Below, piece by piece: positions 1-64,000 of a DNA stretch of 64,000 bases; within the stretch, counting starts at the first letter, position 1; every line of letters begins with the position of its first letter. The stretch lies in NCBI RefSeq assembly GCF_023055435.1, contig NW_025964353.1:1550001-1614000 (forward strand). Direction: 5' to 3'. Both the position numbers and the translations under genes were made by a program. The notes beneath the pieces were generated by a model. That model did not search any database. It was not told the origin of the DNA and saw only the letters and a list, made by a program, of their open reading frames with translations. This stretch comes from Haliotis rufescens (taxonomy: Eukaryota).

Positions 1-154
1 TGTAGTACGTCATCTGTTCACACAGGTTACACACCAGAACAGCCATCACCCCATACATCTTCCTGGGCCCGAGTTGCATTTTGGGAGATCCCGGCAATTT
101 GCTGAGTGAGTTCTCAGAAGACATGGCGGCCGCCATCTTGTTCTGGTCCTCTAT
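1..154 (-). CDS. 5' coding exon of an SLC15/POT (PTR2) family proton-coupled oligopeptide transporter, truncated by the window edge
   Basis: An acceptor ctccag| at 155-156 is followed by an open frame IEDQNKMAAAMSSENSLSKLPGSPKMQLGPRKMYGVMAVLVCNLCEQMTYY. A hydrophobic run followed by LCEQMTYY resembles the TM1 ExxERFxYY motif of POT transporters. Candidate ATG at 136. Confidence 0.55.
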   Translation of the reverse strand, partial: MEDQNKMAAAMSSENSLSKLPGSPKMQLGPRKMYGVMAVLVCNLCEQMTYY

Positions 155-414
155 CTGGAGGTAGTGAGTCGGAACATATCAACGTAAATATGTTGACCTT
201 CTCATGTAAACAGTTATCACTTGCAAACCTCGTGAAGGGTAGAGATTATTGTCATGTAGATTTACAGTAGATAAACAAATGCAAATGGGATCAGATTTGA
301 CTTGAGTAGGCCAAGTCATTATTCAATGCCAGAGTAGGTCCTCCGTCTCTCCCCAGCTCCAAATCATTTCCCCTTGCGCATTCTTGTATTGTATACATGC
401 TATGTAATGTTTCG

Positions 415-655
415 TGTGTTTGTTTGTTTGTTGTTTAACCCCGAACTCAGCAATGTTCCAGCTATATGACGGCGGTCTGTAAATAATCGAGTCTGGGCCA
501 GACAACCCAGTGATTGATATCATGAGCATCGATCCACGCAACTGGGATACGATGACATGCATCAACCTAGTCAGCGAGCCTGACCACACGAACCCGTTAG
601 TCGCCTCTTACGACAAGCATGTGTTGCTGAAGACCTAACGCGAATCTTCACGGGT
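415..655 (-). mobile_element. SINE-like retroposon family B (non-tRNA head)
   Basis: 5' CCCGTGAAGA..., body GTCGTAAGAGGCGACTAACGGG...CCAGACTCGATTATTTACAGACCGCCGTCATATAGCTGGAA, (AAAC)n tail; TSD GCTATGTAATGT. Confidence 0.85.
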
Positions 656-1074
656 GGCTATGTAATGTATTTATGACAGTTACATTGCCAGAGTGCAATA
701 TAATCAAAGCTATGTTGTGCACATCCACACCACATTTATATATAATAGATCATAAGGCTTATATGATTAATATATAAGTGGTAAAAGCATGATTATTCAA
801 ATTTGATTAAAATATTTTTCAATAAATGCAAAATGAGGTCATTTAGGCCATTAACAGGAGACCACTGCTGTCACGTGGTTTGTCGTGATCGGTGTGACGC
901 GTTCAGTATCTGTGGGCGATGTCATCCTGTCGGACGCTGATTCCATTCCGTGTGAGATGAGACTGCTGATATAGTTGAGGAGATCCGAGGAATCACAATA
1001 GCTGACCTCTAAGCATTCCTTCAATAATTCGTGGGAATTATCAGGTTCATATATGCTGGTAAATATTAACAGTG

Positions 1075-1233
1075 GGTGTCGAGATAGCCTAGTGCTTAAA
1101 GCTTTTGCTCGTCACGCCGAAGACCCGCGTTCGATTCCCCACATGGGTACAATGTGAGAAGTCCATTTCTGGTGTCCCCCGCCGTGATATTGCTGGAATA
1201 TTGCTAAAAGCGGCGTTAACTATACTCACTCAC
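1075..1233 (+). mobile_element. tRNA-headed SINE, family A
   Basis: A-box TAGCCTAGTG, B-box GTTCGATTCC, tail GCTGGAATATTGCTAAAAGCGGCG plus (ACTC)n; TSD AATATTAACAG on both sides. Confidence 0.85.
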
Positions 1234-1272
1234 TAATATTAACAGAAAATTAAACAACTACAAACGTAAAGT

Positions 1273-1615
1273 TGTGAGGTGAGGTGAGGTGAGGTGAAAT
1301 GGGGTTTAACGTCGCGGCCAAGATTATTGCACTAAGTGTGTGTGTGGCTGCTTGTACTAGTCCGGACTGATGCCGATTTATAGTGCTAGCTCACTGAGAT
1401 ACCATGCCGCAGTTTAACATGAATACCCCACTCAGACACAGTATACTGACTCCGAGCCGACCAGTCCTTGTTTTAGCCCCTTAATGCCGAGCACCAGACA
1501 GGTAACAACAAGTACCATCTTTTAACGTCTTTTGGTATAACGCGGCCGGGGCTCGAACCCCGGACCTTCCGCTCTCCGGGCGGACGCTCTACCACTAGAC
1601 CACGGAGGCGGTCCT
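1273..1615 (-). mobile_element. tRNA-headed SINE family C (V-SINE-like central domain)
   Basis: Head GACCGCCTCCGTGGTCTAGTGG...GGTTCGAGCCCC, then ATACCAAAAGACGTTAAAAGATGGTAC...GCTCGGCATTAAGG, and a (CCTCA)n tail; 12-bp TSD CAAACGTAAAGT at 1261-1272 and 1616-1627. Confidence 0.85.
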
Positions 1616-2309
1616 CAAACGTAAAGTATGAATAGTCGTCACGGTTAGCTTAATTCTCTTGAAATGAACGACACGAACTGCTTTATCTGGTTAATTTCTC
1701 AGAAAATATAATTCTTGCACAATATTTGCATATTGAAAATATGTAAAAAGTAAATAATACATAATATTTTACACGGATCGGTACACAGTAAAATTTAAAA
1801 CAAACAAACAAACACCATGCACAGGTGTTCAAATAATTCATCATCAGTTGAATAGGAGATACATTGCTTTTGTTTCATAATTAAAAGGTCTGTTTTTGCA
1901 GCATAGATATTTCTATGTAGGGTCTTGTCATAAGCACATTTCAACTGAGGGTTGTCCTTTACAGTGACAATATGGAACAGAGCATAATATGATACGACCT
2001 ATAGCATGTTTCGTATTTGTGATACATCTTCCTCTGACACACCCACAAACATGCAGGCTAATATTTATTTGTTTTATAGGCTGGTATCCGCACTACAGCA
2101 CAATTAAAGCTCGCTAATCCGGGTGCCATTTTCGGAAACCTTTCTTTTGGGGCGATTCATTTTGGACATCTACATTTACTGAAGCCATAACTCCATGACA
2201 GTGATTTGTTCATCCGGGCATGTGTATATCTGGACATTTGCTCTAGGATGACACTGACCGGATTAACGGTGTTTAACTTACCACCACACGAACGAGTCGA
2301 AACGTAACC

Positions 2310-2310
<1 letters not shown>

Positions 2311-2356
<46 letters not shown>

Positions 2357-2357
2357 G
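2311..2357 (+). repeat. (CT)n(CA)n microsatellite
   Basis: Direct reading. Confidence 0.95.
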
Positions 2358-3924
2358 TGAAGCAAATCGATGGTGAATATCACATATAGGTCATATGGTA
2401 AAGTTCAACGGCATATGGCGTCTTATTGCCTCTGAATTGCGAGTTTCACGACGAAGTAGCCGATATGTACGAGAACGTGGGCTTGTCATCGTCATAACGC
2501 CTCCATAATATTCCCATATCTCATAATGACAAATTCTTAAACTCCATTAACTAGATTTATTATTTGACACTATGGAATCGGACTGCCCCGACAGAATCAT
2601 TATCATGTAACTGGATATATTTGCTGCTCCCAAAGACTTCGAGTTAACAAGTCTTCACAGTAATACGACTGTGCATTCACATTTTATCTGATGATTCTAA
2701 GTACATCACAGGACAAAGTTTATATTTTATGTGCGCTTCATTTAAACATTTTCCGGTAACACAAAGAAATTGAGGAATGTGTAGGAAAATGCATGATTTT
2801 TGTGTGTGTTATATGAGTGAAAAAAGACTTAATTGTTACGTATGGATTGTAATAATAATGAAATCTGTCCATTAAAGCCTTCAAAATTGAAATTGTTTAG
2901 AGGTATCAAAAAGGTACCACATGTATGCAGCGTATAGCTGAGCATAGAAACGCTGCAGAACACGCAAGGAAAGCAATGTTTTACGTTCGCTTCATCGAGC
3001 ACCTTTCATCATTCCTCAGAGCGTAACAGCGATCTGTTTCTCGCTGCCCCACATAATACTCTGACCAAACTTCCGGTGGTGGTACCGGTAAGTTCATGGA
3101 ACTCAACATGAATGATACAATATGTGGGTAGCAATGAGACTAGAAAAAACCCAGTATTTTTGTGTTAAAACATAATAAATGGAAAACATTAATATATTTG
3201 TATTTTTTTACAGATTTGTTTTTAGTCATTTAACTTCAGAATCGCACATTTTTCTCGATTCTTTAGATTTCTGTTAAGTAGAATTCAGGAATCAGGGGAT
3301 TCGAATCCTCACAATTAAAATATCCAGATCACACAATCTTCAGTTTAGTTTGGATCCTACTACAGCACGGGGTACAGAAGACCTATTCTGCCCAGAAGCC
3401 CACAGGGGAAGATTCTCTGGAATTTGTCATAGAAAATATGTGGAATATAGAGAAATACATATTTATATATATAATTTGTTTCATTGTCACTTGTTTAGAA
3501 AGTAAATACTTCCTCCATTCGTCACCACTCGCATCTGTCCCGAAAGGACACGAGTTGACAACGAATGAACTTCCTGTTCTAGTGGATTATGTTAGTCCTG
3601 CCCCATGACTGTTAAATATATGTATTTTAAGAAAACAAAACTAATATATAGAAGCAAGTCTCTAGCCAGTTCTATTTCACAATGATACGGCAGTTTTATG
3701 AGAGAATGCATGGTTCGATTCAAGGAAAGTAACTGCACCGCAACCGCAGTTCAGAGTGAAAGAAGCGGCTGGTAAATCACCATATTTACGGTGTGTGTCA
3801 GAAATCACCGTTTCTGGAACACTGGTTTAAAGAAGTATCCTTGACAGATTCATCGATCGTGAGTGAATAAACAGTGTTAGTGTTAGTGTGTATGTGAATC
3901 TTGTTGACATCTGAGTTGACATGT

Positions 3925-4115
3925 TTGTTCGTTATTTAAACTGGCACTCAGCAATTCTCATGACCAGACAATACACTGACTGGCATCACGAGATGATCCA
4001 CGCAATTGGGATACGATGACATGTATCAACCAAGTCAGCGAGCCTGACCACCCGATCCCGTTAGTCGCCAAGTATGGGTTGCTGAAGACCTATTCTACCT
4101 CGGGTCTTCACGCGT
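3925..4115 (-). mobile_element. family B copy, internally deleted
   Basis: Shares CAAGTCAGCGAGCCTGACCACCCGATCCCGTTAGTCGCC and the GAAGACCTATTCTA head. Confidence 0.75.
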
Positions 4116-5043
4116 CGAGTTCATGTTAAACGGGGGAGAGGGCGTAGAGGAGACCGGTTGATATGTCCCAGACAAATCATAAGGAACATTTAAGGTTCTC
4201 CTAATTATGATATAGAATTTAAATGTTTCACGTCCATTTGTATTGCAGCGGAGTCTTAGTGTGCCTTCGCGATGAATTCAGATAAATACACTTACTTCCC
4301 TTAAACCACGTAAAGAGTACGTAAGCTTCGTTATGTTGATGAATGTACCATGTGCGCCGCAAACATTTGCAGTCTCTTTAACAAAAAACCTTACGAGACC
4401 CACACGTTTTCGGGGATATTGAAAGGCTACCGTGTCGTTTTGCGGTGTTGAAAATGTTAGTACTCAATATAAAAAGAAGTCATCGTTAAAGAATATACGT
4501 ATGTATCAGCAATATGTATATGTACTCCTCGTTCCAGCACTATTGAGCACAATAAACTAAGGCGGTTTCATAAAGAAACTTTTTTAAACAAGGTGTGTGT
4601 GCATTGTGAAATCGTCCACCTTCATAATTATTGATGAAATGTATCGCCTGGGGTTTGGGTACTTTTACGAGGGCAACTATCGAGGCATAACCAGTGTTTG
4701 AGAGCATGTTGCTCGTTAGGCAGCACTCGTCCATATTCCATCCAATGACCGTGGCATGTACATCTCATCTGCACCAGACAAACCAATGATCCATATTGCG
4801 AGCATCGACCGAGGCTGTTTGGGACATGAAACGTTTTGATTTAAAGTTCACACGGCAGTATTTCAGCCACCTGGGGCACCAGTGTTTAGAATCCCAAAGT
4901 AACACTACCAGGCGAGCACTAAAACTAGCTCAAATCCGTTACGCTTCGTATCATACCGCCTGACAGCGTTGATTTTATTTAACTCCAACGACCAAAAAAA
5001 AGAAAGTTAAAACAGAACAAATGGTTGTCATAATTTACGAACA

Positions 5044-5049
5044 TTTATT
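5044..5049 (-). terminator. candidate polyadenylation signal of ATF4
   Basis: AATAAA on the minus strand ~70 nt after the stop codon. Confidence 0.5.
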
Positions 5050-5119
5050 ACATCGAATTCACACACCTTTCATCCACAATATGTACAAGTTGACATTCAC
5101 ACTAACTTTTATCTACACT

Positions 5120-6310
5120 TCACGACTTAACGCCCTTGGCTTTTAACACCTCTGACATGAGGTCCTTCATGTACTGAATCTCGCGTGTCAACTGATCAAC
5201 TTTGTCATGTAGTTCTTTGTTCTTATCCTCGAGACCATTTTCCTCACTTTTTACATCTTCGGCTTCTGCCTTTTTCTTCTGGCGATATCTGATGGCAGCG
5301 TTCTTGTTTTGCAGCTTCTTTTTGTCTTTCTTAGAAAGAAACTCAACATGAAGATCTAAGTCATCTGTGTCCTTAACCTTAGACTTTGTACTACGCCCGC
5401 TAGACTTAGAATAGGGCGACGACCTAATTCTAGATTTGCCATTTGATTTAGGGGTATTGTCCAAAAGCATCGCTTGTAGCTCACTGCAAGTGGATGCGTC
5501 ACTCACAACGTCTGTCGCACAACTTGAGTGGGGGGAGGAGGGCTCGGAGCCAGACAGGAGGCTTTCTACATCTTCTGCGGAGAGAGGTGAATGCATGATT
5601 CCATCCATGTTTGTTATATGTATGGGAGACATGGGAGTCTCGAGACTAGAGTCCAAGGACACAGCGCCCAGGTCTATAGTTGGAGCCACCTGTGCCTCTG
5701 GTGACGGTGGGGTTGATTCCGGCTCCAAGCCCTGCTCTATCAAGCTTCGTAGAATTTCATGACCCTTGGCCTCAGAAGAGGTGTCTGCAGCTTCCCATGA
5801 AGTTTCTGGGACTGAATTGACATCCATGGCACTAGCAGAGTCCTCCACCAGGCTCTGTAGCATCTCCGTGATGCCAACATTCTCCATCCACTCATCGCAG
5901 AAGGGGTCTGGAAAAAGCATTGAACATATTGAAATAAATGGCCTTAAAAGTAATCAGTATTTAACAAAACAGATTTATTCCACGATATTATTCACCATTT
6001 TAAGTCTTAACTAGGAAAACGCCCATTACCAAATCAACTTGGTTTAGTTTCCGGGTTGAACACTCGACCTTGACCTTATGATACGGTCAACTCGTGACCT
6101 TAAACACGCACCTGCGATATGATCTGTCTGAGCTCCAAGCAGCGCGCTGAGGTCATCGACGCCGCTATCGAGCGGAGTCTTGACAACATCTGTCGACTCT
6201 AAGTCGACGTTCTTCCATGGATCATCGAACAGGGTCAGTCCGAGCGAAGGCTCGAGCTGCCAGTCCTCCGACAAGAGGTTGAGGTCCTCCATGTTGAGTG
6301 TAGAAGTCAT
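5120..6310 (-). CDS. ATF4: ATF4/CREB2-like bZIP transcription factor, 328 aa, 2 coding exons
   Basis: Coding exons 6310-6112 and 5907-5120 (GCAG|gtgcgt ... tttccag|AC), 987 nt in frame. The C-terminal bZIP KKKLQNKNAAIRYRQKKKAE...LTREIQYMKDL matches the ATF4/ATF5 family, and the N-terminus is acidic. A second in-frame ATG at 6292 (caacATGG) may be the true start. Confidence 0.93.
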
Positions 6311-6775
6311 CGTAGGTATAAATGGGTTCTGTATCTTGTGCCTTTACAGCAATTGCCAGGGCGAAGAGGAAAACGACATTGTGTTGGGGTCTGAAAGAAA
6401 AAGCTCTCGTGTCAGCCATAAATCTAGAACCAACGATTTGTGGGGGGAGGAGAAATTAAGGTCATTGAAATTGTCAAACATAAAAATTGCATAACAGCTA
6501 TTTAATTCACAAATGTGTGTAGATACAATAAAAATGGAGTTCATATAACCTTATAAAGATAACATACTTCATAATTCCAAGTGCGATTGATAATGGACAA
6601 AATATTAATTGTGTCGTCCATATGGCGGGAAGTAACGCGTGGCACATGTGGACATGTCTAGTCTAACTGCGCAGTTATTTTTAAGTAATAATTAAGCACA
6701 TATAATATCACAATGTAGCACATAAATGTAAATTAAAACGATCAAATGTGTATATTAATAATGTACTTACGCCAT
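6222..6775 (-). CDS. ATF4 uORF2, spliced, overlapping the main CDS out of frame (57 aa)
   Basis: ATG GC|gtaagt at 6775-6771 joins to acceptor tttctttcag| at 6390 (or an in-frame alternative at 6423). It reads MAPQHNVVFLFALAIAVKAQDT...DPVR*, with the stop ending at 6222, giving an 89-nt overlap with the ATF4 CDS. Confidence 0.8.
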
Positions 6776-6816
6776 AGTGCAAAATTATTTGCACGGGTGT
6801 TGCGGGGGTTGCCGGT

Positions 6817-6828
6817 TTACGCTGCCAT
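6817..6828 (-). CDS. ATF4 uORF1 (Met-Ala-Ala-stop)
   Basis: The minus strand reads gtgATG GCA GCG TAA in leader exon 1. A 3-codon uORF1 is the hallmark of ATF4 leaders. Confidence 0.85.
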   Translation of the reverse strand: MAA

Positions 6829-6864
6829 CACGAAAGGTTCAACGTGTAGACTTTCTTGGTAGCT

Positions 6865-7230
6865 GGTAAAACTGAGAATGGAGAGGTGCGGGCGATGTGG
6901 CCAGCTAAAAAGTGCGCTTAGTGTGAAATATTACTACGCGTGACGTCTACAGCTGCCCGAATTAGCTAAATATTCACGTCTATGTGATCATTAGCTTCAT
7001 TTTGAAGTTAAATTACACTTGAACCATATTTACAATATTGGCTTTTGAAACAAACTAGTATATTTATAAAGGTTCTGATGCACTATCTTGCGAAGCGGAT
7101 GTGTAGGTATTTCTAGGGAGTAAACAAAGCATAGGGTTGCATCAGAAAATTCTGGCGGTGTGCCAAAACATGTGATATGACGTAGATCCTGTGAATGCTA
7201 TCACGTGTGATCTGTTATTCGATTGGCCAG
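6865..7230 (-). promoter_or_regulatory. ATF4 promoter: Inr-like TCAGTT, CRE-like, C/EBP-ATF (CARE) and CCAAT motifs
   Basis: Inr-like TCAGTT at ~6870-6875 (minus); TGACGTCT at 6941-6948; TGATGCAAC at 7136-7144 (minus); TGACGTAG at ~7178; CCAAT at ~7222-7226 (minus). Confidence 0.55.
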
Positions 7231-7959
7231 TTACCGACAGCGCCCACAAATGCAGTTGCTATATTTGGGTATTAGCGATACAGCACCCGCCGAACTCGTC
7301 AAACATGAATGGGCACGAGGCAAATACTAAACCACAGGACGAACGTGGTACGGCGACACTTTGCCAAATCATCATTCTTTTGCTGTTGATTCAGCAGGTG
7401 ACACGGAAAAGTAATACCCACGTGTTTATTTCATTCATATCTTGAGTGTTTTTACTATCTTTCAGTCCTCGACAGGTGTGGTATAGGAACATATGTTACC
7501 CCCTCCCGATATTCAACCATACCAACAGCTCCCACACGTTCATAGCGACTAAAATATAATATTATGATCTTAATATAATATGTAATACATAGTATCAACA
7601 AAACAATGAACCTATTAATGTAGATCAATATGTAAGTATCATATGATAGTCCGTGCATGTGACGTGGCGGCTAGAAATCAAATCGAGTGACCGCGGACCG
7701 GTTTCATAAATCATTTACTTTGTACTTTCCAGTAAAATATGTTGATCATAGACATTAGGTAACCTTGTATGTTCCTTTCAATTACTTCTTTATATTGTGT
7801 GATGGTGGTAGTGGCAGTAGTAGTAGTAGGAGCAGTAGAGTTATTTATTTCTCGACACAGTACAACTCAATACATAGTAATGGATGAAGTGTATATATAC
7901 ATTCGTGAAACCGTTTGAATTAATTAAACAGCTCATATTTGGACTTGTATTTTATCTAT

Positions 7960-7960
<1 letters not shown>

Positions 7961-7992
<32 letters not shown>
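7961..7992 (+). repeat. (CA)n microsatellite
   Basis: Direct reading. Confidence 0.95.
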
Positions 7993-7996
<4 letters not shown>

Positions 7997-8871
7997 CGTC
8001 TATATCTGCCCATCTACTGTGTCTTTTTGTGATATCCTTCACAAACTTAAATAAACAAGTCACGTTGCCTTGGATCACGACGATCATCCGGGTATGTCGG
8101 TCGTCATGCAGTGTTCCGGAATATAATTAGATACGAATAACCCCGAGTCATGCCGAAAGCAATCAAGGAAGTACACCATATGCACGCGGTAGTCTTCACA
8201 CTGGCTTCTCAGATAACAAGATGGCTGCTTAATTGCGCTCAATATTCTCATTAATCTGAACAAAAACCTGTGAATGTACGGAAACTATATAACAACATAT
8301 GAAGTATTAATGAATATGTCCACGAATCGTGTCTCCGTTCGCTGAGCAATAGAGCATGAATAACCATATGGTATTTCCCCGAGGCGCCATAAGCTTAAAA
8401 TAGGTCGAACCTTCTACAGCACGTGGGGATAATCGCAAGCCTTAACTACAAATACAGATTAACGACCCATGGGGATCTTAGGATAAAAGTGTATGTCGGT
8501 TTGACAAACAAAGATGTATGAATGTGGATCTATTTATAGCAAAATGTGCACAGATTATAATTATATTGAATAAAATCACACGATCCACACATTGAAATAT
8601 GTTTACATAATTGATGGTTCATAGGATTTATTTGGTATTCCCTCTTTGTTCAAATTAGTACACAAGACTATAGCTCAGTTAAAGTGAATCACTTTTGAAT
8701 ACTTCTGTTCAGTTATGAAAATAGTTCTTATGTTATATATACACATGGAACTAATATGACGTACACTCACCGTCATATAGCTGGAATATTGCCGACTATG
8801 GCGTTAAACAACAAACAAACAAACAAACACCTTGTACACTCGAGATATCTTACCGATGGAAACAAACCTGA

Positions 8872-9032
8872 GTAAGTGAGTGAGTATGGTTATACGCCGC
8901 TTTTAGCAATATTCCAGCAATATCACGGCGGAGGACACCAGCAATGGGCTTCACACATTGTACCCATGTCAGGAATCGAACCCGGGGCGTGACGAGCGAA
9001 CGCTTTAACCACTAGGCTACTCCACCACCCCC
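8872..9032 (-). mobile_element. SINE family A copy
   Basis: Reverse complement of 1075-1233; TSD GAAACAAACCTGA. Confidence 0.85.
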
Positions 9033-9232
9033 GAAACAAACCTGACATACTCAATACATAGACATGTAAGCAGAAGGGCTAAATCGGTTGGTTATTTGTG
9101 CAGTTAACACAATTAAAATACGTATTGGTCGTTAAAGTGGTGTTTAACGCCACATTACGGGTCTGGGTCAGGCATACCATTTGAAAATGAGCGCCATAAT
9201 AAAAATCGCTCTGCTCCTTAAATAGATATTAG

Positions 9233-9403
9233 AGTGAGTGAGTGAGTATGGTTTTACGCCGCTTTTAGCAATATTCCAGCAATATCACGGCGGGGGGCAC
9301 CAGAAATGGCCTTCACACATTGTACCCATGTCGGGAATCGAACCCTGGTATTCGGCGTGGCGAGGGAACGCTTTAAACATGGACTAGGCTACCCGACCGT
9401 CCC
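9233..9403 (-). mobile_element. SINE family A copy
   Basis: Same sequence; TSD GATATTAGA. Confidence 0.85.
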
Positions 9404-9763
9404 AATGGATATTAGAACGCACTAGTTTCTCTTCGTTCTGATTCTTACTCTCGTAGGACTAGTTATCTTGAGACAACCGCCATATAAATCAACACGACAA
9501 TATGAACCCACGTAACGATGACACAATCAGAACACATCGGGACAACGACCCTAACGGGTGTAAAAGGGGAACAGCCCTATCTATTCTCCATGGTGACAGT
9601 GACTTGACAGCAGTCAGAAGCCTAGCCTATAGGACAGGGGAAAACAACATAAGTCATTTACATGGAATTTTATCTTTATTATGAAAATATGAAATATTAT
9701 AGTAGAAAAATATGCATGCAAATATATAGAAATGGATTCTCAGTCCTTGTCAAAATACATACA

Positions 9764-9767
<4 letters not shown>

Positions 9768-9809
<42 letters not shown>
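9768..9809 (+). repeat. (TA)n microsatellite
   Basis: Direct reading. Confidence 0.95.
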
Positions 9810-9812
<3 letters not shown>

Positions 9813-11286
9813 CCGCACACCGCTGACTATATATAGTATAAGTGCAGCTGTTATACCTCAGCATAATCAAACCTGGTGACAAATCAGTTGAAATTCTCTG
9901 ACTATACACTGACCTACAGGGAGTCCACTTACATATACATATCGTCCCTTCACGTGAATCTTGTAAACAATCAGCAGTGCTGATACAGCCGTGTAGAAAG
10001 TCCAGCTCAACAGTTGTGGGTATGTCTTTAACCCAATAACAAAGTAACCATTTATGGGTGAATACGCCTAGTTTGATGCATGTGTATCATAAAACATTCT
10101 CGAGATAACAGTCACGCCGTCTGTCCATTAATAACTAGCGTCTAGACTCACATATCACGTTTTTAGCAGGACAAGACTGCTGACACAAAACGATCCTATC
10201 AAATGCTAGGTTAACATTACAGTACTTGAGCAGATGCTGTGGTGCGATATCCATGTCGCTAGGATAACCCTGTGCGCACGGCACATTTATCGCACATTTT
10301 AGGATTCCTCTTAGGATATGTTTTAGTAAGAGTTTGAGATGAAACTGAATAATTACCTATAACTTAATAACTTCATGCGCCGCAATAAATACGAAATATA
10401 TTACCGATATATCTTTTGTTTGTTTGTTCTTTCACTGAGTGTCCAACATATGACATCTGCCTACATCTCCCACCTGTGAACTGCCTTATGAGATAATGTC
10501 GAACCCCACGGCATGAGTCGCTGTACTTAAAATATTTTGTCATGGTTTGTCTGATCCACACTCAAGACAGGCCGCCGTGATATACCATCGTATTAACATC
10601 AATGCTGCATAGTGCTGTGCATTTACCCATTAACGCAACATCGACACCATACATGCAGAACAGAACAATTACATGTAACAGGTGGGTAAGGATGAGATAT
10701 GGACGAACAACTAATTTATTACAACGAGGAGCGACAGGTCGGTGTAGGTTCTATCTCCTTATCAAGCATGCGTTACAACCTACACCGAAAAGTGGCTCTT
10801 AATTGTAATACTGACGTTTTTCATCCATAATTCATATCCTTACTTAGTACTCCAACCTCTAAATGCCCCTCAAAGAAGTTATGTACCACGTGCATATACT
10901 ACTCAAAAGAAGTTCAGGACCAGTCCATTGTTTCATATTACTATAGTTAATTTGTCATGACATACCATAACTATCGTTAATCTGTCATGTACAATATATG
11001 TACATTTCTGAATAATGCATATAGAAATGTCCTAGCGGTTGGTGTGTCTATAGAATGGTATTCAGAGCACCCTGGCCCTGATGAGGGTGTTACACGGAGA
11101 GGACTGCGGCCAATACATGAAGTGCATGGCTTGCTTACGTTTTACAAAGGAGGCTAAAAAGAAGGCTTTTCCAACCGATACGTGAGACATCAATGTGCAT
11201 GTACGTGCATGTACGTGCACACACATGTATACGTCAGGGAAAGATATATCTTGTGTGGCTGTTGGGACGTCATGTGACATGTTTAG

Positions 11287-11445
11287 TGAGTGAGTATGGT
11301 GTTACGCCGCTATTAGCAATATTCCAGCAATATCACGGCGGGAACACCAGAAATGGGCCTCACACATTGTACCAAAGGGGAACTCGAACCCGGATCTTCG
11401 ACATGACGAGCTAACCCTTTAACCACAGGGGTACCCCACCGTCCG
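11287..11445 (-). mobile_element. SINE family A copy just downstream of the TRAF6-like stop
   Basis: Same sequence; TSD CATGTTTAG. Confidence 0.85.
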
Positions 11446-11508
11446 TGCCATGTTTAGAACACTATGCCTACGCATGATACTCGAGACTAAATATCCAGGT
11501 ACATGTCA

Positions 11509-14500
11509 TCAAATGTTAGCACTGTCTTCATCCATATCGACGGTGATGGTGTTAGTCCCTGCGTCGGCAACGTCGTCGTCCGACGTAGTTGAAACAGAAT
11601 CATTGTTGGACTCGCCTCGGAGTCTTTGAATATGTCGACGTTGGACCTTCATGATGACTTCCTGTCTCACGGCCAGACTGAAACATCGAGATAAACATAC
11701 ACTGAATGAGTGAGTGAGTGAGTTGGGTTTAAGGCCGCTTTGAATAATATTCCCGTTATATCGCGGCGTGTCAGCTTAATGTGGGAGGAAAGCCCGAAGT
11801 GATGCAGACCACTTCGGTGAAACCCACGAGAACGGGTCTGGTGCCGACAAACCTAGAAACATAATCGGGGCGAACCGGGAGTCGAACCCATTATCCACGT
11901 TTCTGGAGTCGTAAGGGGCTTCCGAATAAATTAACTTTCGATATAAATAATCGAACCTTGAGTTCGATGTGACGAGCGAAACCTTTAACCACTACCCCAC
12001 CGCCTCATAAAATTGACAATTGGGTGTGCACTCACCCTTTGAGATCTTCCACGTCGTTAGTGAGGGACTCGACTGTGATCCGGAACTTCTGCATCTCAGA
12101 CCGCAGATGGAGCTCGTTTTCGGCCATCAGGGCCAGGTGTTGCTGCCAGTAATCTTTGTTATGTTTCTCAAGGTTCTGGCGCTTTTCCTTAAAGAAAGAC
12201 CCCGTCTAACCAATAACATTTATCTCAGAAGAATAAAATACAAATGCCAAAGTTAGATTCCACGTGCCATTATTGAATCTTTTTTGTGTTGCCATTATTC
12301 TGTAGAATACTCAGATGAGCGAACGACCATGAGGCGATGACACCGTTATGCATTACTGCCCTCGGGCGTCGGGCAATCGTATTCTTTACCTGTTCTTAAC
12401 TATTCTTTGCTTTGTCTGAGCATTTCTTACATAAGGATTACCGCGACTGTTTACTGAAAACAAGATCTGTAAAATGAAACTTCCGCCTTGCAAAACAAGG
12501 CCCGCTTCTATTGACGTGAATCCGCGCACCTGCAGCTCTCCGTTTTCCTTCTTGTGACATACCTCAGCCTTGCACCCTAGTCTGTGGAAAGTGCATCTGA
12601 CCTCCACCAGAGGGCAGTCCTGCTCGATGTGATCCGGGATGTTCTTCCGGAGAATGCCCACAGCTCCACACACCGTGCACGTGACCGGGAACTTCTCACA
12701 CTCCAGTAGGTGGTGCATCTGTGCAGAACGTCAGGGCAAAATTAACGTGGGGTTTAGTTTTGCAGTAAAGTACTTTTCAGACACATTCACAGGTTATGTC
12801 AATGTATTTACAGGGATGTGAGCAGGTTGATGCCCCCCATAATTTTTTTAAACATTTGATTGCATTTTAAGCAATTTCGTGCAGTTTGGACAACATTCAC
12901 TCCAAGAAATGTAATAAGTCAATGTCAAATAAACAAAGATGACGGATGCAGTAAAATGTCGAAGTTAAATCAGTACTTTTTAAAAAATCGGGCATAGCTT
13001 CCTCGCAACAGGCTATCCGCCGGGTCTGGGAGCAATACGGCCATAAACTGCACCGCCGCGTCTTCACTTCGTGTCTGAACCAGACAATCCAGTGATTAAT
13101 ATCATAAGCATCGACCTACTTAACTGGCATGCGATGACATGCATCAACCAAGTCAGCAAGCCTGACCACCTGACCCCGTTAGTCGCCTCTTACGACAAGC
13201 ACGGGTTGCTGAAGACCAATTGTAACCCGGAACTTCACGGGTGGAATGTCTTAACTAAGCAGCAAGGACTTCTGAAGAAACGCCGGCATAAAGGTAACTT
13301 ACTGGTCTGTCCGCCAATGCCAACGTTATGTGGCAGTGGTCACACGCGACGGGCCTTCTCCTGCAGGAGGCCATGTGGGCCACCGCTTCCCCGCGTGTCA
13401 CCGTCAGCCCACAGTTGTACTCGCATGGCAGGGGGGCCATCTGACAGGCATCCTTGTGATCCTGGGGGACAAACAACTTGTTGGTGTTTGAGTCACATCA
13501 AGTACATCTTCCCGAGGCAAGAGGGTTAACTGACTATAAAAGAGGAAACTGGACTTTTATAGTCAGTTAAAGCCCTTGTCTCGAGAAGATGCAAGAGGTA
13601 CTAGTCAAAGCATAAGCGTTAGTCAAGATAAACCACAGACATGTATAAAAAATAGGAAGCATAGATCCTATCCTTTATTATATTAATTTTAACAAAAATT
13701 CTCCTTGTCACTGTTATATTATGAATGGTTTACTTGTTAAAAGCTAGTAGTGGAGTAGGCTGTGTGTTCATATTGGCACGAAGGAGAAAATATTATTTAT
13801 AGCAGTTAGCAATATTCCACGGCCTGTAACCAGTGATGTATAGCATGACAACTGTCAGCGCCTTTGTTACACGATGACAAACAGTCTAGCCATACATTGA
13901 GATTGTCGTCGCCAACAGCAGGCACAGGTTGAAGAAGATCAACTGGAATTAGAGCCCCGCCCGGTTAATATTGTGAAGGGGTTTTATAAGTCAGGTAAAT
14001 TTTGTTTGTTGCTTAACGCCGCAGTCGGCAATATTCCAGCTGTATGAGGGCTGTCTGTAAATAACATTCGTCACCACTCGCCCCTTTCCGTAATCCACAA
14101 GATGACTCATCCTCCTATCGATGAATGCTATGTTCGAAAATACGACAAACTAATCAGAATGCGCGTTGACTTGAAGTACTTCGGTCAAAGAATCCATCAG
14201 AAATAATTTTTGAGTTTACATGTCTTGCATTAACAATAAACCCAAGATATAGTTAAATGTGTTCAATCAAACTGTATAATACTGTAAGACCCGATGTGTT
14301 TGAATTAGAATCTGTATGATATATGGGGTGAATATACGTGAATCATTTCGCAACGAGGTGACAATTCTTTCAGCTATGCACATTTGCTCTTAGACGGAGC
14401 TCACGTGTCGCTATTCGGATTGTCCCGGAACACACGAGATGGTCACGAATGTGTAAATACATGTAATACACAATTGGGGATATGATGACGTACATTAACG

Positions 14501-17500
14501 AAGTCAGAGAGGCTTACCAACCGACTCCATTTGTCGCCTCGTACAAGCATGGATTACTGAAGACCAATTCTAACCCGGATCTTCACGTGTTTTTGAAATC
14601 AAGTCTTTGACTGGCATTTTATTACAATAACTTAGAAAAATACACGAAACCTTTATACTTGTTTGTAACAACGTTTGGAGGCGACATATATTATGCTGAT
14701 AAGTGTCCATCCGACGTTGATTTGTACTCACTCCCACCATACTGAAATGTCCAAGTGTACGTACAGGAAAGACGTGGTGTTTAAGGGGGTCACTACCAGC
14801 TGGATGGTCTCCCTTGGACTAGCTGCAGACTAATGGGGCATGGCCGCGTTCACTTACCTGGAGTTCCCGGAGCTCCCCCTTCCACTGGCATCGGTCATCA
14901 CCTTTGTTGTGGTCGCATTTGACGGTCAAGGACAGGACTTCACGTCTGGTGGCGTTGTCGGGAAACACCTGACGGAAACGACGATGTCGACATACGAATC
15001 ATGCATATATATGTTGTTAACGATCAAACGCATGCCAGATCGGGTTCGCTTTTAAAAGACATTTTTCTTCAAAGCAAATTACGGATGAAGTCTCTCCTTA
15101 AACTAGGTCTCTTGGGGTGACAATGATAATTAACAGCGAAACAGGGAGTGGGTGATTAAAGACGTAGACAGCATTGCAGATGTCACAACGGCCTGTAAAT
15201 GAGTTTACCAATTAACCAATGTTTAAAACAAAGGACAATTATCCACACACTTAGGGCACGACAACACGCCTTTTATCACCCAATTTTAGTCGGCTTTTAA
15301 AAATATCATTGGTTTAGGGGGAAATACTCTTACCCAGAATCTCCATGGTGTTTTGTTCTAATTACTAGCAGGAGGACGTATTGGTCACAATGTCGGTATC
15401 AATAAATTAAACAAGGCAAATTGAAAATTGCCAAGGAAAAGGAGTTGATAGGTTTCGCAAGTTCCGAAAGAGTTGCAGCTACCCGTAGAGCTATGGGTAA
15501 AATATGCGCTCACAATACATGCAAATGACACAGTAACATGGACGCAAAGGGTGAAATTGTCTGAATATGTGTATATCTTACCTCTCCCCGTACTCTGAAC
15601 CATCTGTTGTCCACGGGACACTTGGCACAGGTTCTTGCTCTGTGAATGTTTGGAAGACAGAAACATTAACTTTACACGGGGCACACAGATACGATCATTG
15701 ATCACGGTTACTACACAGTTATTGGCGGTGACCTGCACAGAAGGTATACGGTAAACGTTTCGTAATAACTATATATAGCAGTGATGGAGTAGTACCTTAA
15801 TGAGAGGTTGAGGTTACTTCCGCCAGACATTGAGACCACGGGAGCATACCTAGCAATATATGGAAATTAGCGAGTGATTTGCCTTCATACAGTTGATATC
15901 ACAATAACTCTGTATAAAACGTAAACATTCCACCATCGCACCTTGAAATCAGCGGAAAGGTATGGAAAGGCTTATTCCTGATAACGTGGTAGTTATTTAA
16001 GAAAATTACGTATCTGCACAGGTAAGTAAATGCAGGTGTTAAAGTTTTGTTTGTTTGTTTGTTGTTTAAAGCCGCATTCAGCAATATTCCTGCTACGTGA
16101 CGGCGGTCTGTAAACCAGACAATCCAGTGATTGACAGCATGAGCATCGATCCACGCAATTGGGATACGATGACATGCATCATCAACCAAGTCAGCGAGCC
16201 TGACCATCTGATCCCGTTAGTCGCCTCTTACGACAAGCATAGTCGCCATTTACGGCAAGCAGAGGTTGCTGAAGACCTTCACGGGTCAAGTGTTAAAGTG
16301 AAGAATATCATATCTACATAAAGACCAGTATGCCTTAATGTTGTATAACCTGTTGTGATCATAAATAACCGCTCGGTAATTACCATATATCTTGCAAGGT
16401 ATACCTTTCCTCGGTCAGATACTGGGGTCTCGGGGAGATATACGATCTCAGTGAGAGGGAATCTCCGTGGATAATCAATATAGGAATATTTCGTAACTCA
16501 CTTAATGACGCCTTTCAGACACTCTTCGCAAAATCTGTGTCCGCAAGAAGTCTGAACCGCTTCCCGCAGGACCGCCAGACAGATTGGGCACTGGTACTTC
16601 CGGTCTACTTCGGGGTCAAAATCGTGGTCAAACCCGTGGATCTCCTGAATACTCACTTCCTCGACGCTCATCCTGTCTGGACGAAGGACATCATTTCCAT
16701 TACATTACATTTCGGGTAGAGCACATGTTTTATACCACAGTCAGCAACGATTACGACTAAGTGTCCCATGAGTCAAAATTGGGGCAGACCGGTGCTTGAA
16801 AGCATGATGAACAACAATCAACAGTCATAGTACGATGAAACACAATCAGATAGTTCACACATTATTACCACCCGATCTTACTGTAAGTATTCCGCCAAAA
16901 ACACTATTCCAATATCAAGGCCGCTGAGGCATCCTGCATGGAGTATTGAATGATATACTTATTCTGTCCTTGAGCCCGCTCCACAAAACGATCGCAGCGT
17001 TTAGCTGTCGTAAGTCTGTTAAAGTATGGGAGTTACGATCGTCTTAGCACTACGATCGCTTTGTGGAACAGGGTCCTGGAATCTTAACGGGTTACATACA
17101 GAAAAACTTTTTGTAACAGGCGACTATGCTTGTCCTACAAAAACGGATGAAACTTGAAAACGGATTTTCTATAAAATCAAAACGCCACTCGGCTGAAAAC
17201 AGACGCCGAAACACTGCAAACTTAATTTTACCGTCGAATAACTATTTCTTGTTTGTTTCATTTTTAGCAAGGGGCGAAATGTAACTACTCCCTATTTACG
17301 CCGAAGACCGTGTTCGATTCCCTACATGGGTACAATATATGAAGCACCCATTTCTGGTGTCCCCCGCTTTTAGCAATATCACGGTAGAAATGGGCTTCAC
17401 ACATTGTACCTATGTCGGGAATCAAACCCTGGTCTTAAGCGTGACGAGCGAACGCTTTAACCACCAGGCTACCAGACCACCCCGTCTCTGTGACGACCAG

Positions 17501-17861
17501 CATCTGATAAATAGTTAAAATGAACCAACACTCTGAAATTCACTACTGATGTGACCAAATCCGATCCTGTTCGTGTCAGAAAATAGGCATTACAAATCCT
17601 TCAGAGTATATCCTCTATTCTCAAATGTCATCTAACCTCCATTCCAATACAACCAGTATACGCCCGGGTTTTTTAATGAGGAAATGACCAATTCTGTTTT
17701 CTTAAGATGCACCTGTTATAATAAGCTGATCAAGGTTTTCTCCGCTTACTTCTAAACACCAAAATTTATGTAACTTCTTGATATTTTTTTGCAGATATAA
17801 CGAGCGCTTCTAAATTTCAGATTTCGCACTTTGGTAGTGAACGGTTCTTACCTGTGGGCAT
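11509..17861 (-). CDS. TRAF6-like protein (RING + TRAF zinc fingers + coiled coil, no MATH domain), ~329 aa, 8 coding exons
   Basis: Exons 17861-17852, 16676-16502, 15639-15582, 14968-14858, 13461-13303, 12718-12563, 12187-12036 and 11677-11509, all GT-AG, total 990 nt in frame. The protein includes EIHGFDHDFDPEVDRKYQCPICLAVLREAVQTSCGHRFCEEC...KCPVDN...VFPDNATRREVLSLTVKC...DCPLVEVRCTFHRLGC, closely following the TRAF6 N-terminal half. Confidence 0.88.
11705..11890 (-). mobile_element. SINE family D copy
   Basis: Reverse complement of the 31312 element body. Confidence 0.7.
13070..13242 (-). mobile_element. family B copy, 3'-truncated
   Basis: Same body and head. Confidence 0.8.
14002..14588 (-). 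mobile_element. family B copy split by a ~400 bp insertion
   Basis: Tail at 14002-14062 and head at 14470-14588. Confidence 0.6.
16046..16286 (-). mobile_element. family B copy
   Basis: Near full length; TSD GTGTTAAAGT. Confidence 0.85.
16972..17078. mobile_element. ~100-bp palindromic MITE (PIF/Harbinger-like by inference)
   Basis: TCCACAAAACGATCG...CGATCGCTTTGTGGA arms around TTAAAGTATGGGAGTTACG; relatives at 51716-51818, 53575-53632 and 56918-57020. Confidence 0.65.
17298..17484. mobile_element. two SINE A fragments in inverted orientation
   Basis: A plus-strand fragment (17298-17365) abuts a minus-strand copy (17366-17484). Confidence 0.75.
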
Positions 17862-19179
17862 GTTACAAGCTTGATTTGACAGATCACCTGCAGCTGTTTG
17901 ATGCAGAACAACGCTGCTGATATCTTAAGTATAGGAGGGAAGTGACACTTGAGCTGGCATCACCCGCTCGTCTTTTTTTTAAATAACAGCTTGGGCGGTT
18001 GTCAACAGAGCAATTATCAGGCGCTTGTCACTCAAGCTGACTTGTTTCCCGACAATGTTGGTAATGGCCATACTTTAACATTGTGTTTACAATCCGAGCG
18101 GTGTAAGCGTTGATTGGTCTCCTTGGCACGTGCAATGACCTCCTTTCGTCACAAGCTCGGGTTTTAACGCACGTCCACCACGAGATTAGTGGATGATTCA
18201 ATGGACTCAGTTTAATAGACATTTACACACGCCTAGTTTCCGCATGTATACGGCGGTCAAAATATATTTTTTAAAAATTTCGTTGATGTTCTTAGATCAT
18301 ATGAACTGAAACGTTGTAATTTTACTTGTAACGAACTTCATTGTACACCTCCGTATTGATTGATCTGAGTCGATATTTTCAAATGAAAGATTTGTCTGTT
18401 ATCTTAACAATATTTCTGAATGTGAGTTTCTCTTTTTCAGAGAAGGCGCGGAAACAACTTTTTTGAAAAAAGAAGGGGTGCATTTTAAATACAACATGCA
18501 AGGTGATGCAAATAATTCGCAAAAAACATATTGCGTTTGGTTGTGTTATATCTGTTGAAAACATATCAAATAGTATTCTGGTCAAGGGCGGATCCAGCAT
18601 TTTTAAAAGGGAGGGGTCCAAAATATACTCTCTGCCTACAACATACTACTGTATAGACAGTCTACAAGTACAACATACTAAATTTGGCTTTCAAAAAAAA
18701 GGGGTAGGGATCTTCCGGCTGTATATGTGTTTGTGGGCAAGGCCGTAGTTAACTTTTTTTTGACAGGGGGGTATCACTTGTCCCAAACTTGATTCAAATA
18801 AAACTGTTTTCTATATAAAAAAAATCCAGGGGGAGCAACTGCCCACCCTGTCCCCCCGGCTGGCTACGGCACTGGAGGGGGTGGGGTGGGCTTATGGGGG
18901 ATACGGGATTGAGATTTGAGTTATCGAGTCAGACCAAGACAATTTAGTCATTGATATTGTGAACAACGATCCACGCCCTTGGGGTATGGTGACACAATCA
19001 ACGAAGACACTGAGTGGGGCCACTCGATCCACGTGGGCGCCTCTTGCGACCAGAATAGGTTGCTGTGGACCTAGTGAAACCCGGAATCACCACGGCCTGT
19101 ACCTGAAGATTTGTGTCAGAAGATTATCAGGGTGCCGCATGCATATCATAAGTGCCGACTTATGAGGACTTGTCATTTA

Positions 19180-19529
19180 CCGTATTTCCTCTATTAGACG
19201 CCTGGCCTCTAATAGAAGCCGGGTCATTTGTTCAGTGCAAAATAGAAGCCGGGCCTCTAATAGACGCCGGGTCGATCAATTGATACAATTAATGATCCCT
19301 TTTTGGGACCTAAATTACATAATGAGGACTCCCTTTGAGATATATCTTCGGATATCTACGAACACAAAATATTTCCATTTCTTGACGATTCGGGACATTC
19401 GTGGTCATAGTGAAATGGGGGTATCAATAGAAGCCGGGCCTCCAATAGACGCCGGGCCTCTAATTGACGCCGGGTCAAAGGCTTGTCCGAAATAGATAGA
19501 ATCCCAGGCGTCTAATAGAGGAAATACGG
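19180..19529. mobile_element. Tc1/mariner (pogo-like) MITE
   Basis: TIR CCGTATTTCCTCTATTAGACGCCTGG / CCAGGCGTCTAATAGAGGAAATACGG, flanked by TA; internal ATAGA(A/C)GCCGGG repeats. Confidence 0.85.
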
Positions 19530-19597
19530 TAGCTAGAATATTGCAACAGTACAGAAACACACAATCACACATACTTATGACGATCAGGCAAAGTTTT

Positions 19598-19827
19598 TTT
19601 TGTTCTTGTTTGTTGTTTAGCGCTGCACTCAGCAATATTCCAGCTATATGACAGCGATCCACTCTGGATCAGACAATCCAGTGATTGATATTATGAGCAT
19701 AGATTTAATCAACTGAGATACAATGACATGAATCCAAGTCAGCAAGCCTGACCACCGGATCCTGTTTGTCACCTCTTAGGGCAAGCATGGGTTGCTGAAG
19801 ACCTATTCTACCCTGGATCTTCACAGT
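19598..19827 (-). mobile_element. family B copy
   Basis: Same body and head. Confidence 0.8.
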
Positions 19828-20695
19828 GAACTGTCTCCATTGATACTAAACCTTCTAAACCGACAACTAAAGATATTGCTATGTGAACTGGTTGATTGAC
19901 TGCAATCCTACCCAAATTCTGTTGATTGTGGTTCATGCTATCATCCAATTTTCTGCCTCCTGAACTTGACTTAATAACTTACATGCAATGATATTGTTCA
20001 GATTACAAGATCATAACTTGATGAACAAGTCTTATGATAAGTGTATAAATAAGAGAAGAGAAATGCCATTATAAGTTATATGCTATTGTGTGTTTGTCCT
20101 GCCAGATAATGAACAAGAATTCTTTATGATTTTTACCATTAATCTGCACAATATTGAATGAAATTCAACTTTTACCCAAAACCTTATGCCATCACAACTA
20201 TGGCTGAAGAAATCCTCATAAATGTAGGTAAGCACAAGACCAAGAAGTACATATTTGGGATATTTATTTTATTCTGTTTTTCATCCAACAGACCAATATA
20301 AATCAAGATATCACAGACTTTGGTATATAAAAATAGAAAACCTAGTAAAGTGTACATAAACACATGGAAATATCTGGAAGGATTTGAAGATGACTTTCAA
20401 TCTGTCTTATGTCGGAAAATAAAATTTGTATCAGTTCACAGCAACAGAAATAATCTTTCCACTGCACATGTATATTTTCTGAGATTGAAGACACAGGTTA
20501 CTTATGTATATGGAAAGTTTGTATGTGTATAGACAATTTTTTTATCACAATCCAGTTAAAAGAAAAACTCCAGATTGCATCATTTTCAAGACTTAGTAAT
20601 TTTTCACAACACTGAAACAAACAGATATATGAATACATGTAATACTGACATTGTAACTTGGGTATACAATCACACTGAACCAAATCAGCCAACTA

Positions 20696-21245
20696 CAGTC
20701 AAACCTCAATAGTCAGGACCTCGTTAATCCAGAATCCCTGCATTCCAGACAACTTCTGTTGTGTATGTACTGAACAAACATAAAGGGATTTACACCCATA
20801 CCCAGGATTCATTAACTGTTGAGCGCCTCCGTTGACCAAGCGTCTGCCCAGTAGGTCGGGGGTTTGATCCCAGTCCACGTCATACCAAAAGACGTTAACA
20901 GATGGTACTTCTTGTTACCCTGCCTTGAGCTCAGCACTAAGGGGATAAATCAAGGACTCGTATACTGTGTCTGAGTGGAGTATTCATGTTACATATGTGG
21001 TATGGTATCTCAGTTGGCTAGCACTATAAAACCAGCATTTGTCCGAACTAGTTCAAGCAGCCATACACACACTGACAAACACACATGTATGCAGGTGCAT
21101 ACATAATTTTGCTATATAAGTGCAATATACTTGAACGCTTTCTTAAGCCCCATTTCATCTCACATAATTAATTGGGGGATCTATATACTAGTACCTGAAT
21201 CTTTTAACTGGGAACAGTGCTGTCTGGATGAGCAGGGTTTCACTG
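20696..21245. mobile_element. Tc1/mariner-type MITE carrying a nested SINE
   Basis: TA|CAGTCAAACCTC ... GGGTTTCACTG|TA imperfect TIRs. Confidence 0.6.
20822..21165 (+). mobile_element. SINE family C copy nested in a MITE
   Basis: CGCCTCCGT...GTCATACCAAAAGACGTTAACAGATGGTAC... Confidence 0.75.
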
Positions 21246-22907
21246 TACAGAGTAATATGACTTTGGGAATACATGGAATAGAGACCTCAAACGGCTGCTG
21301 CTGAGACACACGTAGCACTAACTGGCATTACATAGCTTATATGTACAACACATTTGTTAATAAAATACAAACTCTTGCAAACAACAAACAATGAATAAAC
21401 TGGCAAATGTTGAAGGCTAACCTGTGAGTAAATATTCTTCCTAATTTGTTTTGTTTGTTTACAACCTAGTGTATAATCTTATAAAACACATTCTGTCAGG
21501 TGTTGGAAGTCTGATATCTTGGAAATTTCACTGGCAAATAGGCTTCTTGGTGATTATATAAGTTCTAATATGGCTTTATATGTTTAACATTCAGCATCAC
21601 ACCAAAATTGTAACTACTGCAAGAAATTTTTTATCACTTGTTTTATAGGTCTTCCCCTCAGCAGAATATACAAGTAAATCTGTAATGGGGAATAACTGTG
21701 TCGAGTAACCTATATCTCCAAACCTACAGTGGGGAAATTGTGACTGTCGTTTCTTGCTTGGTTCAGTAAATACTCAACATGAGGAGAAAGGATACAATGC
21801 CCCCACAATCGTTCAGCAGAGAAAGCTATATGTGTCTTATACACAAGATAATATTCTGAGAGGCACAATGCAGTAATAATTAGGTCACTGATTTGATCCC
21901 ATTCTGGATTTGGGTATTTTTGGTATAAAATAATGTAAAACAAGTTATTAAATTGGTCTAACATATTATCATAATGCCTACCTTAACCATTGATTTTAGA
22001 GTGGATTTTATCGTATACATAGAAGTATATGAATTTCACATTCTAATTTTACTTCAATTGGACAGTGTTAATACAGCTAGTTTGTCCTGCTTGCCTAAAC
22101 ATGAACAGGTCTGTTAATAGTCTCATTTCAACAGTTACTATACCTTTTCTGTTATGTCTGACAAAGTGTTAGAGAGTATCTGTGACTTGTAAGCTTTAAG
22201 ATCGCATGTCACTCCTATACATCAGAGAGTTTGTTGAGATAGCATGAAGTACAACAGACATGTATCACACTCATATGTTAGTTAACACATCATCACTTAA
22301 CCCTAACCCTTCTCAAAGGCATCACAATGGCACTTTCAATACAACACTCGATACAGTAGTTTATATCCAATCACTGGCATACTTTACACAGGAAAACTAT
22401 TTTAAAGCATTTTTTTCCACGTTTTTATACTATAACAAAAATAACCTTAAGATTTGTTGTGAAGAATGTTTAAAGATGTTCTTAATTATTAGCAATTAAA
22501 AACCTTAAACAATAGGAAAAATGGAATTTGAAAGTAAAATTGCAAAACAAATTTCTTATCACGCTTTCTTAAGTTATAATGAAATACAAAGGATTTAATG
22601 AAAGAAATATGTTTCTTCGTAAAAATACAAATTAAAAGAGTTCATAATATTGATGTACTATTGGAGGTTTGGTTATTATTGAAACGGACAAGAGACATGG
22701 AAGGATCTAATTTGATTCCTTAAGTGCGATGGTGGAATGGACCAAGTAATAAACACAAACCTGTCCAACACACAAATCATCAGCTTGGTAATCATTTATA
22801 AGAGTTCTCTGTAGAATTGGAATTATTAAAGTTTTTGTTGTTTTCTAAACTGGCAGGTTGTCTCTAAGTCATGCTTTTTGTGAAACAGTTTCAATTAAAT
22901 AAAGTGT

Positions 22908-25900
22908 CTACTGGCTTAGGTCTAACTTTGGCACACTAACAGTCATTGGAATGTCCTTGACTTCTTTGCCCTTGACCCTAGCCAACCATGCTGCTCTCTT
23001 CTTTTTCTCCAGTGTATCCTCTTCCCGCTGTCTCTGATCGCGATGCATGGTCTCAATGTCGTTGATGTACTCTTTTTCTTGTTTGTGTGTGCGGAGCTCA
23101 AATCTGACATGACTTCTCAAAGGATCATTAAATGGACTGACTTTTCCCAGACTAGGCTCACTTGCTGATCGAGGGATTAGCTGTTCCCGGTCCTTCTGTC
23201 TTTGCTTGAACATCTCTATAGTGTCCTTCACCTCTTTGGAATACATGAGCATTGGGACTACATTGGCTGTGTGTTGTGAGGACGACAGCCCACGTGACTT
23301 AGGGCGGTGGACTGGTGCTCCTGGCAGTGCTGTTGCAATGCTGGGAGGGATGGACGTCGAGGTGATGGGGCGGGTCAAATTTGGGGCTGTCACGGGACGC
23401 TGGGACTTGGGTTCTCTGCGAGGTTGATGAGCTGATGTCCTCTGCATTACTGCAGCAGATATTGGTCGGATGACCCTACCTCGGGGCAGTGTTGACTTGA
23501 TCCTCTTAGGATGGATGCTCATGTGTCGAGATGGGTTGATGGGAGTGGATACACAATGAGTTGCGATGGACTCTTTCGGTGGTATTGGTGGAGGCTTTGG
23601 TTGTTCCTTGGTTCGGAGTGAACGCACAGATCTAAGATCCGAGTAGTCAGATATTGTTTCCCCTTGTCCTACAGGAATGAACTGTTCCAGACCAAGTTCT
23701 TCAATAGGTACTTTAGTCCTGGGATCGATCTTTCCAGGGGAGGACGATGGGCGTTGCTTTTGGGTGTAGGGAACAACTTCAATATCTCTCATATTATTCC
23801 GAGTGTTACTGCTTGTTTCACTCGGTTTCATGGAGTTCTGAATTGTATTTACAGTCAAATATATAAAGTCTGGAGGAACTACACTTTCAGCTCTCATTCT
23901 AATTTGAGATCGAAGCAAAGACTTCATTTCAGACAAACTAAAATCTTTTGATTTGTTATTGAGAGGTTTATCAAATGCCCATGAGACTCTGCGATGTATA
24001 ACAGGAGGTTCCGTCGGCACATCGTCTTCATCCATATGGTCTGGCTTCTGCTCTAAAATAGTAACAGTGGGCTGTCCCTTGCCCGACTTGGATGTTCCTG
24101 GCCGGGTCCGAGACTGAGCTGACGACTGAGCTTGAGGTGACAGAGGCGGTTTCTTAAAGGGGCTGTTGGGAGGTGACAGGGTCTGACCATGGTCAGTTTG
24201 AAAGGTGATACGCGATTCAGTGGCAAAACCTGGACCTAACGGTGCCCACTCATGACTCTCCAGACCAGATGTTCCCCTACTGAACTGGATCATCCTCGCC
24301 TCAGACAGAGAGTGAGTACTGAGTGTCTTAGCGCTGTGAGGTATCTGAGGAGCACGAAATGAGGTCTGCATCTGGGGTGTGTACCTCAGTGGCTCATCCA
24401 GCTTGCCATCATGGTTGATGATCTTCTTGTTGGCCGCTCCTGCCACCTTCATCCTCTGGGCCCGGATGTAGGAGTAGGGCTGCTGTCTGACCGGGGAGTC
24501 GGAGTAGGAACTGTACTGCACCATGGAGGGCACCTTGTCTGTCTCCAGGCTGTAGTCCCAGTCAACCTTCTCAAAGTTCAGTACAAGCAGGTTGTTGTGA
24601 GTGTTCAGGGTGATCCTAAAAGCAACAAATTGTTCATGCTAAAGTAAGGGGATGTGACATTGCCTGCATATCATAAGCATCAAATGAAGGCATATATAGG
24701 AAAGCAACCATTGAGGACATGTGTGACCAACCATGAGATGAGGGACCTTATGGGTGAACAATCACATTTTGACTTCTTATTTTATTTTAAAAGTACAGTA
24801 TCGTAGGACCATAAAAATACAATATATTTTTCTGCCCATGACTGTTCATGTAATAATTTCAGTTTTTAGATATAATGTCTGACTAGTTGAAATGTATGCT
24901 GAAATGCTTTGAAAATATGTTTTAATTACATTACAAACTAGTGAGAGAAATATAAGATAATTATTACAGTCCGCACATGTGGTGATTTTTTTATGGAAGT
25001 AAGTGAATGTCAAAGGTCTTTCTTTATGAAGTCACAGCACAATTGTATCCAAGTATCCATAAGGTACCCTTTACTCTGGTGGGTCACATATGTTGGGATC
25101 AAAATGTTGTACTAAGAACCACAGATTACAGATGTTTTAGGAGTTACCAGTTTTATTCAATATTATAAACAGCACTGAAGGAAGAAAACAATACACCTAT
25201 AAATCAATCAGGAGAAACAGTAAAAATAATTCACTAAAGATTTGTAACTTTAATTCATAATGATATCATGAATAATCAAAACCACAAATATGGTCAAATT
25301 CTAATAAGGATAGATGACTAAAATGTATGGTAACAAAAAGCTGCATTGAAATAAAATAAGACTTGATAAAGTGTGCATTTTAATAAATAAACAGAACATA
25401 TATTTATAATTTTCATTTGAAAATTTGTTTTAGGTATTCTGTTGTTCCTAATCAGACTTCTTTAACAGTTACAGGCTGCAGCCTTACCTATCTCCCATAG
25501 CTATGATGGAGTGGATTGGGTCACTGCGACTGTTGCCTCTCATGATGCGACAACACTGACCAGTTCGGATATTCCAGATCCTGAGGCGGCCATCAGCTGA
25601 TCCCGTGATGACACGGAGGTACATGAACTCCAGACAGAGCACCTCTCTGGAAACATGGCAATCAACATTGTTACTTCTGTGTGCAACACATAGGAATACT
25701 TCCAAATTATTTGTCCATGACATTTGTTATTAAGTCTCCATACATTTAGTCTTAAGGTAGAAGCACATTCATTTTAGGAAAAGTCAAATCATTATTGTCA
25801 TCATCATCATGCCATGTTGGAATTTTACACAAAAACATTTTTCTTATATAACATTATTCTAAACATGAGTCTTGATATTAATTCAACACAAACTGACACC

Positions 25901-28900
25901 AACAGTCACAAGACTACAGATATAGATATGTGACAGTATGCATTGCTGATCAGTTGCAATCTGAACTGGATCAAACAAGCCAGAGGTCTGAGGACAGTCC
26001 TAGAAGAGTTATCTCCCTTGTTCCATTGCAGCCAGCCACATGCGAGCATTTGAAGAGTAAAGTGCTGCTTACACACTAAATGGCCAGACCAGACATGTAC
26101 TGCTTCACTCACTTGGGATGTCTGAGAGCTTGTAGACAGCGAGAGTGTTTTCCCAAGGCACTCCATGCCAAGGCATAGCCATCCTTACTGCCTGTGATAA
26201 TATGCCAGCGGTCAAACTTGATGGCTGTCACTGGGCCCTGGTGGCCTGATAATCTCTGGGATAAAAAAAAGTACACTTCAGTTCATATTTTCTTGGGTTG
26301 AATTTGAACACCAAGATAGATTTGGCCACCTGCTGCTAGGATCTGCTGGATCATAGTGAGCTTAATTTCCAGATCTCATCCAGTTATTTTCCTTGATGCT
26401 TGGCACCCTACCTGTGCTTATAAGTTTCACGAAATTGAGAAACAGCGAGTTTATTCATGAATAAATTTTTAATGTGAAGATTACTTGATACATTGTGTAT
26501 ACAGCTTTTCCATTGGACAAAAGGTTGGTCATATGACCCCCAAATTGACATTCATAAGTGGTATGAACGACACAAATTGAAGTTCATAAGTTTTTCACAA
26601 GAAAAATTCTTCAATTGACGTAAACACTGACAGATAACTTACACATTCCTGGGGGAACTACTGGAAATTCCCAAGCACGAATACATATACAGAAGAATTG
26701 TTTCTGATCATTTAGACCCTTTAATCTTGAACTCAGTGTTTTAGCATACTCAGAGTTTGACTGCATGATTGTTTATGAATGTCCTCGCTACGACCCATCC
26801 TGGTGAACAAAACATAGAAATACACATCTTAAGTTTACTATTGTAGTATCGACTCGATCGGTGTGTAGACTGACAATGACAAGTACCTTAGTATCTATTT
26901 GACACATCTTTATAATCACCTTTCAATTACTGGCCAATTGACCAATGATGACTAACATATGTAACCGCCACAGGTTCATTAACAACTTCGGAAATCTCTC
27001 CCGTCATGTTCATCTTGTTGGCCATTTTGACGTCTTATACTTGATGTTTTTTGGTATGGTTTGTTGTTTAACACCACACTCAGCAATATTCCAGCTATAT
27101 GACGGCGGTCTGTAAATAATGGAGTCTGGACCGGACAATCCAGTGATTAATATCATGAGCATTGATCCACGCAATTGGGATCGATGACATGCATCAACCA
27201 AGTCAGCGAGCCTGACCACCCGATCCCGTTAGTCGCCTTTTACGACAAGCATAGTCATCTTTTACGGCAAGCATGGGTTGCTGAAGACCTATTCTATCCC
27301 GGAATCTTCACGGGGTTTATACTTGATGTAAACGTATTACAATGCGCTGTCATTATGACAGACTTACTGAGGTAGTTCTTAACAGACATTTCTCACCCAA
27401 TGATGATATTATGTGAATACATTTGTTGTAAACAAACAACAACATTTTCCTGTAAAGCATGTTGAGCATACATACGCTCATGTCACCTCTCTTTTTGAGG
27501 AACTTTTTTTTCGCAATACAGCTGGTTGTTGTTTAGCTGTCGGTGTAAACATGAAGTCACACATGCTAAATTAAATTGTGTATAGATCTAGGCGTACATC
27601 CTTCGAGCTAAAAAATGTGATACCAAAAATTATTAGAATTGACTTTCAATTTGTGTGAGCTCACTGGAGTATGAACCTTCATATAGTAAGGGCCAAACAT
27701 TGTATGAACAACGTAGCCACAAGTCTGTACCCCAAGTCTAGTAAAATGTCATTTGGTCAAGTAAGCTTTGTTAATAATGGTCAATATATTAACGCTAAAG
27801 ATCTACAGAAAATGATATCAAGAGACACGTTCAGGCTTGTAGACACACAAGTTATGGGCACAGATTGTAATGAAACACATTTGCCCACATCTTAATTAGG
27901 AAATATACACACCATCAACATCTGGTTTAGAATTGGCCTTCAACTATCCATGCTTGTCAACAGAGGCAACTAAAGAGATCAGGTGGTCAGGCTGGCTGAC
28001 TTGGTTAATGCATGTCAAACAACCAATTGACTATCATGATATCAATCACTGGATTGTCTAGCCCAGACTTGACTATTTACAGACTGACTTCATATAGCTG
28101 GAATATTGCTGGGTAGGCGTTAAACAACAAACAAGAAACTATACACTGGACCAACATCAGCACGATGCTTCTACTTCTACTACAATAATACACTGCAGCT
28201 TCAATTCTCAAGCTGGTATAGCTTCTCACCTTAATGAGTTCCCCTGACTCGACATTCCACACTTTAACTCTGCCTGACTCACACCCTGAGATACAACGAT
28301 CCTTAGACAGCGCTACAGCTAGAACAGGGTGGCGGTGGCGGAAGGTTCGCAAACATTTTCCTGTCTGTAGGTTCCATACTGAAAGGAACAGATTTTTAAA
28401 CACATTACACATTATCTTCTTGATTCTTGATTCATTACATAAAAATACTATCATGTTCTCCGAAAAATATATGATATAAGGTAAGATTTAGGTGTGAAGT
28501 GGTAAGAAAATAACATGTTGATTTATAAACCTTTAAGTTGGTATAGCAAATATTGGGATTTATTATTTGAGATATTTTGAAAATAATCCTTAACCTGAGC
28601 TTTAGAGTTTCAGTTATTAAGTCTATTAAGTAATTATATTTAATACCAGTGTGAAAATTCATTAATTCGATCATTTTCAAAGTTGAAATTGAATGAAAGT
28701 GGATTAAGAGGTATGGCTGACAGGGTGGCCCAAGATTTCTTTCATTGTAATCCCCCAAATATTGTATGAGATGATGTGCAAATTAATTATGTTAGGAATT
28801 GTTTTGAATCTGTTATTTCAGATTCAAAAATGATTTTGGTCATTTTATTACTCATTCTAATACTGACCCTTGCAGGAGGAATCTTTGGACCCCGTTGCTA

Positions 28901-31900
28901 GAGTCTCTCCATGTACAATAATTGTCACAACAGTGTCTCGGTGACCTCGGAATATCTTTAGACACTGCCCAGTTTCAATAGACCAGCACCTGAAAACAAA
29001 AGCTACTTCAGCAAAACAAAACACTAATTAAAAGAACCGTATTCATCTTATTTAAAAATCCATCCATCTTGGCTACAAGTATTTTAGGAAAGCTATTGTA
29101 ATATTGGAAAAGTAATATTGTTCATGGAAATTATGTAAAACATAATTTTTAAAGTACTCCGTTCTGACTAGAGATGGTGTGCACAAGAAACTAGCACATA
29201 TTAAGTTGATTGATCATTTTGGCGGGAGTGAGGTTATTGGGTATCAATCAATATATTATACTGAAATAAATTATTGATAATGGCAGCGCATAATGAATGT
29301 GACTGCAATCCATCATAAATACAGAGCAATGGCAAAGAGACACGTAATGATTAAGCCCTTCAACAAAACCTGCTATATGAGATTTATATATTGTACTTTC
29401 TGGAAAACACCCATTTCTGAATTTATCTAACTCTCCATAATTTTTCAACAGTGAACTCTTGAAAATGCCCAATACTTAGATTTTGATCAATGAGAATTAT
29501 GCTCAAGTCCATGTCAAACTGAATTCAAGTCTGTCCTGCATAAAATGGTTGAACAAAACAATTTTCATGTTTTTAATAAAAATAACCAATTGTGGATGAA
29601 TAGCTTATTGGATTGATTCAGAAACCTATTTATCGTGAACCCGTGAAGATATGGGGTTAGAATAGGTCTTCAGCAACCCTATTATACTTGCTGCAAAAGG
29701 TGACTATGCTTATCGGAAGAGACAACAATTGGGATTGGGTGGTCAGACTCGCTGACTTGGTAGATGCTTCTCATCGTATCCCAATTGAGTGGATTGATGC
29801 TCATAATATCAATCACTGGATCGTCTGGGCCAGACTCGATTATTTATAGACTGCCGTCATAGAGCTAACTGAACTGACATTATATGACTATAAAACTATA
29901 CTAAAGTGTAAAGATCTGAAAACATTGTTGTGGTAAGACTCCACAGTTCCACAAGGCACAACTCACTACATCTCTACTACCTACCTGACACTGGTGTCGT
30001 AGCTTCCACTCAGCACGATGCCCTTCTTCTCACAGAGGTAGGTACAACGGACGGATCCAGCATGACCTGTGATCACTGGCCCCTTCTCTTTCCCAGACTC
30101 ACAGTCAATGAAGCGAACCTTGCGGTCCTTGGACCCCAGGGCTATTGTCTGTCCTCCATCAGTGTGCATCACTCGGTGGATGTCCTCCCTGAAGGAACGA
30201 ACCATGGCATCATTAAACAAGGTTCATGTCCTATAGATCTCAGGTAGAGGGGAAACAAGACACATCATGATACTTCATGCCATGATAGCGGAAAAGCTGT
30301 GTCAAAACAAAATGTTACAAGTATATATTAGGGTGACCTAAAAAATTATATAAAAATGAAATGTAAAATACTCATTTTGAGAATTTACAAAAGATCTCAA
30401 TCCATTGTCATGTTTAACTTAACATGTTTCTTCGGGGCATCTATTTATTCCCCTTAATGACTAAATACTGCTACTTAACATAACAAGTGTCAGGACATTC
30501 CTCACCAAGTATGACAGACATGCATCGTATCGTGACAGTCTATATAACTACAGCCCTACGTATTGGTCGCCTAGTTCTTTAACAGCAGAGCTGTCTATGT
30601 ACACATAACCGTAAGTGACAAGCACCTTGTCCAGGAAAACACCAGTTATGTGGCTAATGGGGTGATTAAACATGCTAATGCTGTAGCTGTCAACCAAAAG
30701 CCCTGAAATAACTCAGATTAGATCTGATGTGGAGAAAATGTTCAAAGTTCACCCTAAACTTACTTCCTTCAACAATAACTATACCAAAGGAGTTATATGA
30801 GATATATATCACCCCATGTTACGGAAATATGTTTTGACCCTTGCAAAACTAGACCCTGATAATGAGTAACCTACTGGTCGCAGATCACCATGACGTTGTA
30901 GGCTCCACAGTAGACATTCCTCTCCTCCATGATGACCTTCATGGTGGCCAGGCCGCTGTACGCGGTGTTGAAGTTGATCTCACTCTTGAACATCGTCTTG
31001 ATGACAGCACCATCAGTGAGGATGACATCGTTGGTGTCGGTGTCAATCCGGGGAACTATCACATCCACATCATTGGCATAGACGGAGTTCACGCCTTGTG
31101 CTGCTGCTCCCTGAAAACAGGAGGACACTCAGAAATACCTCAGGGCTGAACCAGCGGCCTGATGGCAAAGATAGCTATAACCACACACTAGCCAAGCCAT
31201 ATTTGATCAAATATCTACTTACTGTCAAAATAAGCTACAACTCAGTATTGTTTACATATTACATGATTTCTTCTTTTTCCTAAATGTGCTGCACTGGGTT
31301 ACAATACCACAGGGGCACGGGTGGCCCAGTCGTCTAAGGCGCCGCGATTCGCTGTGCAGAGTTGCGTCCCTTGGGCACGCTAGAAACCTATGATTGTGGG
31401 TTCGAATCCTTGTTCGCCCTGATTATGTTTCTAGGTTGTCAGCACCATACCCATGCTTGTGGGTTTCACCGAAGTGGTAAACGTCCGAGACCTGCATCAC
31501 TTCGGGCTTTCCTCCCACATTAAGCTTACACGCCGCGATATAACTGGAATACTGTTAAAAGCGTCGTTAAACCCAACTCACTCACTCACTACAATACCAC
31601 AACATCAAGTCAACTTATCTGCAGTTCTTTTCAGACTAGTGGTTTATATAACCTAATTTGAGTTGGGGGGAAAGCATCAAGTCCTTTTCACTAGTCTCTA
31701 ACCTTACTCCACTGACCACTACTGTGTGGCAAGTAGGGCCATAATGACTCATGGTTACGGTGAATCGAACTGTATCCATTCAGGAACTGAATTCGTTATT
31801 CGTGGCCACTAGAATTGAATATTTATGAATATGCAATCATGTGCATTCACATACCCTGTACCTAAAAACATCCATTAGAACATATGATATGCATAGATTT

Positions 31901-33974
31901 CTTCAATGAAAACACTACTATCATATTTAATTTGACAGGAATTTGGTCACTGGTCTGTAGCATTTGAGCAGATACTAGTACCTGGATAAGTGCAGTATAA
32001 GTGTATAATATATTAATAATTAACAAACCATGTCAAATGATTTATGTTGTTAATGTTTCACAGAATATGACAAATATTACCAGCACATCAACTGCTGACT
32101 AGTTATTGTATATGTGAATTAATATTTGTATTCATTACCCTATATTCGTGATACGAATCGTATTTGCCTCATAGTGTATTCATTGCAGCCCTAGTGGCAT
32201 GTAATATTCTCAAACTGACATACTCAATTTGATAGTTCATATATGTTGTCAAAACACAAGACTGTAATTTATGTTTCATATTCTTTTCTAAACTTACAAA
32301 CTGTATAGGTGTTATTTAAAAGACAAAAATACTGCACAGCAATAGAACTTAAAGGTTTAGTCCACTAGTCCTCATAATGATAACATAATTATAGCAAAGC
32401 CCTTTAAAAGGGCAAATTTCTATAAGTCTTTATGATACCTTAATGATTGGGCAGTTTGGCAAGGACTATAAGACTAGTGCCAATTTCAAATTAAAACTCA
32501 TTAAAACTTTTAATAATTGTTTGTTATTGTATATATGTACAAGTACATTCTATAATAAGTAACTGAACTGACTGGTTTATCATCACGTTTCAGTTCAGTG
32601 ATAGCACACGACAGATAAGACACTAGCAGCGTCAATAGCAACACCATGCTTAGTCATCCTACACCACAAACACCAACACCGTAATTCACATTTTATCACC
32701 TAGTGTGTCAGCTTGTATGAATATTGACAATCTTTTGATTGCATCTGAATTCTATGGGCGACCACTGCATAGAAACAGTATCATGTACAGAGCCTGTCAA
32801 GCAGCCCATGCAAGGAGGAATTAGTCCCACAATACAGTGTGATACACCCTGATAGTCCTGTGATGTCAGGTATCAGGCCAGTGTGAGCAGGGATCTCGTT
32901 TAAATCTAGGCTGTGGAAGGACTGCAATAATCCATTATACATTTGACAATGTCATTTAGCTCAATATGGGTTGAAGTCAGGTCAATGCTGGATAAGGCCA
33001 GTCAACAGACTTCAGTCCACCGGCTTGCTGCCACACTCATCATCTGTATCTGCTATTACCTTGGGAGTTGAAGATACCTGATACTGTAGTGTTGTATAAA
33101 GCAGATCAATATAATGACTATTTGATTACGTCAGGAATTGACTTTCTGTACCAGCATGGCAAAATCAATGGTGGGAAAACAGTTAGTGATCTTTCCATGA
33201 GAACACTTGACATACAAAACTTGGCAACAACTTATCTAAACAACACATTCTGAAGAATGGTTTATTGTTTTATTAATGTACTGGTGACACTGTTAACATG
33301 GTAAAACTGGCATGTTCATTACTTTTTTCATCATAGCTTACACGTATATATCACCAATCCTGACATTTTTATTTAAAGAAACTTTATTCAAAGCCCATTA
33401 ATGTATCCTTGATTAGACATAAATTTAAGATTTGAAGTATTTTCAAAGAGTTGAGTCAGAGTTGAATGTTATTCATTAGTTTTGTAAGTCACTGTATTCT
33501 ACTAAATGTGGTAAGTGCTTCTTTAAAGGATGCCTATTCATTCAAACATCCATTAAAGCCTGTGACAGCTCAAACATTTGAGTCTACAAGCTTCAACTTG
33601 TCTTTCAGTAGGTTTAAGTAATTACTGAATGTGTGGACCATTGTCAGCTGTGTCTACTTTACTGAAAGAAATTGGGCTGTAATTACACATGCAGTGTTAC
33701 AAATTAGGGAGGAACCCATGACGTCCTTCTCATTGGTGCTATGTAGAATAGACAGTTTAGGGGTCAATAAAATACAACCCAAATCCTTCAGGACCCTGCA
33801 ACACACACAATATATGAGACAAAAGTATGCCATTATTGATTGATTGATTGATTGATCGATTACGCTTGATTGATTGATTGATTGATTGACAAACTGGCTG
33901 GTTATTAATGATTCATTGATATAAAACAATACAAATAGGTTGGCTAAGGATAGTTGGTTACGGCTGGTTGGTTG

Positions 33975-34006
<32 letters not shown>

Positions 34007-37000
34007 AACTCACATCAGCAATATTTCAGTCAGAATGTGACTAAAGTATATAATATGAGTTATGATATAACGAAAAAGTTTTCAAAGGACAGTGCAATAA
34101 CCAGTATATATATATATACTGGCCCAATATATATATATATACTGGCCCAATATATGTATATATATGCATATATATATTAGATATTATGTACTTTTAAACA
34201 AACACATCTGATATGATGGTCAACAGTAATAGCCATGCATTTTCTATGGCAATACAAGTAGTTATGATCATCACAAAAACATGAGATATGTGTCAGATCA
34301 GCCTCTATTTTACCCCCAGTAAATACTGCCACAGCCCTGCCACGCCCAAACCGCTACCCCTGCCTACTTATCTGTTACTTGTGAAACAGTTTGACAGAGA
34401 TGAAACATTATTCCATTATTGATGTAATTAAGAACCAAGTGTGTCCCTGTCCTGGCAAGTGCTTGCATGACAAACAGCCCGCAGGTTGTGTTCAGTGAGC
34501 GGAAGACTGCACCTGCGTTGAGTGTGCTATCAGGAGGAACGTGACACCTGCAATGGCGGCCTTATCGGTACACACCCCTACACGCCAACACATTCATATG
34601 TTACTTCTGGGTACAGTTACATCAAGAATGTACATGGGTAAAGTCATTGAAATGACTTTGGTGTTTCAGAAACTCTGGTTTGAAGGTCATGAGAATCATG
34701 AAAATAACAGACACAAACACCATGAACAGTTCACAGTGTAAATATGTCGGACTCAGATTTATGGTGGGACAGACTCTCATTGTTATGTGACGTCATGTTT
34801 GCAATGATGTCTTATTCATGAATGGACAATCAGTTCAGTTGTTGTATGATGTCATTCTTGAGACGACGTCACGACTCCTTGCCTGTGATGATGTCATGTA
34901 AGTTTAACGTCTATTACAGAAAGATACAGCGATCAGTCGAAAATGAGGGTGCTGAACATCATAGAAAATGAAGGTTTTCTTATGGCAGATTCATGCAGGC
35001 AGAGGAAGAAACCAGTATCGAAAGACCCTAATGCCAAATCCTTTTCAAATGATTTTTCAAAATACAAGAAGTTCCTTGTGTAAATGCTCTTAGTCTGAAG
35101 TGGGGAAGTGTGCAAATATTCAGGATTTTATCAACTCCGTCAAATGAGAGGATGGTGCAGAAGGTCTTATAAATTTATTTCTACGATGAAACTTTCGGAA
35201 ATGTTTAAAAGAAAAGTACTGATATGCATTACCTGCACCGATGATGCTGTTCCAAAGGGGAAATGATTAAAATAATCAAAAGAAATCACAACATTAATCA
35301 TCAAAAGTTTGCCCTTAAATGAATCTATACGATGAATAACGCTATAACAATTGACAATTATTAATACTATATGATAATCTGTCATAGATCTGGATATGCG
35401 CAACAGATCAGAGTCCTACCATGGATCTGAGTCCTACAAATATATAAATAAAGATTGTTAGACAGATGTGAGAAATGCATTAAAATAAACACATATGGAT
35501 GTCATTGTGAGCACTTCCCTACATTTTAGCACATCATAATATTGTCAATATGTGCGGCATAGGTTTTTATCAGTACCTGTAGTATTATGTCAGAACAATC
35601 ATTAGTGCATGAGTGAGTGATTCAGGTTTAATGTCCCATATGTATTTTATTATTTTCCTGATATAAAGATTGTGTCAACCCAATCCGACAACAAAGCACA
35701 AAGTTTCCATTTTTCTTGAAACCCTCTTATAATAGAATTAGATACAATTTAAAGTGAATGAGCAATCCAGCGTTTTACTCACAGAGTCAACATAAAACAC
35801 TGTGACAGCTGAGAGCCACTAAACTAGTCCAGTGTCATATATATACTTTAAGAATCTTGATCAAAATGCTTATTATGCCATAATGATCCAGCTAATCCTC
35901 AGCCCAGATTGTACACATAAGAACACTGTAACTGCCTGCTGGGTAACCTGTATAAGCCTGCACAAAGCCACAATTATTCACAATCCATGTAATCCTATGA
36001 TTTAAATTCTTCCCATGAACATATGGAATAAATAGCCTTAGTCAGTAGCCACACAAGAGGTGGTGAGGGATATTAAATCCACTTGACATTTTCTGTGTGG
36101 GTGAGTTCTACCTTGATCAATATAACGAGCCTGCATAATTTCCCTCATAATCCAAACAGGATTTGCTGTTTATTTCAGGGCTGCTGTTGTTCCTAAGAAA
36201 CCAGTGCTTAGGGATTAGTCGAGCCTGATAACATTCACTTCAGGTAATCCTGGCATCAATTAGCCATGGATGCTGACTATCTGATATGGATTACTCCATT
36301 AGTACTACCTGATGTGACTTACAATTAGTTTCTTAAACAAGACACTAATGATTTCTAACAAAGTATGCATCATCGAAAACATATTAATCACATAAGAAAT
36401 CCTCTGGAGCCTTTCCACCACATATTCAAAAGTAATTTATTTCAAGATTAGAAAATAATATCCTTATTCAATTGCCATTGAAAAAGGGATAAAAAGGTTC
36501 TATTGCAATCTCAATGCTCTTATCAAATGTGGATTGACAACAGTATGAAAGACTGCTATGAACCAACCTGAACTTTCAATATATAGTGGACAATACAACC
36601 AAGGCTATATATTCGGAGCAAAATAGATTCATATCAGCATGATCAGTTGCAATTACTGTTTAGCTCATAAGAAATCCATGAATAAAACAAACAAAACCAC
36701 ATATAGGATCTTAATACAATAGTACCTTCATAAAGAGAGCTTATTAGGTTCATTTTATTCAATTTATCAAAAACCATTTCATCAGAATTATTACAAGCAT
36801 AGCGGTCTTTTGTTACCAAAATTATTAGTAAAGTTCTAAGAACACCAGTGAATTATTTGTGCTGCTGAGAAAGTAATACTTGTCAATTCAGTTCTGATTT
36901 ATGGGACGCCATGACAAGCCCACTGTAAAGACATTATAAAGCCCTTCAGCTGCTCTTTTCCCTGGGACACAAATAATACCTCTGCACACAAAATGGCTTT

Positions 37001-40000
37001 GTAAGCTAGCACCATGAGATTTTTGTACCCCTAAACAACAACAGCCATTCAGGTATGACGCAGAGGCTTACAGGGTCAGCAGTAATTTGAATAGTCAATT
37101 ATTACCATAATATGATGCTAATGCTTTAACGGAATATTGTAACTAACAGTAAATACAGATTGAAATAGCATAATAACCTACCTCCTGGAGGGTCTTTTGC
37201 TAAACAATAAATATTTCTGATATCTTACCAGATTGAAGATTATTTCGGGCTACACATATTACAGTTATGTAGTTAAATCAGGTGACTTCCCCTCAAGATA
37301 TAAAGGCAGTTGTTGATGGCATGGCTACACCTGCTTGTTTGATCTAAACAGCTTCTGGCCACATTCACAACACTGCTATGTCACAGGACATAACACTTGC
37401 TCTGCTTAGAAAAACTGCCAGGCTATTCAACCCATTTTGAATGTGGAACATTTTGGTGTTGATAGAAACCCTTTTTATTCTATTTTTGTGTTTGAAATAC
37501 ATTACAACCATACATTGTATATATTGCTGATATATGTTAACAAGAGTGTTTGCTGATATGTTTTAAATATTTCTATTAAATACATCTTAAAATGAAGAAA
37601 TATTTGAAGAATATGAACCATTCATTACCATTGATTTAAGGAATATATTCATTACATACTTATCTTCATAATGATATTGAATTCTTGGGGCCAAGGAAGT
37701 AGAAACTCAATCTGGGATTAAATACCAGCATTAAAACAATTTCTTGATTTTTAAAAATGACCATGGTTGGAATGGTAATAATTCATCCCTTGACTGAATA
37801 CTCTTATATGTCACGTTGTTGTGACAATACTTTTGTTAGTGATTAAAAAACATATAAAATAACTCAAAACAAGTCATAACCATATTTTTAGTATCTCTAG
37901 TATACACTGTACAATGATACATAGGAATATGAGTGAAAGTTTTTGGGCAGACACCCCAATGGAGCTTTCTAAATCTAACACTTTCACCACTGTTAGAATG
38001 AAAGTTGAGCGGTCCTTCATGATTAAACTTAAAGATCTAACAGGTCCATTGATTATTTAACACTGCAACATAAAGCCTCAACAATCCTGGGAGCCTTCTT
38101 AAATCTAACACTGATCATTGTACATTGGTACATTTTGGCAGAAAACTAGTCACTAGTCCTAATAACTTTCGACCTGTCTTGAATTTGTGGACTAATGTCT
38201 GAATTGACCCATGAAAATATACACTCTGATTGCTGTGAGTGGAACTTGTTCCAATTAACATACCAGTTATAGATATTATCGATATCTCGGTTGCTTTCAG
38301 TTCAAATGCAACAGCCATGACATCTGGGACAGATTATTTTTCAATTCAGTTAGTCAATAATACAAAAGTTATGGGGGACAATAAAACTGCTCATAATTAT
38401 AACATGCTTGATAAGATGGACAACGTTTCAAGGCCTGTTACTGCTGCAAAGATTCCTAGTACATAAAGTTCCTTTTCACAAATTTGGTATTTCTTTTCAT
38501 TGTCATTTACATAAAGGATACTGAGAAATAGTGCTTAATGTGTTAATTTTCTGTTGTCATTTACAATCTCAGTCTGCAACTCTATCCACTAGTCCAAAGC
38601 CACAGTCTAATAAAATTTGTTCGGTCTAATATAGTAATCGCAACTTATAATAATTCACATAATAAGGGACCAGTTCAAAAGTTTGATGTTGCATAAAAAT
38701 CATAATTCATTAAGTTTAGGGGTTTGTGAAGCAATGGCCCCGCAAGTTTTTCATCCGATAAAATCAACTTACCTGATGACTCAATCATTAATATAGTAAC
38801 TAAACTGAGCAAACTCTCTGATCCCTTTTCACCTATCCCATTTATATTCACATGCTGTTAGGAGTCATTAAATACATCTGGTCTATCAAGGAGTTAGGGT
38901 TTTGTAATTGCCAGCACTAGTGGTGAGTCCTTCTAGTGCAGTGTGTAATACAGAATGGCAGATTTGATCTGTAAAAACCCTTCAGATGATTTTCAACACC
39001 CAGTAAATAAACTTTAATGGATTATCGTCCTGAAAAAGCAGGGTAACACATGAGAATATGTACCAAAAGAGGTCACTCTACTCAGGAGTTCAACATTTTC
39101 AGAATTAATTTTTAAGGAGGTAGGGGGTATGTCTCAAAACTTAAGGAATTCACCATTTTATCTGACATCCAACCTTTGAACTGGTCCCTAACACTACATT
39201 CAACTGAAAATTATGCCAAGATCCATGTTTGGGCTAGTAGTCTCAAAAGTATTTGGAACAAATAAATCAATTGCTTTTTTGAACGAGACATCAATCTTTA
39301 AATTTTTGCCAGTTTTTGGTTGTTACCAGTGATTTTCCTTTAATTTACCTGCATCAACATGACCTCCTCCCAGAGCTGTTGATTGACATAGAACTCCTTG
39401 TGAACTTCCTGGATCAGAACCCTCCAGTTCTGGCTCACACAGAGTGCGTTCTGTTGTGTCGGTCTGTCTAAAAGGCTCAGAATATACTTAGACAGATGTA
39501 CAGGCAACAACCGGATGAAGTCGCGATACCGAGACACCCCAGAGTAAGCTTTAGATGAAGTAGACACCACCATGCAAGCTGGGTCAATGGAGAGGTCAGT
39601 TGATCCAGAGAGACTGTCATCTCCACTGTCATCATTGATAATATCCTGATCATACTCATCAATACATTCTCCAGTGAAAGGGTCTGAGCGTATTCGACCA
39701 TAGTGTGAATTGGTCTGTTGAAGAAAAAGAAGCTCCCGATGGTCGTCCGAATCAAAGGAATAGTCTGAAGCAGCAACCGATGGTGCCTCAGTGTGAGTCA
39801 AGTCTGAAACACAAAAATAACACGCCGTATCCGACTGAACATGGTTATCTCACTGAAGTCCAAGCGAGGAACTCCTCTACCTCAAAGTTCTGGTTACCTC
39901 AAACTTTGACTGTTGCCTGCTTAACCTCTACGTGAACCTAAGCTGTAAGGATATAATGTTTTATGATATCATTCCCTTCCAGGTATATGTTATATACAGC

Positions 40001-43000
40001 AAGTTTCCAAAAGTATTTCACCATGAAGGTAATATAAATAAGATTGTGTATTTACATTACTCTAATAGTCTAGATTAGCAAACCAAACTGTCTAAAGTAA
40101 CAGGAACAATAACCATGATATTATTTCTTGTTTGCTGCATCAGTAATATCATCAGTGTTCTTGAAAAAAAAACATTGCTGTTATCAAGAAGAAACTGATC
40201 ATGCTTTTGGAAATATGTTATGGTTCTGACTACTTCCAATTAAAGGTCACTTGATATACAGTACTACAGTCTGAGTGATACAACAGAGCACTAGCCCACA
40301 TGATGGTAACTTTTACATGATACTAAACTAATTCTACAGGTACAAGCATAATTAGTACATAACAATGTGATATGTTAAGCATAGAGCAGCATGAAGTGGT
40401 CAAACTTATTCTTGGATGCTTACAAAAGCCTTGGTCCTCCATCACAAAGCAAAAGCTATGACTGTTGTAAGTACAATACCTGAGTTTCACTTATGACTCT
40501 GGCCCTGAATAGTTGAGATTGTTATTGCCAATTTCTACATACGATTAATGAACAACCCCAAGTGAACACTGTATATTTAAAAAATACAATTGATCTCCTA
40601 CTTATACTACTCTCCAACTTTCAATATCCCTTAATGGAGTCAACTCAAACATTTAACACATAGCATAGAATGCAGTCATTGCTTGCTGTTATTATTCTAC
40701 GCATTCACTTGGTCATACTTATATACATAGCCTTTTTTATTCATATCTTAATTTCTGTCATACATATTGTTTCAAAATCCACATTGTTACACACAACCAG
40801 CTCTTAAGATTTTGACTCATCCCTTTAATACCAACATACAGTAAACTACGGTTATAACAAACTCAAAAGGACTACTAATTTTCGTTCGTTATAACCGTAG
40901 TTTGTTATAAGCGTATTCGTTATAACCGTAGTTTACTGTACATCATCCATTTGCTTTTAGTAACTATCATAATTTAGACACTGCTACACAATCACTGGCA
41001 GATCCAGAAGAGCACCACCTTTCTTTAAGATTCCTAACATATTAACTGTGATTTAGGCATTATGTGCATCCCTTTTCTCAAAATACTGGATACGCCTATG
41101 AAAATACATGCTTTCAATATGTTTCAAATGTTCTTTTATACCATAGACCCTCATTAATGACCATTACTGATTTACTACAAGTCAATGGATTTGACACATC
41201 ACTTGTGATTGCAAAAGCAAAAGAACGAACATATCCATGACATTCATCATGTACATTAATACACCAATTTCACTTAAGCCATTCAACAGAGTGACCACAT
41301 ATACAAATCAGTTGTTGAAGTTAATGTAGCCAGTGCTATGGAGAGAATTAGTTACAGATTTCTTACAACTGTATTGATTAACTCAAGGTTTCAGTTTTGT
41401 TCATTTTCTATGACATTTATTGATAATCATCCAAAATGTCCACAAGATATTTTTCATTTATGGGAATGGTACAGAAAGACTGTCCAATCATAATTTGCTA
41501 AAATTACAAAAATGTTGTAATGACATTTATCTTCAGCAAAGTCACTGATTCACTTTATCTTATGTTGCCCCAAACAATTTGTAACACTGTCCAAAACATG
41601 TCTTGTTTAAGATTTTGTCCTATTCTTCAGCTTGTGATGGCACAAGACATAAAACGTAAGTGAATTTTAACTCTTTGCCAAATTGACAATTGACAATCAA
41701 AATAACATGCTGGAGTATTCTTTAGTGCTTGATGGAGAAAAGATCACATCTTGTACCTATGTCCAAGCAAACAAAACAATATCACAAAATGTGATGAGAT
41801 GACAGATTGATTGCTGAAAGCTTCTTTGATATATTACAGACGCAAAGAAAACACCCAATTTCTTTCCCAGCAGGATGTTAATGTCAGTAACTAGGCAAAC
41901 ATGTATATAACTTGCAAACACAAAACATATAAAAGATGTAAGGCTGTAAAACTGTCAGAACAGTTCCACTGACAAACTTGCACCCAATAATTCATTATAT
42001 CGGAACAAATCAACCAATTTGCGTGTAGTAGAGTTTTGAATCAGCAAGAGGACCTCATACCACTATCTTAAACAAAAGCAACAAAAGAGTAAGCAAGTGA
42101 GTGGGTTTTATGTCATTTTTAGCAGTATTGAGCCAAATCAGGGCAATGGTCAGTGAACTCTGAGAATTGGTTAGACACTGGGTGGTCTTCCTTCCCCTAA
42201 TGCGAGTGAACACATCAACAACTACACTGATGTCCCTTGAAAAACAAGAAACAGTTATTTTAATCCCAGCAACTGAAAAATATAATTTATTTTCATCATC
42301 TACTGGCAATTGCTATACCATATACAGTAACACCCTGATGAATTTACCATCATCAAACTCAAAAAGTTTCTTATCTCAAAGTTGACATCTGACATCGTAT
42401 ATATATGTTATATCATCATGATCATGTATGTTCATAATTAATCCATATTTCCATATACCCTGCCTGCTTTATATTCAATACTTCAGTTTTGTTTTGTTCA
42501 TTGAACTTTAAGATAACCATGCTTATGGGAATCAAATGTGTTTAGTTTAAAATGGAAAAAGACAACTGAATTGAATATACATTAGTAGAAGTATAGGTTA
42601 GACCACTCGGACCCAGTGTCTAATAGTTGAAATGGTTATTTAGACCACGAGGTGTGCAGGGCCGAGTTGTTTAATCAACCATTTCAACGATTAGACACTG
42701 GGGTCCGAGTGGTCTAACATAATTAAACCATGTCCAACATTTATAGCACCTAAAATGCTAAAAAAACCCAGGTTTTGTTAAAGGTATTCTGAAAGATATA
42801 TTCAGGAACTCAACTGTTAGAACACTGTGTGAGTCAGCCCTGCGTGAAGCACATGAAATATGTGCCCCCGAGCATTTCACACATGCACCTCCAACTTTAA
42901 ATGCTGATTTGGGTTATGAAATTTATATCCCGGGGCAAGTAAACCATTTATTTTGGACCAATTCAAGCGCTTTTATTAATCACCTAAATATTATTTGCCC

Positions 43001-44323
43001 ATGTTATGGGCCTTTTATGAGCAAACATAGCCATGATCAAGATAATAGTAATTTCGTTTCTATCTGTTTGTTTCCTTGAACAAAAAGCTACCAAATCACA
43101 AGTACTGCACAAATACTAACATGCATCGAGTAACATACTGTTATAAAAATTGCATAAAACATATTTTGCAGTTCATAAATGGATAAACAATTAGTCTGAT
43201 GTAACTAAATATTTAGTTGTTAATTTCACACAATTTTTCCCATGTTGCCGAGGCAGAAGACTACATTCGTTAACCTTCCGTGCGGACTTTGCGGGTTCAA
43301 ATCCCGCTGGCGACCTTTTTTACATGAAATTGTTCTATCATCAACATAAATGCTAGGGAAAAAAAGAAATTTCGTCATTGCCAAGTCGTATTTAACTAAC
43401 AATAAACCTAGTTAGACCACGGTCAAAGACAAAGGAGCCATGGTTTAAGGGGAATTAATATACTGCTTCTCTGGACAGAAACAATTTATGAACCACAAAC
43501 ATGAGGTTTTAACTTAAAACATGTTTTGTTTAGAGTATTCAGCTGTATCACTCAATAATTGTCTTGTAAATCTTAAATATAAATATATATATAAATATAA
43601 ATGTAAATTCTCAAAATAAGCCCCTATTATTGAGTTAGAATATGTACTTTCTTCAAATATAAATGTATAAATTTTCTTAAATATCTGCCTACCTAGCAAT
43701 ATTTGAAACAAGGATGGATCAGTTTCAACAATGGATGGAATATTACCTTCATGGCCCCCACATGCGTTCTCCTCGGAGATGAGTAATGTTCTTGCTTGCG
43801 TCCCAAGAATATGTAGAAGATGAACATCACACAAACGCAATAATGCCAGGGCAAAATTTGATTTTGACCAATAATTTGATTTTGCAAACCAGTCCCATGT
43901 CGAGGTAATGTAGTACTCAACAGCACCGGATGATAAACTCCGATCGGAACTAAGTGTCATTGTATCTGTCCGTAAACTTGGGCATGTTCTCATCCGAGCA
44001 TAGGTATAGTCCTTGTTCAGTAACGGTTGAAGAAGAGTCACTAATTGTTGTAGTAGGTTAATACTGTGTATGCGTCTCATCAATCCCAACATGAAGCGTT
44101 TTTGGGAATGGTCTCCAAAGCGGGGGAACCATTCCTTAACATATTTGAGTCGGTCATTTAACTCGCATGTTTCACATTTTCCACACACAGTTGCCTTTTG
44201 TGAAAAAACACATCTCAGTTCTGGAGCCTTTCCCAGGTTAAACTCATAGGTTTCCCGATTGGACTGTGGATGCTTCATTGTACTGGATAGGGAAGATCCA
44301 GTATAGTTGTACACGTCCAACAT
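22908..44323 (-). CDS. FBXW10: F-box/WD40 repeat protein FBXW10/CDRT1-like, ~1250 aa, 9 coding exons
   Basis: Exons 44323-43747, 39803-39349, 31110-30875, 30188-29985, 28989-28868, 28378-28230, 26255-26113, 25646-25488 and 24615-22908, total 3753 nt in frame. Contains the N-terminal CGKCETC motif, the F-box DFIRLLPVHLSKYILSLLD, several GH...WD-type repeats (SGSYDTSVRCW, TGSADGRLRIW) and a long low-complexity tail. Confidence 0.88.
27050..27315 (-). mobile_element. family B copy
   Basis: Full length with a duplicated internal hairpin; TSD TTATACTTGATGT. Confidence 0.85.
27922..28137 (+). mobile_element. family B copy, diverged
   Basis: GGTTTAGAATTGGCCTTCA...GGTGGTCAGGCTGGCTGACTTGG...GCTGGAATATTGCTG...AAACAACAAAC. 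Confidence 0.7.
29640..29865 (+). mobile_element. family B copy
   Basis: CCCGTGAAGATATGGGGTTAGAATAGGTCTTCAGCAACCC head and body. Confidence 0.8.
31312..31589 (+). mobile_element. tRNA-headed SINE family D
   Basis: GTGGCCCAGTCGTCTAAGGCGCC...GTGGGTTCGAATCC head, GGGCTTTCCTCCCACATTAAGC body, shared tail and (ACTC)n; TSD TACAATACCACA. Confidence 0.8.
31734..32193. mobile_element. non-autonomous hAT-like element
   Basis: Termini TAGGGC...GCCCTA; 8-bp TSD GTGGCAAG/GTGGCATG; subterminal CGAATC/ATTCG repeats. Confidence 0.65.
33835..34004 (+). repeat. (GATT)n microsatellite blocks
   Basis: Interrupted (TGAT)n runs at ~33835-33889 and ~33976-34004. Confidence 0.9.
40839..40938. mobile_element. 100-bp Tc1/mariner-type MITE
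   Basis: TIR CAGTAAACTACGGTTATAAC / GTTATAACCGTAGTTTACTG with TA TSD; relatives at ~49737-49911, ~50940-50991 and ~61400-61560. Confidence 0.85.
43244..43315 (+). pseudogene. degenerate tRNA-like sequence
   Basis: Acceptor-like GTTGCCG/TGGCGAC, perfect T-arm GCGGG-TTCAAAT-CCCGC, followed by TTTTTT; D and anticodon arms are not canonical. Confidence 0.35.
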
Positions 44324-44846
44324 CTTTCGACTGAAATTGAATAAATGGAATGTCCATTATTAACATTATTAATTAATAAATAATTCATACTACACATCAG
44401 TTATTATCTTGTGAAAAAATCCATGTTTGTATCACAAAATGGCATAAGAGGAACTTTTTGGAATACAAACTTCATTCCAGCATACATAACAGTTTTTCAG
44501 AAGATAGGTTTAATGAAAAGAAACTAAAATATTTTTAAGAGAATGTATAAGAGAAAGAAACAACATAGATTAGAAATAATAAATAAGTTTTCTTCATAAT
44601 TATAATTGCATTAGCATATAATGATTGAATTTAATAAGCATTACCATCAAAATTCATGAAATAAAAATTAAACATTCAACAAAACATGAAGTTAAATAAC
44701 TCAGATCTACAAGCATTTTAAAGCTAGAGTTCTATGAATATAAATTGCTACAAGCATGTGTCTATGTAAAATCCAAAAGTGTATGCAACTGCATGCAAGA
44801 GTAGACGATGACATCAATACAAAGTTCACACAGTAACTTTTCTTAC

Positions 44847-45010
44847 CAGTATCCTAATTGTTTAATGGTATCCCGTTAGCCAACTGAAGGTGGATCTGTA
44901 ACATTCTCCAAACATTCCCTCTGAATCCTCATTGCCACTGTATCACTTCCACTACAACACAACCGACCAACCATACACATTCGAGTCGGGGCATTATCTG
45001 TTCAATATGG
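44847..45010 (-). other. probable non-coding first exon of FBXW10 containing short uORFs
   Basis: Donor CTG|gtaaga at 44847/44846; acceptor tttcag| at 44330, 7 nt before the ATG at 44323. An in-frame stop upstream rules out N-terminal extension. The 5' boundary is approximate. Confidence 0.5.
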
Positions 45011-45610
45011 CTTTCTTAGTAGGCCGCTTGCATTTGAGCGTCGCCGTCCCCAAGGTGACAACTATTTGTTTGCTTAATCGTATTGAGATTCGGCCTTTGG
45101 ATCTCTGCACGTATGAATGGAGGAGTTATCGCCCTTGATGCGACGGCCCCCGTACTTATCCGGTTATAACTCAGTATTCGACAAAATATTACCTTGTGGT
45201 AATTTAAAAATGAAAATAGACGTTATCAGTTAACCCCAACATAATATTACCCAGTGCTAACTAGTGAACATTGCTTCTCTTGAAACAGATAACAGAATAC
45301 TGACACTCTAATCTTGCCCACTGCCTCTTTCGTAGGCCAAAGTAAATGAACTGACACTAAATTGATTACAGTGTCAAATTAAAACAACAACTCGTTCACC
45401 ACAAACTGGTAGCAGTACCACTTGTATTTCGCACTGGAAATTTTAAGACCCTTAAATTGGACACATTAAATGTGTGAAAATAAGCAAGGGATAAACCCCA
45501 CATGCGGCGCGTCGTCTGCTACCGGAAGTAACCTTATCGAGGTTCGCCTCTTAGCAACTCAGTCGCCCGGATGTTGATTATACAAGATGGAGGATCTCTG
45601 TTGGTGACAG
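45010..45610. promoter_or_regulatory. bidirectional promoter between FBXW10 and DNAH3
   Basis: CpG-containing interval between divergent genes. X-box-like GTCCCCAAGGTGAC at 45046-45059, FOX-like TGTTTGC at ~45067-45073, ETS ACCGGAAGT at 45521-45529, RFX half-site TAGCAAC at 45552-45558. Confidence 0.6.
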
Positions 45611-45748
45611 GTTTCGCGAATTATAGTGTTCATGATTACGGGGACTGATGCCCTTGATAGAGGTCCCCAGAAAGTGACGACAGCCTCTGTAGCAAAAACA
45701 ACATAAATACATCTCTGAGAGTAGCCTACAGATTTCTTGTTTTCAGAT

Positions 45749-48700
45749 ATGGCTCTTCAGCGGGCCAAGGTTTGTAATGAATTTGATAATTTGGTAGTTC
45801 GGCACACAAATATCTGAGCCTATTCATACTGCAGGCAAAGACATTTTATCCTTTTAAACTTTTCTCATAGGTTTATGTTTTGATTATTGGAACTGTAAAA
45901 GTGCGTTGAATTCCCTCCGGTGTAAGTCGTCAAAGCAGGTGATATACCATGTTATTCATCTCATCTTCATTCATTCATAGTCTTTTTTATAGGAAAGTTG
46001 GAATATTTTTCAAAATGCTATTTTTCACTTTGCTTTGCACTCATATCGATATCCTTTAGTTAACACCAGTTGCATGAATATGTTGGTACGACTTTCGCCC
46101 ATATGAACCATGTGAACAGAGCTACAATAACTGCATTTTCGTTAGAAATATTTTTTATTAATATCTTACAAGAAATAATCATGTTTGGCTAGTTGTGTAA
46201 GTTCAAGTTTTCAAAGGTCACTAGCTTTACTATCAAGTCAATATATCCTTGTGTTATGGGTTTTTTAACCCCTAAGATGTAATTCTGATTATGTGTCTAA
46301 TAACATTTATTAACAATCCCAATACATGAAAACTAAATCTTACCTTTGAGAACATTTATTTCTGTTAACACTTAGATGGTTAAATTTTTTTTGGTGATAA
46401 TGCCTGTCAAGGCGAGATGAGTCGGTCAGATGCCTACTTGTTACGGTCACATGATTTCAAGCCCCTCCATTACAGTCAAATTAAAAATAGATGCACAACA
46501 TGATAAGCCACATGACAGTAAAGACAGGAAGCTGATACATCAATGTATTCATCCGTGCATACGAGTTCTGATGCAAAATTATCGTCAGATCAAGTTGAAA
46601 TCCGAGCTCCAGATAACTTTTTGAGCAATTGAGTTTTTACTCTAGGGTTTCAATTTTAATTGGGTTATTACATTTTTCATTGGGTAACCAATATTTTTTC
46701 ACTCATTTATTCCTCACTCTATTGGGTTTTCCCAAAATTAGTGAACATTTTAAGATTTAAAAGAAATGTAATAATGTTCTATTTGTATGCATGCTGAAAA
46801 AGCTTCACTGGGTATTTACGCGAGCTGTTTTTGTACATTTAATTTAATGCATGCGTTTCTGTGTGCAAGTTAGTTGAAAGTAATTGGGTTTTGAATATTT
46901 GGGTGTGTTGTTTTACGCAAATACGCTGCTTATCTGTAGCTGTGAAATACATGAAATACATTCTACATAGATGATTAGATATTATGTAACAATGTTTTCA
47001 TCTTTGAATAAATCAATGTACAACACATGACAAGATTCCAAGATTCAGCTGACATACATGACAACTTTTCAGGTGTGTGAAACACCAATCCAGAGTTGCA
47101 GCAAGACCAGAGGGCTGCCTGGACTTCCCCCACTTCCATCAACTGATAGTCATCCCTCTGACCTCTATCAGGTAACATTCAGGCCAGATATGGATGTGAA
47201 ATGGGATTATTCAGAATACCCTAGCCTGTCATTTAGGCTTATTTTGAGTAATTACTTGTCTGTGATGATGTTTACCGTTCCTCATATACGAATAGAATAA
47301 ATACATAATAATGGGCTTATATGTTTTTCAAATTTGGTTCTTAGGGGTGACTTTTTTCACTATTTGGTATAGGAAGGTTTGCTACCCAGAGTAGTGGATG
47401 ATGTTTTTTGGGGGGAGGATGTGCTGTTGTAATTGGTGCCTAACAACCAAGAGTATAAGGATTTTTGAAATGTCATTTTCTGGGTAGGCACATGAAAAAC
47501 TTTTCTCTTTTCCAGATTGTGTTGAGAAACAGTGAGCATCCTCCGTTGATGAAAGGGACATCATGGACTCTTGCAGCACCATTCAAAGAACAGAAATATC
47601 ACCGCAGCCCCAGCGAGTCTATTGCCAACAATTACACACCTACAGCATCAGATTTAAAGCTCAGAGACCTTCCAAAACTTGTGCGATCCAAGACAAAAGG
47701 TAGGCGAGTCTAAAGATTCCATTGACGCCTGCTTGAATTCAAAATTTAACAGTCCTGACCTCAGTAATAACAGATTTGCTTTATTTGGCATGTAGTTATC
47801 AGATTAAAATATTTTTGTATCATTTATTTCATACTGACCAATGTGTTTGTTTTGTTGTTCTATTCAAGTATAAATTTTTTGTGAATCTTCCTGATTAGTT
47901 TCTATAAAGAGTTATACATACAGTTTCTTGCAGTTATTATTATCACTTTTGATGAAAGATGTTAATAATTTTCAACTTTGATCTACTTTATTTGAGCAAC
48001 ATGAGCTAAGCAGCTGTATTACAAAAAAAAATCTATCTTTTAGTTGAAGATCTCTTGCTTCCAGGTGACATTTGCTTCTCAATTTGAACTAATATCAAAG
48101 CATCAGTGAGCGTGAATAGTGATAACATAGGTTACAATCAGAATAGTTTAATTGAATATTAGTTTTCAGGTGCCGCTTGATGCAATGCTCCTTGACTTTA
48201 GTTGTCTTCAGCATAACATGTTCATGTTGTTTTCAGACAGAACTTTGCCCCCAATTCACACTAGTGGTAGGTAGACTAAGTGGTGTTACTAACTCAATGA
48301 CTTGGTGTGATGTTGCTACTCATAGATGTTACTGTGTGTTAGAGAACATTGTCTGTGTGTGTTTGCTGTAAAAGTCAGGGTGATTTCTTTAGCTCTGTAC
48401 AGCCTTTGTTTGGTCATACTGTAAAGTAACAAGTTTTCTATACAGTGTATCTTGTGAGTCCTAGTAGTGTTCAGTTAGGCTTAAAAAATAAAAGAATTGG
48501 TTCTCAGGCAATGGCTTTTGAAAATATAGTGCGGGAGGGCGGCCTTTTTGTGGAGGGGGTTGTGGTGTTCAAACTACATGTAGTATGTAAACAAATAAAC
48601 AGTTTCTACCAACAACCTGGGATAGGGCCTCCCTACATAAATGTTTTCCTTGATGAGTAAAATTCTGGAATACAGTATTGGACTATCGTTGGACTACGAG

Positions 48701-51700
48701 TGTGTGCATAGTACACGTATACAATGAGCTTTGATTTTGTTTCACAATGCAAAGACGTTATCTTGAGCACACAACACCGAAAGAAGCATGTGAACAAATC
48801 CGTACTGAAGTATGCAAGTTACTCCTATTATTACACTATCTGGCTATACAAGTGTTCATTGTGTATCTGGACTTAAGTTTGTAATCCAATATATTACTTT
48901 TCTCAAAGATTTCATTCAATTTTGTTTACATTAATTTCGGTGAAATTGTGTATGATCTGATCTGCAAATCACATCAACTAACCATGAATTCACCTTGAAA
49001 CAAAAATTAGTCGCAAGAGATACAAAGTTTTCAGTCTTCCTTTCAATTCTTGTGAAATTTGTTTTCAGTTTTGATATTGGCCATGACATTAAGTATGTTT
49101 TTAACTAAATCACCCATAGATAGGGGAGAAAATGTGTAAACAGCTGATTGCTATTACCAGATTATCTTATGAGACAAATACAAATGCCTCCTGTGTTACG
49201 ACACAACTCACCATGCCGTGATCATCTGGCATATGCTATGGGGCAGAATAACAAGTGGCATGTTTCATGTATGGTGATTAGGTATCTCTATGATATCCCC
49301 ACCTTACAATAGTTATCAGGGAACTATCATTAAAGCCCCAGTGTAAGTTGAATCTGTTTTTTTCTGTTAACAAGAACTCAAAAAGACCTTTCGAAAAATG
49401 TTTTTTCGTATCAGTGTTAGTGTCACTTGAGATAATGTTGAAAATGGCCACCTATATTATATTTTGATTAATATAGATTAATGATTTTCTTATATGAATT
49501 GTGACTGACTGTAAGGTTTATGTCATATATTCGATGCATGTAGGATATCTACGAGCCACAAGCAGGGGTGGCCCTGTCGTCCAAAACTCTACAATTTTCT
49601 GCCCTGAGTTGGCGAAATTGTGGGTTCAAATCCCACGTTTGCCTTGATAATGTTTCTAGGTTTGTCAGCACCATACCTGCAACACTTCTGGCTTTCCATC
49701 CACATCGTACAGACACGCAATGATATGACTGAAATACAGTAAATTGTGTTTATAACGAACATGGTAATAACACACTGACAGATATAACCAACTAATTTTT
49801 GGGTCCCAGCCAAGTGCTGAAAATATGTTGTATATATGCTTATAACGAACTACGGTTATAACAAACTAAAAGTAGTGGCCCCTTTGAGTTCATTATAACC
49901 ATAGTTTTCTGCAGTTTTTCAAAGCAGCGTTAAACCAAACTCACTCACTCAACAAGCCAGGTTTGCACCAGAAGTAACACATGAGTGATGGCTGTCACTG
50001 TATTAACCCCTGTACATGTTTTTGAATCGACCAGCACTGTTGTCACTCTGTTGTCACTCTGTTGTCACTCTGTTGTCTGTGTCTACACTGTTGTGGGTCT
50101 GTGTCTGTTGTTGAGTCTACTCTGAACATCAACCATTTCTCTGTCAGAAATAGCATTTGTAGTTTTGGAATAAGCTTTTTGAGTAAATGTGTGTCTGGTG
50201 ATGACGATCTTGTGTGAGTTGATGTACTTCTGACCTAGATGGGAACTGTACTACACATTTGAGTTACCAAGTCTTAATGAAAAAAGGACGTTGTTTTACT
50301 GTTGTTTTTCCAATCCTGACAGTCAACTATGTCCACAAGCAGGGTGTAATTTGTCAGTTATTAGACATGGTTGGTTCATCAGAGTATATGTTTTGTACAA
50401 AGTTAACTGTGTACACTTTGAAACTCTAAATTGATGTTCAAATACTGACATCACACTGGTCCTAAACCTCCTTGTTTGATAGTCTGGAAATCTAGTATCA
50501 GGGTGAGTTTGGCAGGAATATATATAGCAGGTTTCTACTGTGTCCTATCTTAAAGATGTTATTCATCAGTGGAGTAATTGTTGGATTCAATGTATAATCA
50601 TCGTGGAAATATTGACTTGTTTTGTTTGTATTGCAGTCGAGATGGTGAAGAAAAGCCCCAGGCAGCGGGGGCCGGGGATCACGAGGAGTAAAACGATGGA
50701 TGTTGTGAAAAATGGGTGAGGAAATTTAACAAACATGAAACATGTATGAAGATGGATGTTTGTCCAAGCGAGTTGAAATTGAGTGTAGTGTTTTACATTG
50801 AAAGGCTATTAATAGAGATTAGTGAGGTTTTGTATTGCTTACAATATCAACTTGAAATACAATGAATGGTTTCATTCATACTTAATTTGGGAATCTTAAA
50901 AATGAGAAGCAAATATTTTGACCACTACACTTCCTCGCCCATGAACTAAAATTAGTGGCCCCTTTGAGTTTGTTATAACTGTAGTTTGCTGTACTGTTCA
51001 AAGCAGCGTTAAACCAAACTCACTCACTCACTCAACAAGCCAGGTGTGCACTAGAAGTAACATGTGAGTGATGGCTGTCACTGTATTAACTGACTCTAGT
51101 GTTGTTCAACATCGAATGAAGAACATTGTATGTATATAGATTATGAGTAGATCAGATGATGTCAGATGTGCTGTATGAGCCTTTGCAAGATTCCAAAACC
51201 AAGATTTTGGTCCTTTGTCTTTTCAGTCAGTCAGTAAACTTGTTTCTTTTCTAATGTTTAGACTGGTCAATGGTCAGTTGTCACCACGTCAGGAAGTTGT
51301 TCCAGAACTACCACCTAGTCGCCCTCTGACCCCAACTGAGCAGATGGACATAATGCGGGCCATAGAGGAAGAGGAAGCTCAGCTGTCCGGAGAACCCAAT
51401 GAAAGAGACCTCGAGGTGCGACCATCCTGTGTTGGCTAGCCATTGCCCTATATTGTTTCATCGTTTTAGTCCAGCATTGAAATTGTCACCATATTGATTA
51501 CTCATGTAAAAAGACATCATCATTTAAACATGTCAAAGCTCTTATAATTAGTTTTGCATTACCGGTTAAGCAATAATGTCTTTTATCCCCAGTAACCCAT
51601 TTTGTGGCGGGTATTAAAATGGACACTGTCTGTCTGTGCAAGATTTTCCTTGCAGATCTTGAAAACCGAAAAATATTTCTTCACCTAACCTGGTACATAG

Positions 51701-54700
51701 ACAGGTCTGTTGGTGAACTGGGTGCCGTTGTACAAAGCGGTCTTAGCGCTAACTCCCATACCGTCACATAGACTTATGAGAGTCTTAGCACTAAGGTTGT
51801 TTTGTACAATGGCACCCTGGTGCCTTTTGAAGGTTTGGGAGTTTTGGAATTTTTTTTTGAGTTTGCATGGCAACAACTTTGACTTAGACTGAAAATGGTG
51901 GTAATGCTCATTTCTGGAGCAGATCTTGAAAACCATACGCTATATTTTCTCCAAGCTTGGTACATTGATAGTACAGTGGTGAACTAGTGCCTTTCTTATG
52001 TTTTGGGATTTTTGAAAAAAAAATTTTTTCCAACTTTAACTTAGATTGAAACTATAATAGTGAAAGCTAAAAATACTACAGAAATACACTCATCCAAAAT
52101 ATTTTTAACCAAATTGGAATCCCAGATTAGTTAAAAGTATTTTGGATGAGTTTATAGTTGTAATTGAATAAAACTTTAAAATCACATTGCTGTGATGGCA
52201 AGGATTGAAATGTAAGAACCACGGATAAATTACAAAAGTGTTTACAAAAATGCAAAGAAGTAACATTTATTTAGCTTTGTTTACTTTGTCATACATCATC
52301 ACAAACACTCCAAAACATGTAATGCTTGAGTGGAACAATCTTGAGTCAACAACAGCTCATGATAATACTCTGTACTCCAAACAATTATTTGTAAAAAAAA
52401 TTGACATTGCACACTTACACACACACATACACACTACATCTGTCTGTAAGAAGTCACAGCATTATACCCATGGAGATCTGGGCTAGCATTGTTCTTCTAG
52501 TAAGAACTGACTAATAGGATCGGTGACTTGGTTGATGCATGTCATCGTATATCAGTTGTGTACATCGATGCTCATAATGTTAATCACTGTCTGGTCCAGA
52601 CCCGATTATTTACAGACTGCCATTTTATAGCTGGAATATTGCTGAACGCAGCTTTAAACAACAAAGAAACAAACACAGCATTATAGTGCAGCAACCCTGC
52701 TTTTGATTCCAGCGTTACTACTACTACATCAACAAAGGTATCCGTAGAGAGATGCTGGCACCCCAGTCTCACACCCAGGTTAAGAATATCCAGCGCCTTG
52801 TCCCCTCTCATCTCATCTCCAGTTGGGAACATGAGACCCTCAACCAGTTGCTGCTGCAGGAGATAGATACAGGCTATGAGATGAGCATCAGGAAGTCAAT
52901 AGGTGGGAGGAGAACTTATCTTACAGCTCATCGTGTGATTCATGTCAATCCTTATGCTTAGGATGTGTTTCATTGTCAAGATAGATAGCCATGCAAGAAC
53001 CACAGAATGATTCCTCCTACTCCTGTACACACTTGATGGTAAAGCTAGATTCTTGCATGACATATGCAGGTGGATCAATATATTTGAACACATCAACATC
53101 TCAGAAGAATTAATGTTAACTTCTGCTTTTTTCCATAAAATTCTCAATATTTACCTGCATATTATTCATCAACTATATAAAAATGGAAACTTCACTTCGC
53201 TCGAAGGATACTTTTACATAGGTAGATTGTGTGAAGCAAGTGTGTAATATATTCCCTGCAACGGTTTCCATATTTATGTCCATTAGTATATTAGCTGTGT
53301 TCATCATGCAGATTTGCTGCACATACAGTTAATGTTCAGTGTGGTAGGTTATCATGATGGCGGTGTTGTGTTACAGTTGACTACGTCCTGAAGGACCAAG
53401 ATGAGAGAGACAGACTACACATCGCCTGGACACCCAAACCCTTCCCCCTGAGGTAAACATGATGCCACCTGCTAATGCAAGCCTAAATACATTATAATAA
53501 TTAATAATTCTCATGTTCTATGGAAAAGATGCAAGATGCATGACTGATCAACACTGTGATGTTTCTGGGTTTCTTAAAGTATGGGAGTTATGATCACCTA
53601 AGGGCTATGGTCGCTTTGTGGAACAGGACCCAGTTCCCTAGCATTCCGTGCTGGTCGTAAGATGTGTCGAAATGGATTATGTGGTCAGCCTTAGGAGTTT
53701 ATTGATTGTTTGTCATCATACCCCGATGGCGTGGATCGTTGCTCACAATATCAATCACTGGATTGTCTGGTCCAGACTCAATTATTTCCAGGTCACTGTC
53801 ATATAGGAATATTGCTGATTGCAGCGTTACACAACACACACATGGCTGATCAGCAGTCTTTATTCCAACTCCATAGAGATTTGGGATTGTACAAAATTTA
53901 CTGTAACAATTTGAGTCATAGCATAATTGTGCTTGTGTTTAGAGTTTGGTTCATCCTGATAATTTGCTATTTGTGACATTGTTATGTCAGGTGTTGACAG
54001 TATGTTGCCGTTGTGTTCATGCCTGGTCAAGCTGTACAGATAGTTGGATCCTTGAGATGGAGGTCTGAGCTGTGATTGTGTTGCAGGTTGATACGAGCGC
54101 CCGTCCCCTGGCATCAGTCGTACCACCAGGCCCATAACTTCAACCTCAACCACCTCTTCATCACCAACTCCATCATGCATGACCTGCAGAACATCTGGTT
54201 TGACCAGTAAGTAGAGCATCTTTCAGTAAAAACGGGCCAGTGGGATCGCCAAGTGGTTAAAGCGTTCGCTCGTCACGCCAAAAGCCCAGGTTCGATTCCC
54301 GACATGGGTACATTGTGTGAAGCTCATTTCTGGTGTCCCCCGCCATGATAATGCTGGAATATTGCTAAAAGCANNNNNNNNNNNNNNNNNNNNNNNNNNN
54401 NNNNNNNNNNNNNNNNNNNNNNNNNNNNNNNNNNNNNNNNNNNNNNNNNNNNNNNNNNNNNNNNNNNNNNNNNNNNNNNNNNNNNNNNNNNNNNNNNNNN
54501 NNNNNNNNNNNNNNNNNNNNNNNNNNNNNNNNNNNNNNNNNNNNNNNNNNNNNNNNNNNNNNNNNTTACTTCTTGGATGTTTTCTAAGGTTCAGCCATCT
54601 GCGGTTCATCAACTTGAAGGAACTGTTGGCGTCCGACCTGCCCCTGTTGCCTGCTGAGTTTGAATCTCTGGTCAAGAAACAATGCTGGGATGCTCATGAA

Positions 54701-57700
54701 GTTCTCAGGAAGAGGTGAGGATTTCGGGACCTTTGTACAGATGCAATCTTTCAACAATTCATGTTAGATAAAGCAAGGGTCATCTTGGTATTTCAGACCA
54801 GCAGAATGGCTGCAGTGCAGTGTTAAATCTCTCTTTTATCTATTGGCTGTTTCAGCTGGATTCCAACATGTGCAAAGGTGTTCTTTGAGAAGACGGACCT
54901 ATGGCAGGATCTGGTTCCCCCCAATGACACAGACTCCACTGAGATGATCCAGGAGTTCTTCCGCTGTGTCGCTGCCGTCATGTCTATCCACCTCCGCAGC
55001 ATGGTCATCAACTCACTTGCAGACTTCCTGGAGTTCTTCCAGATACACAAGGTCTGGATTGTTGGCAGCTACAAAGTTGACCCTGCTAAGACATATAATT
55101 ATCTAGGGGGAACATTGGTGGCCAAGTTGTCTAAGGCGCCAGAATTCCCTGTGCAGGGTTGTGTCCCTTAGCCATGGATCGATGATCATGATGTCAATCA
55201 CTGGATTGTCTGGTCCAGACTCGATTATTTACAGACCGCCGTCATGTAGCTGGAATATTGCTGAGTGCGGGGTTAAACAACAATAAAAGAAATAAAAGGA
55301 AAAGATATCCCAATGACCACCTGGTGTCTGTTATGCAGTGTGTATAGATGAGTTCCCCATGACCACCTGGTGTCTGTTATGCAGTGTGTGTTGATGAGTT
55401 CCCCATGACCACCTGGAGTCTGTTATGCAATGTGTGTTGACGAGTTCCTCATGACCACCAGGTGTCTGTTATGCAGTGTGTATAGATGAGTTCCCCATGA
55501 CCACCTGGTGTCTGTTCACCTGGTGTCTGTTCACCTGGTGTCTGTTATGCAATGTGTGTTGATGAATTCCCCATGACCACCAGGTGTCTGTTATGCAATG
55601 TGTGTTGATGAGTTCCCCATGACCACCTGGTGTCTGTTATGCAATGTGTGTTGATGAGTTCCCCATGACGACCTGGTGTCTGTTATGCAATGTGTGTTGA
55701 TGAGTTCCCCATGACCACCTGGTGTCTGTTATGCAGTGTGTGTCGATGAGTTCCCCATGACCACCTGGTGTCTGTTATGCAGTGTGTGTTGATGAGTTCC
55801 CCATGACCACCTGGTGTCTGTTATGCAATGTGTGTTGATGAGTTCCCCATGACCACCAGGTGTCTGTTATGCAGTGTGTGTTGATGAGTTCCCCATGACC
55901 ACCAGGTGTCTGTTATGCAGTGTGTGTTGATGAGTTCCCCATGACCACCTGGTGTCTTTTATGCAATGTGTGTTGATGAGTTCCCCATGACCACCTGTTG
56001 CCTGTTATGCAATGTGTGTTGATGAGTTCCCCATGACCACCTGGTGTCTGTTATGCAGTGTGTGTTGATGAGTTCCCCATGACCACCTGGTGTCTGTTAT
56101 GCAATGTGTGTTGATGAGTTCCCCATGACCACCTGGTGTCTGTTATGCAATGTGTGTTGATGAGTTCCCCATGACCACCTGGTGCCTGTTATGCAATGTG
56201 TGTTGATGAGTTCCCCATGACCACCTGGTGTCTGTTCTGCAGTGTGTGTTGATGAGTTCCCCATGACCACCTGGTGTCTGTTATGTGCATGATCTGTGTG
56301 CTAGGTGGGCAACGACTTCGGTGAGGAGTTTGACGAGCTGCAGTACGTCATGCCGCAGATCATGATCATCAAGTTGAGGGTGGAGGACCCAAAGATTGTG
56401 TTTGACCCGCCCTTCAGGGAGATCAGAGACATCATTCTGAAGTGTTTCTCCGAGATCATTGCCAGTGGAGAGGGACTATCAAGGGTATGGGTTATATCTT
56501 AAAACAATGAAAAGTGTCTGCTGTTATTTTGATGTTTTGTAAAATGTATCTGTGTTGTGTAAGTCCGATGTTCCAGCAGTGTAAAGTGTGGAATCTCATC
56601 CTGAAGTTGCTTGAAATCAGGTCCTCTCAAATTGTAGCAGAAGGCTGATATTTAGGAGAGTTAAATGCCATGTTAATTCTAACATTATTGACCTGCTTTG
56701 AGTTTTAATAAGAGACAATTTCAGCAACATATAACGCTATTCCTGGCTGCAGGTTGAAACGGAACTGTTCCCTGATATGAGAGGACAGCGCCTACTCTTG
56801 AGGTCAGTGAAAATCGAGGAGACACTGTTCACAGACTACGTTGATAAGGCCATGGAGATCTTCAAGGATAACACAGTGGGACCACAGAAGTAAGTGTGCT
56901 TTCTACTTTAGCTCACCTGGCCCCTGTTCCACAAAGTGCAACGACTTTCGTAAGTCAATGTTAAAGTATGGGAGTTACGGTCATCATAGCACTGTGACCG
57001 CTTTGTGGAATGGGGCCTGGGGCCATAAACACCAGACTGAGCTTACATCTCACCTTCAGCACCACATATATATGCTTTCTGACTCATAGCATTGATTCAC
57101 CTGATTTAGGAGTAAGCATATACTCTGAAGCGTTGTGTTCTTCATAATAAAGAAGTTGACATGCATAAATTCTCTTCCTTGATGTACCAGTTGTTATTTA
57201 TGGTCTACTTTATTGCAGATACTTGAACATCTACAAGAAATATTCAGACCTGCTCAACAACAAAGCTGATCAAGATGTGTCTACCTTCCTCCGAGAAAAA
57301 CATTCCATACAAGCTTTCAAGAAGGTAGGAAAACTTTTTTTATGTTCTTCAGCACTGCTAGTTATCACTCAAACAGTAATTATTATTGTTATAATTCTTA
57401 AAATATTTTTTTTACTGTAATCCAGTTATATGACAATGGCCTGTTAATATTGATTGTGGCCCAGACAAACTAGTGATTGATATTGTGAGCAGCAATCCAC
57501 AGACCCAGGTTCGATTCCCCACATGGGTAAATTGTGTGAAGCCCATTTTTGGTATCCCACACCATGATAATGCTGGAATATTTCTAAAACCAAACTCACT
57601 CACTATTAATAATAATAATGACCTTTTTTGACAGAAAATCACAGGTTACCAGGATCTGAAGGATGAGATTGCTCTGCTGCGAATCACTGTCCCGCTCAGC

Positions 57701-60700
57701 ATGTTCTGTCTCGACTGTGTTCAGCTAAACACAGAGCTGTGTCACAGGGCACAGAGACTGAAGGAAAGACTCATTGTATTCGAGGTCGATGAGAACAGAG
57801 AGCTGAACAGAGCGTGAGTTCACATACAGAGAGATAACATTGTGGTGCAAGGGAGATAATCACGTCATGTCCTCCATCCAGATAGTGTAATGCACACTAC
57901 AACTTACCCTCAAAACCACATTCTGACTGTAGTATAATTATCCTATTACTGATAAGGGTAGCTAAAACAGTTGCAAAATTGGCAACGATTGTGGTTAGTT
58001 GAATCAAGAGATTTTCGGTTTTATATAATGATTATCGAAATTGAAAAAGAAAATACTGTTTAATAGTGTGTCAATAATTGGAGTACTTGTAGGTCAAAGC
58101 AAACTGAATTATACTTCATATATTGTTTGGCATATGTGGATTATATCATTGAGAAATTGTTAAATGTTGATTTTATGGAAATATTGGGCATTCTCTATCA
58201 CTGACTGTTATTGCAGCATCTGTCGGCGGTATGATGAGATGGCTGATAGAGTGAGTGAGATTCCCGAGACCACACAGGAGCTGGTTGAAACACAGGAGTT
58301 CCTCAAGACTGTGAGTTCAATAGTCACTCTATTTGTGTCATGTGTTTTACCTTAATACTGATCAGTGCTGGTCCCTGTTGCCAAATTGTATCAGAAACTA
58401 ATATCACTAACCTCAGGGGTGTCACATCATAAGTTGTCAGTCAATTAGAACAGCCTGTCTTTAACAGCAGGCTCAATTCTAAACAAAGCAAGCCCTGAGT
58501 AATACTGTTTTGTTTGATTTTCCAGCCATTCATTTTTTAGAGATACAATTACATTTGGGAATTATCTATTTCATGTTACTCAAATTATGTCAGTTCTTGT
58601 TGCGAACAGATTGTTCCAGAAAAGGAACAGTGCTCACATCTTGATTATTGCAATGTAATATCATGAACATTTATTAAGTCTTCGTTCTACAAGAAGTAAT
58701 GACCTTTACAGTTTTTGTTGTTGGTATGTTGGTATTTAGTAGTTTCCTTCAAAGCATGCAGGTCAAGTTGGAAGTTGATCTCCACAGTCGTGTAATCAGC
58801 TGACAATTTATGTTTCAGTCTACGGAGGTTACGGTGTACAAGCTGAAGGATGAGATTGATGAGTCTGCCAATAGGCTGATGTTCCTCCTGGACTACGCCA
58901 TCTTCCCCTGTAAGTCGTGACGGCAAACTGTACTCACTCACTCTCTTACTGTCTGTGTCTGATAGACATGGTCTCCCAGTCTGGCAATATTTCAGCTGAA
59001 TCACATTGGCCATCTTCTTGAGGCAAGGGTGTTAATCTATGCATAGTCCAATCAAAATCGAATAACGAACTAGACATCCGGTTCGCTAACAACATGGATT
59101 TCAACGCAAGATTTCGGTCGACTGCAGGATTTGCAAAGCATGTGAGCTATATATTGGCTGTCAACAGATATTTTCCAAATCTTTTCATGTTTTTAATCAA
59201 GGTGCTCAATTCATTTGATGCACTTCATGGGTTTCATAACAAAAAAGAAGATCTTGATTATCGATCAGATTGTCTTGACTGGGCGCCGCCATTTTGTATG
59301 AATCAAATGCAAGTAATATGAGAGGAGGTGGAATCTCATTGGTCAATAGGAGGGACATAGAAGAGACATAACCTGTAATTTGCACTGGTGGTGCTACAAT
59401 TAAACCACGAAATTGCAGCCCAGTTCGGCAAGGGTGGAAACAGCAAGATGCAGGGCATTGAATTAAACCTGGACCAGGAACAGTAGTAGTCGACAGCATG
59501 AGCATAAATCCATTCTTTAGGTTATTATGACACACAAACACAGCCACAGTTTGTAACCATACAATCCACCTGCGATCGAACAAATCCATTCTTTAGGTTA
59601 TTATGACACACAAACACAGCCACAGTTTGTAACCATACAATCCACTTGCGATCCCATTAGGGAGTTATGAGGCTGTAAATGAAACATTATGGTAGAATGT
59701 TCATTATAATTGTATTCTTTTGATAACATACTACTTTGAACATTTTGTATTGTTGGAAAACTCTTCCCCTGTGTAATTCTCCTTAGTCGGCTTCTGTGTG
59801 ATGGTATACCAATGTATCTGTGATGTATTCCAGTTGAGGATATCAAGCTGAACAGCACTGTATTCCACTGGCCGGACCACATCCGTACAGTGTTTGAGTT
59901 GAGCCAGAACCGCATCGTCAACAAGCGGGACACCATCGAGGATCACCTCCGCAAGAGGGTGTCCGACTACGAGGACCGACTGAATGGCTACTACAAAGAG
60001 GTCGAGTCCTTCAGGAAGAAGGAGGTAGGTCACGTAGCATCAGTACCATAGGGACTTGCTTCATCACTCACAGGGAGCCTGCTGTATAACATTAGTTATA
60101 CAGGCAACCTGTGACTTCACATAATATAGTCTTGAACCAGAGTCCAATGAATTGTCTTTCAGTGTGTAGCTTATTCAATGTCAAGACGAAGATTTAGCAA
60201 AACTTATTTCAGCCGACCCATTGGGACTTTTCTGTATATGATGACTATAGAGCATGTCATTGTTATGATCTTAACAAGATAATGTCTTGTTAAAAAAACT
60301 CCTTGTGTGGAAATTAGACAGTTTCAGTTTTATTGTATTGGCTCTTTATTTTGTTAAAGTTGGTCAGAGTTTAAATGTTTCTAATCTACATGCTCTCTTG
60401 AGCCATAGATGTAAGAAAACCAATATATACATGTAGCTGTGTAGATTGTTTAGAAGAGTGTAGTAAGCATTTAGAATTAGCACATAGTATATGATCATTG
60501 ATAGAAATTTACGAAGACAGTCTACTAGCCCGAATAGTGATAACCTATAGCAGTACCCCCACAAATGTTTGCAATCCTACTTGCCCTTAGGATACCTTTA
60601 ACATTAACAAAACTGGTCCGGGTTATCTGGCTAGTGCTAATTTCAGTCCTTGATAATAGGTTAAGTGATGTGAATTCCAATGTCCAGATCATGAGCCCTG

Positions 60701-61913
60701 ACGAGATGAAGAACAACACGGAGCTACTGGCACGCATCACGGCCGACCTGGAGAAGGCCCGGGAAGATCTGGATGGCATCAACGAGGAAGAACGCCTCCT
60801 GGAGTGGGAGCAGAGTGCGTTCCCCATTCTGCATCAGATGTTCCAGATGAAAGAACCTTACGAGAAACTGTGGAACACAGCGTACAACTTCACTCAGCGC
60901 CATGACACCTGGACGCACGGTATGGAACCCCTGGCATTACATGCACTACTGTCAGGCTTACAGACTTGTAGTGGGAATCCGACATGTTATGTTTAATAAT
61001 GTAAATACTTTCCTCTTTTTATAATGCACAGTGCTGTATTTAACTCAATGGTTCCAAAGAAATAAATACTTACTGTGAATTGTTGCCATAATGGCTGCAA
61101 CTGCCTCCATGGCCTTGCGGGTACAGCATCCCCTGTAGGTCATAGGTTAGATTCCCGTCCGTGTCACAACAAAAGACATTAAAAGATGGTACTTGTTGTT
61201 ACCTGCCTGGCACTCAGCATTAAGGTGCTAAACCAAAGACTTGGAGTCAGTATACAGTGTCTTGGGTATTCATGTTAAACTGCGGCATGGTTTGTCATTG
61301 GGCTGGCACTATGAAACTGGCATTAGTCCGTACACTCTCTCTCAACCTTGAATGCGACATAAACCCCACTTTACCTTGATTAGTAAATCATGGATATATA
61401 CAGACAAGTACGTTTATAACGAACTGACGGATATAACAAACTGATTTTTTTGTCCCGACTATTTGCTATAGTTATGCTGTATATATGCTTATAACGAACT
61501 ACGGTTATAACAAACTAAAGTTAGTGGTCCCTTCGAGTTCGTTATAACCGTAGTTTACTGTAGTCACTTAAATTGTACAATAGCTTTCAACTCAGTATTA
61601 GTCTGGATGATGGAGTGTCTGGACTAAGGTTGGTTTAGTGTTTTGTCAAATGATGTTGCTGTTCCTACTGTCAGCTACACGTGTCACATGTCTTGTTTCA
61701 GGTTCATTCATGGACCTTAATGCTGAAAACATCGACAGTGAGGTCAGCGATATGTGGCGTTCTATGTACAAACTGACCAAGACCTTCAACGACCAGGCTG
61801 GCCCACGCCGAGTTGCAGATAGTGTGAAGGGCAAGATTGACAAGTTCAAACAACACTTGCCTATCCTCCACACCATCTGCAACCCTGGCATCCGGGACCG
61901 GCATTGGGATATG
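45749..61913 (+). CDS. DNAH3: axonemal dynein heavy chain 3, N-terminal ~899 codons (gene continues beyond the window)
   Basis: Exons 45749-45769, 47073-47171, 47516-47699, 48237-48266 (tentative), 50637-50715, 51262-51415, 52713-52902, 53377-53452, 54087-54206, 54589-54714, 54856-55051, 56305-56484, 56753-56889, 57219-57324, 57635-57813, 58217-58310, 58819-58909, 59834-60024, 60688-60919 and 61702-61913 are all phase-compatible. PSDLYQ...PPLMKGTSWTLAAPFKEQKYHRSPSESIANNY recalls the DNAH3 N-terminus; ICNPGIRDRHW is the DHC_N2 stem motif. Confidence 0.88.
49563..49950 (+). mobile_element. SINE family D copy interrupted by a CAGT-ended MITE
   Basis: D head and body at 49563-49735, MITE at ~49737-49911, D tail GCAGCGTTAAACCAAACTCACTC. 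Confidence 0.65.
51580..52050 (+). mobile_element. Helentron/HINE-like element with internal repeats and a nested MITE
   Basis: TTTTATCCCC...GCGGGTATTAAAAT, a (GTCT)n run, then two copies of GCAGATCTTGAAAACC...TGGTACAT...GGTGAACT; palindromic MITE inserted at 51716-51818. Confidence 0.5.
52467..52675 (+). mobile_element. family B copy, diverged
   Basis: GACTTGGTTGATGCATGTCATCG...CCAGACCCGATTATTTACAGAC...GCTGGAATATTGCTGA. Confidence 0.7.
53640..53840 (+). mobile_element. family B copy, diverged
   Basis: GTCGTAAGA...CAATCACTGGATTGTCTGGTCCAGACTC...GGAATATTGCTGA. Confidence 0.65.
54232..54373 (+). mobile_element. SINE family A copy running into the assembly gap
   Basis: GGTTCGATTCCC...GCTGGAATATTGCTAAAAGC followed by Ns. 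Confidence 0.8.
54374..54565. other. assembly gap (Ns)
   Basis: Run of N within a DNAH3 intron; the flanking exons remain phase-compatible. Confidence 1.
55107..55283 (+). mobile_element. chimera of a family D head and a family B 3' half
   Basis: GGTGGCCAAGTTGTCTAAGGCGCCAGA...GTCCCTT is joined to GGATCGATG...CCAGACTCGATTATTTACAGACCGCCGTC. Confidence 0.7.
55310..56285 (+). repeat. 46-bp minisatellite (~21 copies) in a DNAH3 intron
   Basis: Unit CCCCATGACCACCTGGTGTCTGTTATGCA(A/G)TGTGTGTTGATGAGTT. Confidence 0.95.
56918..57020. mobile_element. same ~100-bp palindromic MITE
   Basis: GGCCCCTGTTCCACAAAG...CTTTGTGGAATGGGGCC. Confidence 0.65.
57420..57603. mobile_element. degenerate family B fragment (minus) fused to a SINE A fragment (plus)
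   Basis: CCAGACAAACTAGTGATTGATATTGTGAGC followed by GACCCAGGTTCGATTCCCCACATGGGTA...ACTCACTCACT. Confidence 0.65.
59506..59653 (+). repeat. ~76-bp tandem duplication
   Basis: AAATCCATTCTTTAGGTTATTATGACACACAAACACAGCCACAGTTTGTAACCATACAATCCAC occurs twice. Confidence 0.9.
61100..61378 (+). mobile_element. SINE family C copy, diverged
   Basis: CAAAAGACATTAAAAGATGGTACTTGTTGTTACCTGCCTGGCACTCAGCATTAAGG. Confidence 0.7.
61400..61560. mobile_element. MITE of the 40839 family
   Basis: Ends GTTCGTTATAACCGTAGTTTACTG|TA. Confidence 0.7.
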
Positions 61914-61929
61914 GTGAGTGCCAAAATGT

Positions 61930-64000
61930 TGGTAGGCTGTAGGCTGTAGGCTGTAGACTGTTGTCATCAGGGATAATGAGTAGACAATGTGATGGGCAGG
62001 TAGGCTGTAGTCTGCTGTCATCAGGATAATGAGTAGACAATGTGATGGGCAGGTAGGCTGTAGACTGTTGTCATCAGGGATAATGAGTAGACAATGTGAT
62101 GGGCAGGCAGGCTGGCTGTAGACTGTTGTCATCAGGGATAATGAGTAGACAATGTGATGAACAGGCAGGCTGTAGACTGTTGTCATCAGGGATAATGAGT
62201 AGACAATGTGATGGGCAGGTAGGCTGTAGTCTGCTGTCATCAGGATAATGAGTAGACAATGTGGAGGGCAGGCAGGCTGTAGACTGATGTCATCAGGATA
62301 ATGAGTAGACAATGTGATGGGCAGGCTGGCTGTAGACTGATGTCATCAGGATAATGAGTAGACAATGTGATGGGCAGGTAGGCTGTAGACTGCTGTCATC
62401 AGGATAATGAGTAGACAATGTGATGGGCAGGCAGGCAGGCTGTAGACTGTTGTCATCAGGATAATGAGTAGACAATATGGTGGGCAGGCAGGCTGGCTGT
62501 AGACTGTTGTCATCAGGGATAATGAGTAGACAATGTGATGGGCAGGTAGGCTGTAGTCTGCTGTCATCAGGATAATGAGTAGACAATGTGATGGGCAGGT
62601 AGGCTGTAGACTGATGTCATCAGGATAATGAGTAGACAATGTGATGGGCAGGCTGGCTGTAGACGGATGTCATCAGGATAATGAGTAGACAATGTGATGG
62701 GCAGGTAGGCTGTAGACTGTTGTCATCAGGGATAATGAGTAGACAATGTGATGGGCAGGTAGGCTGTAGTCTGCTGTCATCAGGATAATGAGTAGACAAT
62801 GTGATGGGCAGGCTTGCTGTAGACTGATGTCATCAGGATAATGAGTAGACAATGTGATGGGCAGGCTGGCTGTAGACTGATGTCATCAGGATAATGAGTA
62901 GACAATGTGATGGGCAGGCTGGCTGTAGACTGATGTCATCAGGATAATGAGTAGACAATGTGATGGGCAGGCTGGCTGTAGACTGATGTCATCAGGATAA
63001 TGAGTAGACAATGTGATGGGCAGGCAGGCTGTAGTCTGCTGTCATCAGGATAATGAGTAGACAATGTGGAGGGCAGGCAGGCTGTAGACTGATGTCATCA
63101 GGATAATGAGTAGACAATGTGATGGGCAGGCTGGCTGTAAACTGATGTCATCAGGATAATGAGTAGACAATGTGATGGGCAGGCTGGCTGTAGACGGATG
63201 TCATCAGGATAATGAGTAGACAATGTGATGGGCAGGTAGGCTGTAGACTGCTGTCATCAGGATAATGAGTAGACAATGTGATGGGCAGGCAGGCAGGCTG
63301 TAGACTGTTGTCATCAGGATAATGAGTAGACAATATGGTGGGCAGGCAGGCTGGCTGTAGACTGTTGTCATCAGGGATAATGAGTAGACAATGTGATGGG
63401 CAGGTAGGCTGTAGTCTGCTGTCATCAGGATAATGAGTAGACAATGTGATGGGCAGGTAGGCTGTAGACTGATGTCATCAGGATAATGAGTAGACAATGT
63501 GATGGGCAGGTAGGCTGTAGTCTGCTGTCATCAGGATAATGAGTAGACAATGTGATGGGCAGGTAGGCTGTAGACTGCTGTCATCAGGATAATGAGTAGA
63601 CAATGTGATGGGCAGGCTGGCTGTAGACTGATGTCATCAGGATAATGAGTAGACAATGTGATGGGCAGGCAGGCAGGCTGTAGACTGCTGTCATCAGGAT
63701 AATGAGTAGACAATGTGATGGGCAGACAGGCTGTAGACTGATGTCATCAGGATAATGAGTAGACAATGTGATGGGCAGGCTGGCTGTAGACGGATGTCAT
63801 CAGGATAATGAGTAGACAATGTGATGGGCTGGCTGTAGACGGATGTCATCAGGATAATGAGTAGACAATGTGATGGGCAGGTAGGCTGTAGACTGTTGTC
63901 ATCAGGGATAATGAGTAGACAATGTGATGGGCAGGCTGGCTGTAGACTGATGTCATCAGGATAATGAGTAGACAATGTGATGGGCAGGCAGGCAGGCTGT
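61930..64000 (+). repeat. 53-58 bp minisatellite (>35 copies) in a DNAH3 intron, extends past the window
   Basis: Unit GTCATCAGGATAATGAGTAGACAATGTGATGGGCAGGTAGGCTGTAGACTGAT with variable GGCA/GGCT inserts. Confidence 0.95.

What the first reader, a model, noticed from the sequence alone, without database searches (positions are those of the whole stretch)
6330..6814. Apparently deeply conserved nucleotide motifs and intron position in the ATF4 leader
Seen on the minus strand: CGGCAACCCCCG (6803-6814) between the uORFs, an intron immediately after uORF2 ATGGC, and TTGCTGTAAAGGCACAAGATAC inside uORF2 (peptide IAVKAQDT). From memory, not verified here, the human ATF4 leader has CGGCAACCCCCA before uORF2, an intron after ATGGC, and TTGCTGTAACCGACAAAGACAC (VAVTDKDT). 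If real, conservation between a mollusc and vertebrates points to an extra cis-element (RNA-binding protein, modification or ribosome-queuing site) or to a functional uORF2 peptide.
Basis: partly seen in the sequence, partly recalled or inferred. Interest (0 to 1): 0.78.

Follow-up and report, generated by a model that had tools for sequence, protein, structure and literature searches.

The report
Abalone ATF4 leader: ancient intron, weak motifs
This is the stress-switch leader of the abalone ATF4 gene; its two small upstream reading frames and the intron that splits the second one are shared with fish and mammals, but one of the two short DNA look-alikes to the human leader is only partly supported and the other looks like chance.

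Summary
RNA-derived contigs splice 6390|6771 right after uORF2 ATGGC in 3 of 4 runs.

The gene is the only ATF4-like bZIP gene found in this Haliotis genome.

Intron position: supported. The same position, after the fifth base of uORF2, is seen in two teleost ATF4 paralogues, a bivalve-like lineage and an unassigned soil animal. It is in print for mammals (PMC3479206).

Motif CGGCAACCCCCG: partly supported. CGGCAAC recurs in 3 of 35 other lineages, one of them a teleost (expected 0.44). It is absent from most.

Motif TTGCTGTAAAGGCACAAGATAC: not supported. It fits no fish leader better than chance. A printed human ATF4 siRNA target shares only the 9-mer TTGCTGTAA. In abalone that TAA ends a nested third uORF.

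uORF2 peptide: no amino-acid-level selection in relatives. Differences by codon position are 49/45/52, against 152/128/283 in the CDS.

The features that are widely shared:
- a strong start context at the uORF2 AUG;
- a small GTGC/GCAC hairpin in the spacer;
- a second AUG 9-24 nt downstream.

The scan noted this stretch twice before (s1-816405, s1-816559).

The parts
6771..6891 (-). Known part of leader exon 1 (the transcript reaches at least 6891)
   Evidence: RNA-derived contigs lie on 6771-6891 (run X6), 6771-6865 (X1) and 6771-6830 (X13). No ATG lies between 6891 and uORF1.
6817..6828 (-). uORF1: ATG GCA GCG TAA, three codons plus stop
   Evidence: uORF1 has three codons in 28 of 32 related lineages. 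The same 12 letters occur in bivalve-like L022.
6803..6814 (-).
   Evidence: CGGCAAC is found in 3 of 35 other lineages (L028 teleost, L037, L022) against 0.44 expected; 4 of 500 shuffles reach this.
6777..6794 (-). Predicted 7-bp hairpin GTGCAAA-TAAT-TTTGCAC, ending 1 nt before the uORF2 AUG
   Evidence: It is present in the MFE and centroid folds. GTGC/GCAC pairs occur in 22 of 36 lineages and their stems extend further. Against: z = 0.02 for the 58-nt fold.
6771..6775 (-). uORF2 start ATGGC, with A at -3 and G at +4; these are the last five bases of exon 1
   Evidence: Across 36 lineages A at -3 occurs in 34, G at +4 in 29 and C at +5 in 25.
6391..6770 (-). Leader intron, 380 nt, GTAAGT...TTTCAG, phase 2 in uORF2 codon 2; partly retained
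   Evidence: The joint 6390|6771 appears in 3 of 4 runs. The X5 contig keeps the intron, and X1 and X6 also hold low-depth intron contigs.
6112..6390 (-). Exon 2: the rest of uORF2, the nested uORF, the main AUG and the first 66 codons of ATF4
   Evidence: Contigs and joints; sequence.
6344..6379 (-). Nested third uORF (11 codons plus TAA), out of frame with uORF2, starting 16 nt after the uORF2 AUG and ending 33 nt before the main AUG
   Evidence: frame of the ORF ending at 6344. A second ATG at offset 9-24 is found in 24 of 33 lineages against 6.2 expected.
6331..6352 (-).
   Evidence: It is not conserved beyond chance in 32 lineages.
6222..6390 (-). Exon-2 part of uORF2 (55 codons plus TGA at 6224-6222); it overlaps the main ORF by 89 nt, out of frame
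   Evidence: Translation; main ATG position.
6308..6310 (-). Main ATF4 start codon
   Evidence: The annotated H. cracherodii protein P0001 aligns from this Met.
5908..6111 (-). Coding intron, 204 nt, phase 1
   Evidence: The joint 5907|6112 appears in 4 of 4 runs. Fish L038 has a phase-1 intron within one codon of this position.
5120..5907 (-). Exon 3: the rest of the ATF4 coding sequence with the bZIP domain; stop at 5122-5120
   Evidence: Pfam bZIP_1, E = 5.4e-11. 97% identical to H. cracherodii 'activating transcription factor of chaperone-like'.

Best explanation
The stretch is the 5' leader of the one ATF4 orthologue found in an abalone genome, and it most likely works by delayed reinitiation, as in mammals.

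Proposed mechanism:
- A scanning ribosome translates the three-codon uORF1 and resumes scanning.
- When ternary complex is plentiful, it restarts at the strongly placed uORF2 AUG (or at the second AUG 16 nt further on). It then reads past the out-of-frame ATF4 start, so ATF4 stays off.
- When eIF2 is phosphorylated, more ribosomes pass uORF2 and start at ATF4.

Shown here: the anatomy, the splicing and the conservation.
Inferred from the mammalian system: the stress response itself.

The intron that cuts uORF2 after its fifth base is an ancestral bilaterian intron kept by descent, as is the coding intron. It marks uORF2 of molluscs and vertebrates as the same element.

The spacer carries a partly conserved CGGCAAC / C-rich box followed by a small GTGC/GCAC hairpin.

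The resemblance of TTGCTGTAA... to the human leader is most likely chance. In abalone this string holds the stop of a nested third uORF.
For: Gene identity:
- bZIP_1 domain.
- 97% identical to the H. cracherodii ATF4-family protein, with fish ATF-4 among the hits.
- One match in the genome.

Anatomy and splicing.

The same design occurs in 45 of 80 fetched loci, which form 32 protein clusters. It consists of a 2-3 codon uORF1, a 37-78 nt spacer and an overlapping uORF2.

Intron after base 5 of uORF2:
- Teleost L080 against transcripts L074 and L076.
- Teleost L038 against transcript L028.
- L064 against transcript L068.
- L022/L024, with donor ATGGC|GTAAGT and an acceptor matching the L017 transcript.
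- Donor side only, by pattern: L019 and L031.
- Mammals, in print: PMC3479206 (passage read).

The coding intron is also shared, within one codon and in the same phase.

Start context: A at -3 in 34 of 36 lineages, G at +4 in 29 of 36, C at +5 in 25 of 36.

Hairpin:
- TTGCAC in 16 of 36 lineages (3.46 expected; 0 of 500 shuffles reach it).
- GTGC..GCAC pairs in 22 of 36 (shuffle mean 4.1, maximum 10 of 300).
- Stems extend by 1.77 further pairs against 0.64 under the null (0 of 2000).
- Spacer fold z averages -0.93 (p = 1.3e-4), against -0.12 for a CDS control.

Motif C at chance.

No peptide selection: codon-position differences are 49/45/52 (p = 0.78), against 152/128/283 in the CDS (p = 8e-17).
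Against: - No translation or stress data exist for abalone, so the mechanism is by analogy.
- The tool's fold of the 58-nt exon-1 part has z = 0.02, and 96 of 200 shuffles fold as well. The abalone hairpin stands out only when the G-poor 41-nt spacer is folded alone (z = -3.0).
- GTGC and GCAC are each enriched on their own, so sequence and structure cannot be cleanly separated.
- The 3' arm overlaps the CACC of the start context in several lineages.
- A same-length control at the start of uORF2 also folds somewhat better than shuffles (z = -0.57).
- Most lineages are unnamed metatranscriptome contigs and are related to one another. L022 is kin of L017, and L031 of L034. Shuffle tests therefore overstate independence.
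- Fish exon 1 was never seen in genomic DNA; only the acceptor side was.
- I could not compare the human leader itself, nor other Haliotis species.
Confidence: 0.8

Rival explanations
1. One reading: CGGCAACCCCCG and TTGCTGTAA...GA.AC are two cis-elements conserved from mollusc to human, acting as a binding site for a protein, a modification site or a ribosome-queuing site.
For: - CGGCAAC is exact in teleost L028, heterobranch-like L037 and bivalve-like L022, always between the uORF1 stop and the hairpin.
- L037 matches the 12-mer with 1 mismatch (0 of 500 shuffles).
- A printed human ATF4 siRNA target contains TTGCTGTAACCGACAA.
- Human uORF2 holds m6A sites that are conserved in vertebrates (PMC11058473, passages read).
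Against: - 32 of 35 other lineages lack CGGCAAC, among them two of the three fish.
- The 22-mer has 11-12 mismatches of 22 in all three fish, and overall it is at chance (36 of 500).
- Local alignment to abalone finds nothing at that place in any lineage.
- By eye: fish L028 matches the human 21-mer at 15 of 21 places, abalone at 11 of 21. The letters abalone shares with human but not with fish are just TAA plus one more. Abalone against L028 is 7 of 21.
Confidence: 0.12
2. uORF2 encodes a functional, conserved peptide.
For: - The first 10-14 codons are well kept within each group of relatives.
- Many lineages have a loosely similar Ala/Leu-rich start.
Against: - In 10 independent close pairs, differences fall evenly on codon positions (49/45/52, p = 0.78). 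The CDS of the same pairs shows the expected third-position excess (152/128/283).
- Changed codons are mostly non-synonymous, for example 3 synonymous against 16 non-synonymous, and 6 against 11.
- Peptides of distant lineages do not align.
- The conserved start of uORF2 is also read in a second frame by the nested uORF.
Confidence: 0.06
3. The intron is kept at this exact place because it works there. Either an exon-junction complex in the spacer couples uORF termination to mRNA decay, or regulated retention turns the gene down.
For: - PMC3479206 proposes that in mammals the uORF1 stop triggers decay through this intron's junction.
- In human cells the retained-intron form V1 is nuclear and unstable, and the weak donor is conserved in vertebrates (PMC8933703).
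- In abalone the intron is retained in the only contig of run X5, and at low depth in X1 and X6 (8.7 against 975, and 5.5-8.8 against 189).
- With the intron kept, uORF2 reads ATG GCG TAA, in abalone and in L019, L022 and L031.
Against: - The coding intron is conserved as well, so plain descent explains the position.
- In abalone the uORF1 stop lies only 46 nt from the junction, and in other invertebrate-like leaders 42-69 nt (spacer lengths, plus 5). That is at or under the printed 50-nt rule.
- The abalone donor's intron side is the strong consensus GTAAGT, not a weak site.
- Contig depths are rough measures.
Confidence: 0.25
4. The two-uORF design of molluscs and vertebrates arose independently, by convergence.
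For: Such designs can evolve repeatedly: yeast GCN4 uses unrelated uORFs for the same logic (PMC2172506).
Against: - The intron position and phase inside uORF2 codon 2 are the same.
- The same three-codon uORF1 occurs in 28 of 32 lineages.
- The start context is the same, and the order CGGCAAC box, hairpin, AUG is shared.
Confidence: 0.03

Closest known systems
Mammalian ATF4 5' leader (delayed reinitiation through uORF1 and uORF2; Lu, Harding and Ron 2004, PMC2172506)
   Same: - A three-codon uORF1.
- A longer uORF2 running out of frame into the coding region. The overlap is 89 nt here; 83 nt is printed for mammals in PMC5666893.
- A bZIP main ORF of the ATF4 family.
   Different: - The spacer is about half as long: 41 nt here, against about 90 nt from the uORF1 stop to the intron in mammals.
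- A nested out-of-frame third uORF starts 16 nt after the uORF2 AUG; the three fish leaders have none.
- Function was not tested in any mollusc here.
[quoted passage not shown] 2012, PMC3479206) and its retained form V1 (PMC8933703)
   Same: The intron sits directly after the uORF2 start. A retained-intron RNA exists beside the spliced one.
   Different: - In print the conservation is stated for mammals (position) and for vertebrates (donor). Here it is extended to teleosts, abalone, a bivalve-like lineage and one unassigned lineage.
- The intron side of the abalone donor is consensus GTAAGT.
- The junction is only 46 nt from the uORF1 stop.
Human ATF4 stem-loops SL1, SL2 and SL3 and the m6A sites A225/A235 (Smirnova et al. 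2024, PMC11058473)
   Same: RNA structure and short nucleotide features add layers to uORF control. Some are conserved among vertebrates.
   Different: - SL1 and SL2 lie before uORF1, and SL3 lies in the uORF2/ATF4 overlap. The hairpin seen here lies between uORF1 and uORF2.
- I found no mention of such a hairpin in the passages read or in the search listing.
Yeast GCN4 leader
   Same: The logic is the same: a permissive first uORF followed by inhibitory downstream uORFs, read out through ternary-complex level.
   Different: The sequences are unrelated. GCN4 has four non-overlapping uORFs and no intron. It works alike but is not a member of the same family.

Membership tests
ATF4-type two-uORF delayed-reinitiation leader | The main ORF is an ATF4-family bZIP protein | tested here: met
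   Pfam bZIP_1, E = 5.4e-11. 97% identical to the H. cracherodii protein, with fish ATF-4 among the hits. The alignment keeps the basic-region columns.
ATF4-type two-uORF delayed-reinitiation leader | A very short (three-codon) 5' uORF1 | tested here: met
   ATG GCA GCG TAA at 6828-6817. It is the first ATG of the known transcript.
ATF4-type two-uORF delayed-reinitiation leader | uORF2 overlaps the main start codon out of frame | tested here: met
   In the spliced RNA (joint), the exon-2 part reads 55 codons to the TGA at 6224-6222. That is 89 nt past the main ATG at 6310.
ATF4-type two-uORF delayed-reinitiation leader | Translation of the main ORF rises when eIF2-alpha is phosphorylated | not testable with these tools
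   This needs reporters or ribosome profiling in a mollusc.
Conserved ATF4 first intron directly after the uORF2 AUG | The exon junction lies directly downstream of the uORF2 start codon | tested here: met
   The joint 6390|6771 lies after ATGGC. The same offset is seen in L080, L038, L064 and L022. Mammals: PMC3479206.
Conserved-peptide uORF (CPuORF) | Purifying selection on the amino-acid sequence of the uORF | tested here: not met
   Tested in relatives, not in Haliotis itself. Codon-position differences are 49/45/52 (p = 0.78), against 152/128/283 in the CDS.
   - 12-mer: 10 of 500 shuffles reach the observed sum. CGGCAAC occurs in 3 of 35 lineages against 0.44 expected.
- 22-mer: not met. 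36 of 500 shuffles reach the sum, and fish show 11-12 mismatches.
- The human leader itself was not compared.
Rfam RNA families | A match at the gathering score | tested here: not met
   Window 6100-7000 gave only a chance-level SNORA19 match in the intron: 21.3 bits against a gathering score of 80, E = 0.79.

The most novel reading that the evidence does not exclude
The ATF4 leader carries an RNA module that dates to the bilaterian ancestor and is held by selection on the RNA, not on the peptide. The module consists of:
- a CGGCAAC / C-rich box;
- a 5-7 bp GTGC/GCAC hairpin between uORF1 and uORF2;
- a best-context AUGGC split by a phase-2 intron;
- a twin AUG 9-24 nt downstream.

The hairpin and the twin AUG would set how many rescanning ribosomes are caught before ATF4. 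This would be an unreported tuning layer of the integrated stress response, one that could be tested directly in mammalian reporters.
Probability: 0.3. Interest if true: 0.65.

Novelty: new member of a known kind. Interest (0 to 1): 0.5.

Why it matters
ATF4 is the central output of the integrated stress response, and its leader is the textbook case of uORF control in animals. That the two uORFs are conserved from invertebrates to mammals is already in print (PMC5666893).

This case adds the following:
- The intron that cuts uORF2 after its fifth base is at the same place in abalone, a bivalve-like lineage, an unassigned soil animal, teleosts and (from print) mammals. That makes uORF2 one inherited element, more than half a billion years old by general knowledge of the protostome-deuterostome split.
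- Leader RNA from uORF1 to the first 60 nt of uORF2 is at least as conserved between close relatives as the protein-coding part, with no codon-position bias.
- Three candidate RNA features are picked out for ordinary reporter tests: the hairpin, the twin AUG and the CGGCAAC box.
- The eye-catching string match to the human leader inside uORF2 should not be trusted.

Tried and rejected
- Leaders of named molluscs and fish. Other Haliotis species, named molluscs and tetrapods could therefore not be compared. I used one scan of metagenome contigs instead.
- Naming lineage L068. The third protein search returned 25 proteins, none with a name, so that lineage stays unassigned. L017's nearest named relatives are heterodont bivalves at 35-42% identity.
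- Fish exon 1. I looked for it in the 624 nt upstream of exon 2 in L038 and found only chance-size matches. L080 starts inside the intron.
- Pattern scan of the 33 loci set aside (genomic, partial or lacking the uORF pair) for uORF1-spacer-ATGnn|GT. L019, L022/L024 and L031 fit. The other hits in that call lie in or after coding parts, or lack any likeness to a leader, and I did not count them. Insect-like contigs L015, L016, L029 and L030 gave none, so the intron cannot be judged there.
- Covariance model of the hairpin. I considered it and did not build it. The stems fall into two classes (GTGC..GCAC and GCAC..GTGC) that may each go back to one event, so pair counts would look stronger than they are.
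- Rfam on 6100-7000: nothing real.
- Paralogue in the same genome: none at E <= 0.001.
- Full-text search for the window's 11-mer: 6 papers, none of the 5 listed about ATF4.
- Supplements were closed. Figure S1A and Data S3 of PMC11058473 (vertebrate leader alignment, oligos) and the supplementary tables of PMC7530721 (taxonomic range of conserved-peptide uORFs) may bear on the motif and peptide claims, and I could not see them.
- Loci dropped before counts. Of the 80 loci, 45 had both a uORF1 of at most 5 codons and an overlapping uORF2 by my script, and one representative per protein cluster (32) was used. The other 35 were left out:
  - L002 and L004: the contig starts after uORF1.
  - L035 and L039: leaders too short.
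  - L042 and L049: full leaders without an overlapping uORF, which count against universality.
  - L043 and L073: no short uORF1.
  - The rest: genomic or partial.
  - L019, L022 and L031 were added back as genomic leaders.
- The spliced model was searched exon by exon only: exon-3 translation, exon ORFs. The joined coding sequence and the joined uORF2 were sent to no search tool.
Full report
WHAT IS IN THE WINDOW.

Read on the minus strand, the stretch holds these features:
- uORF1 is ATG GCA GCG TAA (6828-6817).
- A 41-nt spacer follows (6816-6776).
- uORF2 starts ATGGC (6775-6771), followed by GTAAGT.
- An acceptor ...TTTCAG ends at 6391, and exon 2 starts at 6390.

Translated from its first full codon, exon 2 gives 55 codons ending in TGA at 6224-6222, and they contain IAVKAQDT. 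The main ATG is at 6310, so uORF2 overlaps the main ORF by 89 nt in another frame.

Its stop is the TAA inside TTGCTGTAA (6346-6344).

RNA EVIDENCE.

One search found 20 public runs that hold the stretch. I laid the contigs of four runs from four studies on 5000-7000.
- Leader intron: the joint 6390|6771 skips 380 nt with GT..AG ends on the minus strand. It is present in 3 of 4 runs (X1, X6, X13).
- Retention: the single contig of X5 runs unbroken from 6112 to 6800, so it keeps the leader intron while lacking the coding intron. X1 and X6 also hold intron contigs at low depth (8.7 against 975; 5.5-8.8 against 189). These are contig depths and therefore rough.
- Coding intron: 5908-6111 is spliced out in 4 of 4 runs.
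- 5' end: contigs reach 6891, and no ATG precedes uORF1 in that part.

The runs are labelled RNA only by a guess, but spliced contigs show they derive from RNA.

THE GENE.

- The exon-3 translation has a bZIP domain.
- It is 97% identical to a Haliotis cracherodii protein of 328 aa, and fish ATF-4 proteins are among the hits.
- The window's genome has one match at E <= 0.001.
- I searched exon by exon. The joined coding sequence and the joined uORF2 were not sent to any search.

COMPARATIVE SET.

Instead I scanned metagenome contigs with an alignment of 23 ATF4 proteins. That scan confirmed 137 stretches and kept 80 loci, many of them full mRNAs from metatranscriptomes.
- 45 of the 80 have a uORF1 of at most 5 codons and an overlapping uORF2. 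They form 32 clusters at 60% protein identity.
- Two full leaders, L042 and L049, lack an overlapping uORF.

Assignment by BLAST to the named proteins:
- L028 is a teleost ATF4 (76% to Pempheris).
- L074 and L076 are a second teleost paralogue (40% over the full length).
- L001-L006 are caenogastropod-like.
- L012 and L037 are heterobranch-like.
- L017's nearest named relatives are heterodont bivalves (35-42%).
- L068 has no named relative.
- The remaining lineages are unassigned animals.

INTRON POSITION: SUPPORTED.

Likeness between a genomic contig and a related transcript begins exactly at base 6 of uORF2, behind a pyrimidine-rich ...CAG acceptor, in three cases:
- teleost L080 against L074 and L076;
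- teleost L038 against L028;
- L064 against L068.

Further cases:
- L022/L024 show both sides. The donor is CACC ATGGC|GTAAGT, and an acceptor 225 nt on is followed by sequence matching the L017 transcript.
- L019 and L031 show the same uORF1-spacer-ATGGC|GTAAGT on the donor side only, found by pattern.
- For mammals, Ait Ghezala et al. [quoted passage not shown]

The coding intron is shared too. In abalone and in fish L038 it falls in phase 1, within one codon of the same place before the D.F...W-M motif. The whole exon plan is therefore ancestral, and the leader intron needs no special explanation beyond descent. What it does show is that uORF2 of molluscs and vertebrates is one inherited element.

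MOTIF CGGCAACCCCCG: PARTLY SUPPORTED.

- Best ungapped matches in 32 spacers: L037 with 1 mismatch (0 of 500 shuffles), teleost L028 with 3 (0.034) and L023 with 3 (0.066). The summed distance is 151 against 160.4 +/- 4.7, reached by 10 of 500 shuffles.
- The 7-mer CGGCAAC occurs in 3 of 35 lineages other than abalone (L028, L037, L022), against 0.44 expected; 4 of 500 shuffles reach this.
- In all four leaders it sits after the uORF1 stop and before a C-rich run and the hairpin.
- L022 also has the same 12-letter uORF1 as abalone.
- Local alignment of the abalone spacer reaches p <= 0.05 in 7 of 35 lineages (L014, L034, L037, L048, L061, L022, L019) and in 0 of 3 fish.
- The recalled human string could not be checked.

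MOTIF TTGCTGTAAAGGCACAAGATAC: NOT SUPPORTED.

- Best matches in the uORF2 part before the main ATG have 8-13 mismatches of 22. The fish have 11-12. Only L025 stands out (8 mismatches, 0.006), at an unrelated A-rich place. The sum is 352 against 360.5 +/- 5.9, reached by 36 of 500 shuffles.
- Local alignment to abalone finds likeness only in the first 25 nt or so of exon 2 (L014, L021, L025) and once near its end (L012). It finds none at the motif.
- Two papers print a human ATF4 siRNA target, CAGCGTTGCTGTAACCGACAA (PMC8060268 and PMC6175245, passages read).
- By eye, that 21-mer matches fish L028 at 15 of 21 places and abalone at 11 of 21. Abalone matches L028 at 7 of 21. What abalone shares with human beyond the common TTGCTG is mainly TAA, where the three fish read CCG, CAT and CTT. 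A shared 9-mer between two stretches of about 100 nt is expected about 3 times in 100.
- In caenogastropod-like leaders the nested uORF ends at a similar place with a similar tail. The local constraint in gastropods may therefore be that stop, not a vertebrate-shared site.

uORF2 PEPTIDE: NO SELECTION SEEN.

In 10 independent close pairs, the non-overlapping part of uORF2 differs evenly by codon position (49/45/52, p = 0.78). The CDS of the same pairs shows 152/128/283 (p = 8e-17). Changed codons are mostly non-synonymous. No DNA of other Haliotis species was available, so abalone itself is untested.

WHAT IS WIDELY SHARED INSTEAD.

Across 11 close pairs, identity by segment is:

| Segment | Identity |
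|---|---|
| 40 nt before uORF1 | 0.61 |
| uORF1 | 0.89 |
| Spacer | 0.79 |
| uORF2 +1..+30 | 0.85 |
| uORF2 +31..+60 | 0.78 |
| uORF2 from +61 to the main ATG | 0.68 |
| uORF2 / main-ORF overlap | 0.81 |
| Next 300 nt of CDS | 0.73 |

The start context of uORF2, anchored on its ATG, has A at -3 in 34 of 36 lineages, G at +4 in 29 of 36 and C at +5 in 25 of 36. 'ATGGC' is thus the best-context start expected of a uORF that must catch ribosomes.

An open word count in the spacers puts these words on top:
- TTGCAC: 16 of 36 lineages (3.3 expected).
- TGCAC: 22 of 36.
- GTGTGC: 8 of 36.
- TAATT: 6 of 36 (0.8 expected).

GTGC and GCAC stand 3-25 nt apart, in either order, in 22 of 36 lineages, including abalone and all three fish. 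Shuffles give a mean of 4.1 and a maximum of 10 of 300. These cores extend by 1.77 further Watson-Crick pairs, against 0.64 under a random-flank null (0 of 2000). The resulting stems are 5-7 bp in 17 of 22 lineages and end 0-33 nt before the AUG.

Spacer folds are better than shuffles on average (z = -0.93, p = 1.3e-4, n = 33). A CDS control gives -0.12, but a control at the start of uORF2 gives -0.57.

Against this: the tool's fold of the 58-nt abalone exon-1 part shows the hairpin in both the MFE and the centroid, yet z = 0.02.

A second ATG lies 9-24 nt after the uORF2 ATG in 24 of 33 lineages (6.2 expected, maximum 14 of 300). It is out of frame in 13, abalone among them, in frame in 10 and in the third frame in 1. 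None of the three fish has one.

MECHANISM.

Shown: the anatomy, the splicing and the conservation.

Inferred from the mammalian system (PMC2172506, passages read): delayed reinitiation after uORF1, capture at uORF2, and bypass under eIF2-alpha phosphorylation.

My own inference:
- The hairpin slows rescanning in a short spacer, so that ternary complex is regained before uORF2.
- The second AUG acts as a back-up catch.
- The uORF2 stop lies 110 nt before the coding-exon junction, which would allow junction-dependent decay.
- With the intron retained, uORF2 reads ATG GCG TAA.

KNOWN OR NEW.

- That the two uORFs are conserved from invertebrates to mammals is in print (PMC5666893).
- The intron position in mammals is in print, as are its retained form and the weak donor conserved in vertebrates (PMC8933703).
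- I found no statement of the intron position outside vertebrates, nor of a hairpin between uORF1 and uORF2. This rests on my searches and on the passages read in PMC11058473 and PMC12839439. Those searches do not cover subscription journals or supplements.
- The abalone leader is a new member of a known kind. The hairpin and the twin AUG are leads, not findings.

LIMITS.

- Lineages are related to one another and mostly unnamed, so shuffle tests overstate independence.
- The k-mer, hairpin and second-AUG patterns were noticed in the same data on which they were tested.
- The human leader itself and other Haliotis species were not compared.

Noticed in passing
Caenogastropod-like leaders (L001, L002, L005, L006) have a nested uORF of 8-9 codons with a similar tail. 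13 of 33 lineages have an out-of-frame second ATG at offset 13-16.
   Followed up: partly
window 6391-6770 (minus strand); L019:857-924, L022:1023-1109, L031:3600-3685: If the leader intron is retained, uORF2 becomes ATG GCG TAA (two codons), because the donor GTAAGT supplies an in-frame stop. The same holds in three other leaders. Run X5's only contig keeps this intron.
   Followed up: partly
window 5908-6111 (minus strand); L038:1490-2199: The coding intron (phase 1, just before the D.F...W-M motif) is at the same place, within one codon, in abalone and in a teleost genomic contig.
   Followed up: partly
window 6940-6948 and 7177-7185 (minus strand): Two ACGTCA (CRE/ATF half-site-like) strings lie about 50 and 290 nt upstream of the furthest RNA contig end. 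They could be ATF/CREB sites in the promoter, or chance.
   Followed up: no
L040 and L044 (main ORF 853 and 873 aa); L058 (616 aa): These much longer bZIP proteins sit behind the same leader design: a three-codon uORF1, a spacer with a hairpin, and an overlapping uORF2.
   Followed up: no
L036, L045, L048, L059, L066, L075 (spacers): A group of unassigned, mostly soil-derived lineages has the hairpin in the opposite order (GCACAC-loop-GTGTGC), and an in-frame pair ATGGAAGCCAAYATGGC opens uORF2 in four of them.
   Followed up: partly
window 6652-6753 (minus strand, inside the leader intron): A weak SNORA19-like match (21.3 bits against a gathering score of 80, E = 0.79), most likely chance.
   Followed up: no
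window 6776-6790; L022, L031, L058, L074, L076 (10-20 nt before the uORF2 ATG): TAATT occurs just upstream of the uORF2 start in 6 of 36 leaders (0.8 expected). These include abalone, two bivalve-like leaders and two teleosts.
   Followed up: no

Follow-up and report, generated by a model that had tools for sequence, protein, structure and literature searches.

A predicted pseudoknotted RNA shared by the 5' ends of abalone LP-SINEs and Nimb-type LINEs: a candidate exoribonuclease-resistant RNA

SINE copies in the window

The window, which is the whole stretch of DNA analysed (64,000 nt of Haliotis rufescens contig NW_025964353.1), holds eight copies of a SINE with a conserved 5' head. All eight had been named in the preliminary description, and they were the top eight window matches (E 3.5e-16 to 4.6e-7, the ninth having 0.0017) of a covariance model whose training loci all came from outside the window; BLAST agreed on the copies. 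The features are listed below, with the strands of helices P1 to P4 given according to the predicted fold.

27048..27316, minus strand: full SINE copy of LP-SINE type, duplicated-P4 subfamily, 269 nt (BLAST and target-site duplication boundaries)
27317..27329, minus strand: 5' target-site duplication (TSD), 13 bp
27035..27047, minus strand: 3' TSD, 13 bp
27311..27316, minus strand: P1 5' strand, the extreme 5' end of the element, then a 1-nt linker (U at 27310)
27303..27309, minus strand: P2 5' strand, with 7/7 pairs compensatory
27296..27301, minus strand: P1 3' strand, with one mismatch in the duplicated-P4 subfamily
27290..27295, minus strand: conserved linker AGAAUA, predicted to cross P1
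27283..27289, minus strand: P2 3' strand, closing the predicted H-type pseudoknot
27273..27277, minus strand: P3 5' strand
27254..27268, minus strand: first, degenerate copy of the P4 hairpin (22-nt duplication)
27232..27246, minus strand: hairpin P4 (GUCG, 7-nt loop, CGAC), loop predicted to be T-loop-like
27225..27229, minus strand: P3 3' strand
27099..27224, minus strand: SINE body, without match to the three LINEs compared
27048..27098, minus strand: SINE tail, common to the 3' end of Nimb-type LINEs (89% over 38 nt against L254), plus A/C-rich repeats
586..657, minus strand: head of another copy, internal deletion, 12-bp TSD (covariance model)
4050..4117, minus strand: head of another copy, P4 partly deleted (covariance model)
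13168..13244, minus strand: head of another copy, single P4, best model score (covariance model)
14520..14592, minus strand: head of another, older copy (covariance model)
16206..16288, minus strand: head of another copy, pseudoknot partly deleted, 10-bp TSD (covariance model)
19754..19830, minus strand: head of another copy (covariance model)
29637..29718, plus strand: head of another copy, degenerate, duplicated P4 (covariance model)

Exact TSDs were found at three of the eight copies (near 654, 16285 and 27314), consistent with the earlier statement that several copies carry them. The GTCG/CGAC hairpin, said to be duplicated in some copies, was present twice in the 27314 copy, at 27268-27254 and 27246-27232. 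The reported lack of a tRNA head was confirmed: an exact B-box occurred in 0/8 window copies, ARAGORN detected no tRNA in loci L001 and L005, and Rfam gave no match on the head. The tRNA head with A and B boxes that marks tRNA-derived SINEs (SINE2) was thus not seen. Genome-wide (assembly G000), an exact 21-mer of the head occurred 41,747 times, and the reversed control 0 times.

Head fragments were also amplified as 44-nt and 51-nt tandem arrays elsewhere in the genome (G000:C1:4063389-4063717 and 4569976-4570652). A second SINE family with a related Nimb-like tail and a CTCA-repeat end lies in the window at 1074-1242, 8870-9031, 9227-9402, 11283-11444, 17298-17483, 54240-54373 and 57501-57612, and self-BLAST offsets revealed tandem-repeat arrays at 55308-56285 and 61946-64000, with periods of ~92 and ~53 nt.

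The 5' end of the SINE

The copies had been described as beginning at about the same point, and this held genome-wide: 46 genomic copies were random upstream of position -2 and constant from G-A-CCCG onward, with G as the first base in 34 of the 46. A TSD was detected in 21 of 49 genomic copies and ended 2 nt before CCCG in 16 of these 21. The 5' ends fall at P1 or 1 nt before it, and a conserved leader is absent. Small-RNA reads gave no usable RNA 5' ends; they consisted mainly of antisense piles of ~30 nt. These antisense small RNAs were piRNA-like and covered the LINE head at L250:375-405 (one run) and the SINE body at L005:1672-1702 (mainly one of three runs).

Identity of the element and its LINE partner

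LP-SINEs, Haliotis families included, have a head of ~70 bp that is common to the 5' ends of Nimb-17_LMi, I-3_DR and RTE-9_CPB (PMC4758252). The element studied here resembles them in being short and TSD-flanked with a LINE-derived head of ~70 bp, the Haliotis member Hmi_LP being 255 bp long (PMC4758252). Scallop 'Nimb-17 homology' rows in the same source have AGAAT, CGTAAGAGGCGACTAA and GGGATC in common with the abalone head, and by eye their P2 sequence is different yet complementary. The head showed homology (72-76% over ~63 nt against L250 and L254) with the initial ~70 bp of Nimb LINE 5' UTRs and was not derived from a small RNA, and the element had variable TSDs and a 3' tandem-repeat tail, as LP-SINEs do.

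Thirty LINE loci were retrieved from G000 via the Nimb-type ORF1 protein and not via the head motif. The head was present upstream of ORF1 in 30/30 of them, at a distance of 520-673 nt in 29 and of 1436 nt in one. ORF2 of two full elements (L250 and L251) contained APE, RT and RNase H domains by Pfam, and a zinc knuckle in LINE ORF1 was represented by a weak zf-CCHC match in L175 (E 0.004). Head and tail, and not the body, were common to the SINE and the Nimb-type LINEs; because of this pattern the SINE, judged from its sequence, is an LP-SINE that probably depends on Nimb. The clade name follows from the architecture and PMC4758252.

The element class and the head sequence are therefore already published. 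The suggestion that the motif was possibly uncharacterised does not hold for the sequence, which is the 5' domain of LP-SINEs and Nimb-17; as a structured RNA it has no Rfam entry. In its account of LP-SINEs, PMC4758252 gives neither a structure, nor a viral occurrence, nor a partner LINE.

Other head-bearing elements were encountered. A two-ORF LINE with the head lies inside a bacterial symbiont assembly (L378:6900-12600 in G005:C4, the same as L175), where a GC drop and an N gap follow the element and host DNA in the assembly is likely. In a metagenome repeat family (L052, L087, L094, L106, L111) the head is followed by an A-box-like sequence in which ARAGORN detected no tRNA, an arrangement that recalls scallop SINEs with the head before a tRNA-derived region. 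An element of ~170 nt with a long-stem head variant at its start and TTAA on both sides was seen in three unrelated records (L097, L167, L177).

Predicted fold of the head

A search with two motifs separated by a free gap returned 8 viral, at least 122 metagenome and 20 GTDB stretches, with at least 153 matches overall. From these matches and the loci of the own genome, 17 families were picked by eye, one sequence each, trimmed in register with P2 and then aligned on sequence alone. P2 was 94% paired, with compensatory changes at 7/7 pairs; P1, formed by the 5' CCCG and the CGGG directly after the first P2 strand, was 82% paired, with compensatory changes at 3/5 pairs. Controls with a slid partner were only 32-53% paired, and the covariation score was equalled in 0/500 shuffles. 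These data support a predicted order of P1a, U, P2a, P1b, AGAAU and P2b, which would form an H-type pseudoknot, followed by a variable P3 capped by P4. The preliminary description had proposed cross-family covariation and an Rfam search as checks of the motif; P1 and P2 covaried, and Rfam returned no relevant match on the head.

Across 28 families the mean best length of P3 was 4.93, against 4.11 +/- 0.22 with swapped partners, and 0/1000 swaps reached that length. In three virus records (L032, L033, L035), P3 was weak or missing. As read from the sequences, it is variable but real. The P4 sequence was invariant across families, most of its letters being preset in the search patterns, and covariation is mute on this hairpin because it never varies. 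However, U1, A2, A5, G6 and G7 of its loop were kept in 30/30 LINE loci retrieved via the protein, and the hairpin, proposed earlier as GTCG/CGAC, was counted as supported. We take the heptaloop to fit the T-loop consensus. The AGAAU linker was likewise preset in most patterns, yet it was also present in the protein-retrieved LINE loci. The invariant unpaired bases were AGAAU, a G four nt before P4, the P4 loop and UAA. A minimum-free-energy fold of the whole element, a method blind to pseudoknots, gave z -1.7.

The topology first proposed was rejected. Its GAAGAYC/GGTCTTC helix is P2 and was borne out by covariation, but its outer helix of 5' CCCGT with 3' ACGGG was only 52% paired across families, and its loop pseudoknot GGGTT/AACCC 41-73%. 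Instead, the 5' CCCG pairs with the CGGG after the first P2 strand, and the second CCC(A/G)T is the partner of ACGGG. Duplex energies were compared as well, because the linkers vary and thereby obscure the outer helix's register: the P1 plus P3 pairing was favoured in 25 of 26 families and the earlier one in 0, with 10 of the 26 parses mis-registered (4 badly, 6 by one base). The idea of a structured pseudoknotted RNA as the 5' end of the element thus stood as a motif that lacks an Rfam match, with two of the proposed helices mis-paired.

The motif in viruses, phage and bacteria

In six RNA-virus-like records, the motif lay at distances of 5, 10, 23, 73, 100 and 198 nt behind the last stop codon, with 82-184 nt between it and the contig end. 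Matches to Pfam RdRP_3, RdRP_4, Peptidase_A21, Capsid-VNN or Viral_coat were found in 5/6 of these records, and none in L031. L031 had a second, shortened copy of the motif in tandem, and L204 an additional P4-like hairpin upstream. A 212-kb AT-rich DNA-virus record, perhaps of an insect iridovirus by its length, carried the motif between two ORFs. In this record (L033:1480-1556) the motif forms a GC-richer island, with a kinase-like ORF downstream (by eye; no Pfam match). Since the motif is present in the UTRs of RNA viruses, it probably acts as RNA.

One phage carried the motif between genes in two records. This phage motif (L375:352-428 in G001, the same as L359 and L351) lies in a hairpin-rich intergenic region of a 76-kb record and is a single case. 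A strict structural descriptor was compared with shuffled sequence, the anchors being retained and the flanks shuffled for 3000 rounds. It was matched or beaten by 3 (phage), 8, 9, 78, 113 (L031) and 540 (L033) shuffles per 3000, and it did not parse L035 and L204, so that the descriptor was weak or non-significant in four of the eight viral instances. Allowing for ~21 chance candidates, the phage instance has p ~0.02 and is a tentative one. The phage motif lies ~6 kb upstream of the anchor gene, and five related phage loci, which cover 2.2-4.3 kb upstream of that gene, showed no motif within this span. No relatives of the phage or DNA-virus instance were found in the annotated phage collection, and the majority of matches from looser viral scans were by chance.

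In bacteria, the loose pattern was found in 2/401 genomes, namely the seed and one chance-like match, and the 400 genomes besides the seed thus gave no convincing instance. The structured matches in GTDB assemblies (L163, L167, L168, L170, L174, L175, L177) came for the most part from short contigs, the ends of contigs, simple-repeat DNA or the inside of a LINE, and were read as eukaryotic contamination.

An HDV-like module in front of the head

Four of the 30 protein-retrieved LINE loci started directly at P1, and 26 were preceded by a 59-nt module (complete in 24, partial in 1 and truncated by the end of the locus in 1). The module had an HDV-like strand order and matched RF02682 with E 0.007, every pair of the model being formed and the score lying below the gathering score. 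In a young Nimb-type LINE family (L250:312-368 in G000:C13 and most of L221-L248 and L275-L304), this candidate minimal HDV-like ribozyme makes up the 5' end. Copies led by it were often nested in LINE copies of the same type and densely clustered (L223, L225, L226, L237, L239, L246, L247 and G000:C445:31.1-32.1 Mb).

HDV-led copies started at G1 of the module, indicating that insertion records the RNA 5' end faithfully. When 30 HDV-led copies were collected with a query running from P1 through the downstream UTR (some overlapping the 30 protein-retrieved loci), the start lay at G1 in 28 and inside the module in 2, with none at P1, and the copies not starting at P1 included ones with canonical P4-UAAA. 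A compensatory change in P2 was present between module-bearing subfamilies. The 0/30 starts at P1 argue against cleavage or initiation there, and together with the P2 covariation they suggest that the head is kept as a fold where the RNA is neither cut nor started at P1. Either event at P1 would have stripped the HDV module. Xrn1 would not have done so, because it requires a 5' monophosphate and a 5'-OH end is a poor substrate for it.

Three other explanations of the head were considered. One is a self-cleaving ribozyme of undescribed class whose cut would fall immediately 5' of P1, in the manner of the HDV-like ribozymes in R2, RTE and Ingi; it would account for 5' ends exactly at P1, as HDV-led ends fall at G1. 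Many invariant unpaired bases suggest a catalytic core. Occurrence in RNA viruses, in a phage and at the 5' ends of LINEs and SINEs is a usual distribution for small ribozymes, and these are indeed present in the UTRs of linear RNA viruses (PMC13725137). However, none of the 30 HDV-led copies started at P1, no Rfam ribozyme matched, and an efficient cut where a viral 3' UTR begins would part the genome from its 3' end. We consider cleavage by the head unlikely; of the two options offered in the preliminary description, a ribozyme or a structured head, the second was borne out and the first was disfavoured by the 0/30 starts.

A second reading, an internal promoter for RNA polymerase II in which the RNA fold is an additional trait, would agree with the 5' position of the head and with the role suggested for it in PMC4758252, where the Pr77 ribozyme, a promoter and ribozyme in one, is cited as an analogy. 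Its main point is that the G-A start is compatible with a cap-derived G. Nevertheless, the compensatory changes and the presence in RNA-virus UTRs point to selection at the RNA level, the HDV-led copies do not start at P1, and the HDV-less LINE family started with U in 4/4 cases. A promoter as the primary function is improbable on this evidence.

Thirdly, a conserved host factor, be it the ribosome, an initiation factor or an RNP, could bind the head and thereby aid uncapped RNAs. The head might then act in viral 3' UTRs and HDV-cleaved LINE RNAs as an enhancer of cap-independent translation, and give the SINE an Alu-like route to the LINE protein. The invariance of the P4 sequence across animals and viruses fits such a site, as does the fact that the head, with its covariation, is kept downstream of an HDV ribozyme, on an RNA that would be uncapped; 3' UTR translation enhancers are also common in tombus-like viruses. 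Nevertheless, a host factor leaves the exact P1 start of HDV-less LINEs and SINEs unexplained by itself, and the probable phage instance fits a eukaryotic factor poorly, which makes this a rather unlikely account of the head.

Proposed function of the head

A block to 5'-3' exoribonucleases would meet three needs at once: action at the RNA level, 5' ends at P1 in SINEs and HDV-less LINEs, and sparing of the upstream HDV module. We therefore propose the head as a candidate exoribonuclease-resistant RNA (xrRNA) of an undescribed type, a proposal that we hold, from this analysis, to have an even chance of being right. Slightly below that stands the wider proposal that a new xrRNA class is common to retrotransposons of animals, to viruses with ssRNA or dsRNA genomes, to a large DNA virus and to a phage, and that the host decay machinery trims out the 5' end of SINEs and LINEs that lack a promoter. 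SINE copies, which have no Pol III promoter, would be transcribed within longer host transcripts. Once such a transcript is decapped or cut, Xrn1 or Xrn2 would digest it in the 5'-to-3' direction until halted at the P1 base, so that the remaining RNA would have a defined 5' end, and the Nimb LINE proteins would recognise the common tail and reverse-transcribe the SINE RNA. The T-loop-like heptaloop of P4 might dock on the AGAAU linker and lock a ring round the 5' end, like the T-loop and AG motif of class 3 xrRNAs. In viruses, the same fold would yield noncoding subgenomic RNAs.

Known xrRNAs are typically found in 3' UTRs, often in tandem, and block RNase J1 too (PMC8374639), and class 3 xrRNAs stop Xrn1 at the P1 base (PMC12397905). 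The genomic 5' ends at P1 are compatible with such a stall. Several observations count against the xrRNA reading. The fold is without the defining parts of every known xrRNA class. LINEs capped by an HDV fold with a 5'-OH end still keep the head, which leaves the need for an xrRNA there unexplained. The G-A start of the SINE also fits a capped transcript that begins at A, with a cap-templated G. Finally, P3 is weak in three virus records and the descriptor in four of the eight viral instances, and the families were picked by eye, with the register set via P2.

LP-SINEs were an odd case as SINEs without a small-RNA head, and in 2016 no explanation was given for why the 70-bp domain is conserved between Nimb and RTE LINEs. 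The present gain is a covariation-supported fold for this domain and its occurrence in RNA-virus 3' UTRs, which make its function testable. No description of the fold in retrotransposons, the viral occurrence or the tandem with an HDV ribozyme was found in the literature, subscription journals, Repbase and Dfam lying outside the scope of that search, and 13-mers of the motif were in no paper of the searched literature. In a 2021 review, xrRNAs were characterised in viruses only, and whether eukaryotic genomes hold them was posed as a question (PMC8374639). If the xrRNA reading is true, that question would be answered by an xrRNA encoded in cellular genomes, with >40,000 copies in this one, and retroelements would have a third way to set their 5' end, besides internal promoters and ribozymes. 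If the head cleaves instead, it would be a new ribozyme class. The HDV-like module in the Nimb-type LINE would itself add to the six ribozyme-bearing clades listed in PMC5786205, a list in which Nimb does not appear.

Comparison with known RNA classes

The view that the topology is not that of HDV, hammerhead, twister or pistol was upheld, the strand order being unlike HDV and such Rfam matches being absent. Rfam includes models for hammerhead, twister, twister-sister, pistol and hatchet, and none of these matched the head. A hammerhead on the antisense strand was considered and rejected; CUGAAGA is present there, but the GAAA after the stem is missing. The HDV-like ribozymes of R1, R2, R4, RTE, Ingi as well as LOA are likewise compact pseudoknotted RNAs, located precisely at the 5' end of LINEs and of non-autonomous elements derived from them (PMC5786205). 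The head differs from them in strand order and has neither the nested double pseudoknot (P1-P2-P3-P1.1-P4) nor the catalytic C in J4/2; the Rfam HDV models match the separate module upstream of it in the main Nimb-type family instead.

Class 1 and 2 xrRNAs are marked by a three-way junction with a double pseudoknot, which was not found in the head, whose 5' domain is predicted as an H-type pseudoknot. Coremin xrRNAs, which occur in 3' UTRs of ssRNA and dsRNA viruses, share with the head a small hairpin with a GUC...GAC stem, followed by a spacer that contains UAAA (PMC10520033). However, Coremin has a YGAD or YGNNAD loop on its 5'-most hairpin, then the spacer and a second hairpin (PMC10520033), whereas in the head P4 lies 3' of the pseudoknot and has a UANRAGG loop, so that both loop and order differ.

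Class 3 xrRNAs, known from Solemoviridae and Tombusviridae, resemble the head in outline. Their stacked P2, J1/2 bulge, L2B T-loop in the apical loop and AGY motif were not seen in the alignment; the head instead carries its T-loop-like hairpin downstream, on P3/P4, and has AGAAU in place of AGY as its linker. Because the T-loop of class 3 is placed elsewhere, we regard the likeness as resemblance and not membership. It consists in a 5' P1 whose loop forms a pseudoknot with sequence further 3', which the head has as well, together with an AG motif in the linker between P1 and pseudoknot, a T-loop, an Xrn1 stop at the P1 base, which is a class 3 feature, and a common position in 3' UTRs or intergenic regions (PMC12397905).
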